Origin: an uncultured archaeon
GTDB taxonomy: Archaea > Asgardarchaeota > Thorarchaeia > Thorarchaeales > Thorarchaeaceae
Length of the DNA stretch: 60,948 nt
Direction: 5' to 3'
Assembly: GCA_964610875.1 (NCBI GenBank)
Contig: CAZSWP010000023.1
Location: forward strand, 1-60,948
The position numbers were made by a program, and so were the translations under genes. The notes under the pieces are model-generated. The model saw only the letters and a list, made by a program, of their open reading frames with translations. It was not told the origin of the DNA and ran no database searches. Below, in pieces: positions 1-60,948 of the stretch. Position 1 is the stretch's first letter, and each line of letters opens with the position of its first letter.

Positions 1-94
1 TTCCTACAGTTAGAATTACCGCGTATGAGAATAGCCAGTAGAGAACTACCCATGACCAGCTTTTGATGTCCTGAATGTAACTCATTATTCTCAT
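1..94 (-). CDS. 5' end of a membrane protein running off the window
   Basis: The minus strand reads MRIMSYIQDIKSWSWVVLYWLFSYAVILTVG and is open to the window edge; hydrophobic; divergent from the next gene. Confidence 0.45.
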   Translation of the reverse strand, partial: MRIMSYIQDIKSWSWVVLYWLFSYAVILTVG

Positions 95-212
95 TTCTGA
101 TATTCATTGAAGTTCATTGATTACCTATTTGGTGTGGCAAACAGGGAAGTCCATAATGCCACTTGCATACAGTTATCAAGGAGAATTTCATCAGCAAGTG
201 GAGGAAACTATT

Positions 213-1226
213 GTGAAGAGTGACAAGGTGTACGATGCAATAATCATAGGTGGAGGTCCTGCAGGTTCAGCAGCAGCTATTCATCTATCCTATCAACATA
301 GGTCAGTTCTCGTACTTGATCGTGGTACAAGTCCTATGCATTATCATACAAATACAATCAAGAACTTTCCACATGGTCCAGGATATACAGAAGGACGTAC
401 TCTAATCAGACAATTACAGGCTCAAGCAATTCTTGAAGGCGCAACATACAAAGAGGCAGATGCTGTAGAAATCACAGGAAAGTATCCAGAGTTCGTCGTT
501 CGTACAGAACCCAGCTATCGAACAAAAGACAAATCCGAGTACAGAGGAAAGTTACTACTTTTCGCGACAGGAACCGCTCGTAAGCACCCCAAAGTTGATG
601 GCATGTGGAGGAAGTGGCTGCCAGTAGCTAACGTTGGCAATGGTGCTTTCTATTGTCCCGACTGTGAAGCACCACTATGTAAAAACAAGAGTGTTCTTGT
701 AGTAAATACTGGCACCATAGGGAGTACACTCCATGTAGCGAATGCAGTCAGTCGTTTTACAAAGAATGTAAAAATCCTGATGACAGAAGATGCCTATATT
801 CCATATGAAGAACAAGACACAAGGAAACTGGATACTTCGCCTTTTGAGTGGATGCATGGAAAGATAAAGAGCATCGATTATCTGCTACCAGGCACAGTAC
901 AATCAGTTACTCTTGAAGATGAGACAAAGATAAAAGCCAATGTATTCTTTGTTGCATTTGTTGCAACTGCAAGATCGGAACTCGCTCAATCAATAGGTGT
1001 TAAGGTTGACAAACGAGGAAACATCATCACAGACCATCGGGGTAAAACCAACATAGAAGGAGTGTGGGCAGCAGGTGATTGCAGACCAATCACACAACAG
1101 GTAGCAATGGCCACTGGGACAGGAAATTATGCTGCAATTATGATGAACCAATTCTTAGGCAATGAATATGAGAAGGAAGAATTATTCGATCACCCGGATG
1201 TTCGTGGTGTCACTCATATGCAGTAA
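213..1226 (+). CDS. Thioredoxin reductase-like FAD-dependent pyridine nucleotide-disulfide oxidoreductase
   Basis: GGGPAG FAD motif, ATG motif, CPDC redox pair and GVWAAGD motif. Likely start is GTG at 213 after GGAGG (ORF track begins at 117). Confidence 0.9.
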   Translation: MKSDKVYDAIIIGGGPAGSAAAIHLSYQHRSVLVLDRGTSPMHYHTNTIKNFPHGPGYTEGRTLIRQLQAQAILEGATYKEADAVEITGKYPEFVVRTEPSYRTKDKSEYRGKLLLFATGTARKHPKVDGMWRKWLPVANVGNGAFYCPDCEAPLCKNKSVLVVNTGTIGSTLHVANAVSRFTKNVKILMTEDAYIPYEEQDTRKLDTSPFEWMHGKIKSIDYLLPGTVQSVTLEDETKIKANVFFVAFVATARSELAQSIGVKVDKRGNIITDHRGKTNIEGVWAAGDCRPITQQVAMATGTGNYAAIMMNQFLGNEYEKEELFDHPDVRGVTHMQ

Positions 1227-1319
1227 TTCAGAAATCATTCATAAAAGAATGGTCTATGAAAGCAACCTTTATTAGCATAATTTACTATCGTTAACCAGCA
1301 TTCGTACGGAGCGAATAAA

Positions 1320-1820
1320 ATGTCTGCAGTAAAAATCGCTAAACAAGATACAAAATTAGTGGAATTACTTAGAAAGCAAATCGAGGTTGAAAGCAGAACT
1401 CTAAATATGCTATTGGAGGCTGAAGAATCAGTTTCTGAAACAGCTGTAAAACTCGCTTTTATGGAGCTTCGCTTAGACTCCTGGAAACACAAGAAATTCC
1501 TCGAAGGAATGATTGAGATGTTAGAACAGACTCCTTGTGATAATTGGAGTTCCAAAGTACAGAGATACATTGATCGTGTAAAGCTTGAGCGTACTCTTCA
1601 GAAACTTATGGATGAAGAAAAAGAGATGCTTAACCTAGCTAAACAGGCTTTGAAAGAAGTGAAGGATCCCATGGGAATATTCTTGCTCAAACATCTACGA
1701 GATGATGAGATGGAACATTTTAAGAATCTTAAAGAACTCGTTAAAGTAATCAAAACCGCACCTCTTCAGCCTGTAAAAGGACAAAAGGGAACAGATATTG
1801 TTTGTGAAACAGAAGATTAA
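1320..1820 (+). CDS. Ferritin-like/rubrerythrin-like four-helix protein
   Basis: Two halves with E...DSWKH and E...DEMEH di-iron-type ligand patterns. Confidence 0.7.
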   Translation: MSAVKIAKQDTKLVELLRKQIEVESRTLNMLLEAEESVSETAVKLAFMELRLDSWKHKKFLEGMIEMLEQTPCDNWSSKVQRYIDRVKLERTLQKLMDEEKEMLNLAKQALKEVKDPMGIFLLKHLRDDEMEHFKNLKELVKVIKTAPLQPVKGQKGTDIVCETED

Positions 1821-1878
1821 GAAAGGTGATTTTCATTTCGTGATGTAGGAGGTAATCACAATACCAACACTTGACGAC

Positions 1879-2340
1879 GTGACAGATGACTGTTTGACAT
1901 GTACAGAATATATAGAACAAATGTCCCCTATGTACAAAGAACGATGGAAGGGGACAAAGAAATTCTACAATCTAAAGAAAGAGATTGTAGAAGCACTAAC
2001 TGAATACAAGAACGATTACTCATTCGTTGTAGTCTTTGCTGATTGGTGTGGAGATGCTAGACGTGCAGTCCCAGTACTATCAAAACTTGAGAAAGAGCTT
2101 GATATTAAAATACGAGCACTTGGAGGTATGACCAAACCCCCAGCCGGATCTAAGAAACATTGGGCAGTCCCACCAAGCCCGGCAGAAGTAGATACCTTCG
2201 AGATAACAAGCAGTCCTACTATTTTGATCTTTGATTCCGAAGGGCATGAAATAGGCAGAATCAAGACTAAACCAAAAATGACACCAACTATTGAAGAGGA
2301 GCTTTTGAGAATGATTCACGACCACATAACAGAGAACTAA
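1879..2340 (+). CDS. Thioredoxin family protein (monothiol WCGD)
   Basis: FADWCGD motif, cis-Pro region SSPTILIFD, GHEIGRI. Confidence 0.85.
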   Translation: MTDDCLTCTEYIEQMSPMYKERWKGTKKFYNLKKEIVEALTEYKNDYSFVVVFADWCGDARRAVPVLSKLEKELDIKIRALGGMTKPPAGSKKHWAVPPSPAEVDTFEITSSPTILIFDSEGHEIGRIKTKPKMTPTIEEELLRMIHDHITEN

Positions 2341-2346
2341 GCTCTG

Positions 2347-3252
2347 TTATATAGGCCACTTTGGTTTTATTGATGCATAAAATACTCCCTTTCCAACCTT
2401 TGCTATTGCAATAGGCATATGCTGTGTATCGTAGTCAAAACCAAAATCACCTTCCGGGGTTGCCATTATTAAACCAGCTTCTCCAGAAGTCTTTTGACGC
2501 AATTCTTGCACAGCTCTATTACAAGCACTCCGTGCGTCAAGTCCATGTTCTATATGGAGTACAGCTATTCGAGCCATAACTATCCTAAGAATCTGCTCAC
2601 CTTTACCTGTGCAAGCAGCTGCTGCTTTCTCATTTGCATAAGCTCCAGCACCAATAATAGGAGAGTCACCAACTCGACCTGGAAGTTTACCTGGCCATCC
2701 ACTTGTTGAGTTACCGACAGCAATGCGGCCCATTTCATCGACAGCTATTGCACCAACTGTATCACTTGGTTCAGCGATTGGAGGCAAGTTTGTACAGGTA
2801 GTAGATCTTTCTTTTCTATAACCTTCTTTTACCATCTGCTCATAGAGACGATTTGCTCCTGTTCCAACAACTTGGTATACCGAAGTCCTTTCAAGAACAT
2901 AGCGAGCTAGTGATATTGGATGAACCAGATTTCTCGCACTCATGACTGCACCACTCTCAAGTCGGTTCCCATCCATAATAATTGCATCAACCTCAATCTC
3001 TCCATCAAGATTCTTACACGCACCCTTTCCTGCGGTGAAGAGTTCGGTCTCTTCCATTATCCATATTGCTGCCTCTACCGCATCCAATGCAGAACCCCCA
3101 TTTTCGAGTACATGTAGTGCATGGGATGCGGATTGTTGGACTGTTGATATGATCTCAGAGTGGTATCTTTCTGTAAATGTCGTTGCTCCGCCATGTACAA
3201 TTACAAATGGTTCTGTCACTAACCTACCTCTTGGATGCATAGCGTTAGCCAA
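2347..3252 (-). CDS. Isoaspartyl peptidase/L-asparaginase (Ntn hydrolase)
   Basis: IVHGGA, ALDAVEAA, D|TVGA autocleavage site, GRVGDSP, CTGKGE. Real start probably GTG at 3219. Confidence 0.92.
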   Translation of the reverse strand: MANAMHPRGRLVTEPFVIVHGGATTFTERYHSEIISTVQQSASHALHVLENGGSALDAVEAAIWIMEETELFTAGKGACKNLDGEIEVDAIIMDGNRLESGAVMSARNLVHPISLARYVLERTSVYQVVGTGANRLYEQMVKEGYRKERSTTCTNLPPIAEPSDTVGAIAVDEMGRIAVGNSTSGWPGKLPGRVGDSPIIGAGAYANEKAAAACTGKGEQILRIVMARIAVLHIEHGLDARSACNRAVQELRQKTSGEAGLIMATPEGDFGFDYDTQHMPIAIAKVGKGVFYASIKPKWPI

Positions 3253-3347
3253 AAGAAAAAACTATCGAGTATCTTTACCAGCTCCATCCCATTAATGGTT
3301 AATAGTAACATAAATCCTCTTGAGTAATACATGGATGGACTGTAGAA

Positions 3348-5615
3348 ATGCCTTGTGATGAGAAGAATAAAAGACTACTAAATTCACTCTTTGTAGGATA
3401 TTCTCTATCAGTTCTACTTTTTATTCCAAATCTAATATCAGATAATGCAATAAATGAAGTGGCGTATCAGGCAGTCTTGGGGATATTCTCTCTTATTGCT
3501 ACAGCTTGGATGTATATTCTAATTCAAAGGAAACCAACAAGAACGAACATTATACTGATCACAGCACTCTTCATAAAGTCATTCATACATCTTGGTTCTT
3601 CTATTAATCTGCTATTCAGTTTGAGTGTGTCTGAAATTGAACTGATTGTTCGACGAGTCGTTAATGCGACTGACATGATGGTGTTTAGTTTACTCATACT
3701 CCTTGGGCTTCTTCTGAAAAATCCAGAAAATATGACAAAGACACCACGACGAATTCTCTCGTGGATAATCATCCTTCTTACTTCTTTAAGTTGGGGAACA
3801 TTTCAACATTATCTCATTAGAATTTCTACAATAGAAATGCTACAATCAATTGGGACAACACTGTCATTATGTTCAATATTCACATTTACTCTAATAATTC
3901 TTCAAATCACTCGGAATACTGAGTTTCATAAGAACTTTGACCGTCAAGTGATATTGAGCGCGATGATTCTTCTTCTTTCGTCAAGTGTAATGCTTCTGAT
4001 AAGTTTTCTTTCTTACGAGAGAATTTGGTCTTTAGCGATGAATCTAGAAGTATTTGCACTTCTTGGTGTCAGTATTTCTGTGGCTGGGAAACGTGATTCA
4101 AATTATCAACTTGATAAAAAACAAGCTTTTCTAATGCCGGTTATCACTAGTGCTCCAGCACTCATAGCATTTACGACAGCACTTACAGTAGAATTCTTGA
4201 CCCCAAACCTACAGGTCGTCGATCTAGGTGCGTATCTCATTTCTCATATCTGCGCGGCATCACTATCTGCAACAATAGCAGTGATGTTATTCCTATATAC
4301 AAAAACGAAACCATCATGGAATCTTTATCCATTACTGATTCTATATGCGATATGGATGATGGTTGAGATTCAGCTTATCCTTTTCTGGAGAGGACCAACG
4401 TCCATTGTTCTAGGAGAATCAATGGTCCCATATGCAGTAGGAAGCATTGCAGCACTGATTTGCCTCTACAATTCAATTAGATACACCTACAAGCAACCTG
4501 AAAGCATCTATTCAAATCCCAAACGCAGAATTCTCAGTTCCATTATACTATTTACCTCAGCGATGTGGTCCGCAGAAATTCTAACAAGTTTCTTGGATGC
4601 AAATATTATAGGTTTTGATCATCAACTAATAGCTCGCTCTATTCTGATTTCTGTCAATTTAATTGCTATGTTTGGTTTTGTATTAATCACATTTTTAACA
4701 GTAAGAAAGACCAACTCATTTCTAACCATCGAATCATTTTCGTCTACATTTCTTAGTTTATGGATTATCCCGAATCTATTGAAAGGTATCTACAGAGATT
4801 GGTATGTTGGCTGGTGGATTGCTGAGATTATCCTCCTTGTAGGATTGATAATCGGACCTGCCATCCTTGCCAAACTCTATCTCGACTCAATGGTGAGGTC
4901 AGCAGAATCTAAAGAGAAAGCTACTCTCTATTCGGATATTTTGATTCATGACATAACAAATATGCATCAAGCAATTCTTGTTGCATTATCAATAATAGAG
5001 CATGAGGAGTTACCTCATGATACAAAACGCAATGCCCTAAATGATGCGATCTCTAGTTTAAGTCGAGCTGACCAGCTGATTAGTAACGTCAGAAAACTTG
5101 TCATGGCAGATGAAAAAATCCAACAGGAATTTAAACCAGTATCTGTTAATGAATCAATCAGAGCAGCAATTGAGCAAGCATGCGTTCTATATCCAGACGA
5201 ACAGATTGGAATAGATGTGTTAGAAGATAAAACAGAATACTTCATTTCAGCAAATGGATTGTTGGTTGATTTATTTTCCAATTTGATAAGGAATGCAATA
5301 AACTACTCAACTAGTGATACCAGAATCGAGTTTTATGTAAATAGAGTGATCCTTTCAAGTTCATCATGGATTCAAATTCGCATAGAGGACTATGGAAAGG
5401 GTATTCCTCCTGAGATAAAGGCAAATCTATTTACAAGATTCATGAGAACAGCTGAAGGAACAGGTCTAGGTTTAGCTTTGGTTGCAGCAATAACAAAAAT
5501 GTACAATGGCACTGTTGAGGTCAATAACCGTATTGAAGGAGATTATTCAAAGGGAACAGTTTTTGTCTTAACGTTTCCAGAGTATACCTTTCCACTTGAT
5601 GATTACATTACATAA
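3348..5615 (+). CDS. Polytopic membrane sensor histidine kinase
   Basis: About 14 hydrophobic segments followed by H-box HDITN, N-box NLIRNAINYS, DYGKGI and GTGLGL. Confidence 0.9.
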   Translation: MPCDEKNKRLLNSLFVGYSLSVLLFIPNLISDNAINEVAYQAVLGIFSLIATAWMYILIQRKPTRTNIILITALFIKSFIHLGSSINLLFSLSVSEIELIVRRVVNATDMMVFSLLILLGLLLKNPENMTKTPRRILSWIIILLTSLSWGTFQHYLIRISTIEMLQSIGTTLSLCSIFTFTLIILQITRNTEFHKNFDRQVILSAMILLLSSSVMLLISFLSYERIWSLAMNLEVFALLGVSISVAGKRDSNYQLDKKQAFLMPVITSAPALIAFTTALTVEFLTPNLQVVDLGAYLISHICAASLSATIAVMLFLYTKTKPSWNLYPLLILYAIWMMVEIQLILFWRGPTSIVLGESMVPYAVGSIAALICLYNSIRYTYKQPESIYSNPKRRILSSIILFTSAMWSAEILTSFLDANIIGFDHQLIARSILISVNLIAMFGFVLITFLTVRKTNSFLTIESFSSTFLSLWIIPNLLKGIYRDWYVGWWIAEIILLVGLIIGPAILAKLYLDSMVRSAESKEKATLYSDILIHDITNMHQAILVALSIIEHEELPHDTKRNALNDAISSLSRADQLISNVRKLVMADEKIQQEFKPVSVNESIRAAIEQACVLYPDEQIGIDVLEDKTEYFISANGLLVDLFSNLIRNAINYSTSDTRIEFYVNRVILSSSSWIQIRIEDYGKGIPPEIKANLFTRFMRTAEGTGLGLALVAAITKMYNGTVEVNNRIEGDYSKGTVFVLTFPEYTFPLDDYIT

Positions 5616-5654
5616 TAAGGAAATCCGTATTATTCCCACCCAATTGTTAGGTTT

Positions 5655-6905
5655 TCATGGATGGTCCATTTTCACAAGTTCATTGTGTATTAGGTTAGAG
5701 AAGACCTCTTCAAGTTTAATATCTGTACTTGGTAGTCTGTACAGCGTTATGAAATGTCCTCTCAACATATCGAAGGGACCTTGTCCGATTTCTCCAACCA
5801 CGACCGCATCCACATTTTCATTGACAAGTGCATCAATCGCAAGCACTCCTCTCTTCTTGTCTGCATCATGACCAGGGTTTTCAATAAAATGCAGTTTTGA
5901 TACATCACGATTCTCTAAATCAGCGATAGCAAAGAAGGGTACACTGCCAAAGTGACCTACTACTTTGGATGACATACCTTCTTCAGAATCTACTGGGATA
6001 GCCACTCGTATTTTTTCCAGTTTCTCAGGCTCAACATGTATTGTGGCGCTCTCAAGATTAGGGATTGCTTCTTTCATTTTTTCTTCAATGATACTTGAAA
6101 GACCATGAGCTTCTTCTATCGAAGTATCTCTGATGACAGTAATGTGAGCATCCGCAAAATAGACCGGACCTGCTCTTCTAAGACGTATTGCATGAATATC
6201 TAGAACGCCAGGAACTTCTTGTGCGAGTTCTTTTATTTTATCTATCTTTTCTTGATCTGGAGAAGCATCCATCAAAGAGAGTACAGAGTCCCTCCCAATC
6301 TCAAACCCTTCTTTGATAATATAGAGTGCCACTAATACAGCAGCTATCACTTCAGCTTCAGCTAATCCAAAAACGGATAATGCTATCCCAATGAACACAA
6401 GAACGCCAGCATAAACATCAACTCTGGAATGACCGGCATCAGCAATCAAGCTTTTACTTCCTATTTGGGTTCCGATTTTATACTTGTACTTTGCAAGTAT
6501 GAAATATGTTACAGCAGATATCCCTGCGGCAAGAAGAGGTATTGTACCATCAACCAGCGAAACTGGAGAGAAGAATCTATTCACAGACTCGTATATTATC
6601 TCAATGCCTGAAAAGATAATCATTGCAGAGACAACGAGTGAAGCAAGCGATTCTCCCCTGTAATATCCATAAGGAAATCTCTCAGTAGGTTCTTTTCCAG
6701 CCAACCTGAGTCCTGACCAAACCAGAGCAGAAGCAAAAATATCCGATAATGAGTTTACTGCATCAGCCAATAGAGCAACACTAGCATAAACAAGTCCTGT
6801 GTAACCCTTGATAATAGTAAGGAATACCATTGAAACAAGAGAGATTTGGGCTACCTTCTCACCTTCTCGAAAATCATGAGTTCTCTCTTCTTCTTCTTGA
6901 CTCAC
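5655..6905 (-). CDS. Cation diffusion facilitator (FieF-like) fused to a NifB/NifX-like domain
   Basis: SVALLADA, FPYGYYR, DAGHSRVD and a dimerisation domain, then RVAIP...VGHFGSVPFF...VVVGEIGQG. Confidence 0.9.
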   Translation of the reverse strand: MSQEEEERTHDFREGEKVAQISLVSMVFLTIIKGYTGLVYASVALLADAVNSLSDIFASALVWSGLRLAGKEPTERFPYGYYRGESLASLVVSAMIIFSGIEIIYESVNRFFSPVSLVDGTIPLLAAGISAVTYFILAKYKYKIGTQIGSKSLIADAGHSRVDVYAGVLVFIGIALSVFGLAEAEVIAAVLVALYIIKEGFEIGRDSVLSLMDASPDQEKIDKIKELAQEVPGVLDIHAIRLRRAGPVYFADAHITVIRDTSIEEAHGLSSIIEEKMKEAIPNLESATIHVEPEKLEKIRVAIPVDSEEGMSSKVVGHFGSVPFFAIADLENRDVSKLHFIENPGHDADKKRGVLAIDALVNENVDAVVVGEIGQGPFDMLRGHFITLYRLPSTDIKLEEVFSNLIHNELVKMDHP

Positions 6906-7125
6906 TGCTTTTTTTCTCCAGACTTTTTTGGCTTTAGATTTCCTTGATTCTTTTCAAGAGTTCGTAGTATTCGAAACTCATGAAAAAAACAAGTCTTGGT
7001 CCATATGGGACGTACTATCAAAGTTTTGGTAAGAGTGCATCATATCATACTTTTAGAATACAACAAATAAATACCACACATCCCAAGTCCTCAAATTTCA
7101 AATTAGTATCGTTTCCAAGGGAAAC

Positions 7126-8274
7126 ATGTGGTCTTCTTATAGAAATGGAGAGTACTATCTACAGGTAGGAGGTATGATTCCAAGAATTGAGATATCATTC
7201 ATGACAGTTAACGGAGAGAAAAAACTAGAATTTTCTAAAACTGAAGAAAACATCGATCTCTCAGGTATGAAGATTCAAGAAATCTCTCTTCCACAATTCA
7301 ATGATTTCACTCATCTTTCTGAATTAAATTTAGAGCATAATTCCATTAAGTCCTGTGATTTAGGTGCATTGCTTAATGTGAAACCGAAACGAATATTCAA
7401 TATTGCAGACAACCCGATAAAAAAACTCAATATAACACAACTGCTTTTCCTAAGAAACACTCGGCAAATCATACTGCCATCTTGCCGATTCTTAATGGAC
7501 CCTCTTTGTAAATATATTGAACCAAAGCAAATGATGGCAGATTATATCGAATCAGCTCATCTTTTTGAGAATTATGCTGAAATGTCGAAATTTGAAGTCT
7601 GGAAATCCATTGTATACAGAACGAAAAGGTTGAACAAACATATCAGGAAACAGGATAGATTTAGAGTACAGAAGGGTTTCCTAAAGGGATTTGACCTTTC
7701 AGAATTTTCGGGCTATGATGGTAATCTCTATCATCTCTTTAGATTGCTTTCGCAGGAAGATGAATATCAGACTGCCAGAGAGAAACTTCTGAATAAGTTG
7801 AAGACACTCTTAGCTAGATAAATCAAAAAGAATGGTCCAACATTCTTCCTAGATATAGATAGGATATCTCATACTTCGGCATGGACATTAATAAAGCCGA
7901 TAATTGAGAGGAGAAAGAAAGAGATTGAAGAATTGAGACTTCCTACAAAGAATGATCAAGTAAACATCAAGGGACTTTGGTTAACATACTATGGACAAGA
8001 TTTTCTTCGCAAACTCGAATATGTTCCGGATGGGAAAAGCCAGTTGAAGTTCTCATCAATTCAAAAGGCAATGTGTAAGCTAGGTCTCAAATTACAGACA
8101 GATGAATATGGAAAGGGATATAGCCCAAGCACAAAATATTCGGAAGGACTTTTGGATTTTCTATTATTGATGACAGAATCTATTTTTAACATGAATGATT
8201 CTGGAGTGGAATTACGACCACTAACTGTATATGAATTGCAGAAAGGCATCAATCCATTAATCATGTCATTTTAG
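7126..8274 (+). pseudogene. Leucine-rich-repeat protein interrupted by one in-frame TAA (7819-7821)
   Basis: LRR motifs (IDLSGMKI, LSELNLEHNSI, NIADNPI). ORFs 7126-7821 and 7933-8274 are in the same frame, and the codons between them (IKKNGPTFFLDID...) are open. Confidence 0.75.
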
Positions 8275-8370
8275 AGAAGCACTTGCCTTAGATTGCATCT
8301 TGGTAATTTGGATAAATAAAGAAGTCGAGCTATTTCTAGTGTCTAATAATCAATTCAACATAGTGATAGT

Positions 8371-8396
8371 ACTCCTAAGCTATAAGACTTAGGAGT
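8371..8396. terminator. Hairpin between convergent genes
   Basis: ACTCCTAAG-N8-CTTAGGAGT perfect 9-bp stem. Confidence 0.6.
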
Positions 8397-8405
8397 CACA
8401 CAAAT

Positions 8406-9299
8406 TCACATTCCCAACCTATGAAGTTCCTCTTCAAATATTTTCAATCTGTCTGTTAGTTCCGTCCTCTTTCCAGCAAAGACTCCAAGATCTATTTGAC
8501 CAGCTTTGACTCGTTCATCTAATCTAGCAATCTCTGTTTTTATTTCGACAATCCGTTCTCTGACAATATCAACACGACTAACTGCGCTAGTTTCATCATC
8601 AGCTGTTGGAGATTGTACTGACCTAATCTTGCCATCCTGAATTCTGTAGATTCTATCACATTGTCTTGCTATTGATGGATCATGAGTGACCATTAGGATT
8701 GTTTTTCCATATTCTTTGTTAACAACATGAAGATACTCTACAATAGTGGCACCGGTTTCAGTATCTAAATCACCAGTGGGTTCATCACAGAGAAGAACCT
8801 CAGGATTGTTCGCCAGAGCTGCAGCAATAGCAACACGTTGTCTCTGTCCACCGCTTAGTTCATCGGGTTTGTGTTTCATCCGATCTCCCAGACCAACTGT
8901 GGTTAGGAGCTCCTCAACTCGTGCTTTTCGTTTGCTACCAGGGACCTTAGCTGCAAGCATAGGTAATTCAACATTCTCCCATGCTGTCAGTGTTGGGATA
9001 AGGTTGAGTTCTTGGAAGATATGACCAACCACATCCCTTCGTATTAGACCCAACTCTCCAGGAGAAGCGTTTGTAATATCACGTCCTGCTACAATTGAGA
9101 GACCTGCTGTAGCACGAGTTATTCCGCCGAGTATGTTTAGCAGTGTAGTCTTACCACTCCCTGAAGGTCCAACAATTGCGACCATCTCGCCTTTATCAAC
9201 ATACATGGAAAGGCCTCTGAGAGCCTGTACTTCCACATTTCCAAGTCTGAAGACCTTAACGAGGTCCGTTGTTTCAATATATGAATTCATCATTATCAC
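8406..9299 (-). CDS. ABC transporter ATP-binding protein (LolD/MacB type) with C-terminal coiled extension
   Basis: GPSGSGKT, LSGGQRQR, LLCDEPTG, VTHD. Confidence 0.95.
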   Translation of the reverse strand: MIMMNSYIETTDLVKVFRLGNVEVQALRGLSMYVDKGEMVAIVGPSGSGKTTLLNILGGITRATAGLSIVAGRDITNASPGELGLIRRDVVGHIFQELNLIPTLTAWENVELPMLAAKVPGSKRKARVEELLTTVGLGDRMKHKPDELSGGQRQRVAIAAALANNPEVLLCDEPTGDLDTETGATIVEYLHVVNKEYGKTILMVTHDPSIARQCDRIYRIQDGKIRSVQSPTADDETSAVSRVDIVRERIVEIKTEIARLDERVKAGQIDLGVFAGKRTELTDRLKIFEEELHRLGM

Positions 9300-12080
9300 C
9301 TATGCCCTAAGGACATCAACTTTTGATTCGGGTCTTCTCGAAGCCCACCAGACGGGGATAGCAGCAGCAATCAAGACCACTAGTATTATTCCAATCATTG
9401 TGATACCAGAGATTCCCCCAAGTACGACTTGTGAAAGAATCAAACCAGTTTCACCTTCATTCAATTGAGCTACATTTCCGAAGTTCTGAATCAAACCAAC
9501 AGCACTTCCAATCAGAAGTGCAAAGATAACCATAACAAGCATTTCAGCCATCAGAGTTCTAAATAGCTGCCCTTTACTGAACCCTCTTACCGTTATGAGA
9601 GCAATCTCAGCTTCCTTTTCTCTTAGAGTAAGAACAATGACGAGACCTGTCACAATAATTGCCAGAGCTACTGCGAAAGCGATGGCAACCCAACGGATTT
9701 TCGTGATGCCACTTTCAATTGGTCTTTTGTAATAGTCAGCCATTTCTGTTGTATATGAAAGGGTGCTTTCAATCCCATCTATGTTTTCTATTGCAGTTTC
9801 TTGCAGTGCTGTGCCATTATATCCTTGCTCAATATTAACCAGGATATTTGGAGTTGCTACATTTATGAAGCCTGTGTCATTAAGGAAGGAATTAGAAACA
9901 AAAGAGGGATAATCACCACCTGCAGATAGACCTTGTTGCGCAAAGAAACTCTCAAGAATTGATTGATAACCTATCAGACCAACAATTGTTAGTTCATATG
10001 TATCACTACTTTGGCTAGAGCTTACAAAAACTGTATCTCCAACAACCAAGTCAAGGTCATTTGCCACAGTGATTGAGAGAATAATACCTTCATCTTCCAA
10101 AGCATCATACATCTCATTGAAATCCCCTAGGAACCACTCCAGTTCATAGTATCCTATAGATCTCCACTCCTCCAAGTTTATCCCACGAGTATTGAAGGAG
10201 GTAGAACCTGTTCTCAGGGTCAATCTATACTCTGTTGTTACAGACTCAACCCCATCATATGTTGTAACATTGCTGACAATGTCTTCGACATTTGTATTCT
10301 GTTCAAGAACAAGCCGAGCATCTGCTCCAACTTCATAGTATGCACTTCGTTCAACTCGATCGTATTCAGAATAAAGACTTCCTACTGCAAATACTCCATA
10401 TGATACAATCAAAGAAAGGATGAAGACCATAGCTGCGTTCCGAGCTGGATTTCTTTTTACATTACGAGTGGCAAGTCGTCCGAAAGCTCCAAAGAATCTA
10501 CTACCACTATTAACAATGAATTCTTGGAATTTTTGTGAGCCACGCATGAATATTTTTGTTGCACCATAGAGGAATAGTAAGGGTCCAACAAAATTCAGAA
10601 TTTGATCCAGACCTAGCCAGACAATAAAGAATATCGTAATTAGAAGATTCCCTGCACTTATAGTGCCTAAGAAGGAACTCAGATTAATTCCAAGGATCCA
10701 GACAAGTAATTTATAGCTACCAAGAATAAGTGAGATAGTTGGAAGTAATCGCTTGTATTCTGATGTTTCTTCAATCAATACATATTGTTTTAGTGCATCC
10801 AAGATTTCCAATTTTGCAGCTCTATTAGCAGGTCTCCAGACTGAAACAAGTGCAAGAATCATACCCAAAGCGACTGAAAATATTGCAGATGTAATATTGT
10901 TTTCAAGAACCGTAATCAAACTAAGATCCTCAATTCCCAAAACAAACCATGATACAGTAGCTCCTAAGAAAATAGCAGCAGCACCAGCTATTGCACCTAC
11001 TATCGTGCCTTCTATCAAGAACATATTCCTAATTGTGCCTCGTTTGTATCCTTTTGTAAGCAATAAGCCAATTTCCCTACGACGAAGATTATAGCTCACA
11101 TCACTGACCATTGTTCCGGTGAAATAGGCCATGAAGAAAATAGGTAAAGAAAGGGAAATGAAAACAAGATTCATGATAAGGGAAACAACCGAGTAGGCCA
11201 GCAACGGAAATGTGAGAGTAGATGTAACAGTGACATCATACTTGAAGAGTCGAGATTCAATCTTTCTCGTTATTTCATCAATTCTAGCATTTGATGCTTG
11301 AATGTCATATGGGTCTATTATCGAATATCTGTCTATTTTCAAATGATATGAATTTCTTACTGCTGCACTAGTTCTATTCTCAATTTGACCAATGCTATCA
11401 ATAAGTGGTTTAGCTGTCAGATTCCAATTAGTCAACATCAGGTTGTATGGTGACTCAAAGGAAAACCCGAATGGTCCTAAAATAATACCAGCCGCAATAT
11501 TCTGTTGGATACCATATCTTGTATCTGCAGGGACTTCAATAAAACCTGCAATTGTGAGATTCCATTCGATGACTTCAGGTATAGTTTGTTCTTCTATCCA
11601 TACATTGATGGGTACAGTAATCTCATCGTCAATAGTGAACAAAGACTCGTTTTCAGATCCGTTAATAATATAGGTTTCATTCGCTTGAAGCTCATTGCGA
11701 CCTGAAACAACAGATAAGCCCTGAGCGAAATCAGAGTCCCACTCGATGGCATGAATTGCAAATCGTGTTTCAGTGTTATTGTATGCATATTGAAAAGCAG
11801 TGGTACGAGTAATATCTGTGATCTCTTCAAGTGTGTTTAATTCGGATTCTACCTCATTCATTGTGTCTGTTGTCCAGTTTGAAGGTGCTGAATTAACAGC
11901 AAAATCATAAACAACCCCCTCAAGACTGCTGTCCAATGCATCACGTGCAAGGATATCCGCAGCAACATTAGTACTTGCAAAAAAGGTCGTAGCGACAAGA
12001 ACACCAAGAGTCAATGCAATGAATAATCGGTAGCTTCTAACTACCCGTTTTAGGGCATACTTGAACACGGTTTCCCACAT
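9300..12080 (-). CDS. ABC transporter permease, two FtsX-like halves
   Basis: RRREIGLLLTKG and KEAEIALITVRG motifs, large extracellular loops, adjacent to the ATPase. Confidence 0.9.
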   Translation of the reverse strand: MWETVFKYALKRVVRSYRLFIALTLGVLVATTFFASTNVAADILARDALDSSLEGVVYDFAVNSAPSNWTTDTMNEVESELNTLEEITDITRTTAFQYAYNNTETRFAIHAIEWDSDFAQGLSVVSGRNELQANETYIINGSENESLFTIDDEITVPINVWIEEQTIPEVIEWNLTIAGFIEVPADTRYGIQQNIAAGIILGPFGFSFESPYNLMLTNWNLTAKPLIDSIGQIENRTSAAVRNSYHLKIDRYSIIDPYDIQASNARIDEITRKIESRLFKYDVTVTSTLTFPLLAYSVVSLIMNLVFISLSLPIFFMAYFTGTMVSDVSYNLRRREIGLLLTKGYKRGTIRNMFLIEGTIVGAIAGAAAIFLGATVSWFVLGIEDLSLITVLENNITSAIFSVALGMILALVSVWRPANRAAKLEILDALKQYVLIEETSEYKRLLPTISLILGSYKLLVWILGINLSSFLGTISAGNLLITIFFIVWLGLDQILNFVGPLLFLYGATKIFMRGSQKFQEFIVNSGSRFFGAFGRLATRNVKRNPARNAAMVFILSLIVSYGVFAVGSLYSEYDRVERSAYYEVGADARLVLEQNTNVEDIVSNVTTYDGVESVTTEYRLTLRTGSTSFNTRGINLEEWRSIGYYELEWFLGDFNEMYDALEDEGIILSITVANDLDLVVGDTVFVSSSQSSDTYELTIVGLIGYQSILESFFAQQGLSAGGDYPSFVSNSFLNDTGFINVATPNILVNIEQGYNGTALQETAIENIDGIESTLSYTTEMADYYKRPIESGITKIRWVAIAFAVALAIIVTGLVIVLTLREKEAEIALITVRGFSKGQLFRTLMAEMLVMVIFALLIGSAVGLIQNFGNVAQLNEGETGLILSQVVLGGISGITMIGIILVVLIAAAIPVWWASRRPESKVDVLRA

Positions 12081-12661
12081 TCCTAACTGGCCGAGATATC
12101 ATTTATGATATAAAGCGGATGTAGGAATCATCCATACAAATCATCCACATGTGAGAATCCCCTTTTGATACTTCGGAAAGAACTAAAGCAGAATGTTACC
12201 AACTATAGAAGATTTTCATCAAGAGATTCGTGCACACGACGTAGTTGAACTCACTGAAGTTACAGGTTCAATATGTAGGAGAAAATGAACCGATAGGACT
12301 ATTTCAGCAATTCATAATGGAACGTGAATGAAATTGGACATCCGCTATTACTCAGGAAAGAAATCCCTTACATTTGGATATGGCAGCAATATACGAAGCA
12401 ATAGAAGATTGGGGAAAATGCTTGAAATTACTGCAATTCCTACCTACCTGATCTATCAGATGAGAACCTACTTGGAGCACGGGAATAGGATATTCAATTT
12501 TCACTTGGAACAGACTCATACAGTACCGAGCATCTTCGATACATGCACATTGGAATGGCTAATACTTAAAGAGGTGACATAGAAACCAATAGGATTGTGA
12601 ATAGATTATCCCTATGATGATATCGTAGAGATTCTCTGATAGATAGACCAAATCCTTCTGA

Positions 12662-13270
12662 CTACTCTTCATCAATTGGTGGTTCTTCATAATTGGATGG
12701 AACATGTGTGGGAACTGAGTACCGTTCCATTCGCTTATCATAGATGTAGGCCACAAAAATCACACCAGCAAGAATTCCAAGACTTGTAACAACAACTAAT
12801 GGCATGGTAACAGTGGGATCTACTGGCGTGTTCAGATAAGTGACAAAGTCCAAGGTTCTAACTGATGTTTGGGCTACATTATCATATGTGTCAAATGCAT
12901 TAAGCAAGACCGAGTATGTGTAGTTGTTTGGAAGTCCCAATACTTGGTATGCATAATGTGTTCCGTTGAATACCAAAGCCTCTCGAAAATATTCAAAATT
13001 TCCTTGTTCGATTATCACTGTTACATTCTTAATCTCTGATTGGGTGTCACTTGCATTTGCCCATACGGTAAAGGGAGTTTCAGGAACAGGAGTAGAATCA
13101 AACCCCCAAGCATAGATCTCTGGTCTGAGTGTATCTTCTTGGGCTATATCAAACGTGGGTCCACTGAAAGTAGTTATTGATGATTGGAATAGATTGATGT
13201 GTATACCCAATCCTAGCAGAAGACAGATTAGGGCTATATTGAAGCTTATTCTGGAACTCATTTCTACCAA
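12662..13270 (-). CDS. Membrane-anchored protein with one Ig-like domain
   Basis: N-terminal hydrophobic signal, beta-rich domain (ANASD...NAFDTYDN), C-terminal TM helix. Confidence 0.75.
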   Translation of the reverse strand: MVEMSSRISFNIALICLLLGLGIHINLFQSSITTFSGPTFDIAQEDTLRPEIYAWGFDSTPVPETPFTVWANASDTQSEIKNVTVIIEQGNFEYFREALVFNGTHYAYQVLGLPNNYTYSVLLNAFDTYDNVAQTSVRTLDFVTYLNTPVDPTVTMPLVVVTSLGILAGVIFVAYIYDKRMERYSVPTHVPSNYEEPPIDEE

Positions 13271-13343
13271 GTATCTTAGTAATAATTCCCTTAATTAGGC
13301 ACACCTTCTGCGCACTACTCATATAGGACTTGTTCATGATGAG

Positions 13344-13814
13344 TCATAAACGGGATAGTAACCATTCATTCTCTTTTGTTATCTCTATGAATTTCAGAAT
13401 CAGGTTTCCTCTAGCTTCATCGAACTTGATTATTCGATAATTTACGGATTGACTGCCCAACTTCAATTCAATCCACCCACGAGCCAAATAGTGTTCAAAG
13501 ACTTTCCGCGTGTGTTTTCGGATTAAAGAAAACAGCTGTTTGAATCGATTCCGTTGAGAAGGACGAATACCCCATCGATCCAAGATGCATCGATTCGCTA
13601 TGCTATTACTAGATACAAGCGTAGCACTCTTACGATCTGGATGATTGACAGTGTCTGCGACAACGGTCCTTAAAACATCTGGGATACTCCCCAATACCGA
13701 GGGAGTGACCTCGGGAGTCCATCTTATTGACCGCTTATTCTTTTCATCTTCGCTTTGGTTTCTAGGCTCACTATTCTGCCGCATCATCTTGTTGCTCCTC
13801 ACAACTTCAATCAT
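13344..13814 (-). CDS. Hypothetical basic cytoplasmic protein
   Basis: 156-aa ORF, R/K-rich, no family recognised. Confidence 0.6.
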   Translation of the reverse strand: MIEVVRSNKMMRQNSEPRNQSEDEKNKRSIRWTPEVTPSVLGSIPDVLRTVVADTVNHPDRKSATLVSSNSIANRCILDRWGIRPSQRNRFKQLFSLIRKHTRKVFEHYLARGWIELKLGSQSVNYRIIKFDEARGNLILKFIEITKENEWLLSRL

Positions 13815-13870
13815 CTTTTCTTACATCGGTATTAAAGGTCATAGAGGACTGATATTCAAAAGTAAAAGGT

Positions 13871-14022
13871 GGGCACAAATCTATGAGCTCTGCAACGCTT
13901 TGCCGCGCCACCACCTAATCTTATTTGCACGTTACAGACCATCAGAGCTTTTTTTAGCCATGATGCAAGATTATGTCTCCGCACGCCATAGAGACAAATC
14001 GGCCCCGTAACAATTTGTGCCC
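13871..14022 (-). ncRNA. Candidate structured 5' leader RNA
   Basis: Closing stem GGGCACAAAT/ATTTGTGCCC (10 bp), inner stems TGTCTC/GAGACA and AGCTCTG/CAGAGCT. G-U pairs favour the minus strand. Confidence 0.5.
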
Positions 14023-14110
14023 TTTTCTTATAATACAGATGTGCCGGTTCAAGTTATAGCTTTCGGTCAAGCAACCTGAAGGGCATCTTGGGCGTACTCT
14101 GTTATTTTTA

Positions 14111-14133
14111 GCTATAAGCTAATAGCTTATAGC
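14111..14133. promoter_or_regulatory. Perfect 23-bp palindrome, candidate operator
   Basis: GCTATAAGCTA-A-TAGCTTATAGC. Confidence 0.5.
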
Positions 14134-14229
14134 ATATATCTACAGTGTAATCTTCCATAAAAGTGCTACTAGCACGGACAAAACGTTGTACGATTCTATA
14201 AATTCTATTGGTTATTGGAATAATTCATT

Positions 14230-14336
14230 GGTTTAGACGAGGATGATATAGATTTACCACTATTATCATAGTCATTATTGGTGCACTTACTGTGATTATT
14301 ATTGTTGCAATAATCATGCAAAAACGTAAGTCATAG
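14230..14336 (+). pseudogene. Orphan C-terminal TM-anchor remnant of a surface protein gene
   Basis: Reads ...TTIIIVIIGALTVIIIVAIIMQKRKS*, followed by a weak hairpin and T-tract; no intact upstream ORF. Confidence 0.55.
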
Positions 14337-14736
14337 AAGATAGAACGACGGAAAGGATTTCACTCGAACCCTTCCTCATACTTTTTTTCTTCGCCAAGAA
14401 AAAGATTGGATCATCCAGAAAACACCTTATTTGGAGATATGGATAAAAACTGTGATCTGTTGTTTCTTTCTTGTTGAAGAGTCTGGTAAATAATGCTAGG
14501 TTCTAAACAGGAGTTACAAATAATTGTTAATGAAACTTCAATTCAGCTAAAACCATATCATCGAATCATTCTTTTTCTTGAAGCTTTGGGAAAGCTAATG
14601 ATGATCTATATTTGCGTTCTTAATCAAGTCATCAAAATTGATGAAAACCTAGAGTGAATGAATAACCCTGTCCATCAATCTAGTTTACTTGTATGGCATA
14701 TCGCAATGTCATATTCCACTACTATCAAGAGAGAGG

Positions 14737-14754
14737 AGGGGGAACAAGCCCCCT
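14737..14754 (-). terminator. Hairpin after the 14763 gene
   Basis: AGGGGG-N6-CCCCCT immediately past the stop codon, followed by a pyrimidine run on the minus strand. Confidence 0.55.
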
Positions 14755-14762
14755 TTTACCTA

Positions 14763-17693
14763 CTAAAATTCTGCCGACGTAAGGAAGAACACAGTTTGAG
14801 TATCCAGTTCTGATAGGAACATTATCGATATTGTTTCAGTTGCCGCTGTAATATCCACTTCGAACCATGACGAGGTTCCGTCATCATGACTCCAAGAAAT
14901 GGCAACCCAACTATTCCCATCCCACACTGCGCCATAGACGAACATTGAGCTAGCATTGAACTGGAGATGATATGTATGGCCTATCGTGACAGTTGCATTC
15001 ACATAGCATTCCACTGGACCAGTATATGTGTAAGGTAGTGTGATGCCAAGAACCTGCTCTGTGCCTATCGTGTGCCATAGCGGGTCATCAATGGATCTAC
15101 CTTGATAAGGCTGTGTGAGTAAGGAGACATTTCCAGCACCTCCTCCCACATATCGCAATCGTACGATGTACTCATGGATAGCGCTATAGTCAGGGTCTCC
15201 CAAGCTTGGGAGGATAAGATATCGTGGCCATTCATCGGTTGCGTATTCTCCTTCAGTTGTACGAAGAACGACATCTGAATGTGTGGTGTTATAGAGTTCA
15301 AGGGTCCAGTTCCCAACACCAATGTAGGGTGGATCAAGATACACTTGTATCACATGCTCCATACCATCATCGGTCATGACATGATACCAATGGGAATCAA
15401 CATAGTCCCATTCATTTGAGTCCGCGGCTCTGCATTCGCCCACATCAATATGATCTGGCACATCATAAGAGCTTCCAGACTTTTGGACGTGATGCCAAAC
15501 TATCGTTCCATTGATCCAAGAATTCCAAGTCACTTGACGGAGCTCAATAATATAATCGCCATAGTCCCACGATGGATCCCATTCAATGATTAGGGGACCA
15601 TCTGATGAAACATTCTCATGTTCTACGACAGAATCTCCATCCAGAGTTATCATGACATCGAAGAAACTCTCCGCAGGGAACCAGTCAGGGTCTATCTCAA
15701 TAGATTCGGTGTAGGAGTTGTCTGTATAACTAATCAGCCAGAACAAGCTCCAAGGCCAATCCTCTGGAGTTGTATAATTCTCAAAGGATGGTGGTAGCTG
15801 CCAATTCTCAATTCCTCCAGGTATCAATGATTTCGGTTGGTAGGGGGAAGTGTGCTCAATCGGAGTGATTGTCATATTGATGGTCTTTGGCCCCTCCTTC
15901 TGAATCAGTGTCTTTATGATAATGATTTCAACCAATTTCTTGTCATGATTCCCAGGATTCACTGGCCAAGGTGCAACAGAATGATAGATGGAGAATGGTG
16001 TGTTGAAAGCCTGCTGTCTTGAGCCATCTTCATAGACATATATGATTGTGATTTTCCAATCTCCACCTTGTGGTAATTTGAAATTGATGTTGAACGGTTT
16101 AGTGCCATTCACTTTGATGCGTTCTACACCACTGGCGTAAGGTCCTACTTTGAGCTCATCACTCACTGTATTGTTGGTATATGTGACATTGACATGCCCT
16201 TTACGTTCTGGAACTCCATTGTCAGTAATAGCATCGGTCATCATCCAAGCATAAAACTTTGCAAGAAGGTTCTCCCAGCTAGTACCACATGCCTCAGCGA
16301 TGGCGTCTTCAGGACTTACATCCTTAGAATCATTGTTGAAGTTGTCTTTCGCTTTTTCAAATGCTTCCTTTAGTTTGTCTTCGCCGTATTTCTCCTTGAT
16401 GAATTTCATGAATAGGTATGAACCGATATAGTCAGAATAGCTCCCTCCCCAACCTATGAAGGTCGAACGATTCAGGTCTTTGTAGTGGTCATACCAATTA
16501 TGGTCACCGACACGATCAAACTCATCTTGAATCTCTTTATTGGTTAGATTGAAATTCGCTTTAGTTGATTCAATACCCCAATATGTCGCCTGTCCTTCAA
16601 TCCACCATTTGTTCTGTACCGGGGCATGGTCAACAGTATCATTTCCTTCCTTCTCAGTATTGAATTGGAATAGGTGCATTAGCTCGTGCTCACAGACATA
16701 CTTTAGGTCCGTATCCGACTCAATGGTTCCAACCTTGATAGTAATCACACCTTTTGTGGATGCCTTTCCAACAGTTTCTGTTGAGGTTCCGTTCTTTACG
16801 ATGACCTTGATTGTGTTATTAGCAGCTGTCTTCGGTCCTCTAGTAAAACCCTTACCTAGGTAGTACTCCAATGAGAACTCAAGATGTTCTATAATTGCAA
16901 TCATTGTATCGAGAGGAACCCCTCCTCCCTCATCAGAGACCTCAATTGTTTCATCCTTGCCATCAATTTCATCATCAATCCCTACATCAATGTAGGGCGC
17001 GTTCAAACCAGACTGTATTTCAAATACATAATCACTTTCGGTAGTATACGAGAGGGCATTTGGTTGTCCCGGAGTCACCATGGATTCATTCCAATTCGTG
17101 GAATCTCCGGTGTCTGTTCCAAACAGCGACACAGATTTGGTAGTCCTTGAAGGACCATCATCAGATGATGGCCAATTATCGAACACCACGTCTCCGTTTC
17201 CTCCATGATATCTCATGAAATCGATGATATTGCCTTCCGAATCAAAGAGACCTACCTCATCTCCATCATCATCAAGAATGGAATCTGTAATGTTCAAGTA
17301 TACTGTAGCCTTACCATCACTTGCATCTGGTTCGTTTATTCCATTACCCATGAAGATTGCCAAATAATCCTCACCATCAATCCCTGTGATTGTTGGAATC
17401 GCAAGAAGCCCTTCTCCATCAAACGTGGTCAGGTACCACTCAGTGACAGAACTACCTGAGAAGCTAGATGGAATATATATTTCCACAAACTCACTATCTA
17501 CATTGGTATTAGGATAGACTTCGCTTACAAACGCTACATCATTGTATTCCGAACGTGTATCCTGTGGTATCACCTCTGATGGTGGTGTGGGACTTTGCAT
17601 GAAAAAGTATAGTGCCGCAATAGTACCAGCGCTTACAATTAGAATAATCAATATGATGGCAATTTTCTTAGAATCCATTAACATCTTCTCCAA
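14763..17693 (-). CDS. Secreted/anchored lamin-tail-domain plus zinc metallopeptidase protein
   Basis: N-terminal TM; LTD signature (SEVYPN...EFVEIY...LDDDGDEVGLFD...TPGQPN); HELMH plus downstream WIEGQATY; beta-sandwich C-terminal half. Confidence 0.8.
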   Translation of the reverse strand: MEKMLMDSKKIAIILIILIVSAGTIAALYFFMQSPTPPSEVIPQDTRSEYNDVAFVSEVYPNTNVDSEFVEIYIPSSFSGSSVTEWYLTTFDGEGLLAIPTITGIDGEDYLAIFMGNGINEPDASDGKATVYLNITDSILDDDGDEVGLFDSEGNIIDFMRYHGGNGDVVFDNWPSSDDGPSRTTKSVSLFGTDTGDSTNWNESMVTPGQPNALSYTTESDYVFEIQSGLNAPYIDVGIDDEIDGKDETIEVSDEGGGVPLDTMIAIIEHLEFSLEYYLGKGFTRGPKTAANNTIKVIVKNGTSTETVGKASTKGVITIKVGTIESDTDLKYVCEHELMHLFQFNTEKEGNDTVDHAPVQNKWWIEGQATYWGIESTKANFNLTNKEIQDEFDRVGDHNWYDHYKDLNRSTFIGWGGSYSDYIGSYLFMKFIKEKYGEDKLKEAFEKAKDNFNNDSKDVSPEDAIAEACGTSWENLLAKFYAWMMTDAITDNGVPERKGHVNVTYTNNTVSDELKVGPYASGVERIKVNGTKPFNINFKLPQGGDWKITIIYVYEDGSRQQAFNTPFSIYHSVAPWPVNPGNHDKKLVEIIIIKTLIQKEGPKTINMTITPIEHTSPYQPKSLIPGGIENWQLPPSFENYTTPEDWPWSLFWLISYTDNSYTESIEIDPDWFPAESFFDVMITLDGDSVVEHENVSSDGPLIIEWDPSWDYGDYIIELRQVTWNSWINGTIVWHHVQKSGSSYDVPDHIDVGECRAADSNEWDYVDSHWYHVMTDDGMEHVIQVYLDPPYIGVGNWTLELYNTTHSDVVLRTTEGEYATDEWPRYLILPSLGDPDYSAIHEYIVRLRYVGGGAGNVSLLTQPYQGRSIDDPLWHTIGTEQVLGITLPYTYTGPVECYVNATVTIGHTYHLQFNASSMFVYGAVWDGNSWVAISWSHDDGTSSWFEVDITAATETISIMFLSELDTQTVFFLTSAEF

Positions 17694-17848
17694 CGCGAAT
17701 GCAGCTCAAAGTTATGCCGTATGAATACTTCTTTCTTTTGGTGATGAAGTTTCCATTCTTATTTTTCTGCTACACATAGCTGATGCGTAATGCTTGACGA
17801 AAAATATGTGAAAGTGGCATTTTAATAAAATAATGCCAGCTCGGTACA

Positions 17849-19069
17849 CTAGAAATCTAGTAATCTCTTCTCTCCTTCGATATTTCTGATATTGGTTATG
17901 TCCTGAGAAACCTCCAGACAACCAAGATATTTTCCTTCTCTGTCATGAACGGGGAAATATCTAATGAAAATAAGCTTGCCACCAAGATTGATCCAGAATT
18001 CAGCTTTATCAAGAGCACCCTTCTTGAATCCTTCTAGTATACGTTTAACCTTCTCAATACTCTTCTTCGGATGACAATTATGCACATCACGACCTATCAC
18101 CGATTTTGTTCGCACAAAGAAGCGTTCAGGAGAATTACTAAAGTATTGAACTTGGTCTTCTGCATTGACAAAAGTAATGTCTATGGGTAGTGTATCGAGC
18201 ATTGCTTCTAGAATATTAGGCGTGAATTGGCCTGTTTCAAATTGGATAATCCCCTCACTCATCTCAATATCTGACGTTGGCTCTTCTTCCTCATCTTTCT
18301 GTACATCTACAATTGTATAACCAATCTCATCAAAATCTGCCTTAATCTGTTTCCATTCTTCATCAGTTATGAGCTGCAAAGCCATCTTGAATAGAATCCG
18401 ATTTTCTTTTTGAAAATGACCTGCAATCAGCTCTGAGAGACCTATAGCATATGAACGGAACTTGTCAAGCTCCTTAGGATTGATGTAACCTTTTTCATCT
18501 ACCATCTTAAAGATACTCTTCTCAAGTCCACGGATACGATCATGTTCAGACCACATAACTGCAGGAGGTTCCGTAACACCATGCTTCTCTATCATCGGGA
18601 AGAGTGCATTTTCCTCACGTAGATAATGATCTTCTGAATTTTTGAGGATATTAATCGATTCAAGGATTTGCTTCGCAATTTCATTTTTTGTTGCAAAACT
18701 TTCTTTCTTTCCCAATCTTGTAGCTGCTTCAGCAAGCTCTGTCACCTTACAAAGAATCAAACTATGTTCATCAATTAGGATTCGTAGTGGATGATTTTCA
18801 GGTAGGTCAGGAGCTGATTCCTCAAGGGTCTCTCGGAATAATTCCATATGAATATCACAGAGACTAGTTAGTTCCTCTCGTTTCATTCCATCTTCAACCA
18901 GACCTTGTTCTGCTATTGCAATATCTGTTGCCGATGTCTCCCTCAGAACCTCCTTTAGTTCAGCTCTAACAGATTCAACGTCTTCTCCTGCGTGCAACTT
19001 CTTTAGTCCTACTTTCAATTTCTCTCTTGTTTTATCGTCTGTTCTCTCCGGTGTACTCATATCAATCAC
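17849..19069 (-). CDS. DUF438 - hemerythrin-like - PAS domain protein
   Basis: LHAGE...AEQ...LCDIH (DUF438); HYLREENALFP, WSEHD, HFQKEN (hemerythrin-like); LPIDITFV...HNCHP (PAS). Confidence 0.92.
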   Translation of the reverse strand: MIDMSTPERTDDKTREKLKVGLKKLHAGEDVESVRAELKEVLRETSATDIAIAEQGLVEDGMKREELTSLCDIHMELFRETLEESAPDLPENHPLRILIDEHSLILCKVTELAEAATRLGKKESFATKNEIAKQILESINILKNSEDHYLREENALFPMIEKHGVTEPPAVMWSEHDRIRGLEKSIFKMVDEKGYINPKELDKFRSYAIGLSELIAGHFQKENRILFKMALQLITDEEWKQIKADFDEIGYTIVDVQKDEEEEPTSDIEMSEGIIQFETGQFTPNILEAMLDTLPIDITFVNAEDQVQYFSNSPERFFVRTKSVIGRDVHNCHPKKSIEKVKRILEGFKKGALDKAEFWINLGGKLIFIRYFPVHDREGKYLGCLEVSQDITNIRNIEGEKRLLDF

Positions 19070-19115
19070 CTTAGTTTTCTAATGGAGTTGTCATCTTAAC
19101 TATTATTGGAATACA

Positions 19116-19153
19116 TACTATTAAAAAGGTAGTAGTTACCAAATAGTAAGTAA
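19116..19153. promoter_or_regulatory. Candidate HxlR-type operator in the divergent promoter
   Basis: TACTA-N9-TAGTA and TTAC-N6-GTAA inverted repeats between the two divergent starts. Confidence 0.4.
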
Positions 19154-19166
19154 GAGGAGAATAAAT

Positions 19167-19574
19167 TTGGACCTCAAGAAACCTAGGAAAAAACAAGATG
19201 TGGAGGGTTGCCCAGTTTTCATCACATCTCAGATACTTGGAAAGAAATGGTCAATATTAGTGATTCAAGAACTCCTCGCTTCAGAGAAAAAAGAAGGACC
19301 GCAATTTGGCGACCTTCAAAGAGCACTCAGTTGGGTGAGCCCAAAGGTCTTGACACAGAGACTTCGAGAGTTAGAACATGAAGAAATAGTTGACAGGATA
19401 GTAGACGCATCTGTGATGCCAGCGCATGTCCATTATCAATTAACTGAGAAGGGAAAGGGAATAGAATCTATTCTTAGAGCCATGCAAAAATGGGGACTTA
19501 AGTTTCATCAAGAAGAAACATCTGATTGTATTGGAAAAGGGATTCGAAGATGCTCCGAATGTACTTTAGGTTGA
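19167..19574 (+). CDS. HxlR/DUF24 family winged-helix regulator
   Basis: GCPV...ILGKKWSILVI...VSPKVLTQRLRELE...YQLTEKG; N-terminal Cys as in thiol-sensing members; extra C-terminal cysteines. Confidence 0.92.
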   Translation: MDLKKPRKKQDVEGCPVFITSQILGKKWSILVIQELLASEKKEGPQFGDLQRALSWVSPKVLTQRLRELEHEEIVDRIVDASVMPAHVHYQLTEKGKGIESILRAMQKWGLKFHQEETSDCIGKGIRRCSECTLG

Positions 19575-19590
19575 AGATGTTGATTAAAAA

Positions 19591-19614
19591 AAGGAGTGAA
19601 AGCAATCACTCCTT
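19591..19614. terminator. Bidirectional hairpin terminator
   Basis: AAGGAGTGA-N6-TCACTCCTT between convergent genes. Confidence 0.6.
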
Positions 19615-19879
19615 GCTTTATTCATTCTAAGAGATACTAGGCTCTAGAATATGAAAATTATGAGTAAATTCGCTCATAGCTTTCGTCAGACTCTTGACCT
19701 CTCTGTTGGCGAATCTGCTGCAACTGTTGTGCCATTTCCTTCATCCTGCTTCGGATATCATCTGCTTGTTCTTCAAGTTCTGTTACATCCACATCAATTG
19801 GATATAACTTATCTAAAGCTTTGAGTATCATAGCAGCACCCTCTGGATCAGGCATTGAGGCTGTTGCTGGAGTTAGAAG

Positions 19880-20059
19880 GGTTGCTAGCAGCTCCAAAAA
19901 TCCTAGACATGTTTCAGGAGGGGTTTATATACTCAGACAAGGTACAAGAATACTGAGGTCAACCTGACACGTACCATGACCTCACAGAGCCATTCCCAGT
20001 ACCGTTTTTGGGAAGACAATGCTCTGGTGTCCAGAATTGTCTAGAGTACAATGAACGGT
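19880..20059 (+). mobile_element. Non-autonomous ~180-bp element, copy 1 (IS607-like GG core)
   Basis: GGT at both ends (19880-82, 20057-59); interrupts the PAC2 gene; homologous to 25890-26080 and 32237-32270. Confidence 0.8.
19954..20059 (+). ncRNA. Predicted structured RNA of element copy 1
   Basis: TTTATATA at 19924-31; stems TGAGGTCA/TGACCTCA, CAGAGC/GCTCTG, TTCCCAG/TTGGGAA; loop ACCGTT complementary to terminal AACGGT. Confidence 0.6.
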
Positions 20060-20532
20060 AAATCCAACCATCTCACGAATCAAGCTCTCACTTAAAACCG
20101 AACCAGATGTACCACTGATCAAGCCTTTCTTCAAGACCTCAAAGGTCTCATTCTCCTGCAACTCCTTCATTTTCTCTTCTTCTGTTGCGTATAGCACTTT
20201 ACGTTCTGAAGGAATTCTCCTGCTACAAGAAACAAACACTAGGGAATTTAAAGACTTTCAAAATCCAATGGATTCCTTTCGCAAGCGCAAAGGCATCATT
20301 GTTTCATCACTATATCAACTGCATCTCGGTTTTTCAAACACCCAGGTTTATAATTATCCTCAGATTCTCAGTCGGTTCAGTAATCCGAGATTATAAGTAC
20401 TTAACAGTCTCATTTTTTCTGCTTGAAGAATACTCTGATGATTAACTATGATTTTCATTGTTCAGAAGAAAGTATACAAAAAATAGCAAAACTTATTCTT
20501 GAATGGTAGAATTGGAAATCTAGGTAAGCATC

Positions 20533-22320
20533 GTGGCGAAATGGGGTATCTATTCTCTTATGATAATATTATCAATATTATTGATTCAAGTTTTCCAACC
20601 CTTGCAAATACCATCACATCTGAAGGACATCTCTCAACAGCAGAATTTCAATAACACAGATAATGTAAGATCCAGCAATCAATTGATTCCAGAAAGTATG
20701 CAGATGGTGCTTTCCGAAGCATCAAACATATCGGTGTCATATGTAGACCATCATTATGGAGATACCGACGGGATAATAGACCCACAAGAATATTCCCTAA
20801 ATTTCAGTGATTCAGACACACAAGTGAGATTGTGTTTTGAACATAATGATTCACATCTATTTGTGGGACTAGAAGGTCCGACCACAGGGTGGATTGGAAT
20901 TGCATGGAAACAACATACTGAGAATTTTACAATTGATGGACTTAATCGAAGTGATATAATACGGGGATATGCTCCTGGAACAACTCATACAGATATCATG
21001 AGAACAAAAGGTTCAGACATAATAGAGATTAGCTATATCGTGAGATTCAGGAATGGTAGTGAGTTCGGAGCAGGGAAGTTTCCTACAATTGAAAATAATG
21101 AACCGATTGATGATTTGAATGTCCTTACAAAGTATAAGGAACAGCTTTATGGAATGCGAATAGGTGAAACAAGAAATTTCATGATTGATGCAGAAGATGC
21201 ATATTCTATGTCAGATCATCCATTTTATGGTGAAGATCTAGAATACACAATCACATTGGAAGCAATAAACAGAGAGGGAATCATCTATAATGAGAGTCCT
21301 TCTGAGCTTAGTGATGTCGAATTCAGTGACGATTATGGTAATGACACATTGAATTTCAAACAAGATGGTGATATGACGAGAATAGTTTCTGTGAATGCCA
21401 GTGATGATGGTTCTAAGACGCAAATTGAATTCATAATAGAAATGCTAAGCCTTGATGATGAAGACATATCAATCCTAAGAGATACTTCTAAAGGTGTGCC
21501 CTTTATTGTTCTAATGTCAGATTCCGAGGATTTAGAAGCTCAACCAACATATCACACTGATTGGAATAATTTTCATCCACTCGTTTTTCAGAGTAATGAA
21601 CAACCTATAACTACAATCCTACACCCAGAAACTGATGAATGGGATGGAATTGTTCAGCTGAACATTTCTACATATGACAATTCGTTTGTGAGGTCTGTGG
21701 CGTGCTCCTTCGATCATACTCTAAATTATGATGAATGGATTCAACTAAGCTACGATAGTTTTACAGATATTTGGACAACTATGATTGATACAACTCAAAT
21801 GGATCTTAATTGCCATCAAATATACATAGATGCTTGGGATCCATCTGGTGTAAATGGAAGAATATCTCCAGTAATTTATGTCGTTGATTATACTGCACCA
21901 TTCATTAATAATCCACCAGATGTTTCATTCTCAGAAATCGATACCAATAAAGAAATAGAATGGAATCCATCTGACCATAGACCTGTATCCTATATAATCA
22001 GCAAAAATGAAAGTACATACGAGCAAGGAACTTGGGATGGGTCCAGTATCTCTATTATCCTCGATGATATTAGTATTGGAACCTATGATTTCACACTTAC
22101 AGTCTTTGATGAAGCAGGCAATAATAACTCTGATTCAGTTATTGTCACCATATATCAATTTGTCATTGAAACAACAGATACTAATACAACGACTGGTTCA
22201 ACAAAAGAATTTGACCCTTTGGTTATCTCCTACATTGTAACTGCGGTTTCATTTGGCGTAATTGTGCTTGTAGTGGGGTTGTTGGTAAAAGGCAGAAAAG
22301 ATACCAACTACTCTTCTTGA
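20533..22320 (+). CDS. Surface protein: DOMON-like domain with inserted FKBP-like domain, Ig-like domains, TM anchor
   Basis: LFVGLEGPTTGWIGIAW (DOMON-like); IEISYIVR...GMRIGETRNFMIDAEDAY...GEDLEYTITL (FKBP-like); DEAGN motif; C-terminal TM. Confidence 0.7.
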   Translation: MAKWGIYSLMIILSILLIQVFQPLQIPSHLKDISQQQNFNNTDNVRSSNQLIPESMQMVLSEASNISVSYVDHHYGDTDGIIDPQEYSLNFSDSDTQVRLCFEHNDSHLFVGLEGPTTGWIGIAWKQHTENFTIDGLNRSDIIRGYAPGTTHTDIMRTKGSDIIEISYIVRFRNGSEFGAGKFPTIENNEPIDDLNVLTKYKEQLYGMRIGETRNFMIDAEDAYSMSDHPFYGEDLEYTITLEAINREGIIYNESPSELSDVEFSDDYGNDTLNFKQDGDMTRIVSVNASDDGSKTQIEFIIEMLSLDDEDISILRDTSKGVPFIVLMSDSEDLEAQPTYHTDWNNFHPLVFQSNEQPITTILHPETDEWDGIVQLNISTYDNSFVRSVACSFDHTLNYDEWIQLSYDSFTDIWTTMIDTTQMDLNCHQIYIDAWDPSGVNGRISPVIYVVDYTAPFINNPPDVSFSEIDTNKEIEWNPSDHRPVSYIISKNESTYEQGTWDGSSISIILDDISIGTYDFTLTVFDEAGNNNSDSVIVTIYQFVIETTDTNTTTGSTKEFDPLVISYIVTAVSFGVIVLVVGLLVKGRKDTNYSS

Positions 22321-22417
22321 AGCAAAAGAAACAGAGTTTGAAACACCTACGAAGGGAATATAGCGTCCCCTAATTGGAAACACACTAGAGGATGCTAAAT
22401 TCTGCTTGGATATGATA

Positions 22418-23419
22418 CTATCTCATTTTCTCTTCATAGTAATAGTTTGGCTCATAAGTTCTTGGCCATTCTGGTTTATTATCCAATATCTCCTCTATCT
22501 CCTCGATTGTGGATGAGCTCAAATTTACATTCGATGCACCTGTGTTCTCCACAACCTGTTCAGCATTTGTTGCACCAATGAGAACCGCCGAGATTTCTGG
22601 TCTTCTAAGAATCCAAGCCAACGCTAACTGAGTCATTGTAGCATCTAGTGATTTTGCTATCTCAGTCAGTTTCTTCAACTTTTCACGCCATTCGTCAGTG
22701 AGATATTTTAAGAATCCTTCATCTCTGCTGCCACGACTACCTTCGGGAATTCCATCATTGTATTTGCCTGTGAGAATTCCTTGATAGAGTGGACTCCATG
22801 TAGTAAAGCCCATTCCCAAACTCTTTGCAACAGCCATAATTTCTACCTCAATATGTCGGAACAACATATTGTACATTGGTTGTTCGACAATGGGTCTCTG
22901 AAGACCATATTCTTTCGCAATTGCGTGAGCTCGTTCAAGTTGAGCAGCCGTCCAGACGGATGTGCCCCAATATCGAACTCTACCCGAATGAATCAAATCA
23001 TCCATTGTTTCAACAGTTTCTCTCAATGGTGTTGATGGATCAAATCTGTGCAAGTAGTAAATGTCAATGTGGTCCGTTCCTAGTCTCTCAAGTGTTCCTT
23101 CAATAGCATTCATTACATTCTTTCTACTATTACCCCAATCAGTGATTGCATCACTAGTTGGCCAGAACACTTTACTCGATAAAACGATGTTCTTTCGGTC
23201 AATCTGTTCTTCTTGTAACCATTCACCTATCACTTGTTCAGCTTTTCCGCCTGCATAAATCTCAGCCGAATCTATGAAATTGACTCCCTGTTCTAACGCA
23301 GTATTCATGCATTCTCTAGCAATTCTGTCATCAACAGTGCTGCCATAGGTCAACCAGGACCCAAGTGATAAATCACTAATCTTTAAGCCACTTTTTCCGA
23401 CCCGTCTATATTTCATCAT
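22418..23419 (-). CDS. Aldo/keto reductase (Kv-beta/Tas-like)
   Basis: GKSGLKISDLSLGSW, DSAEIY, SSKV, YYLHRFD, WSPL..GILTGKY. Confidence 0.95.
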   Translation of the reverse strand: MMKYRRVGKSGLKISDLSLGSWLTYGSTVDDRIARECMNTALEQGVNFIDSAEIYAGGKAEQVIGEWLQEEQIDRKNIVLSSKVFWPTSDAITDWGNSRKNVMNAIEGTLERLGTDHIDIYYLHRFDPSTPLRETVETMDDLIHSGRVRYWGTSVWTAAQLERAHAIAKEYGLQRPIVEQPMYNMLFRHIEVEIMAVAKSLGMGFTTWSPLYQGILTGKYNDGIPEGSRGSRDEGFLKYLTDEWREKLKKLTEIAKSLDATMTQLALAWILRRPEISAVLIGATNAEQVVENTGASNVNLSSSTIEEIEEILDNKPEWPRTYEPNYYYEEKMR

Positions 23420-23707
23420 ATATCTCCCTGTTACGGTATAAAATTAACTATATTAAATATTCGAAATGACCATAAAATGAATGAATAGTAAAAGAAATAC
23501 AACAAAATGCTTTTGATGGCTACGAAATCAGGACGGAGTCAAGAGAGGAGATAGCAGGGCGTGAAGAAGTATGGTGGAGAAACAGTCACAGGAATTGAAA
23601 AGGACAAAGATGAATCTTAAGTTAGTCCGGCCTGAGATTTCTCCCACTTTTTCAGCTTCAGAATCCCTTAATTACGTATACTTCTCATAACTTACTAGTG
23701 CACTTCA

Positions 23708-24592
23708 TTGACTGAAACAATGGACAAAAAAAACTCTGAATCTACAAAGACATTTAAAGTGGGCAAGACCAAAGTGAGTCCAAATCTGAAGGCTTCGATT
23801 ATAAGAGCTTTGGATAAGATTGGAGGAATAAGTGAATTCATTCAACCGGGCGATGACATCATTCTCAAGCCAAATCTAAACACTGCAGACCCATATCCTG
23901 CTTCAAGTGATCCAGAGTTCATTCGTGCATTGTGTGAGATAATACTTGACGAAGGGGTCAAACGATTACGAATCATGGAGAGTTCCATGTTTGCTTTGGA
24001 CTCAAATAAGATTGCAGAAGATGTAGGACTCGATGAAGTAGCAAGAAACCTTGACATTGACCTTGTCATTTTTGATAATTATGAATGGGTCAAGCAAGAC
24101 ATTCCCAAAGGCAAGTTCTTCAAGAGAGCACAGTTTGCTAAACCTCTGCTTGATGATTCTAAGCTCGTTATAGTGCCTTGTCTCAAAACACACAAACATG
24201 CGGGTCTGACGGGAGCTATGAAACTATTTGTTGGTGCAGTGCGAGGAAGAAGCAGGCTCTTTATGCATATGAGGAATCTTGAGGAGAAGGTCGTTGATCT
24301 GGCATCATTTTTCCAACCTGCATTGATTGTTATGGATGCAAGAAAGATCTTCGTCACAGGTGGACCAGCTCACGGACAACTTGAAGAACCAAATGTCATT
24401 CTCACGGGAACTGATATGGTATCTATAGATGTCGAGGGAATTAGGATAATTCAATCATACGGTGCTGAGAACGACCTAAAGGGAAACCCATGGAAAACAC
24501 GACAGATTGCACACGCAGTCGAGCTTGGGCTTGGGGCATCTTCAGATGATGACATCCTTCTCATCGAAGACCAAATCTCATCAATAGAATGA
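23708..24592 (+). CDS. DUF362 domain protein
   Basis: IILKPNL, PCLKTH, LTGAMK, GGP...G, DMVSID. Confidence 0.88.
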   Translation: MTETMDKKNSESTKTFKVGKTKVSPNLKASIIRALDKIGGISEFIQPGDDIILKPNLNTADPYPASSDPEFIRALCEIILDEGVKRLRIMESSMFALDSNKIAEDVGLDEVARNLDIDLVIFDNYEWVKQDIPKGKFFKRAQFAKPLLDDSKLVIVPCLKTHKHAGLTGAMKLFVGAVRGRSRLFMHMRNLEEKVVDLASFFQPALIVMDARKIFVTGGPAHGQLEEPNVILTGTDMVSIDVEGIRIIQSYGAENDLKGNPWKTRQIAHAVELGLGASSDDDILLIEDQISSIE

Positions 24593-25212
24593 TAAGAGAC
24601 CTTACTTTGCGTTCAATCATGGATTCTGATAGACTGCAAAGACAAATAGAGTTCATTGCAGAGATTGACAAAGCAAAGAGTGTCATTCGTCAGACTTCTC
24701 TAATTGATGGTTCCAGACAAGAGAATGACGCTGAACATTCATGGCATATTGCAGTTATGGCAATGTTGCTTTCAGAATACTCTAATGAACCGGTGGACAC
24801 CTTTAAGGTCGTCAAAATGCTTCTCATACACGATTTAGTGGAGATTGATGCGGGTGATACGTTTCTCTATGATGGTTCGAGTCGTGATGACAAATTTGCA
24901 AAAGAAACTGAAGCTGCAGAGAGAATCTTTAGTGTATTGCCTAAGAATCAAGCAGATGAGATGTTAGAGCTCTGGAATGAATTCGAAGCAGGTCGTACTT
25001 CCGAAGCTAGATTTGCAAAAGCATTGGACTTGATGCAGCCTGTACTTCAGGGCTACTTCAATAAGGGTTGGTCATGGCAACATCATGGATTATCTATGTC
25101 CTTAGTCATGCAAATGAAAGAGCCAATTGAAGAGGGTTCTGAGAGATTATGGGAGTTCACACAGAACCTTCTAAGAGATGCTCTGGAGAAGGGATTCTTC
25201 CCCAAAGAATAG
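24589..25212 (+). CDS. HD-domain hydrolase (YfbR/HDDC2-like)
   Basis: ENDAEHSWH, LIHDLVEIDAGD, EARFAKALD. Confidence 0.92.
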   Translation: MIRDLTLRSIMDSDRLQRQIEFIAEIDKAKSVIRQTSLIDGSRQENDAEHSWHIAVMAMLLSEYSNEPVDTFKVVKMLLIHDLVEIDAGDTFLYDGSSRDDKFAKETEAAERIFSVLPKNQADEMLELWNEFEAGRTSEARFAKALDLMQPVLQGYFNKGWSWQHHGLSMSLVMQMKEPIEEGSERLWEFTQNLLRDALEKGFFPKE

Positions 25213-25287
25213 ACAACGGTGAATATTCGCTTACTCAACTACGTTCTCTACAGCTTCCGGTTCATTTGGATTTTCATGGGATAGCAG

Positions 25288-25749
25288 TTACTTTATCTCA
25301 TCCTCCTCGACCTTGGCTTCTATCTCAGGATCGACAATTATCCGTTCTTGTTTGAGACCATGTTGTAATATAACCACACCAACCAACGATATAATCCCAA
25401 TTATGGTTAGGACAGGCGGGAATCCAAAGATAGGGATGAGCCAGCCAAATATGGATATTTGGGGTATTGCTAACAGCAAAAGTATGGTGGGAGATAGTGA
25501 GTATACGTTATTTCGAATCTTATTCGGAATGGCATCAATTATCAATCTCTGAGTTAGAATTTCTGCAAACGCACCAAAGAATGTTGTACTTGCAAAGAGT
25601 ACAAACATCAAGATGATTGGGAGAATATGAGCCTGTGGAATTTGTATCAGCTCGATGGTCGTGAACGGAATCAATATTGAGATCATGTTCCCGGCATTTG
25701 GAACAGGTGGCAGTAAGAACATCAAGATAGCGAATACAATATAATTCAT
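25288..25749 (-). pseudogene. C-terminal fragment of an MFS-type transporter
   Basis: About four TM helices with QRLIIDAIPNKIRNNVYSL; the upstream part of a 12-TM protein is absent. Confidence 0.55.
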
Positions 25750-25889
25750 GAAGGAACTGGTAGAAGAAAATTCTAGGAAACGAAATCAAAGAAAATAAAT
25801 AACATTTCAATATGATTCATAAATTGAGCTCAATGGACAAACTTCCTTCATAAAAGGAAAATGAGGTTCATCAATATTGCTAAAGATGA

Positions 25890-25998
25890 ACCGTTCATTG
25901 TAAGTTGGACAAATCTGGACACCAAAGCTTTGTCCTCCCAGACAACGGTACTGGGACTGGCTTTGCGAGGGTAAGATCGTGTGTCAAGACACCCTCAC
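25890..25998 (-). ncRNA. Predicted structured RNA of element copy 2
   Basis: TTATATA at 26025-26019; stems GTGAGGGT/ACCCTCGC, CAAAGC/GCTTTG, TCCCAG/CTGGGA; loop TACCGTT; 3' end AACGGT. Confidence 0.6.
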
Positions 25999-26080
25999 TA
26001 AAATATCCTTACCGGTCCTATATAAGCACCTACACAACAATGTCAAGGTTTGTCCTGATTATTAGTATCTGTTCGCGACC
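25890..26080 (-). mobile_element. Non-autonomous ~190-bp element, copy 2
   Basis: GGT core at both ends on the minus strand; collinear with copy 1; inserted at the base of the hairpin GGTTCATC/GATGAACC that follows the 26092 gene. Confidence 0.8.
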
Positions 26081-26091
26081 CTGTTTTTCAT

Positions 26092-28650
26092 TCATTTTTG
26101 TTTATTTCTGAACATGATTACTATGACAACAATGACAATACCTGCAATTACTGCAGCCAAGATGTATATCATAGTGAAATCCGTTGGTGGAAGTTCAGTT
26201 TCGGTAGTGGTTGTATCAGTGGTTGTATCAGTGGTTGTAACTTCATTACTGACAGTAACAACGTGAAGTACCCAGTTCTCGTTTCCAGCATTATCCAGAA
26301 CTTCAACATGGATATCATGTTCACCATTCTCATAATCCGTTGTATTCCAGTCATAAGTGAATGGACCATCTGTTAGATTTGCCACAAGAGTGGTATCTAC
26401 ATATATCAGCACTCTCTCAATACCACTTCCTTCGTCGGAAGCTGTAACACTAATTGTTTCAGTGCCAGAAACAGTACTCTGATTCTCAGGTTGACTTATA
26501 GTGACTGTAGGCAGAATGGAATCTGAAACGGTATACGTGAAGTAGTTTGTTCCATCTTTGAGTTCAGATAGCTTTCCGTAGGTATCGTTTGCTGATACAT
26601 AGTACAGAATCGACTGACCATAGTCCTGACTGGGGATAGTAGCAATGAACGTTCCATTACCTAGATCAGTCATTGTCACATTCGTGAAAGCAGGACCATC
26701 AACTTGGTAGTGCAGTAAAACAGTATCCAAACTAGAATCAACCACGTCACAGGAGATTGTAACCTCTTGATCATAGTTTGGAAGTGATGGATTTCTTTGC
26801 AAGTTTGTTATTGTAGGTGCTGGATCCTCATAGAGATAGAAGTCATCGAATATCACCTCAATTCTATCATCACAATCAGCACTCAATTCAATGCCATAAA
26901 AGGCATCATTAAGAGCGACACCAAAATAGTCAAAATAATCCACACCAATATTGCGTACTGCAGTGTGCCAGACACCAGTTTCAGATGGTAGATCATAGTA
27001 TCCTGAACTACCCTCTCCTTCATCACGCGATGAACCATTAGCCAGTACATAGACGAGTGCATCTTCATCTTCAAAGTAGATTGATATCTCGACATATTCG
27101 TCCGTTAAATTGGTGAAATCATCAATATACCAAGAGAATGTCAAATAGAGCTCACTATCTTCAGTAATTGGCATGTATGCAAGCTCCTGTTCTGAATAGA
27201 AATAGTTTGAACCTTCAATAGTCAAGTTGGCTGCCTTTTCACCAGTGAGTGCGAAGTCAGTGACATTGATTTCATTTTGATAGCCAGAATCTACAAGTAA
27301 ACCATGGGCATTGGTTCCAACGGCACCTTCATCCTCGAAACCCATTGCACTCAATGCTGAGGCATGCAGATCCATATCATCAACTAACAATGTGATATTA
27401 GCTTGATACTCATCTGATTCTATTTTGAATTCAACAGACTGAACGATGACTTCACTCGTATCATTCCTAGCAGTTATATCATCATAGATACTTCTATTGA
27501 AGAGGTTCCAAGTTCCAGTTGTATTGAATGCTTCTGGAAAGATGATATGATAGCCTGAATAGTTATGCTTGAAAGTATCCCCATATGCCAAGGGGTAGTA
27601 GATACTGAACTCCTCAGTACCATCTTCGGTATGGTTCTTACAATTCACTAGTACATATGCTAAAGTATCCTTTGAATAAGCAGTCCATTGGTCAATTTGC
27701 CAATAGAATGTGAAACTATCCCTATTATTCTCAGTCAGCCGTATCTCAGGACTAGTGGAGAACTCTGCATAGCTCCGATTGTCGAGAGAATAACAAGACA
27801 TGTTCATGCTATAATCCCCACTCACTCTTGTTGTACTTTGAGAAACAATACCTGGGTCGTTATTCGATGTCAAATAAGCTCTAAAGTCACCAAATGAATC
27901 ATAGGTGTCACTCTTGTATAGACTGTTGTTATATACCTCGATAGTGTCTACAAAGACTCTAGAAAATCCGACAGAATAACTACGCAAATAGAAGTCAAAT
28001 CCTTCGTACTCAGTCGGAACCACAGAGAAGCCATCAATGTAATCAGCAGTAATATTTCTGTCAAAATGATACCACTCACCATAATTCGTATCTATCCAGA
28101 AATATCTGTAGCTAGTACTATTTGTCGCAGTGATACTGGAACCAAAGTAGTATCTCAGATACTTTGTACCCGGATTACCTAATCTGAACTCTAGCATGAA
28201 ATAGTCACTGTCAACAGGATTAGTAATTGTTTCAATATAGTAGTAGAACGACATTGTCAGATTCACAGGATTTACCCAATGCGTGTATGAACCCTCACCA
28301 ATACGGTGATATGCAAAATCTCCAGTATATGACCTGATTTGCATACCAGCACTATGTGTCCCATTTGCCACAGGCCACGGAGAGGAGGCAAGCCAACCAT
28401 AACTAGACATGGATGTTGATGTTGAAAGGTAATCAGGGTCATATGGGTCATTCCATATTTCAAAATCCGGATTCTCAATATGATTAGATGTATAGTCAAC
28501 TCTGTCAAGATTTATTGCAGATTCAACATTTTGTTTCTCACCTAAATTAGTCAAGAATAGGTGTGAATTGGCTAAATCCGATTGCATTGCAACCAATGAA
28601 GGTGCGATTAGAAGTATGGTAAACAAACACGCGGCAATTCGTAGTTTCAA
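26092..28650 (-). CDS. Surface glycoprotein-like protein: repeated jelly-roll-like modules, Ig-like domains, Thr linker, TM
   Basis: Signal peptide; three modules beginning xxFE and ending W...RN; ASD..SGI..V...VD and DNAGN motifs; TTTDTTTD; TM plus basic tail. Confidence 0.8.
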   Translation of the reverse strand: MKLRIAACLFTILLIAPSLVAMQSDLANSHLFLTNLGEKQNVESAINLDRVDYTSNHIENPDFEIWNDPYDPDYLSTSTSMSSYGWLASSPWPVANGTHSAGMQIRSYTGDFAYHRIGEGSYTHWVNPVNLTMSFYYYIETITNPVDSDYFMLEFRLGNPGTKYLRYYFGSSITATNSTSYRYFWIDTNYGEWYHFDRNITADYIDGFSVVPTEYEGFDFYLRSYSVGFSRVFVDTIEVYNNSLYKSDTYDSFGDFRAYLTSNNDPGIVSQSTTRVSGDYSMNMSCYSLDNRSYAEFSTSPEIRLTENNRDSFTFYWQIDQWTAYSKDTLAYVLVNCKNHTEDGTEEFSIYYPLAYGDTFKHNYSGYHIIFPEAFNTTGTWNLFNRSIYDDITARNDTSEVIVQSVEFKIESDEYQANITLLVDDMDLHASALSAMGFEDEGAVGTNAHGLLVDSGYQNEINVTDFALTGEKAANLTIEGSNYFYSEQELAYMPITEDSELYLTFSWYIDDFTNLTDEYVEISIYFEDEDALVYVLANGSSRDEGEGSSGYYDLPSETGVWHTAVRNIGVDYFDYFGVALNDAFYGIELSADCDDRIEVIFDDFYLYEDPAPTITNLQRNPSLPNYDQEVTISCDVVDSSLDTVLLHYQVDGPAFTNVTMTDLGNGTFIATIPSQDYGQSILYYVSANDTYGKLSELKDGTNYFTYTVSDSILPTVTISQPENQSTVSGTETISVTASDEGSGIERVLIYVDTTLVANLTDGPFTYDWNTTDYENGEHDIHVEVLDNAGNENWVLHVVTVSNEVTTTDTTTDTTTTETELPPTDFTMIYILAAVIAGIVIVVIVIMFRNKQK

Positions 28651-28791
28651 TTATGTTAGCTCCTTGTGCATTTTATGCATTCTTACTCCACATATAAGAT
28701 ACACTGTGATTTTGAGATAAAATTGATTGATTTCTAAAATTATACTTTTGGATATGTAAGTTTGATATTATTTTTCAAAGATTCTTTTAAA

Positions 28792-29045
28792 TCATATCAG
28801 ATGAAGTCCATTCCTCTTCGACAGTGATTCTACTACTTTCACAAAACGATATGATACAATGACATAGAATATACCACATACCATAAGCACCAACCATTCC
28901 AAACCTATAGGAAGAATAGTCACCCAAGAATCACCAAAACTATAGTATCTAATCAAGTTATAGTCCCATGTATGAGGGAGAAGGTATGCGGCCATTTGGA
29001 AAGGTAGAGATAAGATATACACTGGAAAATAGGCACCACAGATGA
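28792..29045 (-). pseudogene. C-terminal fragment of an ABC-2 type permease
   Basis: CGAYFPVYILSLPFQMAAYLLPHTW..LIRY...KRNGL; no N-terminal part. Confidence 0.55.
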
Positions 29046-29172
29046 ATTAGAGTAGTGTGAAAGGGAGGTCATTTATCGTTGATATCTGATGCTAAAAACT
29101 TCTTAGAAGTCAATTAATGGTTGCACAAAAAAGTAAAATCATCGAAGCACAGATGTACACTCAGGGTTTATT

Positions 29173-29925
29173 GTGGAAATACTCTATCTAATGCCCGGAG
29201 CAGGGATGCCTGAAGACGAGATAGAACGGCGAACTGAGATTACCAATCGAATATCTCGAAACGACTTTAATATCACGGTAGAAGAAGTTGGAGAAGGACC
29301 TCTCTCAATCGAATCATCAATAGAGGAATTCATGTCCGTAGGACCAATGCTTCATCGATTACGAGAACTTAGAAATAATCATCATTATGATGCAATAATA
29401 ATCGGTTGTGCTGGAGACCCAGGTCTACGTCCTGCTAGAGAACTAATGGACATACCGATAATAGGACCTGCTGAGTCATCCTACTTCTTCGCTTGTATGG
29501 TTGCAGACAGATTCAGTATTTTGTTGACACCTCAAGCAGGAATGGAGTCAGATTCAACAATTAGAGCATATGTGAGAACACTTGGACTTGAATCGAGGTT
29601 GGCTGAAGTCAGCTTCATTAATTCATCTGTAACTGATATGTGGTCTGCGGACTATCACAGCATTTTGGTAATGGTTGAATCAAAACTAGATGAAGCACAA
29701 ACAATAGGTGCAGGTTGTATGGTATTGGGTTGTATGTCAATGGCATTCCATCTTATTGATGATATTGTACGAAAAGAGTTCATTCCAATTGTAAATCCAC
29801 TGAAGACTGCTATTAAGACAGCTGAGGCATTTGTTGATTCAAAGATGATCCAGAGTAGATTGACATATCCACCAGCAGATTTGCAGAAACTCGATAAAAC
29901 ACTATTCGGGGGAAAGGAGGGATAG
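29173..29925 (+). CDS. Asp/Glu/hydantoin racemase family protein
   Basis: GPLSIES, IIGCAGDPG, VLGCMSM, PIVNP. Confidence 0.9.
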   Translation: MEILYLMPGAGMPEDEIERRTEITNRISRNDFNITVEEVGEGPLSIESSIEEFMSVGPMLHRLRELRNNHHYDAIIIGCAGDPGLRPARELMDIPIIGPAESSYFFACMVADRFSILLTPQAGMESDSTIRAYVRTLGLESRLAEVSFINSSVTDMWSADYHSILVMVESKLDEAQTIGAGCMVLGCMSMAFHLIDDIVRKEFIPIVNPLKTAIKTAEAFVDSKMIQSRLTYPPADLQKLDKTLFGGKEG

Positions 29926-29928
29926 ACA

Positions 29929-31155
29929 ATGGGAAGAAAGAAGAGATATTCAGGATACAAGGCCTACGAATACCTGACTCCAGGAAAAGATTACAAGCAC
30001 TTCATTCTACGAGATGCGATAAAGAAGGACTGGTCGTATCTTGTACCACTCTCTAAAACCGAAGAGGAACGAGTGGAGGAGATATTTGAGAAGAATATCA
30101 TCATTGATCTCCACGAACATCCAACTCTGATGCCGGAGAATGTTGATGACTGCATAAAGCTCTGGAAGGAAGGAAGAGAGCATATGGCATATGAGGCACT
30201 CAGTACTTCTCCACTCGATTGTATCTTCGATAATATGCTAGACGGGAGTGCATTCATTACAAGCAAACATGGTTGGAAATGGAATGACGTCATTCATGAT
30301 ATTGGTCAACGACTCTGCGATATTTCTCACCAAGATTATGTCATTCAATGCAAGAATGTGAAGGATATCATAGATGCATTCGATAATGGAAAATTGGCGT
30401 GGGTACCTGTTCTTGAATCATCGACACCTATTGAGAATGAGGTTGATAGAATAGATATTCTCTATGGTCTGGGAATACGCTCAATGGGATTGACTTATAG
30501 TGAGTCGAACATGTTGGGATCGGGATTGAGTGAGATACAAGATGGAGGACTCTCTGATTTCGGTTATGATTGTATCGTTCGTATGAACAAGCTTGGAATG
30601 CTAATCGATGTGAGTCACACAAGTGACAAGACTGCATTGGATACAATTGAATCCAGTAAGAAACCAATCATTATCTCACATGCTGGAGCGAGGTCTCTAC
30701 TACCTATTAAGAGATTGTTTCCAGACGAAGTCTTACAGGCATTATCTGAGAGAAATGGTGTGATAGGTATCGAAGCAGCTCCGGGATATACAGCTACAAA
30801 GGACAATCCAACCCCTTCGATTGATACATATATGGCTCATCTTGAGTATTGCATTGACCTCATGGGCACTGACCACGTTGGATGTGGACCCGACACACTC
30901 TATGGAGATCATGTTGGATTCTATAGAATTGATGACCAGAGATACGAAGATGCAGGACTGGGACATTATTCAAGAACTGAACAAAAGGAAGATTTGAATG
31001 TGGATAGGTTACCAGATTATGTGGAAGGACTTGAAAACCCCACAGAGTCTCTGAATAACATAACCCGATGGCTTGTAAAACATGGTTACTCGGATGATGA
31101 GATAGTGAAAATCATCGGATCTAATGCTCTTCGTCTACTCAAAGAGGTATGGTAG
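29929..31155 (+). CDS. Membrane dipeptidase (peptidase M19)
   Basis: IDLHEH, GLTY, DGGLSDFG, IDVSH, ISH, DHVGCGPD, GSNALR. Confidence 0.92.
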   Translation: MGRKKRYSGYKAYEYLTPGKDYKHFILRDAIKKDWSYLVPLSKTEEERVEEIFEKNIIIDLHEHPTLMPENVDDCIKLWKEGREHMAYEALSTSPLDCIFDNMLDGSAFITSKHGWKWNDVIHDIGQRLCDISHQDYVIQCKNVKDIIDAFDNGKLAWVPVLESSTPIENEVDRIDILYGLGIRSMGLTYSESNMLGSGLSEIQDGGLSDFGYDCIVRMNKLGMLIDVSHTSDKTALDTIESSKKPIIISHAGARSLLPIKRLFPDEVLQALSERNGVIGIEAAPGYTATKDNPTPSIDTYMAHLEYCIDLMGTDHVGCGPDTLYGDHVGFYRIDDQRYEDAGLGHYSRTEQKEDLNVDRLPDYVEGLENPTESLNNITRWLVKHGYSDDEIVKIIGSNALRLLKEVW

Positions 31156-31212
31156 AAGATTCTACTAGAAAACGTTAGCCTTATGTCATGCATTTTCTAA
31201 ATAGGTGTCACA

Positions 31213-32235
31213 TTGAAAAGGATATTAATCATAGGAATTGCCCTGCTTCTGTTTATACAGACTCCAGTGCATACTCCACAGGATTCAACATCGGTAAAAA
31301 ACACACCAATGATGTTTCTTTCACAAGCAGCACTACTTCAAAGTGGAGTTCAAGTCAGTGGTAGTCTGGGATTTGAAGATGACTTTGATATGTATGTAAT
31401 CCAAGTAAATTCTCCTACTGTTTCCATGAACGCGGTCCTAACGTGTCCCGAGGAATCAGATTTTGACCTCTACGGTCGTTTTAATGAAACTCCTACTGAG
31501 AACATATATGATTGGCGAGGCTTTTCATCTACTGGAGAGAATGTGACTTATTGGATTCCTGAAGTAGGAATTTGGTACATCATGGTTCATTCTTGGTCGG
31601 GCTCAGGAAATTATACACTCACAGTCACAATTCAAGAACTTGATATTTCTCATGATTATCATCTTGAAGATGGTGTTCCAGTTAGCAATATTCTTCTCGA
31701 TGGGCAGGAATCAGGAATCTACAGGATGTTCATTCCAGAGAATGTCACATCGATTCGCATTGTACTGGATTGTGGTAGCAACGATTTTGATTTTTATGCA
31801 CGGTGGGAAAATATACCAACTCGGAGTAACTATGATTTTCGAGGATACTCCAGTACGGGAGAAGATCAAGAAATTGATGAGGTTTACAATGATTCGCTAT
31901 ACATCATGGTGTATGCATATTCTGGTTCAGGACAGTATACACTTACAATATTCTTCACCTATGCAAATTTTGGCACAAATGCATTCCTCAATTGGATTAT
32001 GGCACCTTTCGTCTTACCAGGAGTAGTCTTTCTGTTCGTTGGTACCGTCGTAATTGTTTTGTATATTCGGAGAGAAACATCAGAATATCAAGAATATTCA
32101 TCCTCAGATGACTCTGACCAATCCAGATATAGAAAAGAGCATACTATTCAGCTCTATTGCCCCGTTTGTAGAACGAAACTGAAGGATGGAGCAGAGAAAT
32201 GTCACGAGTGTGGTATTGATTTAACACACTACTAG
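31213..32235 (+). CDS. Two PPC (pre-peptidase C-terminal) domains, TM helix, cytoplasmic zinc ribbon
   Basis: Tandem DFDLYGR/DFDFYAR...YD.RG.SSTGE...YIMV...SGSG.YTLT repeats; TM; CPVC...CHEC. Confidence 0.85.
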   Translation: MKRILIIGIALLLFIQTPVHTPQDSTSVKNTPMMFLSQAALLQSGVQVSGSLGFEDDFDMYVIQVNSPTVSMNAVLTCPEESDFDLYGRFNETPTENIYDWRGFSSTGENVTYWIPEVGIWYIMVHSWSGSGNYTLTVTIQELDISHDYHLEDGVPVSNILLDGQESGIYRMFIPENVTSIRIVLDCGSNDFDFYARWENIPTRSNYDFRGYSSTGEDQEIDEVYNDSLYIMVYAYSGSGQYTLTIFFTYANFGTNAFLNWIMAPFVLPGVVFLFVGTVVIVLYIRRETSEYQEYSSSDDSDQSRYRKEHTIQLYCPVCRTKLKDGAEKCHECGIDLTHY

Positions 32236-32236
32236 A

Positions 32237-32340
32237 ACCGTTCATTGTAAGCTGGACAGATCTGGACACCGGTCAATAGAGCACATGAGGGTCATACTAG
32301 AAGAGATGATGAATACATCAAGTATATACGTGCTGTCAAA
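32237..32340 (-). mobile_element. Degenerate copy 3 of the element (right end intact)
   Basis: 32237-32270 matches copy 2 at 32 of 34 nt; residual ATGACCCTCA arm, TATATA and TTGACA further in; left end not recognisable. Confidence 0.65.
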
Positions 32341-32354
32341 ATTGAAAGCATAAG

Positions 32355-33143
32355 ATGTTTCCTTCCTGCTCAACTCTTGGAGGTATTCGAACAAGAAGTA
32401 CTTCAGAGATTTTTTTGTCAGACCAGATTTCAACATTGAAACGAGTCAAAGAAGCAGGATATGACACAGTTGAACTCTATTATAATCATCAACCTGATTG
32501 GGTAAAGGAAAAGATAATTGAAAAAATAACTGAACTGGAGCTTCGCCCATATTCCATTCATCTACCAAAATTTCTGCTGACCTATAAGAAGAATGAATTT
32601 CTTGAAAATATGGAATCAATTCGCTCTCTTGTAAAAGAAACTGAGATTCAAGTAGCAGTGATTCATCCTCCATCAGATGATATTATCGAAAGAAGATTCT
32701 GGCATCAATACCATGAAACACTATTGGAGTTCTCTGAAGATACTAGATGTGCATTAGCCTTTGAGATTGTCCGGTACCTACCGAATGGGCATTTGTGGAT
32801 TGCAGAACAAATCCGTAATCATCCGGATGAAAATATAGGTGTCACAGTTGATTTGGAGTTTATGTATATGAACGGACTCAATATCCAACAACTATTCAAT
32901 CTCTTTGGAACCCGGATTCTGAATATTCACTTTAGAGACAGCGATGGTAGTCTAGTTGATGAGCATGGAAAGAGGAAGTACCTCAACCCAGGAGAAGGAG
33001 ATATTGACCTGCAATCAGTGATTCGTATCTTAAAAGAAAATCAATACAACGGACCAATTACAATCGAGGTATCTCATAAAGATGAGATGAATATAATAAA
33101 TGCAAAAAAATACCTTGATAGAATACTCTCAGACCTGATTTAA
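32355..33143 (+). CDS. Sugar phosphate isomerase/epimerase (xylose isomerase-like TIM barrel)
   Basis: AGYDTVEL, SIHLP, VIHP, LAFE, TVD, IHFRD, PGEGDID, ITIE. Confidence 0.88.
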   Translation: MFPSCSTLGGIRTRSTSEIFLSDQISTLKRVKEAGYDTVELYYNHQPDWVKEKIIEKITELELRPYSIHLPKFLLTYKKNEFLENMESIRSLVKETEIQVAVIHPPSDDIIERRFWHQYHETLLEFSEDTRCALAFEIVRYLPNGHLWIAEQIRNHPDENIGVTVDLEFMYMNGLNIQQLFNLFGTRILNIHFRDSDGSLVDEHGKRKYLNPGEGDIDLQSVIRILKENQYNGPITIEVSHKDEMNIINAKKYLDRILSDLI

Positions 33144-33229
33144 GCGCATTAGCTCGGATATTCTGAGCAATATCTTATTGTTATACTAAACCACTTACCA
33201 ATTCAACTTAGCTAGAGAAGTGAAAAAAA

Positions 33230-33682
33230 ATGACTATCGAACCAGAGATCAGAGAAATGGAATCATTCAAGGTTATAGGGATGAAATATCAGGGAAAGAA
33301 CGGAAATGAAGAAGTCCCACAACTTTGGAGAGATTTTGTACCTCGTATAAAGGAGATAAAAAATGTTTCAAGAAAAGAAGATACATTTGGATTACAATGG
33401 GATATCAAGGATGATGGACAATTCATGTACATAGCTGGAATAAAAGTCGAAATGGTTGAGAATGTTCCTGAAGGAATGATCAGCTGGGATATTCCAAAAG
33501 CTCGCTATGCGACATTTGAGTGTACACTTCCAACCTTACTGGAAGTCTATGGTCAAATCAGTGAATGGTTGGAGAAGTCAGAATACAGTAAGGCTAGCTC
33601 ACCCGAGTTTGAATATTATCCTCGCGAGTTTGATGGTTCACCCGATTCTAAAATGTACATCTACATACCAATAACGAAATAG
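33230..33682 (+). CDS. GyrI-like small-molecule-binding protein
   Basis: FKVIG...VPQLWRDF...YIAG...VPEGM...YATF...FEYY...IYIPI. Confidence 0.9.
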   Translation: MTIEPEIREMESFKVIGMKYQGKNGNEEVPQLWRDFVPRIKEIKNVSRKEDTFGLQWDIKDDGQFMYIAGIKVEMVENVPEGMISWDIPKARYATFECTLPTLLEVYGQISEWLEKSEYSKASSPEFEYYPREFDGSPDSKMYIYIPITK

Positions 33683-33785
33683 AGAATCAAACAAGAATAA
33701 GCATCCCTCGAGTATTGAACAGCAACAAGAGAATTAAGTGGGAAGACATACTACTCAGATACACTGCTTTGCAGAGGGATGAGCT

Positions 33786-36700
33786 TTGTCCGAGGATGAA
33801 AGAGAGTTTAATGATGAAAAGGTTGAGAGACCAGAAGAAGCTGAAGAATCAGAGATGACTGAAGAAGAGGACATTGATGAAGAACCAGATTCTGAAATGG
33901 AACGACCTGTGCCAGTTGCACCTGTACCAGATTACGAAATAGCTGAAATAGCTGGAATCAGTGAGAAATCACTCGACATCTATACAGTCATTCTAGCAAA
34001 TGGAAATGTAACAGCAGGAGATCTTGCACTGCTATTACCTGAACAGGAGTTACCTGAGATAGAGGAGAACCTCAACGAACTAGTAACTCAGAAGATGGTC
34101 GTAGAACTACCTGGCATTGTTACTAGATATCAAGCAACACCACCATTTGAGGGGTTAGCTAAAGAAGTAAGGTCTATTTCAGGAAAGATTGAGTCACTTA
34201 GACAATCACTGAAGGAACAGGTACGCTCAGCTTCGATGAAGATTAGAGATGGCTATATTGACTTGGCAAAAGAAAAGATAGGTGAAATTGAAGCTCAGCA
34301 ACAACAGATTGAACCTAGCAAGCAACAGTCTTCCGAGTCGATTGAGCAAACGATATCAGATATTGAAGGAGGATTCAGGCGAACAGAGAGTGAGATCTCC
34401 GTAAAGACAAAAGAAGCTGTAGATCGATGGGTCTCCGATTCCATCAACTCAAGTAAGAGTTCTATGGAACAGCTTGAAGAAGAGGTAGATTCTCTTGAAT
34501 CAAAAATTTCGCAAGACATCACATCACATACTACGAAATTGAAATCACATGATGAGAGTCTGAAAAATTCAATTCTCGGCTTTACTGCTGAAATGGAATC
34601 AGAGTCAAGTTCAAAGATAGAAGAGGAAAAATCTTCCATCAGTGAAAGTATAGATTCTCAAAAGACTTCATTGTCAGAGTTCTTTAGTGAGAAGAGTAAT
34701 GAGTTAACAAGAAAAATTACTGAATCGAAAAGCGAGATTTCAGAATCCTTGGTGATTTTGAAGGATGATACATCTTCATTATTGGATGATACACAAATTT
34801 CGATGCAGAGTGCAATGCATGATGCAAGTTCTGCTCTTAAGGAACAATATCAGACCTCCAAGAATTACTTCTCGACAACAGCACAGGAGAGTATTGAACA
34901 TGCCAGGTCAATTCTAGATCAACATACTAACGAGAACAACTCAATCCTGTCAAAACACGAAACAGCACAGATAGAAACAACTGAATCGCATGAAGCAGAA
35001 ATAAATGAGATAGTTGCTAAATTCAAAACAAATGCAGAAACAGCCATCTCCTCAATCTCGGATCAGATTGATGTCTATGCACGAAGAGGGAAAGCTTCCA
35101 TTGATTCCACAATGACTTCAATGAAGCAGATCACTCAAGACTCTACAAGTGAAGCTATGGAAACAGCAAACAGTATATCTGAAACATCCAAACAACAAAC
35201 ACAATCAACCATAGAATCCAGAAAACAGTCAATCAAACAACAGATTGAATCCAGTGGACAAAAAATACGAGAGATCAATACACAATCTCTTGAGAGTTAT
35301 ACGTCATCCTTAGAATCTACGAAGACCTCCATGATAGAGAGTTCGAATGCAATTGCATCTCGTGCAAAGAGCAGCATTAGCAAGATTGCTGGTGACACAA
35401 TATCAAGTCTGGAAACTCTCTCAGGAAGTCTGAAAGAAGAGATAGACAGGATAGTCAATGAGGCAGCAACTGCAATACGAGATACTTCTACTAGCTCGAT
35501 ACAGGAGATATCCGAAAGAGCTGAACAGGATGTCACAGCATTAGAATCAAGTATCGAATCCATGAAATCTGAGTACAGAGGTAAACATGCCTCGATTGAT
35601 TCTGAAGTATCAAACATGGTAGAGAGTCAGATATCAGCTAATTCAGATGTGTTATCAAAACTATCAGAGAATATTGGACAGGAACAGGACAGGCTTACTA
35701 CAGATATTGATAGAATAAGACGTGAAACATCTGGTAAAGTCGAGTCTGAGATTCAGCAATTACGAGATAGCTCCTCAGCATCACTCACCGAAACAGCTCA
35801 AGAGAGTCAAGAGCTTGTCGCGTCATTTGGAAACAGTATTCAAGATGCAGCTGATAGTATGCGTTCATCATCTTCAGCTACAGCGAATTACCTGACTTCT
35901 AATGTTTCGCGAGATACAGATTCCTTGAAGACTGCAACAAATGAGTCAGTTGGAATCTTGAAACAGGGCTTGGATGACATAATCAACGAATTGACCTCAA
36001 CACTTGAAGCTGAAGTTGGAGAACAACAGCAAGCAACAGCTAGCAAAATTACAGAAACAACCACATCAGTTGCAGACCGAATCAATGCCATAAAAGAAAA
36101 CACACAGACCACAATATCTGACAAACAATCAGCGGTCGAGTCTACTATTGATGAATCCTTAGCACGTCTCAAAGATTCATTACGAGATACAAGTGACTCC
36201 ACAGTTTCGTCTCTCGATGCATCTAAGGAAAACATCACCACGAGTCTTGCAGAAATTCTCTCCACCATATTGGCATCTAGAACCAAGATAGATGGTAAAC
36301 TAGCAGAGTTAATTGCAGAACACATTTCTGAGGTTGAAGCAAATTCAGAGCAGACTCTGGAAACCATTCGTGCTTCGACCAGTTCAACAAAGAACACAAT
36401 CAACTCAATGCAAGAAACGATGGAATCCAGTATTCTAAGTTCTGGAGAAGATATTCAATCTACTGCCAACACGCTTGTCAAAAGTAGGATGGACCAGTCT
36501 ATTACATCCATCAAGAGAAGCAAGGAAGCAATAGATGGAACACTCAGCAATTCGTTCAGTGAACTTGGAAACAGTATGGGTACCACGAAAGATACTCTCA
36601 AGGGAATACTCAACGAACTTGAGCAGAACCCATTACTGGGTCTCACAGAAGACTCACTTGAGAAATCTTTTGCCGCTCCCTCAGACCAAATTGATACAGA

Positions 36701-37187
36701 AACGCTAGCAAGAATCCTCACATCGTCATGGGATAGACTTGGTTCAACAGAATTTCCAGGTGCGAGTCAGACTTGGACTGTGCTGACAAAGGATGCTGTT
36801 CTCAGTCACATCTCAGATATGCTTGACCGTGCAAAATCGAAGGTGACTCTTATCCTTCCTGAAGCAAATGACATACCCACTGAAAAATTGCAAGAACTCA
36901 AGACCACTATTGGTGTAGAGATGGTAGCAACTGAGGGACCACAGATTTCTCAGAAAGCAAAACCACTAGTTGGACGTGGAAACATCAGAGTACGGACAAG
37001 AACTGAGAAAGATGTCTATGCATGTGTCCGAGATAGCGAAGAGGTTCTTTTAGCCACTGCATATACTTCCGATAAAGAAACAGTTGCACTTGTTTCCGAG
37101 GATGACGGATTTGTAAAATTCATCATGTCCATAGTTGGACCAATATTCCAAGCAAGGACAAAACTACTCAAACCTGAAGACTTGTAA
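33786..37187 (+). CDS. TrmB-like protein: acidic N-terminus, winged helix, ~850-aa helical repeat region, TrmB-type C-terminal domain
   Basis: IYTVILANGNVTAGDLA...LNELVTQKMV...RYQATPP; S/E/T/I-rich amphipathic repeats; TWTVLTKDAVLSHISDMLDRAKSKV...VRDSEEVLL. Confidence 0.75.
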   Translation: MSEDEREFNDEKVERPEEAEESEMTEEEDIDEEPDSEMERPVPVAPVPDYEIAEIAGISEKSLDIYTVILANGNVTAGDLALLLPEQELPEIEENLNELVTQKMVVELPGIVTRYQATPPFEGLAKEVRSISGKIESLRQSLKEQVRSASMKIRDGYIDLAKEKIGEIEAQQQQIEPSKQQSSESIEQTISDIEGGFRRTESEISVKTKEAVDRWVSDSINSSKSSMEQLEEEVDSLESKISQDITSHTTKLKSHDESLKNSILGFTAEMESESSSKIEEEKSSISESIDSQKTSLSEFFSEKSNELTRKITESKSEISESLVILKDDTSSLLDDTQISMQSAMHDASSALKEQYQTSKNYFSTTAQESIEHARSILDQHTNENNSILSKHETAQIETTESHEAEINEIVAKFKTNAETAISSISDQIDVYARRGKASIDSTMTSMKQITQDSTSEAMETANSISETSKQQTQSTIESRKQSIKQQIESSGQKIREINTQSLESYTSSLESTKTSMIESSNAIASRAKSSISKIAGDTISSLETLSGSLKEEIDRIVNEAATAIRDTSTSSIQEISERAEQDVTALESSIESMKSEYRGKHASIDSEVSNMVESQISANSDVLSKLSENIGQEQDRLTTDIDRIRRETSGKVESEIQQLRDSSSASLTETAQESQELVASFGNSIQDAADSMRSSSSATANYLTSNVSRDTDSLKTATNESVGILKQGLDDIINELTSTLEAEVGEQQQATASKITETTTSVADRINAIKENTQTTISDKQSAVESTIDESLARLKDSLRDTSDSTVSSLDASKENITTSLAEILSTILASRTKIDGKLAELIAEHISEVEANSEQTLETIRASTSSTKNTINSMQETMESSILSSGEDIQSTANTLVKSRMDQSITSIKRSKEAIDGTLSNSFSELGNSMGTTKDTLKGILNELEQNPLLGLTEDSLEKSFAAPSDQIDTETLARILTSSWDRLGSTEFPGASQTWTVLTKDAVLSHISDMLDRAKSKVTLILPEANDIPTEKLQELKTTIGVEMVATEGPQISQKAKPLVGRGNIRVRTRTEKDVYACVRDSEEVLLATAYTSDKETVALVSEDDGFVKFIMSIVGPIFQARTKLLKPEDL

Positions 37188-37196
37188 AAGGAGAGA

Positions 37197-37218
37197 GAGG
37201 GGATAATTTCATCCCCTC
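37197..37218. terminator. Bidirectional hairpin terminator
   Basis: GAGGGGAT-N6-ATCCCCTC between convergent genes. Confidence 0.65.
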
Positions 37219-37230
37219 AGTTCTATTTTA

Positions 37231-40200
37231 TTATTTCTTTTTCTTACCAGCTGATGACCTACGATTCATCAGTACTTTTCCAACTGCAAATAATAGAATC
37301 ATGCTTCCAGCACCAATGAAGAAGCCATACTCAGACATCATACCTGATAGACTTGCTCCAATAGCATCGAGACCTTGTGGATTATTCACAGTATAGGTGA
37401 ATGACGCAGATGCAGTATTACCGGCATTATCTGTGACAACTACTTGAATAGTGTATTCTCCGTTCTCAAATGTGGAAGTGTCCCATTCAAGAGTACCTTG
37501 AGCTGCAGTTGATGAATCAGTCATCGCTCCATCAATAAGTAGTTCAACTTTTTCAATATCGCTACCCAAATCAGACGCAGTGTAACTGAATGTCACAATG
37601 CCTTGAACGATATCTCCACTTGGACCACTTGCACTCAAAGTAGGATCTATGTTATCACCTACAATATAGCTTGCCGGAATTCCAACATCTGTTGCAACTC
37701 CAAAAGTATCATATGCAACAACGTAATAGTCAACCTCTACACCCCACTCCTGAGCAGGAATCTCAGCAGTATAGAGAGCTACAGATGGTTGCATCTCTAC
37801 AGAAGTCCAGGTTCCTTCATCAAGGCGATAGTAGAGAGTCACATTTTCAACGCCAGTAGCATCTGTCACCGCAACTGAAACAAGCACTGCTTGATTATAT
37901 TGAGGTGTGGTTGGGTTAATCTGAATTGTTGAAAGCTCTGGAGGTGCAACGTCATTCTGTACATTGAGAGTTATTCGGTCAACTTCAGTCACACCAGCAT
38001 GATCATGTGCAATGGTATCAACTGTTCTGGTACCATTACTCACTGTCCTAGTATTCCAATTGAACTCATAAGGAGATTCCGAATCATTATAGAATGAAAC
38101 TCCATCTACAGTAAACTCTACATAGTCCACTCCACTACCAACATCGTCTGCTGTAGCTTCAATCAGAATAGAATTCGAAACCACTGTATCATTCTTCCAA
38201 TCCACAATTGCAACTGTTGGAGCAATGTCATCTCCCACAGTATAGGAATAGTAGAATCCTCCATTGTCATCTATAGCTTCTCTGCTACTCCAGTCTAATG
38301 CAGATATGTAGTAGTCAATCTCTGTACCATAAGGTAAAGCAGGAATAGACGTTTCGTATAAATCCCCAGAAATGTGGTCGCATGTTTTTGTATCCCAATT
38401 TGAACCAGTATTGTAATGAAGAATGACTTCCTTGATATCCTCCAAGTTATCAGTGACTTCTGTTTGAACGATTACTTCACTATAATATACCGGGGTTGAG
38501 GTGACTTGATTCACAGACAGAATTTCAGGTGGTTCGGAATCAACTATAGCAAAGTCATCTATCAGGATAGAGAGATTACCACCGCTTGCAGAGTATCCAT
38601 GCACTCTTACTTCTGTCAAATTCAGTTTCTCAGTGGTGACAGGTTCCAAATCAGATGTGAAATTACGAAGGAGATTAACCCATGTGCCTGTGACATTCAG
38701 ATTCTCTGTGTCATAGTATAAGATACTTGATGTGTTAGAGAAACCACTTCCATGGTTTGCCAATATATAGTACAGGTAATAGCCTCCTTCAAAGCCTAGT
38801 TGAATATGGACATAACTATAACTTATCTCTTCAATCCAATTCAGTTTCCACCATGCACTGACCAGCATACTTGGATTCGTTTCAACATATGGTTGTCTCC
38901 TGAAACCAGAATCTGTGTTTCGAATTGTCAAGTTAGCAGAATGGTCACCAGAATGTGAGTCAGAACTTATGTTGTGGTATGGATAGGTGGAACCTTGAGA
39001 CTGCCATCCTGGTAACGGATTATATGATGTCCAGAACCAATCCTGTTCGAAGCCGGGGTCAAAGGTAGGATATGTCTTCACTTCATAATTATCAATGAGA
39101 AATATAGAAGATGAATTAAGATATTCACCCACGGTTACATAGAAATTCACACTAGTCACTGCCATTATATTGACATTGAGTTCCGATAATAACTCATACA
39201 TGTCTATACTAGTATGCTCCCAAGTTGAATTACTACCGAAATTCTTGTCTTTGACATATTTTGACCATGAGGAGTTGCCAAAGGACCACTGATCAAGTTG
39301 GTTTCCAAAATAGTAGTATATACTGAAACTATTACTGGAATTTTGAACGTACATCTGAATATATGCAGATTGATCATAACCACCGTTGTATGTTGATGTG
39401 TAATTCCAGTCAAATTCGATGTTCAATGATTTTGGTCCAGTTGCAGTCAGTGCATAGGGATAAGGGTAGTATTTCCCAATCATGGCATATCCATATGCAT
39501 CAAGTTCTTCTTGATATACAGAAACATTTGCGGAATATTCTCCGTCCAGACAAGTAGACGATTGTGAAACATATCCTGGAGATGAATTCTCACCATTCCA
39601 ATCACCACCAGTTGGGTCTTCAAATCCTGTATTATCTATAGCTTCTGCTGCCAGTCCAGTCATAATTGAAACATCATCAATGATTCCTATACTTGGACTA
39701 GATGCAAATTGTGGCGAAACTACGTGAAATCTGAAGTAGTCTAGTTCGGCATTTATCACACTCCATCCAGTAATAGCCTCTTCTGCGTCTAAAGTGAGGT
39801 TTCTTTGCAAATGATGCCATGAATCCAATGTGCTATTCAACAAATAATATCCATTATAGGTAGAATTAGACACACTAAATCCTGAATTATATGATATGTA
39901 ATAGAAAAGGTATGTGTATGAACTACCATTATACATCCTAATCCTAATGTACTGCACACCACCATCTGCTAAGTCCGGAGTTTCATCAATGTAATAATAA
40001 CATGACAAATACAATTTATCATCAAAATAATATGTATTATCATCAACGTACTGGTAAGCTTCAATATTAGCACTTTCGGCTCCAATACCCTCAGCAAGAA
40101 CTCGTGCAGAATGGGAACCACTGTGATAGAGTCCAGAATAGTAAAGGTCAGTCCTTCCACGTGCAGTATGGCCATAGTTATATCCATTAGGAACACCATT

Positions 40201-40440
40201 CATTCCTAGTTCTTCAAATCCCGAATATTCCTCCGTGTTCGTAATGATCGAGCCAGTGTATCGCTCTCCAGATTGTGCTGTTGAGATCTCCGATACTGGT
40301 GAATCAGACATTCTTGTTGTATCAAGTGATAGCCCAACAAGCGGTATTGAACTCGCAATCATTAGTACAGCCAATGATAATGATATTGTAGCGTGTATTC
40401 TCTTCATACAAATCTCTCCTGCTTCACCTAATTGAAGCAA
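37231..40440 (-). CDS. Surface protein paralogous in architecture to 26092-28650
   Basis: Signal peptide; three GFE-initiated modules; four Ig-like domains (DHAG, DNAGN); TM plus GKKKK. Probable start at 40407. Confidence 0.82.
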   Translation of the reverse strand: MLQLGEAGEICMKRIHATISLSLAVLMIASSIPLVGLSLDTTRMSDSPVSEISTAQSGERYTGSIITNTEEYSGFEELGMNGVPNGYNYGHTARGRTDLYYSGLYHSGSHSARVLAEGIGAESANIEAYQYVDDNTYYFDDKLYLSCYYYIDETPDLADGGVQYIRIRMYNGSSYTYLFYYISYNSGFSVSNSTYNGYYLLNSTLDSWHHLQRNLTLDAEEAITGWSVINAELDYFRFHVVSPQFASSPSIGIIDDVSIMTGLAAEAIDNTGFEDPTGGDWNGENSSPGYVSQSSTCLDGEYSANVSVYQEELDAYGYAMIGKYYPYPYALTATGPKSLNIEFDWNYTSTYNGGYDQSAYIQMYVQNSSNSFSIYYYFGNQLDQWSFGNSSWSKYVKDKNFGSNSTWEHTSIDMYELLSELNVNIMAVTSVNFYVTVGEYLNSSSIFLIDNYEVKTYPTFDPGFEQDWFWTSYNPLPGWQSQGSTYPYHNISSDSHSGDHSANLTIRNTDSGFRRQPYVETNPSMLVSAWWKLNWIEEISYSYVHIQLGFEGGYYLYYILANHGSGFSNTSSILYYDTENLNVTGTWVNLLRNFTSDLEPVTTEKLNLTEVRVHGYSASGGNLSILIDDFAIVDSEPPEILSVNQVTSTPVYYSEVIVQTEVTDNLEDIKEVILHYNTGSNWDTKTCDHISGDLYETSIPALPYGTEIDYYISALDWSSREAIDDNGGFYYSYTVGDDIAPTVAIVDWKNDTVVSNSILIEATADDVGSGVDYVEFTVDGVSFYNDSESPYEFNWNTRTVSNGTRTVDTIAHDHAGVTEVDRITLNVQNDVAPPELSTIQINPTTPQYNQAVLVSVAVTDATGVENVTLYYRLDEGTWTSVEMQPSVALYTAEIPAQEWGVEVDYYVVAYDTFGVATDVGIPASYIVGDNIDPTLSASGPSGDIVQGIVTFSYTASDLGSDIEKVELLIDGAMTDSSTAAQGTLEWDTSTFENGEYTIQVVVTDNAGNTASASFTYTVNNPQGLDAIGASLSGMMSEYGFFIGAGSMILLFAVGKVLMNRRSSAGKKKK

Positions 40441-40528
40441 TTTCTAACCATTTGAAGTCACTGAAATGAATTGAAATAACTCTTTCTAAACATGGAGTAT
40501 TCCCATTTTAGAGAGAAAATAAAAGAAA

Positions 40529-40552
40529 AGCCCCCTTGAAAATCAGGGGGCT
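40529..40552 (-). terminator. Hairpin plus U-tract after the 40561 gene
   Basis: AGCCCCCT-N8-AGGGGGCT followed by TTTTCTTTT on the minus strand. Confidence 0.7.
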
Positions 40553-40560
40553 CCAATAGT

Positions 40561-41115
40561 TCATTCCTCTTCTTTGCGTTTCCAGAGGTAAGCAATTGGT
40601 ATAGCAAATAGCATAACAAATGGAATTGCAACACCAGCGGCAACCATTGCTCTCTCTAGAAATGGTTCAAGAGAGAGCGTATTACCCATAGCAACTACAT
40701 GCTGGGTCGACTCGTGGTCTCTAAGTGTTTTGTAGAACTGTTGCCATGACATCTCTCGATCAGTAAATGAAACACCATCCAGATTCGACTGTAAAGCATA
40801 AACAGCAATCCAAGGATTATCTGAAAGCCAATAGTCTAAATCGGATGCATCCAATATGGGTATCATATGAACGCTGTTTATACGAAATGATACAATCTCA
40901 TAGATTCCTTGAGCAACATTTGTCAAGGTCTCATCATTTGGGTCATAGAAAATGTAGATGTTCTGCAAATCATAGCCTTGAAACTCTGGCTTGATGATTT
41001 GAGGTTCCTCAGTTATTGCTTCTCCTGCCCACACAGCAGGAGTCACGAGTCCAAAAAGCATGAGTGATATAAAAGCAACTGAAACAATCTGAATGCGGAG
41101 CAATCTCCAATTCAT
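40561..41115 (-). CDS. Short secreted/anchored protein, possibly an internally deleted larger gene
   Basis: Signal peptide, ~120-aa domain joined abruptly to a TM plus KRKEEE tail; strong GAGGAGG RBS. Confidence 0.6.
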   Translation of the reverse strand: MNWRLLRIQIVSVAFISLMLFGLVTPAVWAGEAITEEPQIIKPEFQGYDLQNIYIFYDPNDETLTNVAQGIYEIVSFRINSVHMIPILDASDLDYWLSDNPWIAVYALQSNLDGVSFTDREMSWQQFYKTLRDHESTQHVVAMGNTLSLEPFLERAMVAAGVAIPFVMLFAIPIAYLWKRKEEE

Positions 41116-41127
41116 ATAACTGTGTGC

Positions 41128-41260
41128 CTCCTCAATTGGCTCCCCGGAGCAAAGGAGGCCGACAGAAGAAAGATAACTAATTTGTTATTTCGAGGTTATC
41201 TCTCATTCTTCACATAAAGCCACTCGGTGCGTGCTTTTCGGTCTCTCTATCCGGTCGGCC
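41128..41260 (-). ncRNA. Candidate structured leader with RBS-sequestering hairpin
   Basis: GGCCGAC/GTCGGCC and AGATAAC/GTTATCT stems; GCCTCCT/AGGAGGC hairpin covers the SD sequence. Confidence 0.5.
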
Positions 41261-41290
41261 CAGCGATTGTACGACAGGTTTCATGAATTA

Positions 41291-41321
41291 TCTAGATATA
41301 ACACTTTGCTCTATATCTAGA
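41291..41321. promoter_or_regulatory. Inverted repeat at the likely promoter of the leader
   Basis: TCTAGATATA-N11-TATATCTAGA. Confidence 0.45.
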
Positions 41322-41517
41322 AACTACTGGAAAGATTGACTATCTTATTGAATAAAAAGATGTCATAGTCTTCATCATATGCTTTAAAATATACTAACTA
41401 GATTTCCGACCATAGGAATATTCAAGCTTATGGCATGATATCCGGTTGAAAAATAAAAAGTGCAAATAGGAAAGAATCCTACTTGCATGATATCTAGATT
41501 CAAGATATGTATGAAGA

Positions 41518-42015
41518 CTAGTACATGTCTTTTGCGACCATCATATCTTCTTGTAAAGCTTGAAGGTCTTCTTCATGCTCTACCTCATCTTCTAGAATTT
41601 CTAAGACCATGTTATAGGTGACTGGGTCTTTGTCTTTGGTCATTTCAAGCAACTTATCGTAGACGTCGATTGCACATCTTTCGCCTTCGATATTCTGGAC
41701 TAGCAACTCTTTAACTGAAGGGTCTGAAGGTACATTGTATCCACAATTGGTGCGATCATACCAGTCTTCTGGTTTCAGTATAGGAGTACCGCCCAGCTGA
41801 ATTATGCGTTCAGTCAACATATCTGCATGTCGTAGTTCATCAAGTGCATGCTCCATGAGTTCGGCTACTACCGCTCCTCTCATCGGACCGACAGCAATTT
41901 TGGCACCTATCCAATATTGATAGTATGCCAACCACTCATCAGCATATGCTTTGTTCAAATGCTTAACAAGTTCTTCAACATCTAGTTTAACTATTTCCTT
42001 TCCTCGTTTTCCCAT
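41518..42015 (-). CDS. DPS-like (DPSL/thioferritin) ferritin-family protein
   Basis: LNKAYADEWLAYYQYW, DELRHA, RIIQLGG, NCGY and ERCAI cysteine pair, DPVTY, DEVEHEEDL. Confidence 0.9.
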   Translation of the reverse strand: MGKRGKEIVKLDVEELVKHLNKAYADEWLAYYQYWIGAKIAVGPMRGAVVAELMEHALDELRHADMLTERIIQLGGTPILKPEDWYDRTNCGYNVPSDPSVKELLVQNIEGERCAIDVYDKLLEMTKDKDPVTYNMVLEILEDEVEHEEDLQALQEDMMVAKDMY

Positions 42016-42110
42016 TATATTCAAATCCAGAACTTGGAAATCCATATTGATTATTCCGAAATTGGAAATTTCAATTGTCTTTCTAAGTTTTGTAGTTATA
42101 CTTAGTACAT

Positions 42111-44539
42111 CTATATTATAAATCTGAGGAAAGCTCGGTCACGCATGTGATTCTCTTGAATTCCTTCTTTTGTATGAAAATTAGAGATATGGTTCAAACT
42201 CCTCAAAGAAATTGGTGCGACATAGGGTACTAGAGAAACCTCATTGTTTCTTGTATTCATTGATGTTGTCTTGTAATTCATTATAAGAGAATCCATATTC
42301 AAAAAATAATTCTCTCTTAGTTGCCTGAGTGAATCTGTTTCGTCTATGATGAATGATTTTGACCATTCAGGCATAGAAGGTCCTGTACCACTATCAAGCA
42401 TAAGCCACCATGCTTCATCAGTAAGTCTCTGATTCATCGGCATGGTAAATTCGTAATACGAGTACATTGCACCTCTAGCAAGAAATGGTTCTCCATTTTC
42501 ATTAGGACAAATAACATACATTACAAGAGGATTGCCGGTGGCTTCTTCCAGAACAAGATCACTATTTGCATCCGTATGAACATCAACTACTAGAGCTGCT
42601 TCCCCACAAGATGTATCCAGTCCCTCAATAAATTTCAGGTAAGTCCCAACATTTTCTAGAAGCACCTTATCAGTTTCATTGAAAGATTGTCCCGTCATTT
42701 CCTTGATTGATATGGCCTGAAAATTGAGGAGCAGACGATGCAAATCCTGTAGTCTGTAGGCGACATTATTATGGAGGAGACCTCTCTTTTCCAACCCATT
42801 AAGCATCATCCTACATAAAGAAGCAAGTCGAGCATAAAGATCTGGTTCTGGCTCAACATATCCAGGTGGTGGTGTAGGGGACACAACTCTGTAAGTTGTA
42901 TATGATTGCTTTGCATAGAGAACAGTATCATGACGAAGCTCAGTCCACGTACCTAGAGCTGACATGAGTTTCTTATCCCCCCATTGAGGAGTAGTCATGA
43001 AGAGAGGAGCATTCTCATCAGATTTTTCGAGAAGCGGCTGAACAGAATACAACCATAACCAGTATAGATTCTGAGTCCATGTACTCAGTGACATACTCTC
43101 AAATTCTTCTTGTAACAATTCCATTTGCTGTTCATACAGTCTGTATTGTTTATCATCTTCAAGCAGTTCCCATGCACGTTCATTTCCAAAAGCTGCCATA
43201 ACATCAAGCCCTTTTGGAAGGTTACGAAGTGACCCATCTCTAGTGCTCTGCAATACATTATCATAAACGAGCTGACTAAAGATGTAGCTGTCAGGCACAT
43301 ACCTCTGACCCATGAATCGGATTCCTTTCGTGTTGTTTGAAACATCAGCAGAATCCATTAGAAATCCGGACAGAATTGCAGGGTTTCTACATTGTAATGC
43401 AAGACTACGGAAAAGGTCAAGTTTCGTAGAGTTCTGGAGGTCAATAAAAGAACAAGCTTCACCATACACTTGGTCAATCAGTATCCTATATTCATAGGGA
43501 GTGAGGTCGTCACTCGTTCCAACAAAGAAACTGGTCGTGTCATAGATTGATGCCCATGTCTCGTTTGCAGCATTCGTAGTCGGAAAAATACTGCTAAGAT
43601 CTTCTAAAGCAATGGTAATCAGTATGGCTTGTGCAGTCTCATCACGACCACGTTCTGCTGATAGCTAAGTCCCATGTCTGCAGGAATTATTCTAAAACCA
43701 ATTCGACCCAGCCACATCATTGCTTTGAAATATCGTGTGAGTTCATCGCTTCGAGTGTAATGTCCTCGAGGAATATATTGAGAAAAGTCCTCACGTTGTC
43801 CCATAAACCAGTTGTCATTAAAACCATCTGCATTTTCAATCAATACAAGTACAGTTTCGACAATTCTAGAAACCTGTTCAGGTATTTGCCAAGACGGGTC
43901 GATTAGTTTTGCGGGAACAGAAAAAAATGCTGCATTCTTTAAAGCTGAATCCTTCCATCTAGAAGGGCTCAATCTATTGTAGTAATCAAGAGACCTATCT
44001 ACCTGATGTAACATGAGATTAAGGACCTGCTCTGTAAAATTGTATTCCTCTAGTTGTTTTAGGCCAATATCAAAAATGACATGATAGGCATGAAGCACCG
44101 AGTCAACAGTTACAAAGGAAGGAATACCACCTTCTTGATTATCAGAGTATATTTCGGAGAATTGCTCTGAATTAGTATATGGATTTGGAAACGCAGTGAA
44201 ATAATGATTACGCAATGCTTGTTCAATCTCTTGGTTCCAATATAGATTCCTAAATCGTTGAATGTTCATGATATTTGAAAGATCACTCTGAACTTGATAA
44301 TTAGGTGCATTGATAGTATATTCCAATTCATAATCATAATAATCTGCGAATGTACGAGGGGTAATGTATGATGTGTTTTCGATTTCAAGTAGACCAGTAC
44401 TCATCTCTCCGCGATAAAGCAATATCACAGGAATGATGGCACTAGTAATCATTACGACTATTATTAGACCAACTACTTTCCGACCAAATTGTTTTCGCTC
44501 ATTGGCATGCATCATATTCCTTTTCCCTCTCAATTCCAC
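42111..44539 (-). pseudogene. DUF3160 family protein split by a frameshift near 43654
   Basis: EDFSQYIPRGHYTRS...YFKAMMWLGR in the first ORF; frame change to RGRDETAQA...FFVGTSDDL, FMGQRYVPD, WTELRHDTVLYAKQ, GYVEP in the second. Confidence 0.8.
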
Positions 44540-44677
44540 TTTTCATACAAGGGAAAAAACAAATATGAATACTATCATTCGCGCGGCTCTAAAACAAGTC
44601 ATCTAAGACATATTGGATTAATCTCATATTTCATAGGAGTCCGACGAAGCTCTTTTGATTCTAGATTCATGTATATA

Positions 44678-45100
44678 TTATTCATCCATCGTAAAGCTAA
44701 ATTCTCTGAGAAACTCTCCAAACTTGACATCAATTCCTTTGATATGATTTACTAACCAGTTCATAAGATATGTGCGAATAGACTCACTCAATTTTGTGGT
44801 TGCTCCCTCTTCCTCAAAGTCATATCTCAGGGTCTCAAGCATTTGTTTAAATTCTTCGTGTTGTTTGATGTGAGCATCTGTGTAGGGGTACTCGTATTTT
44901 CGCATATTCTTTTCTTCTGTTGAAAAGTGGAAATCTGTATATTCAGTCATGAAAGCTAGAGTCTGAAGGACTTTGCCAACTCCCTTCCGCTCCTTTATCG
45001 CTTCATCAATTGCTGCAATTTTTTGGATCAATGCTTGATGTTGTTGGTCAATTAGGTTAATGCCAACGGAGAGACTGTCATCCCATGCGATTTCTATCAT
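44678..45100 (-). CDS. Bacteriohemerythrin
   Basis: WDDSLSVG..IDQQH, HFSTEE, H...H, WLVNHIKGID. Confidence 0.95.
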   Translation of the reverse strand: MIEIAWDDSLSVGINLIDQQHQALIQKIAAIDEAIKERKGVGKVLQTLAFMTEYTDFHFSTEEKNMRKYEYPYTDAHIKQHEEFKQMLETLRYDFEEEGATTKLSESIRTYLMNWLVNHIKGIDVKFGEFLREFSFTMDE

Positions 45101-45209
45101 TATCAGGTTTCACCTTTTTCTGCACAGACACAGCAGTGTCTATAGTATGGTCCAAAGAATGAAACAAATAAATGATACTGTCTGTAATCTAAATGTCTAG
45201 GATAGAATA

Positions 45210-46139
45210 GTGACAAATTGGAAGAGGATACACTTTATGAAACTGAGCAGAGAAAAATATCTGGCTGCATCCAAATTTATCGAGAAGTATGCAAGACCTC
45301 TTGATAAGAGAAGATTCGAATTTCATTTCAAGAGGGGCACGAAAGAAGAGGTCTTGAAGGAACTCAGGAAATTCCAGAACACAGATGGAGGATTCGGACA
45401 TGCCATTGAACCAGACCTGAGAGCAAAGGTGTCTTCACCATATGCTACAACAGTTGGAATTCAACATTATCTTGAGATTGGAGATCCAACTGATAGACCA
45501 ATGATAAAAAATGCAATACAATACCTCATTGAAACCTACGACAGTGAGAATAAGTATTGGCCGGCTGTTTTTGAGGATGTTAATGAGGAACCTCATGCTC
45601 CATGGTGGCACGTATCAGAGCTGAAACGACCGAAAGGAGCAGACTGGGCAAATCCTAGTGCAGAGATTGTTGGATACTTGGAGCTATATTCAGACTATGT
45701 CCCTCCTGATTTGTTAGATGAAGTTAGGAAAGAATGCACAAGAAATCTTAAGTCACTCGAGTACATTGATAGCTGGTTATACAATGTCATGTGCTGGGAG
45801 AGAGCTTATACATACTTTCCTGACCAATTGAAGGTCTTGGCTAAAAATAAGATTCATGCCACTTTTGACCATCACCATCCGATGACCAATGACACTCTTG
45901 GTGAGATTCGAATTACTTGGATAGCTCCTACAAAGAATTCCATTCTAGCAACACAGTATCCCGAGGTTTTTGAATCCCTTCTCGAAGAGGAAATTGGTAG
46001 GCAAGCAGATAATGGTGGTTGGTGGCCTACTTGGCAGTGGGGTCAATATGAAGAAGAATGGGAAATCGCAAAACAGGAGTGGGCCGGAAAAATCACTGTG
46101 GATTGCCTACTTTGTCTAAAAGAATATGACATGCTTTAG
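45210..46139 (+). CDS. Prenyltransferase/terpene-cyclase-fold hypothetical protein
   Basis: ARPLD, FQNTDGGFGHAIEPD, PHAPWW, QADNGGW (QW-like repeats). Confidence 0.75.
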   Translation: MTNWKRIHFMKLSREKYLAASKFIEKYARPLDKRRFEFHFKRGTKEEVLKELRKFQNTDGGFGHAIEPDLRAKVSSPYATTVGIQHYLEIGDPTDRPMIKNAIQYLIETYDSENKYWPAVFEDVNEEPHAPWWHVSELKRPKGADWANPSAEIVGYLELYSDYVPPDLLDEVRKECTRNLKSLEYIDSWLYNVMCWERAYTYFPDQLKVLAKNKIHATFDHHHPMTNDTLGEIRITWIAPTKNSILATQYPEVFESLLEEEIGRQADNGGWWPTWQWGQYEEEWEIAKQEWAGKITVDCLLCLKEYDML

Positions 46140-46179
46140 AAAGTCATGACCTATGTCACTTGCATTTTGGAAGAAAGAT

Positions 46180-46200
46180 GGAGGGGTTTATGCCCCCTCC
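46180..46200 (-). terminator. Hairpin after the 46204 gene
   Basis: GGAGGGG-N7-CCCCTCC. Confidence 0.55.
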
Positions 46201-46203
46201 GAG

Positions 46204-49200
46204 CTACCTCTTAATGATTCCCTTTTTCAATAACACAATCACAACTATCACTACCATAATACCTCCAATTGCCACCACAAGTACTATCATCATTGGGTCC
46301 ATTCCTCCAGGAGGTGGAGTAGAAGTATCAGTAGTTGAGGTATCAGTTGTAGATGTGTCAGTGGTAGTATCAGTTGTAGTCGTTGTAGTTGTGGTAGAGG
46401 TTGTTGTTGTTGCTTCATTCACTTCAATTGTAACGAAACCTTCCACAGAATTGCCTACCTTATCATAGACAACTATCTTCAATGTACGACTGCCAACATC
46501 TAGGAAGGGTATATCATATTCAATCACACCATCGGTTATGGTTCCATTCTCATATGATATGTCGTCAATTGTGATGTTGTAGTGACTCGGTGTCAAATCT
46601 GTAACAGTCCATGACAAAGTCTCAGATTCTCCATATTCTATCGTCACGTCATCAGGATCAGTAATCACTGGTCCTGTATCATCGAACCAAACGAAGATTG
46701 TAAGTTTAGCAATATTGCCTACCCCATCTGACGCGACGAACGTGATATTGTAAATTCCCTCATCTGTGAAGCTGAACACATGCGTACAGTAGAGACTCTC
46801 TGTAGAACCAGTTTCGTTCACTCCAACAGTCCCATTCATGTAGACGACATGCCAGGAGAGGTTGGATAGAACATCATGTGCGGTTGCATAAACCTCGATC
46901 GAGGACGAGTCAGTAGCGGAATCGTCCTGATGTGATATTCCATCAAAGTATGGTCCTGTATTGTCTACTAGAATTTCTATTCGTAGTGACCAATGTAGAA
47001 TTGGATTTAAACCTCCAGTAGCACTAACTGATATGTTAACTTCTCCATCTGAAAACGAGGAAGATATGGTGTATTCAATCAGACCTGCGCCACCAGATTC
47101 AACTATTGCAGTATTTATGGCAAGATTCACAATGATTGTTGTTGAACCTTCATAGAGCACACCTGGAACTACAGTCGTAAATGCTTGTACTGTAAAGGGA
47201 CCATGGATGGCATCTCCTTCCTCGATATTTAGGACCTCGATGAATACTTCAAAACTACGAGGTGCTATAGTTAGAGGATGATAGTCAAATAAACCGCTTC
47301 GAACCTCATGAGGCGAGTCACCAAAACCATCATTATCAGCATCAACACCAGCATAATCAAACCAATAATTGCCATAGACACTTGCGTTTACATTGAATGC
47401 CGTAGTTAAGAAACTGTATTCGGAATAGAACGCATTCATAGTGAAAGTGATATTGCTACCATACTCTTGATAGAACTGTATTGTGTTTCCATCGGAAAAA
47501 CCATTGCCAATGAATAAGAAGTCAGAACAATATGTAATCAATGGTGTAGTTCCAATAGATGAATTTGTGATAGTACAAGAGTTTAGATGATGAAGGCGCA
47601 ATCTGAAACCATCAAGATTTGAGCCATTGATAGTCACATATTGACAGAACATCATAGAGAACGAATAGGTGTCTAGATTGTTATATTGAGTATTTGTCTT
47701 ATTTGCAATATAGATGATTCCTTTGCCATCTAATGTATTAGATGTGTCGATATCATGTACCGCTTCTTCGACAGTATTTGCGTTAACATTGATTGCACCT
47801 TGATCACAATTTGTCACTACACTATCTCGTATCGTTACATTGACACAAAGATAAATATGGAATCCAATACTTCCCGAGTCAACATCAACATTAGATATTG
47901 TCACATTCTCAGAGTAGTACAAACTGACTCCAACTGTGCATTCCGTTACCGATACTTCATAGATATTGATACCATCTGCATTCCAGCCATAGACACCATC
48001 ATCAGCGTTCTCAATGACTTCAAACTCAATTGTGAAATTACTACCAGCATCAGTTATGTGGACAGGGAAATCACAATTGCTATACGAATTATACGCGATA
48101 TAGTAGTTATTTCCACCTTGATAGACATCCAAACCTCGAAGAGCATCCTCAATTGAGTTGTATGAAAAGACAACATTATCCACTTTGATTCTATAGACTG
48201 CATAGTCACATTCGATGAAATCATTGTTAGTGATAGTTGTTCGGAGAATTGTTGAGTCTACCATATCGATTGCTCGTTGACAACCTAGGAAAGTAGACTC
48301 AAACACTGTCACGTTTGGATTCCCACTGAAATAATTGAATCTGATACCTGTCGTTAGATTCCTAAACTCGCAGAGTTGAATGATTCCACCATTGTTGGCA
48401 ACTGCTTCAAATCCAATGGTACCATTATAGATATCACAATTGTATAGAGAGTACCAACCAATACCCTGTTCAAGCTGTATTCCCTGTTCACCATAAAGAT
48501 CAAAATCAGAGTTCTTGATTTCTATTAGTGCGAAGTATAGAGCATACATCGCATATCCATCAATTCCTTTGGCACTGACATTGTCGAATAGCGCTGTCGG
48601 GAAATCATCTACTGCGCATTGTAGAGTAATGGGATAATCAACAAAATCAAAGACAGTATCATATACATTAAGATAACCGTAGTAGTGATTTGTCTGATAG
48701 ATTCCAGTCGAGAAGTCAGTGATGGTAGCATTCCTTATGGTAATGTCTTCTCCATTATACAAAGAGAATGCTCGGTCGCTGCCTGTAACTAGATCAACAT
48801 TGAATATTCTGATATCAGATGAATCTGAAATGTAAATTCCATAACTCACATCGTAGATTAAGCAATCATTAATGGTGATATTAGTACAAGACTGAACGAA
48901 TATACCAGAGTACTCAGCATTTCCAACAGTGATTGTACTCATATTGAAATCTCGAAGATTTGTACCATCCAGTAGCACTCCATAGTATGTATGATTTAGA
49001 TGAATGTCAACGAGTTCGGTTGTATTGGTCTCTATTTGAAGTCGATAGATGCCAAATAGCAGAGTGCCATCAAGCTCCAAGTAGCTCTGTGGTTCAGCAT
49101 ACATCTCAAATCGATAGGTGATGTCGTAAGCACTCAGTCTACCGTTGGTCATAATGACCTCTGACCCTGTATTCACTATCATATCATATTGTCCATCGCT

Positions 49201-52200
49201 CGTACAATTGAACCATAATGATGCATTGTAGATATACAACTTTGCAGGTGAATAGACTACAATATTTCCATTCAAAGTATAGTTTGTAGCTAGGCAATAT
49301 GTATCAACATAGACATGCCAACCAGGATTAGAAGAGGGTAAAGAACCCCAAATCATCAGTGGATAAGGATCTGTTAGTCCACTGTTTTGATAGGGGGTAT
49401 CACCAATTAGGTCCCCATCATAATCGTAGAATTGATATTCCATGTAGAAGTTACCATATGTCCCATTGTGAATTTGATTGCCACCAATTTGGTCATCTAA
49501 GATTGTCGTTACACCATTAAAGAAGTTGTAATAGATGAGATTATTTGAAGCACCACTGATTGTACGAACTCCAGTAGATAAGTACCAAAACTCATTGTAT
49601 CTAATAATCACATTGGAAGAGGTTGAGAACACAGCTAGGTTTCCATTTGAGAATGTACAATTCTCAATATTGACTCCCGCGCAGCTATCAGTATTAATGT
49701 AACTTTGAGTGATACTACTAAATTCCATGCGGGATATTGATGTTCCATCCGCATGAAACATAAAGATACCATTTACAGAACAATCAGAAATACTACCTCC
49801 AACTACGGTAGTTGAATCTGAATACCAAAGATATATGCCATCCCTAGTGTCCGAGCAGATAATATCTGTTAGAGTAAGTCCATCCACATTATCAATTCGT
49901 AATCCGTGATAAGGACTATCAGTGATTGTTAGATTTCTAAGTGTGACTCCCGTTACATTGATGAAGAATCCATCATTGTCCGTTCCGTAACCACATCGAT
50001 CAACAAACACATCGTCCATGACAAGAGTTGAACCTGTGTCGAGACCGAAACCATATGTACCAACTGTCTGGTTCGCTGTCAGTCTTGCTCCACCTTTTAT
50101 TATCAGAGAGCATCCAGATTGCACATCTATAGACTGGAAGTATGAACCATCCGAACGGAATACCAATCTTGTCCCTATCAAAGTCAAATTCCCAATGCCA
50201 CCCATATTTTCGCCTACAACCACGCCCATTTCAGGATATACGGTTGTATTTAGTACAATCCACAACTCAAAGATATAGACAGGAGATGTGTCAACTACAT
50301 TTGAAAATACATACATATACTCAGGGTGATTCATCAACAATGGATAATTATCATCATAGGTTGAAACAACCCTGTAAGGGACATCTCCAACCCACGGGTT
50401 CCCTGAACCAGCATCATAGCTATCACAGTAGTCCATACCTCCAGGTCCAGATGGTCCCCAGAAGTTGCCAATAGTGCCATTATCAAAATATGTTGTTCCA
50501 CCTGCAGTACTATGGATGTTACCGTCAGCATTATTATGAAGAACATTGAACCAGTATGTACTTCCACCTGATGCGACTTCTAAATAGATTCCATATCCTT
50601 CACAATAGGTAATTGAATTATTAAAGACATCTGCACTTGTGGCTGTGTCTCCACGAAAACCATGCTGGCCACAGGATGAAATGATGTTGTGCATAATGTC
50701 ATTACCATCACCATATACGTGGATACCATCCACACCAATGGATGTTACATTATTATTCAAAACGTGTGAGTTTGAACATAGCATCAACTTGATACCTGTC
50801 CCATCAATGTCATAGACAGTATTCCAAGTTATGTTCACATTTTGCCCTGAGGGTCCTTCAACATCAATCCCGTTTCCAGTACAGTCATAGATGGTATTGT
50901 GCGAGATAAGAGCATCATAAGCACTGTCATATGTGATTGCTCCACCAGAACCAATATTGTATATAGTATTTCCAGTGATGATGATGTCTTCACCTTCAGG
51001 AATAGTGATACCAGAAGAAGTGCAATTAGCAATGACATTGTTAGTTATTGTGATATTATCGAAAATACCATTGAAGAAACGTATACCTATGGTCCCACCT
51101 TCTAATATGTTGTTATCAATTGTGTAGAATTCAGAATTGCCAGTTGCTACATTGATACACATTCCTGAGGCCATGTGGATCTCGTTGTTGATGATATCAT
51201 TTTCATCTGCACCTTGATATACTCCAATTCCAGTTATAGTGCAGTCTGTAAGAGTATTATCGTAAATAATTGCATAGCCACTATTGTCTAACCGCAGGGG
51301 CTCAGATGCAGAGTTCCATGTATTGTAATATATGTCTGCATCATTGGAGAAGTATAATTGTAGGGGAGTACTGCCAAAAGTACACCATCTTATATCTGGG
51401 TTGAAACAATATTCAAAATATAGAGCTGTTGCATCTATTTCCAAATCCCAGAAGTTTACATCATTTGAGGACTTGACAACAAAATCATTTGTTGCTGTCA
51501 TTGAACAATTCTTGAAAGTAGCCCTATCTACCTCATCTGCAACAACAGCACCACCGAAGTTACACCTCGTAGCATTTACCTCGGGAGCAGATATGATTGT
51601 CGTACTTCCAGAAACCACATTAGTGTCAGATATATCAAATCCAAGATAGTCCCCTGTATCACAATCTATTGTCAAGTTTCCTGAATTTATTGTTGTATGA
51701 GTTAAATCTGCATAAGTATCGAACACTCTGGTACTAACAAAGAAAGTGAAATTTCCATCAACAATCGTATTCCAAGAGAAGTTGGCATACTGAGAATCCT
51801 CCAATTCCACATTAATATAGATGTCAGATGTCACGAAGTTCTCATATACGTTGCATAAAGCGTATCCCGAAGTTACGTTCAATCTTCCACCATTGATTTT
51901 GTTATGCGACACCATAAAGGATTCTAATGTTATGTCATAATCCATTCCAGTTATCTCAACCCAGTTATCATCACCAGGTGTTGCAAAGGTGATGGAGTTG
52001 TTAACAATCTGCGCCTGTCTATGAACTGCAAATCCACTAGTCGTTCCTTCGAAGGTGCAGTTCTCAATCTGAGCTGTCACAAATTCAAGGTAGTCTTCAT
52101 CAAACTCACTATACATCTCAATACCAATACCAGGTGTATCAGTGAAATTAGATTCGATAAATCTTACAATTCTTCCGCTTGTGTCAAATGTACCAGAACT

Positions 52201-53865
52201 ACTTATGTCTGATATAGAAGAATCTTGTACGTAGAGTTGGAAGAGATCATTCCAATCAGCAGTAATAGCTCCGTCACTAAAGACATGAGAGCTAATTACA
52301 AAGAAAGCTGTTTCAGCTCCAAAGGTCATATCATGTGCATTAGATATATTCAGACTTGAAAAAACTAATCCAAGAACGCCGCTAGGAGATGATGCGACTA
52401 TATCACAGGTGGCGTTTACATTTTTAAACATAAATCCATGAGGTCTGTTTATCTCCCAAGTTCCTGAAGAGGGTGGAGTATCACCCATCTTTAACATCGG
52501 ATAATTGTCAGTGATATTCGCTCCCTCTGTGTATGGACCTGCATCAACTACATAATCATTATTTAAATCTGGCCCGGTAAAGTTGTCCCAGAGATTTCCG
52601 GTACCTCCGATATCCCATGATGTACCAATATCCGTACCATTATAATCTTCAGCATTATTTACACAATCAAAAAAGCCATTGTCCCAGATTGTGTGATTTG
52701 TGCTAGCAGCCCCAATTTCTACTCCGATATCTGTATCAATAATCATGTTGCCTGTTATGGTTGAATTATGTGTTTCATCAGATAGCTTTATCCCAGTCCC
52801 TCGAATAGATAGTAAGAAGTTATTCTCAACGGAAATATTATTGCAAACACCTTTCAAATCCATAGCATCATAATCCCAATTCCATATTCTATTTCCAGCG
52901 ATTCTACTATGATTCTCATTATACAGATAGATAGCAGGACTTGAACCACCAGAACCGGATTCAATTATGTTGTTAGAAATCGTGTTATTTTCACCATAGA
53001 GATAGATGGCAGAGTCTTCATTTTGATTATTATACATTACATTTGAATCTATGATAACATTCTTTGCATTTAATCGTATAATGTCGTTTCCAACGCCATC
53101 ATTGTTGTAAAAGAGGTTATTGGAAATTATACACGGAGCAATATGATTTGGACCAGCATATATGACATGTGCACTACAGGAGAGGTCTCTGAATGTGCAT
53201 CCATCTATGGTTATCAGTTCTGTGTCAGTTGAGTCCATATCAATAGCTGATAATCCAGAATAATAACCAGTACCTGGATCATGGAAATCACAATTCAAAA
53301 CATTGACTTCACCTGCTTCGATATGGATTCCATATCCAGTCCAATTTCTGAAATCCACGTTGTTGAATTCGACAAAGCCTGCAGTGATGTTGATAGTACA
53401 TGCTGAGAAATCCTCAAGTGTTGAATCTTCGATATTAACGGATAATGCAGTCCCAGTTGTTGCGAAAAACATGTCATATGTATTCACACCAGGTGCACAT
53501 GCAATCAATGTGTCATCTCCTACGACTAGACTGCCACCAGCTTGTACAATTAATGATTCACTTGCTTGATTGAAATAAATCTGTGAATTGTTTATAGTGA
53601 GACTTCCGCCATTTTGTACAATGATACTTCCATTGACATACACAGTTTCATCGGTACAATTTGTTTCTTGGCTTATTGTCCAATCCCCTGATGAAGGAGG
53701 TTGATCACCCATGATAGTACTCAATGATTTTGTTCTCAACAAATCCGAGTTATTACTTACTATTATCTCATCAGAAACATCTGCTGTTGAATTCGAAAAA
53801 CTCACAAAAAGAAGCAGAAAAGCTGCAATCAGAATATAATACTGGAAATGACTCTTACCGGACAT
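46204..53865 (-). CDS. Giant (2553 aa) surface protein with parallel beta-helix (NosD/pectin-lyase-like) modules, Ig-like domains, Thr linker and TM anchor
   Basis: Signal peptide; many GI.....N.TI..N repeats; four GN(F/Y/L)...D.(Y/H)P capping motifs; DGVGN and DKVGN motifs; poly-Thr; TM plus KKGIIKR. Confidence 0.88.
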   Translation of the reverse strand: MSGKSHFQYYILIAAFLLLFVSFSNSTADVSDEIIVSNNSDLLRTKSLSTIMGDQPPSSGDWTISQETNCTDETVYVNGSIIVQNGGSLTINNSQIYFNQASESLIVQAGGSLVVGDDTLIACAPGVNTYDMFFATTGTALSVNIEDSTLEDFSACTINITAGFVEFNNVDFRNWTGYGIHIEAGEVNVLNCDFHDPGTGYYSGLSAIDMDSTDTELITIDGCTFRDLSCSAHVIYAGPNHIAPCIISNNLFYNNDGVGNDIIRLNAKNVIIDSNVMYNNQNEDSAIYLYGENNTISNNIIESGSGGSSPAIYLYNENHSRIAGNRIWNWDYDAMDLKGVCNNISVENNFLLSIRGTGIKLSDETHNSTITGNMIIDTDIGVEIGAASTNHTIWDNGFFDCVNNAEDYNGTDIGTSWDIGGTGNLWDNFTGPDLNNDYVVDAGPYTEGANITDNYPMLKMGDTPPSSGTWEINRPHGFMFKNVNATCDIVASSPSGVLGLVFSSLNISNAHDMTFGAETAFFVISSHVFSDGAITADWNDLFQLYVQDSSISDISSSGTFDTSGRIVRFIESNFTDTPGIGIEMYSEFDEDYLEFVTAQIENCTFEGTTSGFAVHRQAQIVNNSITFATPGDDNWVEITGMDYDITLESFMVSHNKINGGRLNVTSGYALCNVYENFVTSDIYINVELEDSQYANFSWNTIVDGNFTFFVSTRVFDTYADLTHTTINSGNLTIDCDTGDYLGFDISDTNVVSGSTTIISAPEVNATRCNFGGAVVADEVDRATFKNCSMTATNDFVVKSSNDVNFWDLEIDATALYFEYCFNPDIRWCTFGSTPLQLYFSNDADIYYNTWNSASEPLRLDNSGYAIIYDNTLTDCTITGIGVYQGADENDIINNEIHMASGMCINVATGNSEFYTIDNNILEGGTIGIRFFNGIFDNITITNNVIANCTSSGITIPEGEDIIITGNTIYNIGSGGAITYDSAYDALISHNTIYDCTGNGIDVEGPSGQNVNITWNTVYDIDGTGIKLMLCSNSHVLNNNVTSIGVDGIHVYGDGNDIMHNIISSCGQHGFRGDTATSADVFNNSITYCEGYGIYLEVASGGSTYWFNVLHNNADGNIHSTAGGTTYFDNGTIGNFWGPSGPGGMDYCDSYDAGSGNPWVGDVPYRVVSTYDDNYPLLMNHPEYMYVFSNVVDTSPVYIFELWIVLNTTVYPEMGVVVGENMGGIGNLTLIGTRLVFRSDGSYFQSIDVQSGCSLIIKGGARLTANQTVGTYGFGLDTGSTLVMDDVFVDRCGYGTDNDGFFINVTGVTLRNLTITDSPYHGLRIDNVDGLTLTDIICSDTRDGIYLWYSDSTTVVGGSISDCSVNGIFMFHADGTSISRMEFSSITQSYINTDSCAGVNIENCTFSNGNLAVFSTSSNVIIRYNEFWYLSTGVRTISGASNNLIYYNFFNGVTTILDDQIGGNQIHNGTYGNFYMEYQFYDYDGDLIGDTPYQNSGLTDPYPLMIWGSLPSSNPGWHVYVDTYCLATNYTLNGNIVVYSPAKLYIYNASLWFNCTSDGQYDMIVNTGSEVIMTNGRLSAYDITYRFEMYAEPQSYLELDGTLLFGIYRLQIETNTTELVDIHLNHTYYGVLLDGTNLRDFNMSTITVGNAEYSGIFVQSCTNITINDCLIYDVSYGIYISDSSDIRIFNVDLVTGSDRAFSLYNGEDITIRNATITDFSTGIYQTNHYYGYLNVYDTVFDFVDYPITLQCAVDDFPTALFDNVSAKGIDGYAMYALYFALIEIKNSDFDLYGEQGIQLEQGIGWYSLYNCDIYNGTIGFEAVANNGGIIQLCEFRNLTTGIRFNYFSGNPNVTVFESTFLGCQRAIDMVDSTILRTTITNNDFIECDYAVYRIKVDNVVFSYNSIEDALRGLDVYQGGNNYYIAYNSYSNCDFPVHITDAGSNFTIEFEVIENADDGVYGWNADGINIYEVSVTECTVGVSLYYSENVTISNVDVDSGSIGFHIYLCVNVTIRDSVVTNCDQGAINVNANTVEEAVHDIDTSNTLDGKGIIYIANKTNTQYNNLDTYSFSMMFCQYVTINGSNLDGFRLRLHHLNSCTITNSSIGTTPLITYCSDFLFIGNGFSDGNTIQFYQEYGSNITFTMNAFYSEYSFLTTAFNVNASVYGNYWFDYAGVDADNDGFGDSPHEVRSGLFDYHPLTIAPRSFEVFIEVLNIEEGDAIHGPFTVQAFTTVVPGVLYEGSTTIIVNLAINTAIVESGGAGLIEYTISSSFSDGEVNISVSATGGLNPILHWSLRIEILVDNTGPYFDGISHQDDSATDSSSIEVYATAHDVLSNLSWHVVYMNGTVGVNETGSTESLYCTHVFSFTDEGIYNITFVASDGVGNIAKLTIFVWFDDTGPVITDPDDVTIEYGESETLSWTVTDLTPSHYNITIDDISYENGTITDGVIEYDIPFLDVGSRTLKIVVYDKVGNSVEGFVTIEVNEATTTTSTTTTTTTTDTTTDTSTTDTSTTDTSTPPPGGMDPMMIVLVVAIGGIMVVIVVIVLLKKGIIKR
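46318..46411 (-). repeat. Thr-rich low-complexity linker (TTDTS repeats)
   Basis: TTTTSTTTTTTTTDTTTDTSTTDTSTTDTST; similar tracts at about 54355-54428 and 26200-26240. Confidence 0.8.
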
Positions 53866-53879
53866 CCTACCATCCCCAA

Positions 53880-53965
53880 GCGTGCAGAGAAGAATTAGCT
53901 ATCAGCTGTTATGGGATTAAATACCTGATTAGGCGCTATCGCTGTTTTCTCCTGCTAACCAACGC
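53880..53965 (-). ncRNA. Candidate structured 5' UTR of the giant gene
   Basis: Nested GCGT/ACGC, GCAGGAGAA/TTCTCTGC and ATCAG/CTGAT pairings ending 14 nt before the ATG; TTTTAAAT about 22 nt upstream. Confidence 0.35.
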
Positions 53966-54214
53966 AGTTCAGAGTTTGACAAGAAGTGATTTAAAATCTT
54001 CGCTCTACGTTTGTAAGAAATAGTTGTTTACAATATTAAATATTGTTTTTTTGAGAAAAAGGTGAACAGATAAGGACACGAGAGTCGTTTCCGTCTATAG
54101 ATGGCAGAGATACCTAACTCCGTAGTGTCAGCACAACGGTGCTATAGCTCAAATTTACTAACTACCTTCAACTTTATTTCACAGTGACAGTGATATTACA
54201 AAAAATAAGAAAGA

Positions 54215-54234
54215 AGCGGGTATGTGAACCCGCT
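54215..54234 (-). terminator. Hairpin plus U-tract after the 54240 gene
   Basis: AGCGGGT-N6-ACCCGCT followed by TCTTTCTTATTTTTT on the minus strand. Confidence 0.7.
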
Positions 54235-54239
54235 ATATT

Positions 54240-57200
54240 TTATCGTTTGATGATTCCTTTCTTGAGAAGTACAATGACCACAATGACAACCACAATTCCT
54301 CCGATTGCCACTACAAGCATGATGATCATCGGGTCACCATCTGTTGGCGGAGGTGTGGATGTATCAGTTGTAGTGTCTGTAGTAGTGTCTGTGGTTGTAT
54401 CAGTAGTTGTTGTAGTGCTGGTAGTGGATGCTTCATTTATTTGAATCTCCACATAATCATAGGCATAGTTCCCAGCACGGTCAGTGACCTTGATTGTTAT
54501 TGTATAGTATCCTACATCCAAGTATGGAATATCATAGGATATCTCGCCATTTTCAATAGTTCCATTCTCGTATGAGATTCCACCTATTGTAATGTTATAG
54601 TATAGTGGTGTCAGGTCATCTACCGTCCAAGATAGAGTTTCGGAAGAACCATGATCCAGTACTACATCATCAGGACTGCTGAGAACGGGATCAGTTCTGT
54701 CAAAGTATACGGTGATACTCTCCGTCACACTATTTCCAAGTTCATCAACAGCAACAACTGTGACATTGTGACTTCCGTCAGCAACATAAGACAACGAGTA
54801 CTGCACATTTCCACTACTATAGAAGCTTGTTTCATTAGCTACTACAGTCCCATCAATATAGATTGCAATCCAGCCAATTATTGAAGACTCATCAACTGCA
54901 CGCGCATCGATATAGATTGATGATGATGTTGTTGCTTCCATATCATCAGGAGATATTGACAGTGAAGGCGCTGTTGTATCAAACGTGATTCCAATTGATA
55001 GTGTCCATATCCTAGAACCATCTGATGAGGTTACGGATACATTGTACCAACCATCAGAGAATGATGATGCAATTGTATATTGGATTAGGCCAGTAGTACC
55101 TGTTTTTACAGAAGTAGTATTAAGAAACATCTCAGTATCAATACTCGGAGTGCCAGTGGAGTAGAGTCCAGTGATAAGTACAACATTGACCACAATTGGA
55201 GTTGTGTCGCTAATCGTGTCATCGTCACTTATACCTTCGAACGACAGAGATACTTCATAGCTCCAAGGATCGGAAACCAAGGGATGGTAGTCCGTCATAC
55301 CATCTACATTGAAGGGCGTATCACCAATGCCATCGTGGTCAGCATCTACTCCATCATAGTTATACCAATAGTTCCCGTACACTGAAGCATTCAGATTCCA
55401 TCCAGTTTCCTGGAAACTATAACCTGTGAAGAATGTGTTTTCTGTCAAAGTTAGATTGCTACCTGCTTGTCTATCAATAACAACTGTTTCACCGTCTGAG
55501 AAACGATTGCCTTTGATCATCATATCTGCACAGTAGCTCAAATAGAGTGATGTATTGATTGTTGAGTTAGATAATGTACAATTGTCGCTGTAAAGCATGC
55601 GTAGTTCATCACCATCAACAACCGAATTAACTATGAGAACATGACTACAGTAGGCTAATGTCAGGTGATTTGTATCAAGACTACTGAAATCTTGAGCAGA
55701 TAGGTTGTAGAGATAGTAGATTGGCAGACCGTCATAGGTGTTTGAGGCATCAATGTCAAGGTCAGCTTCTTCTAAAGAGTAGAAATAATAATCAATACCC
55801 TCATCACAATCAGTAATTATACAATCTCTGAGAGTTATGTCTTCAGCTCTGTAGAAATAGATTCCAAGGTCACACTGAGTAATAGTGAAGTTTGAGAGAG
55901 TCGCATTTGATGCATCATGTACATATAATCCTCTTTCAGCATTGGTCACACTAACATGGTCAGCAGTCACATTTGTTGTATCCTGCAAGAGAAGACCATA
56001 TCTGCAATTTGTAATTGTTTCATTGTAAATCCATACAACATTCACATTTGATGATAGAGAAATACCTTCATTGTTCAGGTCAGTGTAAACATTTCCAGAT
56101 AGAGTGATACTGAGAGGGCCACTACCACCAAAGATACCGTTATTGAAATCCCATATGGTATTGTTCGAAACGACCAAGGCCCATTCAAGCACCCAATCTA
56201 AGGTTTGAATTGCGTCAGTACCGTGTTCAAAGGTGTTTCCTACAATATACATCATGACTCCACGAGCCTGAATTCCAATATTACATCCATAGATGTAGTT
56301 ATCCGTGATGTTCACCTTTCCACCTAATTCAGCATGCGATTGGTGAATGGCTTCAGTGAAATTCAAAATCTCACAATCATAGATGTTCCCAATTGAATTA
56401 GACAGAAAATCTACGAAATAAGAACCATTGAAACCGGTAACATCATGTATTTCGAAGCGTTCTGTGTATTGGTATATCTGGATTGCAGTTCCACCATGTA
56501 ATGAAAATGAGCAATTGTTGATATCTACTAGACCGACATATTTCACAATCACCCCATGTCCGCTTACATACTCCATTGTAACATTACGGATCGTCACAGT
56601 GAGATCATCCTGACTCCAAGCTGCTAGTGATATCCCGTCTGAAACATGGGTAAAGACTGAATCCTCTATCAGTAAGTATCCACTAACATCATTCGAGGAG
56701 CGGACTCCATAGGCACTCATATAATCAAAGGAGCATTCTGAGATAGATATGTTCGTTGAGGTAAAAATGTATATTCCCTCATCACTGATATCAGATAGCT
56801 CAACATCCACAATATCGATTTCTGAAACATAGCGCAAAGCTATTCCAATAGAAGCATCTGAAATGGAGCAATTTTGAACATCAATTTCATTTGCATATTC
56901 AAGGAATATTCCATATTCCTCACACACTGAAATTTGGATACCATTAAGCAATACTCCGTACAGATACTGTTCGACAAAGTGTATTGCATGATATGCATTA
57001 GAAATCTCAAGATCATACAAAACCGTAGAGTTGGTATGTATTTGAATCTCATAAACACCATCAATAACAAGATGCTCCATTGTTACTGAACTAGTTTCCC
57101 AAGCAACAAATGAGAAACGGTACGTAGTATCTATTGCTCTGATAGTACCGCTATCGTAGATGAGAGATCCACCATTGTTTACTGTGACACCATACTCTTG

Positions 57201-60200
57201 ATCTACTGAGCAATTGAACCAGAGTCGTGATCCTAAGAGGTACAATGTAACACCATCGTGAACCACAATATTACCAGCAATTGTGTAGTTCGTAGGCAGA
57301 CAAACAGTGTTAACGGTTACATCCCACTGATTTACAGATGGCCAAGAACCGTAAACCATCACAGGATATGGATCGGAAACACCATTTGCATTGTAGGAAA
57401 CATCTCCAACAAGATCACCATCATCATCCACTCCGGAATAATCCAGGTAGAAGTTGCCATGGGTACCGTTATTCATTACATTTCCTGAACCAATATCAAC
57501 TAGGTAGTTCGTTTCACCTGAGAAGAAATTCAAATATGCTTCATTGCCTGCACACCCTGAGTTATAGTCAATTCCAGTTGGGATGTAATAGAAAATGTTG
57601 TCGTAAATATGGGAGTTGTCCATATTTGCACCATCTATTGCAGTATTTGTGACACCAGTGAAATCACAATAACGAATAATCCAATTTTGTGAATTTGATG
57701 GGTTTAATCCAATAACAACATTGTCAAAGGTCAGATACTCAATTATGTAATTATCTGTACCTGCTGAACGTATTCCGTATGAAATATTGACTAGATGGAT
57801 ATCAGTAATTGTGAGTCCATTAATACCTAGGAAGTAAATTCCGGAATAGCTGTTACTCAATGTTAGATTTGCTAGATGCACATCAGTGATATTGACATCG
57901 AATCCATAATCATATGGAGCATTCATCCTACTGCATCTGTCAATAAATGCATCATCTAAATACAGATGAGCACCTGTTCTAAAGCCAAAACCATAGGTTT
58001 CCGTTGTCTGGTCAGAAGTGAGTTTAGCTCCTGCAATCATTCGTAGAGCTCCACCACCCTGTACCTCAATCGTTGACCAATATGCACCGCCTGTAGTTAG
58101 AGTAATTTGTGAACCAATCAATGTAAGATTTCCATTACCAGTGATGATGATATCACCATCAACTGATTTTATGACTCCAAGCACAATTGTCAGTTCATCA
58201 ATCACCCAATCACCTGACGGGAGAGGACTACCAAAATCTGGAATTGCACCCATACCCATAATCGGATGGTTGTCAGTTCCGCGAACGGCATTATTCTGAC
58301 CACGAACTTCGTATGCATCACTGCCAATCCAATGAGTACCAGATTCAGCTCCTCGATATTCTGGATAGAAGTTACCAATAGAACCATTGTCCAGTTGATT
58401 GTTTGTACCCGAAAGGATGTAGAGACTCCCTTCTACATTTCTGTAGAAGTAGTTCAACCATAGCTGTGAATCATACAAGCCACGGATGTACGTACCCCAA
58501 GCATCGTTGAACGCAAAGGTATTGTTCCAAATCATAGCTTCATAATACCATCCATCGCTGTATACTCCATTTTGGCAATACATCACCGAATTGTTTTGCA
58601 TTGTCAGATAGTAGTAGTCAACGCCTGATCTAAGGTAAATGCCATGTGATCCACAATCAGTAATCCTATTGTGATTGAGAGTGATGTTGCCTCCATTGAC
58701 ATCGATACCAATTCCATCAACATCCCAGATTGTGTTGTACTCGATAGTAGGATATCCAGTACTATAGACGTACACACCAGTCCCAGTAACATTGTATATG
58801 GTATTTCCAATAACTGTATGATAGTTCCCACGGCTTATCCGAATCGCAGTACCAGTGAGGTTGCCAAATTCATTTCCGATAATAGTTGAGTTCCATGAAT
58901 AACCACTGAAGTGCTCAAAATAGATTCCATTGCTTCCATTCCCAATGACGTTGCTTCTAACCGTGAGATTATGACAGGGTTGGGGAATATAGATACCATT
59001 GCCGCCATTCAGGTCCATAGTATTACCTTCAATTACACTGAAATCAGATTCTCGCTCTACTTCAATTGCACTTGTGACATTGTGAAAATCATTGTCATAT
59101 ATCACAACATTTTCACTCCGGAAGACGTAGATTTGAGAATCAGTTGTACTACCATAATCAAAGAAGTTGTTATGTGCCGCAACAAAATCAGGTGAGTATT
59201 TTATCGAAAGTTGCCCACCATTAAAATCAGTGGAGTTAATACAAGAACCATCAACAGAATCCAGAACAACATCTCCTCCAATGTAGCCATTCAAGAATTT
59301 GAACGATCCCGAGTTTACAATATCCAAGTCTCCGCCCATTGTACAATGGTCAAATGTTGCTTCCTGAACATGAAGCATCTCCGTTGGTCCAGAAACATGA
59401 TTGAAATACTGAATATCACCAAATAGTGCATTGTTGATATCTAATAACCCAGAATTATGTGTCGTGTATAACATATCAAAACCAGCATGACCCCATCCGG
59501 AATTACAGTACAGAGTAAATGTACCTGAATCAAGGGTATTGTTATTCATATCCACCTTCGTGGATGAAGCACCGCTTATTACTTCTACACTGAGATACAT
59601 CTCATTTTGATCAGCTGTGTTTCCTGAAATGTTGAAGAATTGGTGGTGAGCACCCTCGCCTATATTCACACGGAAACCTAGTTCTGCGTAGTTGTCAACA
59701 GCACTACAGTAAGCGTAAGCAGTGGTCAGATTCAAACAACCGCCAGTTATCATATTATCCTCAACAACGAAATGCTCAGGATCGTCAAATTCAGAATCGC
59801 TGTGCTGAGTACCCATACTCACATAATTATCGCTGCTTGGATTTTCAAAGGTGACCGAGTTGTTTGTAAACTCTGCTTCTCGATCGATAATAATGTCACC
59901 AGTAATATTTGTGAAGACGTTATCATTGACAGAGATTGGAATTGCGCCTTGGAAAGTAAAGTTGTAATAAGCGTACATTCCGATTTCTATTCCAGGAATC
60001 TCATGGTATATGGTTCCCTGAGAATCGAAGAACCTAGTTTCAATTGTAAGACTTCCAGTAACATTGGATATAGACGAATCCATGGTCAGCCAGTTGAAGA
60101 TGTCATTGACATAGAAATTGAACGACCCTGACAGAGTTCGGACTTGCACTGAAGATTCGATTAAAACAAAAGTGGATTCATCATCCAATGTGATCGATTG

Positions 60201-60948
60201 CCCCGATTCAATGTTCATATCAGAGTTAACTAAACCAAGGAAACCAGCAACGCCTTCTACTACAATATTATCATAGATATCTCCGACATCGTTGTATTGG
60301 AACATGTGAGGTGTATCAATTGTCCAGGTACCAGTTCCGGGAGCAAAATTACCAATCATCAATGCTGGATTTTCATCCGTCACGTTGTTGGTGGTGTCCT
60401 CTCGTGGAGAATCAATGACCCAGTCAGGTTCCGAATCAACTCCAGAGTGATCAGTCCATATATTTCCATAAGTTCCATTGTCCCAAGAGATACCTCTCTC
60501 AGTACTGTCTAGGTTTACAGCAAGAATTGTATCATTTACAAATGCATTCTTGTAGATGGTAAGGTTCTCACATTGCTGGCTTACATTGACACCAAGATAA
60601 GAGTCGGCAATGAGATTCCCTGTGACAGTGTAGTTGTGAGATTCATGAATAAAATTGATTCCTGCGTCTGAAACACTCTGGATGAGATTGTTTCGAATGG
60701 TATTATTATATGAATATTCAGCGGCCACAATTCCAGAACCAGGCCAGTCAAATATCCTATTCTTTTCTATAAGTACATTAGTTGCATTGTGATTTTCTAA
60801 GACGTGAATATAGCTGTCTAGAACAATAGCACAAGGACTCTCCCGCATGTCGTACTCGGAGTCTCCAGCAACATAAACAACATAATCATAATGATTCTCG
60901 AAAATGTTGTTTGAAACTGTGACATTTTCCCCTCGTATACGTAAGGGG
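54240..60948 (-). CDS. Second giant beta-helix surface protein, tandem paralogue, 5'-truncated by the window
   Basis: Frame is open to the window edge; collinear with 46204-53865; near-identical C-terminal anchor. Confidence 0.88.
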   Translation of the reverse strand, partial: PLRIRGENVTVSNNIFENHYDYVVYVAGDSEYDMRESPCAIVLDSYIHVLENHNATNVLIEKNRIFDWPGSGIVAAEYSYNNTIRNNLIQSVSDAGINFIHESHNYTVTGNLIADSYLGVNVSQQCENLTIYKNAFVNDTILAVNLDSTERGISWDNGTYGNIWTDHSGVDSEPDWVIDSPREDTTNNVTDENPALMIGNFAPGTGTWTIDTPHMFQYNDVGDIYDNIVVEGVAGFLGLVNSDMNIESGQSITLDDESTFVLIESSVQVRTLSGSFNFYVNDIFNWLTMDSSISNVTGSLTIETRFFDSQGTIYHEIPGIEIGMYAYYNFTFQGAIPISVNDNVFTNITGDIIIDREAEFTNNSVTFENPSSDNYVSMGTQHSDSEFDDPEHFVVEDNMITGGCLNLTTAYAYCSAVDNYAELGFRVNIGEGAHHQFFNISGNTADQNEMYLSVEVISGASSTKVDMNNNTLDSGTFTLYCNSGWGHAGFDMLYTTHNSGLLDINNALFGDIQYFNHVSGPTEMLHVQEATFDHCTMGGDLDIVNSGSFKFLNGYIGGDVVLDSVDGSCINSTDFNGGQLSIKYSPDFVAAHNNFFDYGSTTDSQIYVFRSENVVIYDNDFHNVTSAIEVERESDFSVIEGNTMDLNGGNGIYIPQPCHNLTVRSNVIGNGSNGIYFEHFSGYSWNSTIIGNEFGNLTGTAIRISRGNYHTVIGNTIYNVTGTGVYVYSTGYPTIEYNTIWDVDGIGIDVNGGNITLNHNRITDCGSHGIYLRSGVDYYYLTMQNNSVMYCQNGVYSDGWYYEAMIWNNTFAFNDAWGTYIRGLYDSQLWLNYFYRNVEGSLYILSGTNNQLDNGSIGNFYPEYRGAESGTHWIGSDAYEVRGQNNAVRGTDNHPIMGMGAIPDFGSPLPSGDWVIDELTIVLGVIKSVDGDIIITGNGNLTLIGSQITLTTGGAYWSTIEVQGGGALRMIAGAKLTSDQTTETYGFGFRTGAHLYLDDAFIDRCSRMNAPYDYGFDVNITDVHLANLTLSNSYSGIYFLGINGLTITDIHLVNISYGIRSAGTDNYIIEYLTFDNVVIGLNPSNSQNWIIRYCDFTGVTNTAIDGANMDNSHIYDNIFYYIPTGIDYNSGCAGNEAYLNFFSGETNYLVDIGSGNVMNNGTHGNFYLDYSGVDDDGDLVGDVSYNANGVSDPYPVMVYGSWPSVNQWDVTVNTVCLPTNYTIAGNIVVHDGVTLYLLGSRLWFNCSVDQEYGVTVNNGGSLIYDSGTIRAIDTTYRFSFVAWETSSVTMEHLVIDGVYEIQIHTNSTVLYDLEISNAYHAIHFVEQYLYGVLLNGIQISVCEEYGIFLEYANEIDVQNCSISDASIGIALRYVSEIDIVDVELSDISDEGIYIFTSTNISISECSFDYMSAYGVRSSNDVSGYLLIEDSVFTHVSDGISLAAWSQDDLTVTIRNVTMEYVSGHGVIVKYVGLVDINNCSFSLHGGTAIQIYQYTERFEIHDVTGFNGSYFVDFLSNSIGNIYDCEILNFTEAIHQSHAELGGKVNITDNYIYGCNIGIQARGVMMYIVGNTFEHGTDAIQTLDWVLEWALVVSNNTIWDFNNGIFGGSGPLSITLSGNVYTDLNNEGISLSSNVNVVWIYNETITNCRYGLLLQDTTNVTADHVSVTNAERGLYVHDASNATLSNFTITQCDLGIYFYRAEDITLRDCIITDCDEGIDYYFYSLEEADLDIDASNTYDGLPIYYLYNLSAQDFSSLDTNHLTLAYCSHVLIVNSVVDGDELRMLYSDNCTLSNSTINTSLYLSYCADMMIKGNRFSDGETVVIDRQAGSNLTLTENTFFTGYSFQETGWNLNASVYGNYWYNYDGVDADHDGIGDTPFNVDGMTDYHPLVSDPWSYEVSLSFEGISDDDTISDTTPIVVNVVLITGLYSTGTPSIDTEMFLNTTSVKTGTTGLIQYTIASSFSDGWYNVSVTSSDGSRIWTLSIGITFDTTAPSLSISPDDMEATTSSSIYIDARAVDESSIIGWIAIYIDGTVVANETSFYSSGNVQYSLSYVADGSHNVTVVAVDELGNSVTESITVYFDRTDPVLSSPDDVVLDHGSSETLSWTVDDLTPLYYNITIGGISYENGTIENGEISYDIPYLDVGYYTITIKVTDRAGNYAYDYVEIQINEASTTSTTTTTDTTTDTTTDTTTDTSTPPPTDGDPMIIMLVVAIGGIVVVIVVIVLLKKGIIKR

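Follow-up and report, generated by a model that had tools for sequence, protein, structure and literature searches.

The window, a stretch of 60,948 nucleotides from the genome of an uncultured thorarchaeon, contains three non-coding segments that resemble one another, and the question is what these segments are, what moves them and what they carry. An earlier note had claimed them as one family of protein-free mobile elements. All three are present, with slightly corrected coordinates, and the identities claimed for their 34-nt right end hold on recount (32/34 between copies 2 and 3, 29/34 between copies 1 and 2), as do the terminal letters shared by both full copies, which start (A)GGGT and finish AACGGT. 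Copy 1 is a complete mini-element on the + strand (19879..20059), with 181 bp from GGGT to GGT and a net insertion of 177 bp. Copy 2, also complete, is intergenic and lies on the − strand (25890..26081; 192 bp), with a score of 122.8 bits against the covariance model R1. The third segment (32237..32272, − strand) is a solo right-end remnant of 36 nt, which begins at an internal CCGGT and is 100% identical to the final 36 nt in two other copies. Its interpretation as a decayed full copy was rejected, as nhmmer and BLAST detect the terminal 36 nt only; the 131-nt R1 alignment at this position (44 bits) owes its score to those 36 nt. A search of the window with R1 returned the three known copies and nothing else.

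Further copies had been expected, and they were found both in the host genome (G000, 3.75 Mb) and, as R1 matches, in the genomes of relatives. The host contains 41 complete mini-elements, counted as left/right end pairs spaced 170–221 bp, along with about 20 copies that are partial or lie at contig ends. With nhmmer, about 60 right ends and about 55 left ends were detected, with E-values down to 1e-22, far more than chance would give; R1 gave 59 matches. The mini-elements are gene-less and roughly 190 bp long, and in all copies they start GGGT(T/C)G... and finish ...TACAATGAACGGT. The location of many copies is intergenic, and about 25 contig ends in the assembly fall inside mini-elements. Five subfamilies of 2–7 copies each, at least 97.9% identical, are a sign of recent activity. 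Copy 1 belongs to a subfamily of 2 copies, in which the left end has a single 10-nt motif repeat instead of two, and copy 2 to one of 7 copies (identity 97.9–100%). Beyond the host, R1 matches occurred in 10 of the 17 other genomes sampled from its taxonomic family and, among the sampled genomes, were confined to that family.

The limits of the elements were analyzed in 42 junction pairs. At the left boundary the successive nucleotides were G (42/42), G (40/42), G (39/42) and T (42/42), and at the right boundary G (40/42), G (40/42) and T (40/42), followed by a flank that differs among copies; the background frequency of GGGT is 0.2% of genome positions. The constancy of the junctions had been named beforehand as a point on which mobility could be refuted, and in the junction logo the boundaries are invariant. 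Two gene-interrupting copies were set against eight unoccupied sites, of which seven are orthologues from six genomes and one is a paralogue. As anticipated for empty alleles, the comparison shows a single 4-nt GGGT target, and there is no target duplication. Copy 1 splits a PAC2-family gene of the − strand into a 3′ piece (19658..19878; Pfam PAC2, E 5e-8, profile positions 173–215 of 215) and a 5′ piece (20060..20239), whose 60 codons run exactly up to the boundary of the copy. Rejoined as left flank, GGGT and right flank, the site gives a gap-free alignment to the orthologues of genomes G001 and G008; only if 4 nt are kept does the reading frame become continuous again. The second gene-interrupting copy is at positions 111376–111566 of contig C2; its rejoined site encodes ...QGGMGPYKTES..., as in five orthologues and one paralogue, and the orthologues from G010 and G002 read exactly ATGGGTCC. 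Genes interrupted by mini-elements include PAC2 and NMO genes. So, the GG(T) core proposed earlier stands as to the GGT at both junctions, while the target is refined to four nucleotides, GGGT. The crossover would lie within the GGT common to both junctions, where GG and GT are not separable by sequence. Abutted right and left ends, as in a tandem copy or an integrated circle, were absent from the assembly, and the only public runs in which the locus turned up were three from a single microbial-mat study, all of them DNA and none RNA; their contigs (about 4x depth, fragmentary) contained no joint across any copy and thus yielded neither an empty allele nor a circle junction.

These data bear on whether the family is mobile at all. 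An immobile host repeat, e.g., a family of small-RNA genes or of REP-like regulatory elements, would agree with the many intergenic copies and with a promoter-like box described below, but conserved genes are split whose orthologues and paralogue are precisely without the copies, and near-identical copies sit amid unrelated flanks. It is therefore hardly conceivable that the repeats are immobile.

Concerning the ends themselves, terminal inverted repeats were sought in the copies and were absent, all the inverted matches between left and right being subterminal, namely CTAGACA/TGTCTAG in copy 1 and, in copy 2, a double motif of 15 nt. The left end has two CYWGACA motifs 10 bp apart, and the right end has the same pair inverted, which bears out the earlier description of CnnGACA-type repeats, inverted and 10 bp apart at the right end. 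In copy 1, the left end (GGGTTGCTAGCAGC...; profile match at 19879..19924, +) includes a presumed TnpA-binding motif, CCTAGACA (19902–19909, +), which is an inverted match to the right-end motif; the right-end pair TGTCCAG / TGTCTAG (20028..20044, +), 10 bp apart, is inverted with respect to it. The mini-elements are like classical MITEs in being short, multi-copy and gene-less, and in deriving from an autonomous insertion sequence by internal deletion. A classical MITE was nevertheless rejected as identification, as the terminal inverted repeats and target-site duplications that define MITEs were both tested and are both missing here.

As to the enzyme that would move them, the earlier statement that no transposase lies in the window agrees with the absence of any resolvase-type gene from it; the only two Resolvase matches in the genome are on contig C18. 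The long elements with the same ends around a serine-recombinase tnpA and a tnpB, whose existence had been predicted, were both found there, one at 16147–24729 and the other from 60599 to the contig end. They encode an IS607-type serine recombinase (Pfam HTH_17/MerR at residues 1–50, Resolvase at 65–197) and a TnpB of 731 aa. Matches to the left-end profile are directly upstream of both recombinase genes, and the left end of copy 1 is homologous to these left ends; a right-end match finishes 25 nt past the stop codon of the gene for this TnpB. This protein contains the motifs GADRG, FENL and HADVNAARN and two CxxC, with the D-E-D triad and the zinc ribbon intact, and its C-terminus gave, against solved structures, a weak match to LaTranC (E 0.002). 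Since the ends of the mini-elements, and also their RNA part considered below, are homologous to those of elements that encode a long TnpB as well as a TnpA of the MerR-HTH/resolvase type, the mini-elements are very probably non-autonomous, internally deleted IS607-family derivatives, moved by TnpA in trans, which keep the ends, a TATA-like box and an omegaRNA scaffold. The earlier proposal of IS607-type elements mobilised in trans thus finds support in the homologous C18 ends, the junctions and the empty sites, from which we infer the movement itself. The resident full-length elements, however, are not the direct parents: the identities are about 72–82% for left ends and about 68–75% for right ends, and with R1 the scaffold of the resident TnpB reaches no more than 60 bits, whereas the mini-elements reach about 120. 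Some full-length relatives have an antisense ORF of roughly 1,800 aa between tnpA and tnpB. On account of this giant ORF, a comparison was made with the Aloposons, which are giant-protein transposons of Heimdallarchaeum (PMC8813620), but those integrate at tRNA genes, and they were rejected as a candidate.

The features of the mini-elements were compared with those of IS607, IS1535, ISC1926, ISXfa1 and CboIStron. IS607 is characterized by a GG crossover, (G)GG targets and subterminal repeats, without terminal inverted repeats or target duplications (PMC6188088), and a TGGG target identical to the TAM of TnpB has also been described (10.1101/2023.11.20.567912). Like that family, the mini-elements have relatives with a serine-recombinase TnpA with an N-terminal MerR-like HTH (PMC6188088, PMC10711439, 10.1101/2023.11.20.567912), GG at each junction and within the target, where an extra G is preferred, short subterminal repeats at unequal distances from the two ends with neither terminal inverted repeats nor target duplication, a fixed nucleotide after the right-end GG that is continuous with the scaffold (T in 40/42; cf. 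PMC10711439) and a tnpB guide RNA that overlaps the right end. Unlike it, they have no gene at all, measure 170–221 bp, reach about 60 copies per genome and display a promoter-like box directly before the RNA scaffold, and their partner TnpB is unusually long (about 710–740 aa).

Two other transposase types were weighed against the IS607 assignment. The earlier note had considered an IS110/IS1111-type origin the main alternative. An IS110-family transposase is present in the genome, and IS110 elements likewise have no terminal inverted repeats. On the other hand, the resident IS110-family element has unrelated ends and lies within mini-elements, always at the same internal position and with at least two independent right junctions; therefore, the mini-element is its target and not its offspring. 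A DEDD transposase between mini-element ends (GGGTTGC... and ...ACAATGAACGGT) was absent, and no homology to the left or right ends was found around the IS110-family gene. So, the alternative fails, and either an origin from a DEDD recombinase of the IS110/IS1111 family or movement by it has a negligible probability.

The second type concerns the nearest known analogue of the mini-elements, which is the IS200/IS605 PATE. PATEs, e.g., those of Geobacillus stearothermophilus, are gene-less, keep the ends and often an omegaRNA, and require TnpA and TnpB in trans (PMC10055086). The mini-elements are like them in being gene-less and in retaining transposon ends plus an omegaRNA scaffold. They could be taken for IS200/IS605-type PATEs proper, transposed in single-stranded form by a Y1 tyrosine transposase, with GGGT merely as a target motif 5′ of the left end; TnpB and PATEs with omegaRNA are best known from IS200/IS605 (PMC10055086), and hairpins are present in the mini-element. 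Nevertheless, Y1_Tnp (PF01797) was not found in this 95%-complete genome, the left ends are upstream of serine-recombinase genes, and GGT at both junctions with a fixed nucleotide after GG is a signature of IS607 and not of IS200/IS605 (PMC10711439). PATEs move single-stranded through a Y1 transposase that recognizes subterminal hairpins, whereas the mini-elements, by their ends, their target and the transposase linked to them, are of the double-strand, serine-recombinase type. Single-strand movement is thus very improbable. In the literature searched, gene-less derivatives that keep a guide RNA were described for IS200/IS605 (PATEs) and none for IS607.

Within the IS607-type reading, another observation concerns the content of the mini-elements. 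The earlier note, in reading them as IS607-type mini-elements, was right about the ends and overlooked what lies between them. The right 110–125 nt or so, about two thirds of the mini-element, is, as judged from covariation and homology, a TnpB omegaRNA/reRNA scaffold, located behind a TATA-like box. Three stems covary: 88.5% of stem cells are paired, against 29–46% with slid partners; 49 cells are changed on both sides, against 6–14 with slid partners; and none of 500 shuffles reached the observed score. The stems are strand-specific, since 42 G-U cells would become A-C mismatches on the opposite strand. R1, which was built from this scaffold, overlaps the 3′ end of tnpB on C18 and, on the strand of the gene, that of 11/11 long-TnpB genes fetched from other genomes. 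In copy 1 the scaffold (19955..20059, +; 119.7 bits against R1) is composed of stems P1 (19955–19961 with 19977–19983), P2 (19985–19990 with 20021–20026) and P3 (19995–19999 with 20008–20012), all on the + strand, with a possible pseudoknot between GACAC (19966–19970) and GTGTC (20027–20031), also on the + strand, to which hand inspection gave three compensatory changes, the loop being inconsistently aligned in A1 and A2. No Rfam family was matched, either by the window at gathering score or by copy 1 at E up to 10; RAGATH-18 and other curated transposon RNAs were included in this comparison. The TATA-like box (TTATATAC in copy 1, 19925..19932, +, 135 nt from the right end) is 135–136 nt from the right end in 31 of the 34 distinct copies. 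It is presumed to be the archaeal promoter of the RNA, and it was possibly an old tnpA promoter. By analogy with IS607 reRNAs (PMC10711439), a read-through omegaRNA would take its guide from the right flank of copy 1 (20060..20079, +).

It is worth noting that the covariation proves RNA function in the family and not in the mini-elements, and that it could stem wholly from autonomous lineages that predate the derivation of each subfamily. The mini-elements could hence be true non-autonomous elements of the IS607 type whose RNA part is an unused passenger from the 3′ end of the parental tnpB, the box being the old tnpA promoter. Besides the possible age of the covariation, single-sequence folds are unremarkable (no better than shuffles, z −1.9 to +0.6, the covarying stems not always being recovered), and G010 and G012 have many lower-scoring R1 copies while TnpB is found there as fragments only. 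Against this, the whole 124-position scaffold is kept in 41/41 full copies, and the distance from box to end is fixed, in contrast to the variable length of the left part (46 to 86 nt). Moreover, about 60 bp of right end is sufficient for excision of a studied IS607 (10.1101/2023.11.20.567912), and therefore neutral decay should have left shorter forms. An idle RNA part is a possibility to be kept in mind, albeit a rather unlikely one.

The alternative is that the RNA is used, and it seems reasonable to propose, tentatively and with somewhat less than even confidence, that the mini-elements are promoter-equipped mobile guide-RNA genes, in about 60 copies per genome, each with its own right flank as guide, and that one or two TnpB genes serve all of them in trans. 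In the IS607-type reading at large, movement and retention would proceed in the following way. TnpA provided in trans would bind the subterminal motifs and pair the ends; within the GGT common to both junctions, recombination at GG (or at GT) would release a double-stranded circle with the junction ...AACGGTTGC..., which would then enter new GGGT sites. The promoter of the element would drive transcription of the scaffold into the right flank, yielding a guide RNA. With this RNA, TnpB, likewise provided in trans, would cleave the site that the element has left (GGG(T) motif plus flank), and recombination at the cut would restore the mini-element, while the occupied site would be spared, with CGGT there in place of GGGT. 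Both the expression and the loading of TnpB in trans are steps that we infer.

IS607 elements and TnpB nucleases are prokaryotic kin of the eukaryotic Fanzors, and ancestors of Cas12, and the uncoupling of guide RNA, nuclease and recombinase is a live question. The family constitutes a natural data set for it, which combines several subfamilies and dozens of copies per genome with precise empty sites and with matching full-length elements throughout an Asgard family. It makes addressable the minimal needs of a serine-recombinase transposon, the action of omegaRNA in trans and the compatibility of the TAM (GGG(T)) with the recombination core. In practical terms, the mini-elements split genes and break assemblies, and they should be masked and reported whenever genomes of these archaea are annotated. 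If the proposal of mobile guide-RNA genes is true, the mini-elements would be parasites of two enzymes, the recombinase that moves them and the nuclease that ensures their retention, and they would be, in Asgard archaea, an IS607-type double-strand counterpart of the omegaRNA-bearing PATEs, with a dispersed architecture of one nuclease and many guides.

The three segments of the window that the earlier note had assigned to one dispersed family of gene-less mobile elements of about 180 bp (mini-elements) do belong together, and BLAST and profile searches of the genome (124 contigs, 3.75 Mb, 95% complete) revealed a large family, with about 60 right ends, about 55 left ends and 41 complete elements of 170–221 bp. 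About 25 further ends were located at contig termini, because the repeat broke the assembly. The corrected coordinates in the window are 19879–20059 (+) for copy 1, 25890–26081 (−) for copy 2 and 32237–32272 (−) for a solo right end of 36 nt. All alignments ended on one base at the right (...TACAATGAACGGT) and started on one base at the left (GGGT(T/C)G...). The boundaries, which the note had proposed to compare among copies, were near-invariant: over 42 junction pairs, the letter counts were G 42, G 40, G 39, T 42 at the left and G 40, G 40, T 40 at the right, GGGT representing only 0.2% of genome positions. The flanks were variable, weakly A-rich 5′ of the left end and T-rich 3′ of the right end. 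Five subfamilies of 2–7 copies at 97.9–100% identity were distinguished, plus 18 singletons; copy 2 belongs to the subfamily of seven, and copy 1 to one of two copies lacking one 10-nt left-end motif. The solo right end, a remnant without decay, matched the final 36 nt of two further copies at 100% identity and starts at an internal CCGGT, similar both to the terminal ACGGT and to the target GGGT. Instead of erosion, recombinase action at this pseudo-site, causing an adjacent deletion, could have produced it; no other case was found.

Unoccupied sites, another comparison proposed in the note, were available for two genes. Copy 1 divides a minus-strand gene, the downstream piece of which is of the PAC2 family. 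Its left flank, GGGT and right flank aligned gap-free to orthologues in two other genera, with GAGT (genome G001) or AAGC (genome G008) at the four matching positions. The frame was unbroken only when 4 nt stayed at the site, so the net insertion is 177 bp. The second mini-element (contig C2:111376–111566 of the host genome) interrupts an NMO-type gene; the rejoined site encodes ...PIIQGGMGPYKTES..., a codon-for-codon match to five orthologues and one paralogue, and two orthologues carry exactly ATGGGTCC at the unoccupied site. Since both rejoined sites match the unoccupied genes, there was no target duplication and a single GGGT was retained. The junctions read G-GGT at the left and C-GGT at the right, and thus a 2-base crossover falls within the common GGT, at GG or GT; the target is GGGT for both placements.

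The host genome, in which no Y1 (IS200/IS605) transposase was found, contains two resolvase-type genes in all, both located on contig C18. Each encodes an N-terminal MerR/HTH_17 domain followed by a resolvase catalytic domain, which is the architecture of the IS607 serine recombinase TnpA. The mini-element left-end profile matched immediately upstream of both genes (gggtttgataacagc...cccagacaaacctagaca and gggttgccgacagc...caagataaacctagaca). In the first element, a right-end match (...tgtctagctttgtctaggttacaatcaacggt) lies about 8.6 kb downstream of the resolvase gene and stops 25 nt past the end of a TnpB-like gene (731 aa, stop codon included in the distance count as its end point), whose motifs GADRG, FENL and HADVNAARN, with two CxxC pairs, indicate that the RuvC triad and the zinc ribbon are intact. 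Gene order is identical in the second element, which is cut off by the contig end within tnpB. These are the long elements with homologous ends around tnpA/tnpB that the note had suggested looking for; with the insertion into a single GGGT, they make its non-autonomous, IS607-type reading right in substance. Identity between mini-element and resident full-length ends was 72–82% over 50 nt (left) and 68–75% over 60 nt (right), so the C18 elements are relatives and not direct parents. Of 40 other genomes of the host family, 29 yielded the long TnpB and 17 the TnpA, tnpA and tnpB being either adjacent or separated by 5.2–6.5 kb (the latter in at least eight loci). The TnpB homologues are named at NCBI as proteins of Candidatus Thorarchaeota, and a TBP gene shows the host genome to be archaeal.

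Both full-length elements contain, between tnpA and tnpB, an antisense ORF of about 1,800 aa without Pfam match (C18:16819–22335, = L031 2820–8336, and C18:61274–66610, both −); the two are 38.7% identical across their entire length. At two loci of other genomes (G006 C1:113687–114316 and G010 C81:166301–166758), an N-terminal fragment of tnpA adjoins a C-terminal one of tnpB, and both loci resemble intermediates of internal deletion on the way from full-length to gene-less elements. Isolated, diverged tnpB 3′ ends of the host genome (C4:79108–79168 and C18:47864–47957), whose right ends are of the ...ACAATCAACGGT type and which have no intact gene upstream, are remnants of full-length elements. 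Seven more TnpB-like genes (C78, two on C3, C37, C25, C16 and C12; open frames of 379–625 aa) gave no match to the right end of the family and are probably parts of other elements that have different guide RNAs.

An IS110/IS1111-type origin, the main alternative of the note, was not borne out and is rejected: the IS110-family (DEDD) element of this genome is itself inserted into mini-elements of the 221-bp type, and the insertion point is the same each time, falling in the right end between GGTGTCCAA and GTTTGTACAA. The loci concerned are C2:158416–159104 joined to the C15 contig end (right junction at C15:76681/76682), C61:13139–13363 and C8:31534–31704. Two independent right junctions differ in their outer flanks, and a third mini-element carries a diverged relative. 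The left end of the IS110-family element repeats GGTGTCCAAAA, and the arrangement suggests that the mini-element is targeted in a sequence-specific manner, of the bridge-RNA type.

Concerning the interior, the right two thirds of the mini-element is a predicted TnpB guide-RNA scaffold. An alignment that combined 22 distinct host copies and seven from other genera with the right end found on C18 displayed three stems (P1–P3) with compensatory changes, e.g., CG/UA at 15:15 in P3 and GC/AU at 16:11 in P2. Over 18 base pairs that we defined, 88.5% of the cells were paired, versus 29–46% with partners slid; 49 cells were changed on both sides, versus 6–14 slid; and none of 500 shuffles attained the observed score. 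The 42 G-U cells would become A-C on the other strand; the structure is therefore that of the strand read from the left end towards the right. The derived covariance model (R1) gave 59 matches in the host genome, all 41 full copies matching across all 124 positions. It also matched the 3′ end of the C18 tnpB and, in other genomes, of all 11 long-TnpB loci retrieved; these matches had the orientation of the gene and ended a few tens of nt beyond the coding match. A possible pseudoknot would pair loop GACAC with GTGTC immediately 3′ of P2; by hand inspection, three other-genus sequences had double-sided changes (AACAC/GTGTT, GACAT/ATGTC and GACAG/CTGTC). Pseudoknots are a known feature of omegaRNA/reRNA-type RNAs, the guides of TnpB. 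No Rfam family matched the RNA.

In 31 of 34 distinct copies, a promoter-like box (TTRTATAY) was spaced 135–136 nt from the right end, the stretch to its left being variable (46–86 nt). An archaeal start about 25 nt past the box would land at the foot of P1. Together with the left end and the ACGAAA that comes after it, the box is similar to the sequence preceding tnpA in the full-length element, and so may be a captured tnpA promoter.

Among 120 other genomes sampled from the phylum, R1 matched in 10 of the 17 of the host's family, with up to at least about 29 matches per genome among those listed, and was not found in the 103 outside it. Two genomes had many lower-scoring copies and TnpB only as fragments (with our TnpB query), which would be compatible with decay once the partner had been lost.

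By their published definition, IS607 elements encode a serine TnpA with an HTH at its N terminus, carry subterminal repeats and lack terminal inverted repeats; they do not duplicate their target, and GG is present both there and at the element ends, with a preference for (G)GG (PMC6188088). The family agrees in the HTH-serine TnpA of its relatives, ends, GG, target, absent duplication and subterminal repeats. The mini-elements lack both terminal inverted repeats and duplications and so are not strictly MITEs. In IS607 elements, the nucleotide following the right-end GG is fixed and part of the reRNA scaffold, and the TAM (the motif beside the TnpB target) of ISXfa1 is GGG (PMC10711439); in a Clostridium element, the recombinase target TGGG equals the TnpB TAM, and 40 bp of left end plus 60 bp of right end are enough for excision (10.1101/2023.11.20.567912). 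The mini-elements agree also in the fixed nucleotide and the target/TAM detail. Since the vacated site is GGGT plus flank and the occupied one CGGT plus flank, a GGG-type TAM could distinguish the two states and would separate a vacated from an occupied site.

The PATEs of IS200/IS605 are gene-less, retain the omegaRNA and require TnpA and TnpB in trans (PMC10055086). The mini-elements would be their IS607 counterpart, of which no description was found among the open-access papers searched. They are very probably IS607 derivatives carrying the omegaRNA region, and that their RNA is made and used in trans is plausible, at slightly less than even odds. Abundant and family-wide, the mini-elements are non-autonomous elements of IS607 type that consist mostly of a guide-RNA gene.

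What the first reader, a model, noticed from the sequence alone, without database searches (positions are those of the whole stretch)
19924..20080. Each element has its own TATA box and a covarying double-pseudoknot RNA that reads into host DNA: candidate stand-alone guide RNA
Seen in sequence: TTTATATA (19924-31) in copy 1 and TTATATA (26025-19) in copy 2 lie 20-22 nt before the first stem, which is archaeal start-site spacing. Stems covary between copies: GAGGTCA/TGACCTC vs GAGGGT/ACCCTC, CAGAGC/GCTCTG vs CAAAGC/GCTTTG, CCCAG/TTGGG vs CCCAG/CTGGG. G-U pairs occur on this strand. The loop sequence TACCGTT is invariant and complementary to the terminal AACGGT, and loop GACAC can pair with GTGTC. 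Established: TnpB omega/reRNAs end at the element's right boundary, form a pseudoknot with their 3' end, and take their guide from the flanking DNA, with a TAM matching the left flank. Inference: these cassettes express ~105-nt scaffolds with locus-specific guides (copy 1 UAAAUCCAACCAUCUCAC, copy 2 UUCAUCUUUAGCAAUAUU, copy 3 UUCUAGUAGUGUGUUAAA) and a TAM near AGGG, for a trans-encoded RNA-guided protein. I do not recognise the fold as a described omega RNA. It is of added interest because IS607 TnpBs are the proposed source of eukaryotic Fanzor2.
Basis: partly seen in the sequence, partly recalled or inferred. Interest (0 to 1): 0.9.

Follow-up and report, generated by a model that had tools for sequence, protein, structure and literature searches.

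The report
Protein-free IS607 mini-transposon carrying guide-RNA scaffold
The flagged RNA is the right half of a roughly 190-bp protein-free IS607-type mini-transposon, present in dozens of copies in this Thorarchaeota (Asgard archaeon) genome, that joins a conserved archaeal promoter to a covarying, pseudoknotted RNA homologous to the guide-RNA end of a large TnpB nuclease gene, so it is most likely a stand-alone guide RNA, a known kind of element in a new lineage.

Summary
Window copy 1 (19879-20059, +) and copy 2 (26081-25890, -) are full copies of a 181-192-nt non-coding mobile element. "Copy 3" (32270-32237, -) is only a 34-nt right-end remnant with no promoter or scaffold.

- **Copy number:** the genome has about 50-75 copies, all ending exactly at ...ACAATGAACGGT and starting at (A/T)GGG|T.
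- **Parent element:** the same ends flank an 8.6-kb element on contig C18. It encodes an IS607 serine-recombinase TnpA, an unknown 1833-aa ORF and a 731-aa TnpB-like nuclease with an intact D-E-D triad.
- **Spread:** a covariance model finds the RNA in 42 of 61 family genomes. It also matches the 3' end of the full-length tnpB genes fetched from eleven genomes.
- **Structure:** on 58 distinct sequences, four helices (P1-P4) and one loop pseudoknot covary, with 92% of cells paired and 0/500 shuffles reaching the observed values. The terminal pseudoknot pairs in 95% of cells but has no two-sided changes.
- **Promoter:** a TATA box is conserved about 30 nt before P1.

The anatomy (GGG at the left flank, CGG at the right end, a guide-adjacent pseudoknot) matches published IS607 omega/reRNAs. 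Stand-alone omega RNAs are already known, so this is a new member of a known kind. Expression and TnpB binding remain untested. First-stage notes record the same family on other contigs of this genome.

The parts
19879..20059 (+). Mini-transposon copy 1 (181 nt), an IS607-family non-autonomous element inserted into a PAC2-like gene on the opposite strand
   Evidence: The left edge |GGGT and right edge AACGGT| are shared by all copies. Removing the element while keeping one GGGT restores an ORF that aligns without gaps to orthologues (..GFTLLTPA..).
19878..19881 (+). AGGG at the left junction: predicted target/TAM motif containing the GG crossover core
   Evidence: GGG is present in 29 of 30 full copies, and position -1 is mostly A or T. 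Published IS607 TnpA targets and TnpB TAMs are TGGG/GGG (10.1101/2023.11.20.567912; 10.1101/2023.08.09.552727).
19902..19909 (+). CCTAGACA subterminal repeat of the left end, a putative TnpA-binding site. Most copies carry two about 10-11 bp apart.
   Evidence: Read directly from the left-end listing. The same motif occurs inverted in the right end (GTGTCCAGA, TTGTCTAGA at 20027-20046). Binding was not tested.
19924..19931 (+). TATA box (TTTATATA), predicted archaeal promoter. The transcription start is inferred near 19950-19955.
   Evidence: A TTWWATA-type box lies about 25 nt before the model start in the consensus of 46 distinct copies from about 30 genomes, while the surrounding bases vary. 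A TTATAG box lies at a nearly equivalent position of the parent's left end, before tnpA.
19955..19983 (+). P1 hairpin (GAGGTCA / TGACCTC). Its loop carries GACAC (19966-19970).
   Evidence: All 7 pairs show changes on both sides; 90% of cells pair.
19985..20026 (+). P2 (CAGAGC 19985-19990 with GCTCTG 20021-20026), enclosing P3 (19994-19999 with 20008-20013)
   Evidence: P2: 97.6% paired, 4 of 6 pairs compensatory. P3: 89.6% paired, 3 of 6 pairs compensatory. The thermodynamically favoured local hairpin that competes with P2 has no covariation support.
20014..20042 (+). P4 (AGACAAT 20014-20020 with ATTGTCT 20036-20042). It crosses P2, giving an H-type pseudoknot.
   Evidence: 88.7% paired, with 4 of 7 pairs compensatory. 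This helix was not part of the model used to make the alignment.
20027..20031 (+). GTGTC, the 3' strand of pseudoknot PKa, pairing with the P1 loop GACAC (19966-19970)
   Evidence: A 5-bp complement is present in 48 of 58 distinct sequences (1000 shuffles: mean 38, maximum 45). Compensatory variants are GACAG/CTGTC and AACAC/GTGTT. Short-loop variants lack the pairing.
20054..20059 (+). Terminal AACGGT: the end of the scaffold and the recombination site. It is the 3' strand of pseudoknot PKb, pairing with the P3 loop ACCGTT (20001-20006).
   Evidence: 95.1% paired. Only one-sided changes occur, because the 3' end is nearly invariant. It is analogous to the guide-adjacent pseudoknot of ISDra2/ISXfa1 reRNAs (10.1101/2023.08.09.552727).
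20060..20077 (+). Predicted locus-specific guide (AAATCCAACCATCTCACG), read out of the element into the disrupted PAC2-like gene
   Evidence: Flanks are unique at every copy. None of the 64 16-mer flanks recurs elsewhere in the genome. Its use as a guide is inferred.
25890..26081 (-). Mini-transposon copy 2 (192 nt): TATA 26025-26019, RNA about 26000-25890, predicted guide 25889-25872. It sits 10 nt after the stop of the 852-aa gene.
   Evidence: Model R1 scores it at 118.5 bits over the full length. Three other loci in the genome carry an identical RNA sequence.
32237..32270 (-). Right-end remnant (34 nt, GGTGTCCAGATCTGTCCAGCTTACAATGAACGGT). It is not a cassette.
   Evidence: Only 34 nt align. 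The upstream sequence is unrelated and has no P1-P3.

Best explanation
The region is the transcribed half of an IS607-family mini-transposon (MITE). An internal deletion of a TnpA/TnpB-bearing parent element left about 75-85 nt of left end and about 105 nt of right end. The left end keeps the recombinase sites and the tnpA-type TATA promoter. The right end is the omega/reRNA scaffold.

The promoter should start an RNA just before P1. That RNA folds into P1-P4 with two loop pseudoknots, ends its scaffold at ...AACGG(T), and continues into the flanking host DNA as a 16-20-nt guide.

A roughly 720-aa TnpB-like nuclease encoded in trans by the full-length elements of the same genome would load this RNA. 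After TnpA excises the MITE, the restored empty site ((A/T)GGG + T + flank) carries the GGG motif next to the guide match and would be cut. The occupied site reads CGG and would be spared. Repair from another genome copy would put the MITE back, so the element is retained.

**Shown here:** element boundaries and the empty site, family membership of the ends, homology to tnpB-linked right ends, RNA covariation, promoter conservation, and the presence of an intact candidate nuclease.
**Inferred:** transcription, RNA processing, loading by TnpB, and cleavage.
For: - **Boundaries.** All 48 blastn copies end at the same base, followed by unrelated flanks. 30 full copies begin at GGGT.
- **Empty site.** It is reconstructed with a single GGGT and aligns without gaps to orthologues.
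- **Parent element.** The same left end precedes two IS607 transposase genes (NF033518, 175 bits against a cut-off of 110; MerR-type HTH plus resolvase). One of them belongs to an 8.6-kb element that ends in the related right end just after a 731-aa TnpB-like gene.
- **Candidate nuclease.** It matches PF07282 and NCBIfam guided_TnpB. D498, E610, D703 and the four zinc-ribbon cysteines are invariant in 10 homologues.
- **Homology to tnpB ends.** Model R1 hits the 3' end of the full-length tnpB gene fetched from each of eleven genomes at 27-61 bits, with P3, P4 and the tail conserved.
- **RNA structure.** Covariation is strong and G-U cells outnumber A-C cells 146:62.
- **Promoter.** The TATA box is conserved in position.
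- **Distribution.** The RNA is found in 42 of 61 family genomes. All 35 genomes with the TnpB-like protein also have it.
- **Match to published IS607 systems.** GGG TAM, CGG at the right end, a fixed first flank base, a pseudoknot between guide-adjacent bases and an apical loop, and TnpA repeats inside the scaffold (10.1101/2023.08.09.552727; 10.1101/2023.11.20.567912).
- **Precedent.** Stand-alone omega RNAs act in trans in other systems (PMC10691335; PMC10055086).
Against: - There is no expression, RNA-end, binding or cleavage evidence.
- The 3' third of the RNA overlaps the putative recombinase sites and the crossover site, so its conservation alone says nothing about RNA function.
- PKb has no two-sided covariation.
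- In this genome the tnpB-linked right end carries a simple hairpin where the MITE has the P2 3' strand and PKa, and it scores only 36.6 bits. Compatibility of MITE RNA and resident TnpB is therefore assumed, not shown.
- Seven genomes have the RNA but no detectable TnpB-like gene, and some with 36-57 copies hold only fragments. Incomplete assembly may explain this.
- The co-occurrence is expected for any MITE and its parent. It is also partly circular, because the model detects tnpB-linked ends too.
- Alignment A2 was fitted to P1-P3, which leans the counts towards those helices.
Confidence: 0.68

Rival explanations
1. The structure is an evolutionary relic. The MITE keeps the old omega-RNA region only because it overlaps the TnpA-binding repeats and crossover site needed for mobilisation. 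The RNA, if made at all, has no function.
For: The last 35 nt or so hold the inverted CYWGACA-type repeats and the invariant terminal motif. PKb shows no two-sided changes. Some genomes hold many copies without an intact TnpB-like gene.
Against: P1, P2 and P3 lie outside the repeats yet keep pairing through many two-sided changes across subfamilies and genera. P4 and PKa covary with changes inside the repeat region. The TATA box is conserved although there is no gene left to express. A serine recombinase acting on double-stranded DNA needs no hairpins.
Confidence: 0.12
2. It is a functional structured RNA with a role other than guiding cleavage of the empty site. Examples: titrating or regulating TnpB or TnpA, acting with the 1833-aa protein of the parent element, or driving outward transcription that alters neighbouring host genes.
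For: The promoter points out of the element into host DNA at every copy. MITE scaffolds differ from the resident tnpB-linked end in the P2/PKa region. Homologues of the 1833-aa ORF lie next to several other TnpB-like genes in this genome.
Against: Every positional feature (end at the boundary, GGG versus CGG, guide-adjacent pseudoknot) is the one expected of a guide scaffold. No guide matches any second site. Nothing links the RNA to the 1833-aa protein, which has no family assignment.
Confidence: 0.13
3. The stems are single-stranded DNA hairpins used for IS200/IS605-type (Y1 transposase) peel-and-paste transposition, as in PATEs.
For: PATEs are the best-known protein-free carriers of omega RNAs (PMC10055086). 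Both strands fold about equally well thermodynamically.
Against: No Y1 transposase (PF01797) was found in the genome, which is 95% complete. The ends are those of elements encoding an IS607 serine recombinase. The GG core sits at both junctions. G-U cells outnumber A-C cells.
Confidence: 0.03

Closest known systems
IS607-family TnpB omega/reRNAs (ISXfa1, C. botulinum IStron; 10.1101/2023.08.09.552727, 10.1101/2023.11.20.567912)
   Same: - The scaffold is encoded at the right end and stops at ...CGG at the boundary.
- GGG lies at the left-flank target, with a GG crossover core.
- The first flank base is fixed.
- A pseudoknot joins guide-adjacent bases to an apical loop.
- TnpA repeats lie inside the scaffold.
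- A serine-recombinase TnpA has a MerR-type HTH.
   Different: - Here the scaffold stands without tnpB and has its own TATA promoter.
- It is about 105 nt (ISXfa1: 144 nt).
- It has extra crossing helices (P2/P4, PKa).
- It matches no Rfam family, RAGATH-18 included.
- Its candidate partner is about 720 aa and archaeal (Thorarchaeota), and the parent element is 8.6 kb with a 1833-aa extra ORF.
Stand-alone omega RNAs and PATEs (PMC10691335, citing the 2021 OMEGA study; PMC10055086)
   Same: These are protein-free, mobilised elements that keep transposon ends and an omega-RNA scaffold. They are found in genomes that also hold effector-encoding copies and are proposed or shown to work in trans.
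   Different: The described cases belong to IS200/IS605-type (Y1, single-stranded DNA hairpin) or IscB/IsrB systems in bacteria. This one is IS607-type (serine recombinase), archaeal, high-copy (about 50-75 per genome), and carries an internal archaeal promoter.
Archaeal MITEs derived from IS elements
   Same: It is a short non-coding deletion derivative that keeps both ends of a full-length IS. It occurs in many copies and is mobilised in trans.
   Different: There are no terminal inverted repeats and no target-site duplication, because recombination is IS607-type. The interior is a covarying RNA rather than filler.

Membership tests
IS607-family transposon (non-autonomous derivative) | The ends are shared with an element that encodes a small serine recombinase with an N-terminal MerR-type HTH (IS607 TnpA). 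| tested here: met
   Left ends at C18:16147 and C18:60599 directly precede 206- and 204-aa ORFs that match NF033518 (175 bits; cut-off 110), PF00239 and MerR/HTH_17.
IS607-family transposon (non-autonomous derivative) | A GG core dinucleotide lies at both junctions, and insertion leaves no target-site duplication and no terminal inverted repeats. | tested here: met
   Left junction G|GG|T and right junction C|GG|T are seen in 29-30 of 30 full copies. The empty site holds a single GGGT, confirmed against orthologues.
IS607-family transposon (non-autonomous derivative) | Subterminal short repeats lie in the left end and inverted in the right end (TnpA-binding sites). | tested here: inconclusive
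   CYWGACA-type motifs are seen twice in most left ends and twice inverted in right ends. Binding cannot be tested.
TnpB omega/reRNA (OMEGA guide RNA) | The scaffold is encoded at the transposon right end, stops at the boundary, and the guide is supplied by flanking DNA. | tested here: met
   The boundary is sharp at AACGGT in all copies, followed by unique flanks. Use of the flank as a guide is inferred.
TnpB omega/reRNA (OMEGA guide RNA) | It is homologous or identical to the RNA region overlapping the 3' end of a tnpB gene. | tested here: met
   R1 matches the 3' end of the full-length tnpB gene fetched from each of eleven genomes (27-61 bits; own genome 36.6-36.7 bits).
TnpB omega/reRNA (OMEGA guide RNA) | A conserved secondary structure includes a pseudoknot between guide-adjacent bases and an apical loop. 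| tested here: inconclusive
   P1-P4 and PKa are supported by compensatory changes. The guide-adjacent PKb pairs in 95% of cells but shows only one-sided changes.
TnpB omega/reRNA (OMEGA guide RNA) | The TAM at the left flank matches the transposase target and differs from the right-end sequence (self versus non-self). | tested here: met
   (A/T)GGG lies at the left and ACGG at the right, the same GGG/CGG logic as ISXfa1 and CboTnpB in the literature. TAM use by the protein was not tested.
TnpB omega/reRNA (OMEGA guide RNA) | It is transcribed, bound by TnpB and directs DNA cleavage. | not testable with these tools
   No RNA run was listed, and no RNA-protein tool is available.
Rfam families, including RAGATH-18 (source of IS607 reRNAs in PMC11061315) | A match to the family covariance model. 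| tested here: not met
   There were no matches at gathering thresholds over the window, and none at E<=10 over 19850-20110.
PATE (IS200/IS605 non-autonomous element) | Mobilised by a Y1 HUH transposase through end hairpins. | tested here: not met
   PF01797 was not found in the genome, which is 95% complete. The ends belong to IS607-type elements.

The most novel reading that the evidence does not exclude
The MITE scaffolds may have evolved beyond the parental omega RNA. P2 plus the P1-loop pseudoknot replace a simple hairpin seen at this genome's tnpB-linked end. With their own promoters and 50-75 copies per genome (roughly 690 hits in 42 of 61 Thorarchaeota family genomes), they could form a dispersed guide library for the roughly 720-aa TnpB-like protein, or for the 1833-aa protein of the parent element. 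Such a library might serve a host-level role, for example RNA-guided binding or control at the loci they read into, rather than only transposon homing.
Probability: 0.1. Interest if true: 0.85.

Novelty: new member of a known kind. Interest (0 to 1): 0.5.

Why it matters
A 2023 survey states that the biological role of stand-alone omega RNAs is unknown (PMC10691335). This family offers an unusually rich natural data set to address that. It has hundreds of promoter-equipped, protein-free copies across an Asgard archaeal family. The element ends are exact, and one insertion has a verified empty site. The fold is supported by covariation, and there is a clear candidate nuclease.

It also defines a short (about 105-nt) scaffold for a large, uncharacterised TnpB clade that so far carries only Thorarchaeota names. 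That is of interest for TnpB/Cas12/Fanzor evolution and possibly for editing tools.

For genome annotation, it explains many small 'intergenic' repeats, contig breaks and at least one disrupted gene in these genomes.

Tried and rejected
- **Rfam.** No family matched at gathering thresholds or at E<=10 over the region.
- **Minimum-free-energy fold.** It proposes a local hairpin (UCUGG/CCAGA) inside P4 in place of P2. That hairpin pairs in only 62% of cells and does not exceed shuffles, so it was rejected. The single-sequence z-score is weak (-1.6) on both strands, so thermodynamics alone is uninformative.
- **Y1 transposase (IS200/IS605).** None was found in the genome.
- **Other TnpB-like genes.** The seven others in the genome (stop-to-stop frames of 379-625 aa) have different 3' ends (GGTGGAACACAGAAG... 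type). They are not the source of this RNA.
- **Trans targets.** None of the 64 16-nt flanks occurs a second time in the genome. No consistent T-run terminator follows the elements.
- **A tnpB ORF overlapping the MITE copies.** None of the 65 model hits examined has one.
- **The 1833-aa ORF of the parent element.** It has no Pfam, NCBIfam or PDB sequence match. Atlas scores (0.82) are too weak to name it.
- **The 731-aa protein against PDB sequences.** Only marginal matches to LaTranC were found (E about 0.003).
- **IS110 partner.** The ends match IS607-type elements.

Full report
**What is at the coordinates.** A TATA box lies at 19924-19931. A hairpin, P1, spans 19955-19983. A second helix, P2 (19985-19990 with 20021-20026), encloses a third, P3 (19994-19999 with 20008-20013). 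Two loop-to-3' complementarities are present: GACAC 19966-19970 with GTGTC 20027-20031, and ACCGTT 20001-20006 with the terminal AACGGT 20054-20059. Copy 2 has the same layout on the minus strand, with its TATA box at 26025-26019 and its 3' end at 25890. "Copy 3" shares only its last 34 nt (32270-32237) and has no promoter or scaffold.

**It is the right half of a mobile element.**
- A blastn search of the whole genome (124 contigs, 3.75 Mb) gives 48 copies. Every one ends at ...ACAATGAACGGT and is followed by unrelated sequence.
- A motif scan finds 64 right ends. Thirteen of them are cut by contig ends, and several contigs end in left ends, so the true number is about 50-75.
- Comparing copies upstream fixes the length at about 181-192 nt, or 221 nt in one subfamily. 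The left edge is |GGGT, preceded mostly by A or T. Copy 1 is therefore 19879-20059 and copy 2 is 26081-25890.
- Copy 1 interrupts a PAC2-like gene on the opposite strand. Deleting the element while keeping one GGGT restores a frame reading ..REMVGFTLLTPATA.., which aligns without gaps to orthologues (..DMIGFTLLTPAMA..). The boundaries and the empty site are therefore exact. There is no target duplication beyond the shared GG(T).

**Family of the element.**
- The same left end precedes two genes on contig C18 for 204-206-aa proteins. These match the IS607 transposase model (NF033518, 175 bits against a cut-off of 110), resolvase and a MerR-type HTH.
- One of them opens an 8.6-kb element (C18:16147-24729). 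It holds tnpA, a convergent 1833-aa ORF with no family match, then a 731-aa TnpB-like gene whose last codons run into a related right end (...TTACAATCAACGGT).
- A second, diverged paralogue of the whole element runs off the contig end.
- No Y1 transposase is present.
- The TnpB-like protein matches PF07282 and NCBIfam guided_TnpB. It keeps D498, E610, D703 and four zinc-ribbon cysteines invariant among ten homologues. All its named relatives are from Candidatus Thorarchaeota, so the organism is an Asgard archaeon.

**The RNA.**
- A covariance model (R1) was built on 29 distinct copies from this genome. It finds 47 hits here and roughly 690 in 42 of 61 genomes of the same family (13 of 16 genera). 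A blastn search had found no copies in 16 genomes sampled outside the family, one of the same order and 15 of the same phylum.
- On 58 distinct sequences from about 30 genomes, 92% of cells pair and 18 pairs show two-sided changes. No shuffle out of 500 reaches any of the five measures. Sliding the partner by one to three columns drops pairing to 32-49%.
- P1, P2 and P3 are each supported.
- P4 (20014-20020 with 20036-20042) is also supported. It crosses P2, which makes an H-type pseudoknot.
- The P1-loop pseudoknot PKa is present in 48 of 58 sequences (1000 shuffles: mean 38, maximum 45). It has true compensatory variants, GACAG/CTGTC and AACAC/GTGTT.
- The terminal pseudoknot PKb pairs in 95% of cells but changes on one side only, because the 3' end is nearly invariant.
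- G-U cells outnumber A-C cells 146 to 62, as expected for an RNA of this strand.
- The local hairpin preferred by energy minimisation has no comparative support.
- No Rfam family matches.

**Link to TnpB.**
- R1 also hits the 3' end of the full-length tnpB gene fetched from each of eleven genomes at 27-61 bits. P3, P4 and the terminal motif are conserved, and the P1 equivalent lies in the RuvC-III coding region.
- None of 65 MITE-type hits examined has an overlapping tnpB ORF.
- All 35 genomes with the TnpB-like protein also have the RNA. Seven have the RNA but no detectable protein. This is expected of a MITE and its parent, is partly circular, and is weakened by incomplete assemblies. It shows only that a partner is usually available.

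**Promoter.** In 46 distinct copies, the consensus shows a TTWWATA-type box about 25 nt before the model start, which is about 30 nt before P1. The neighbouring bases vary. The parent's left end has a TTATAG box at nearly the same position, ahead of tnpA. The MITE therefore probably inherited the tnpA promoter, and the deletion placed it in front of the scaffold. This last step is inference.

**Comparison with the literature.**
- For ISXfa1 and the C. botulinum IStron, the TnpA target and the TnpB TAM are (T)GGG, and the scaffold ends in CGG. The first flank base is fixed. A pseudoknot joins guide-adjacent bases to an apical loop, and TnpA repeats lie inside the scaffold (10.1101/2023.08.09.552727; 10.1101/2023.11.20.567912). 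Each of these features is seen here.
- Stand-alone omega RNAs that work in trans, and protein-free PATEs carrying omega RNAs, are already described (PMC10691335; PMC10055086).
- I found no paper describing this family, or TnpB elements in Thorarchaeota specifically.

**Verdict.**
- Near-certain: this is an IS607-type mini-transposon whose right half is a selected, structured RNA homologous to tnpB-linked right ends.
- Probable (about 0.68): the RNA is a stand-alone guide RNA used in trans by the roughly 720-aa TnpB-like nuclease to re-cut the empty site and so retain the element.
- Untested: expression and biochemistry.
- Class: a new member of a known kind, in a new lineage and with a new fold.
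- First-stage notes record the same family on other contigs of this genome. I reached the same anatomy independently and tested those claims here.

Noticed in passing
L042:148-8730 (= G000 contig C18:16147-24729): An 8.6-kb IS607-like element holds tnpA, a convergent 1833-aa ORF with no Pfam, NCBIfam or PDB match, and a 731-aa TnpB-like gene. A diverged collinear paralogue lies at C18:60599 to the contig end.
   Followed up: partly
G000 contigs C78, C3, C37 (loci L031, L033, L035): Homologues of the 1833-aa ORF (25-29% identity) lie next to three other TnpB-like genes of a different type. This suggests a conserved giant-protein/TnpB gene pair in this genome.
   Followed up: no
G000 contigs C3, C37, C25, C16 (loci L033-L037): Other TnpB-like genes (stop-to-stop frames of 379-625 aa) have long acidic or low-complexity C-terminal tails. 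Their downstream RNA-like region ends in GGTGGAACACAGAAG...GTTCACTC. That resembles the GTTCACTCA motif reported for Asgard Cas1-associated TnpBs (PMC10691335).
   Followed up: no
window 19661-20239 (minus strand): The PAC2-like gene split by copy 1 gives only about 140 aa even after the element is removed, against 263-273 aa in orthologues. It is also truncated at its 5' end. An intact paralogue lies on contig C1.
   Followed up: partly
G000 C15:76657-76791 and C61:13139-13273; C4:79034-79168; C18:47823-47957: Other sequences share only the last 20-60 nt of the right end. One is a different interior with the same terminal TTACAATGAACGGT. The other two are tnpB-type right ends without an intact gene. 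Several element types therefore seem to use the same recombination site.
   Followed up: no
window 26092-26081 and 25890-25860: Copy 2 sits 10 nt after the stop codon of the 852-aa surface-protein gene and reads out towards the next gene. Its promoter could affect neighbouring transcription.
   Followed up: no
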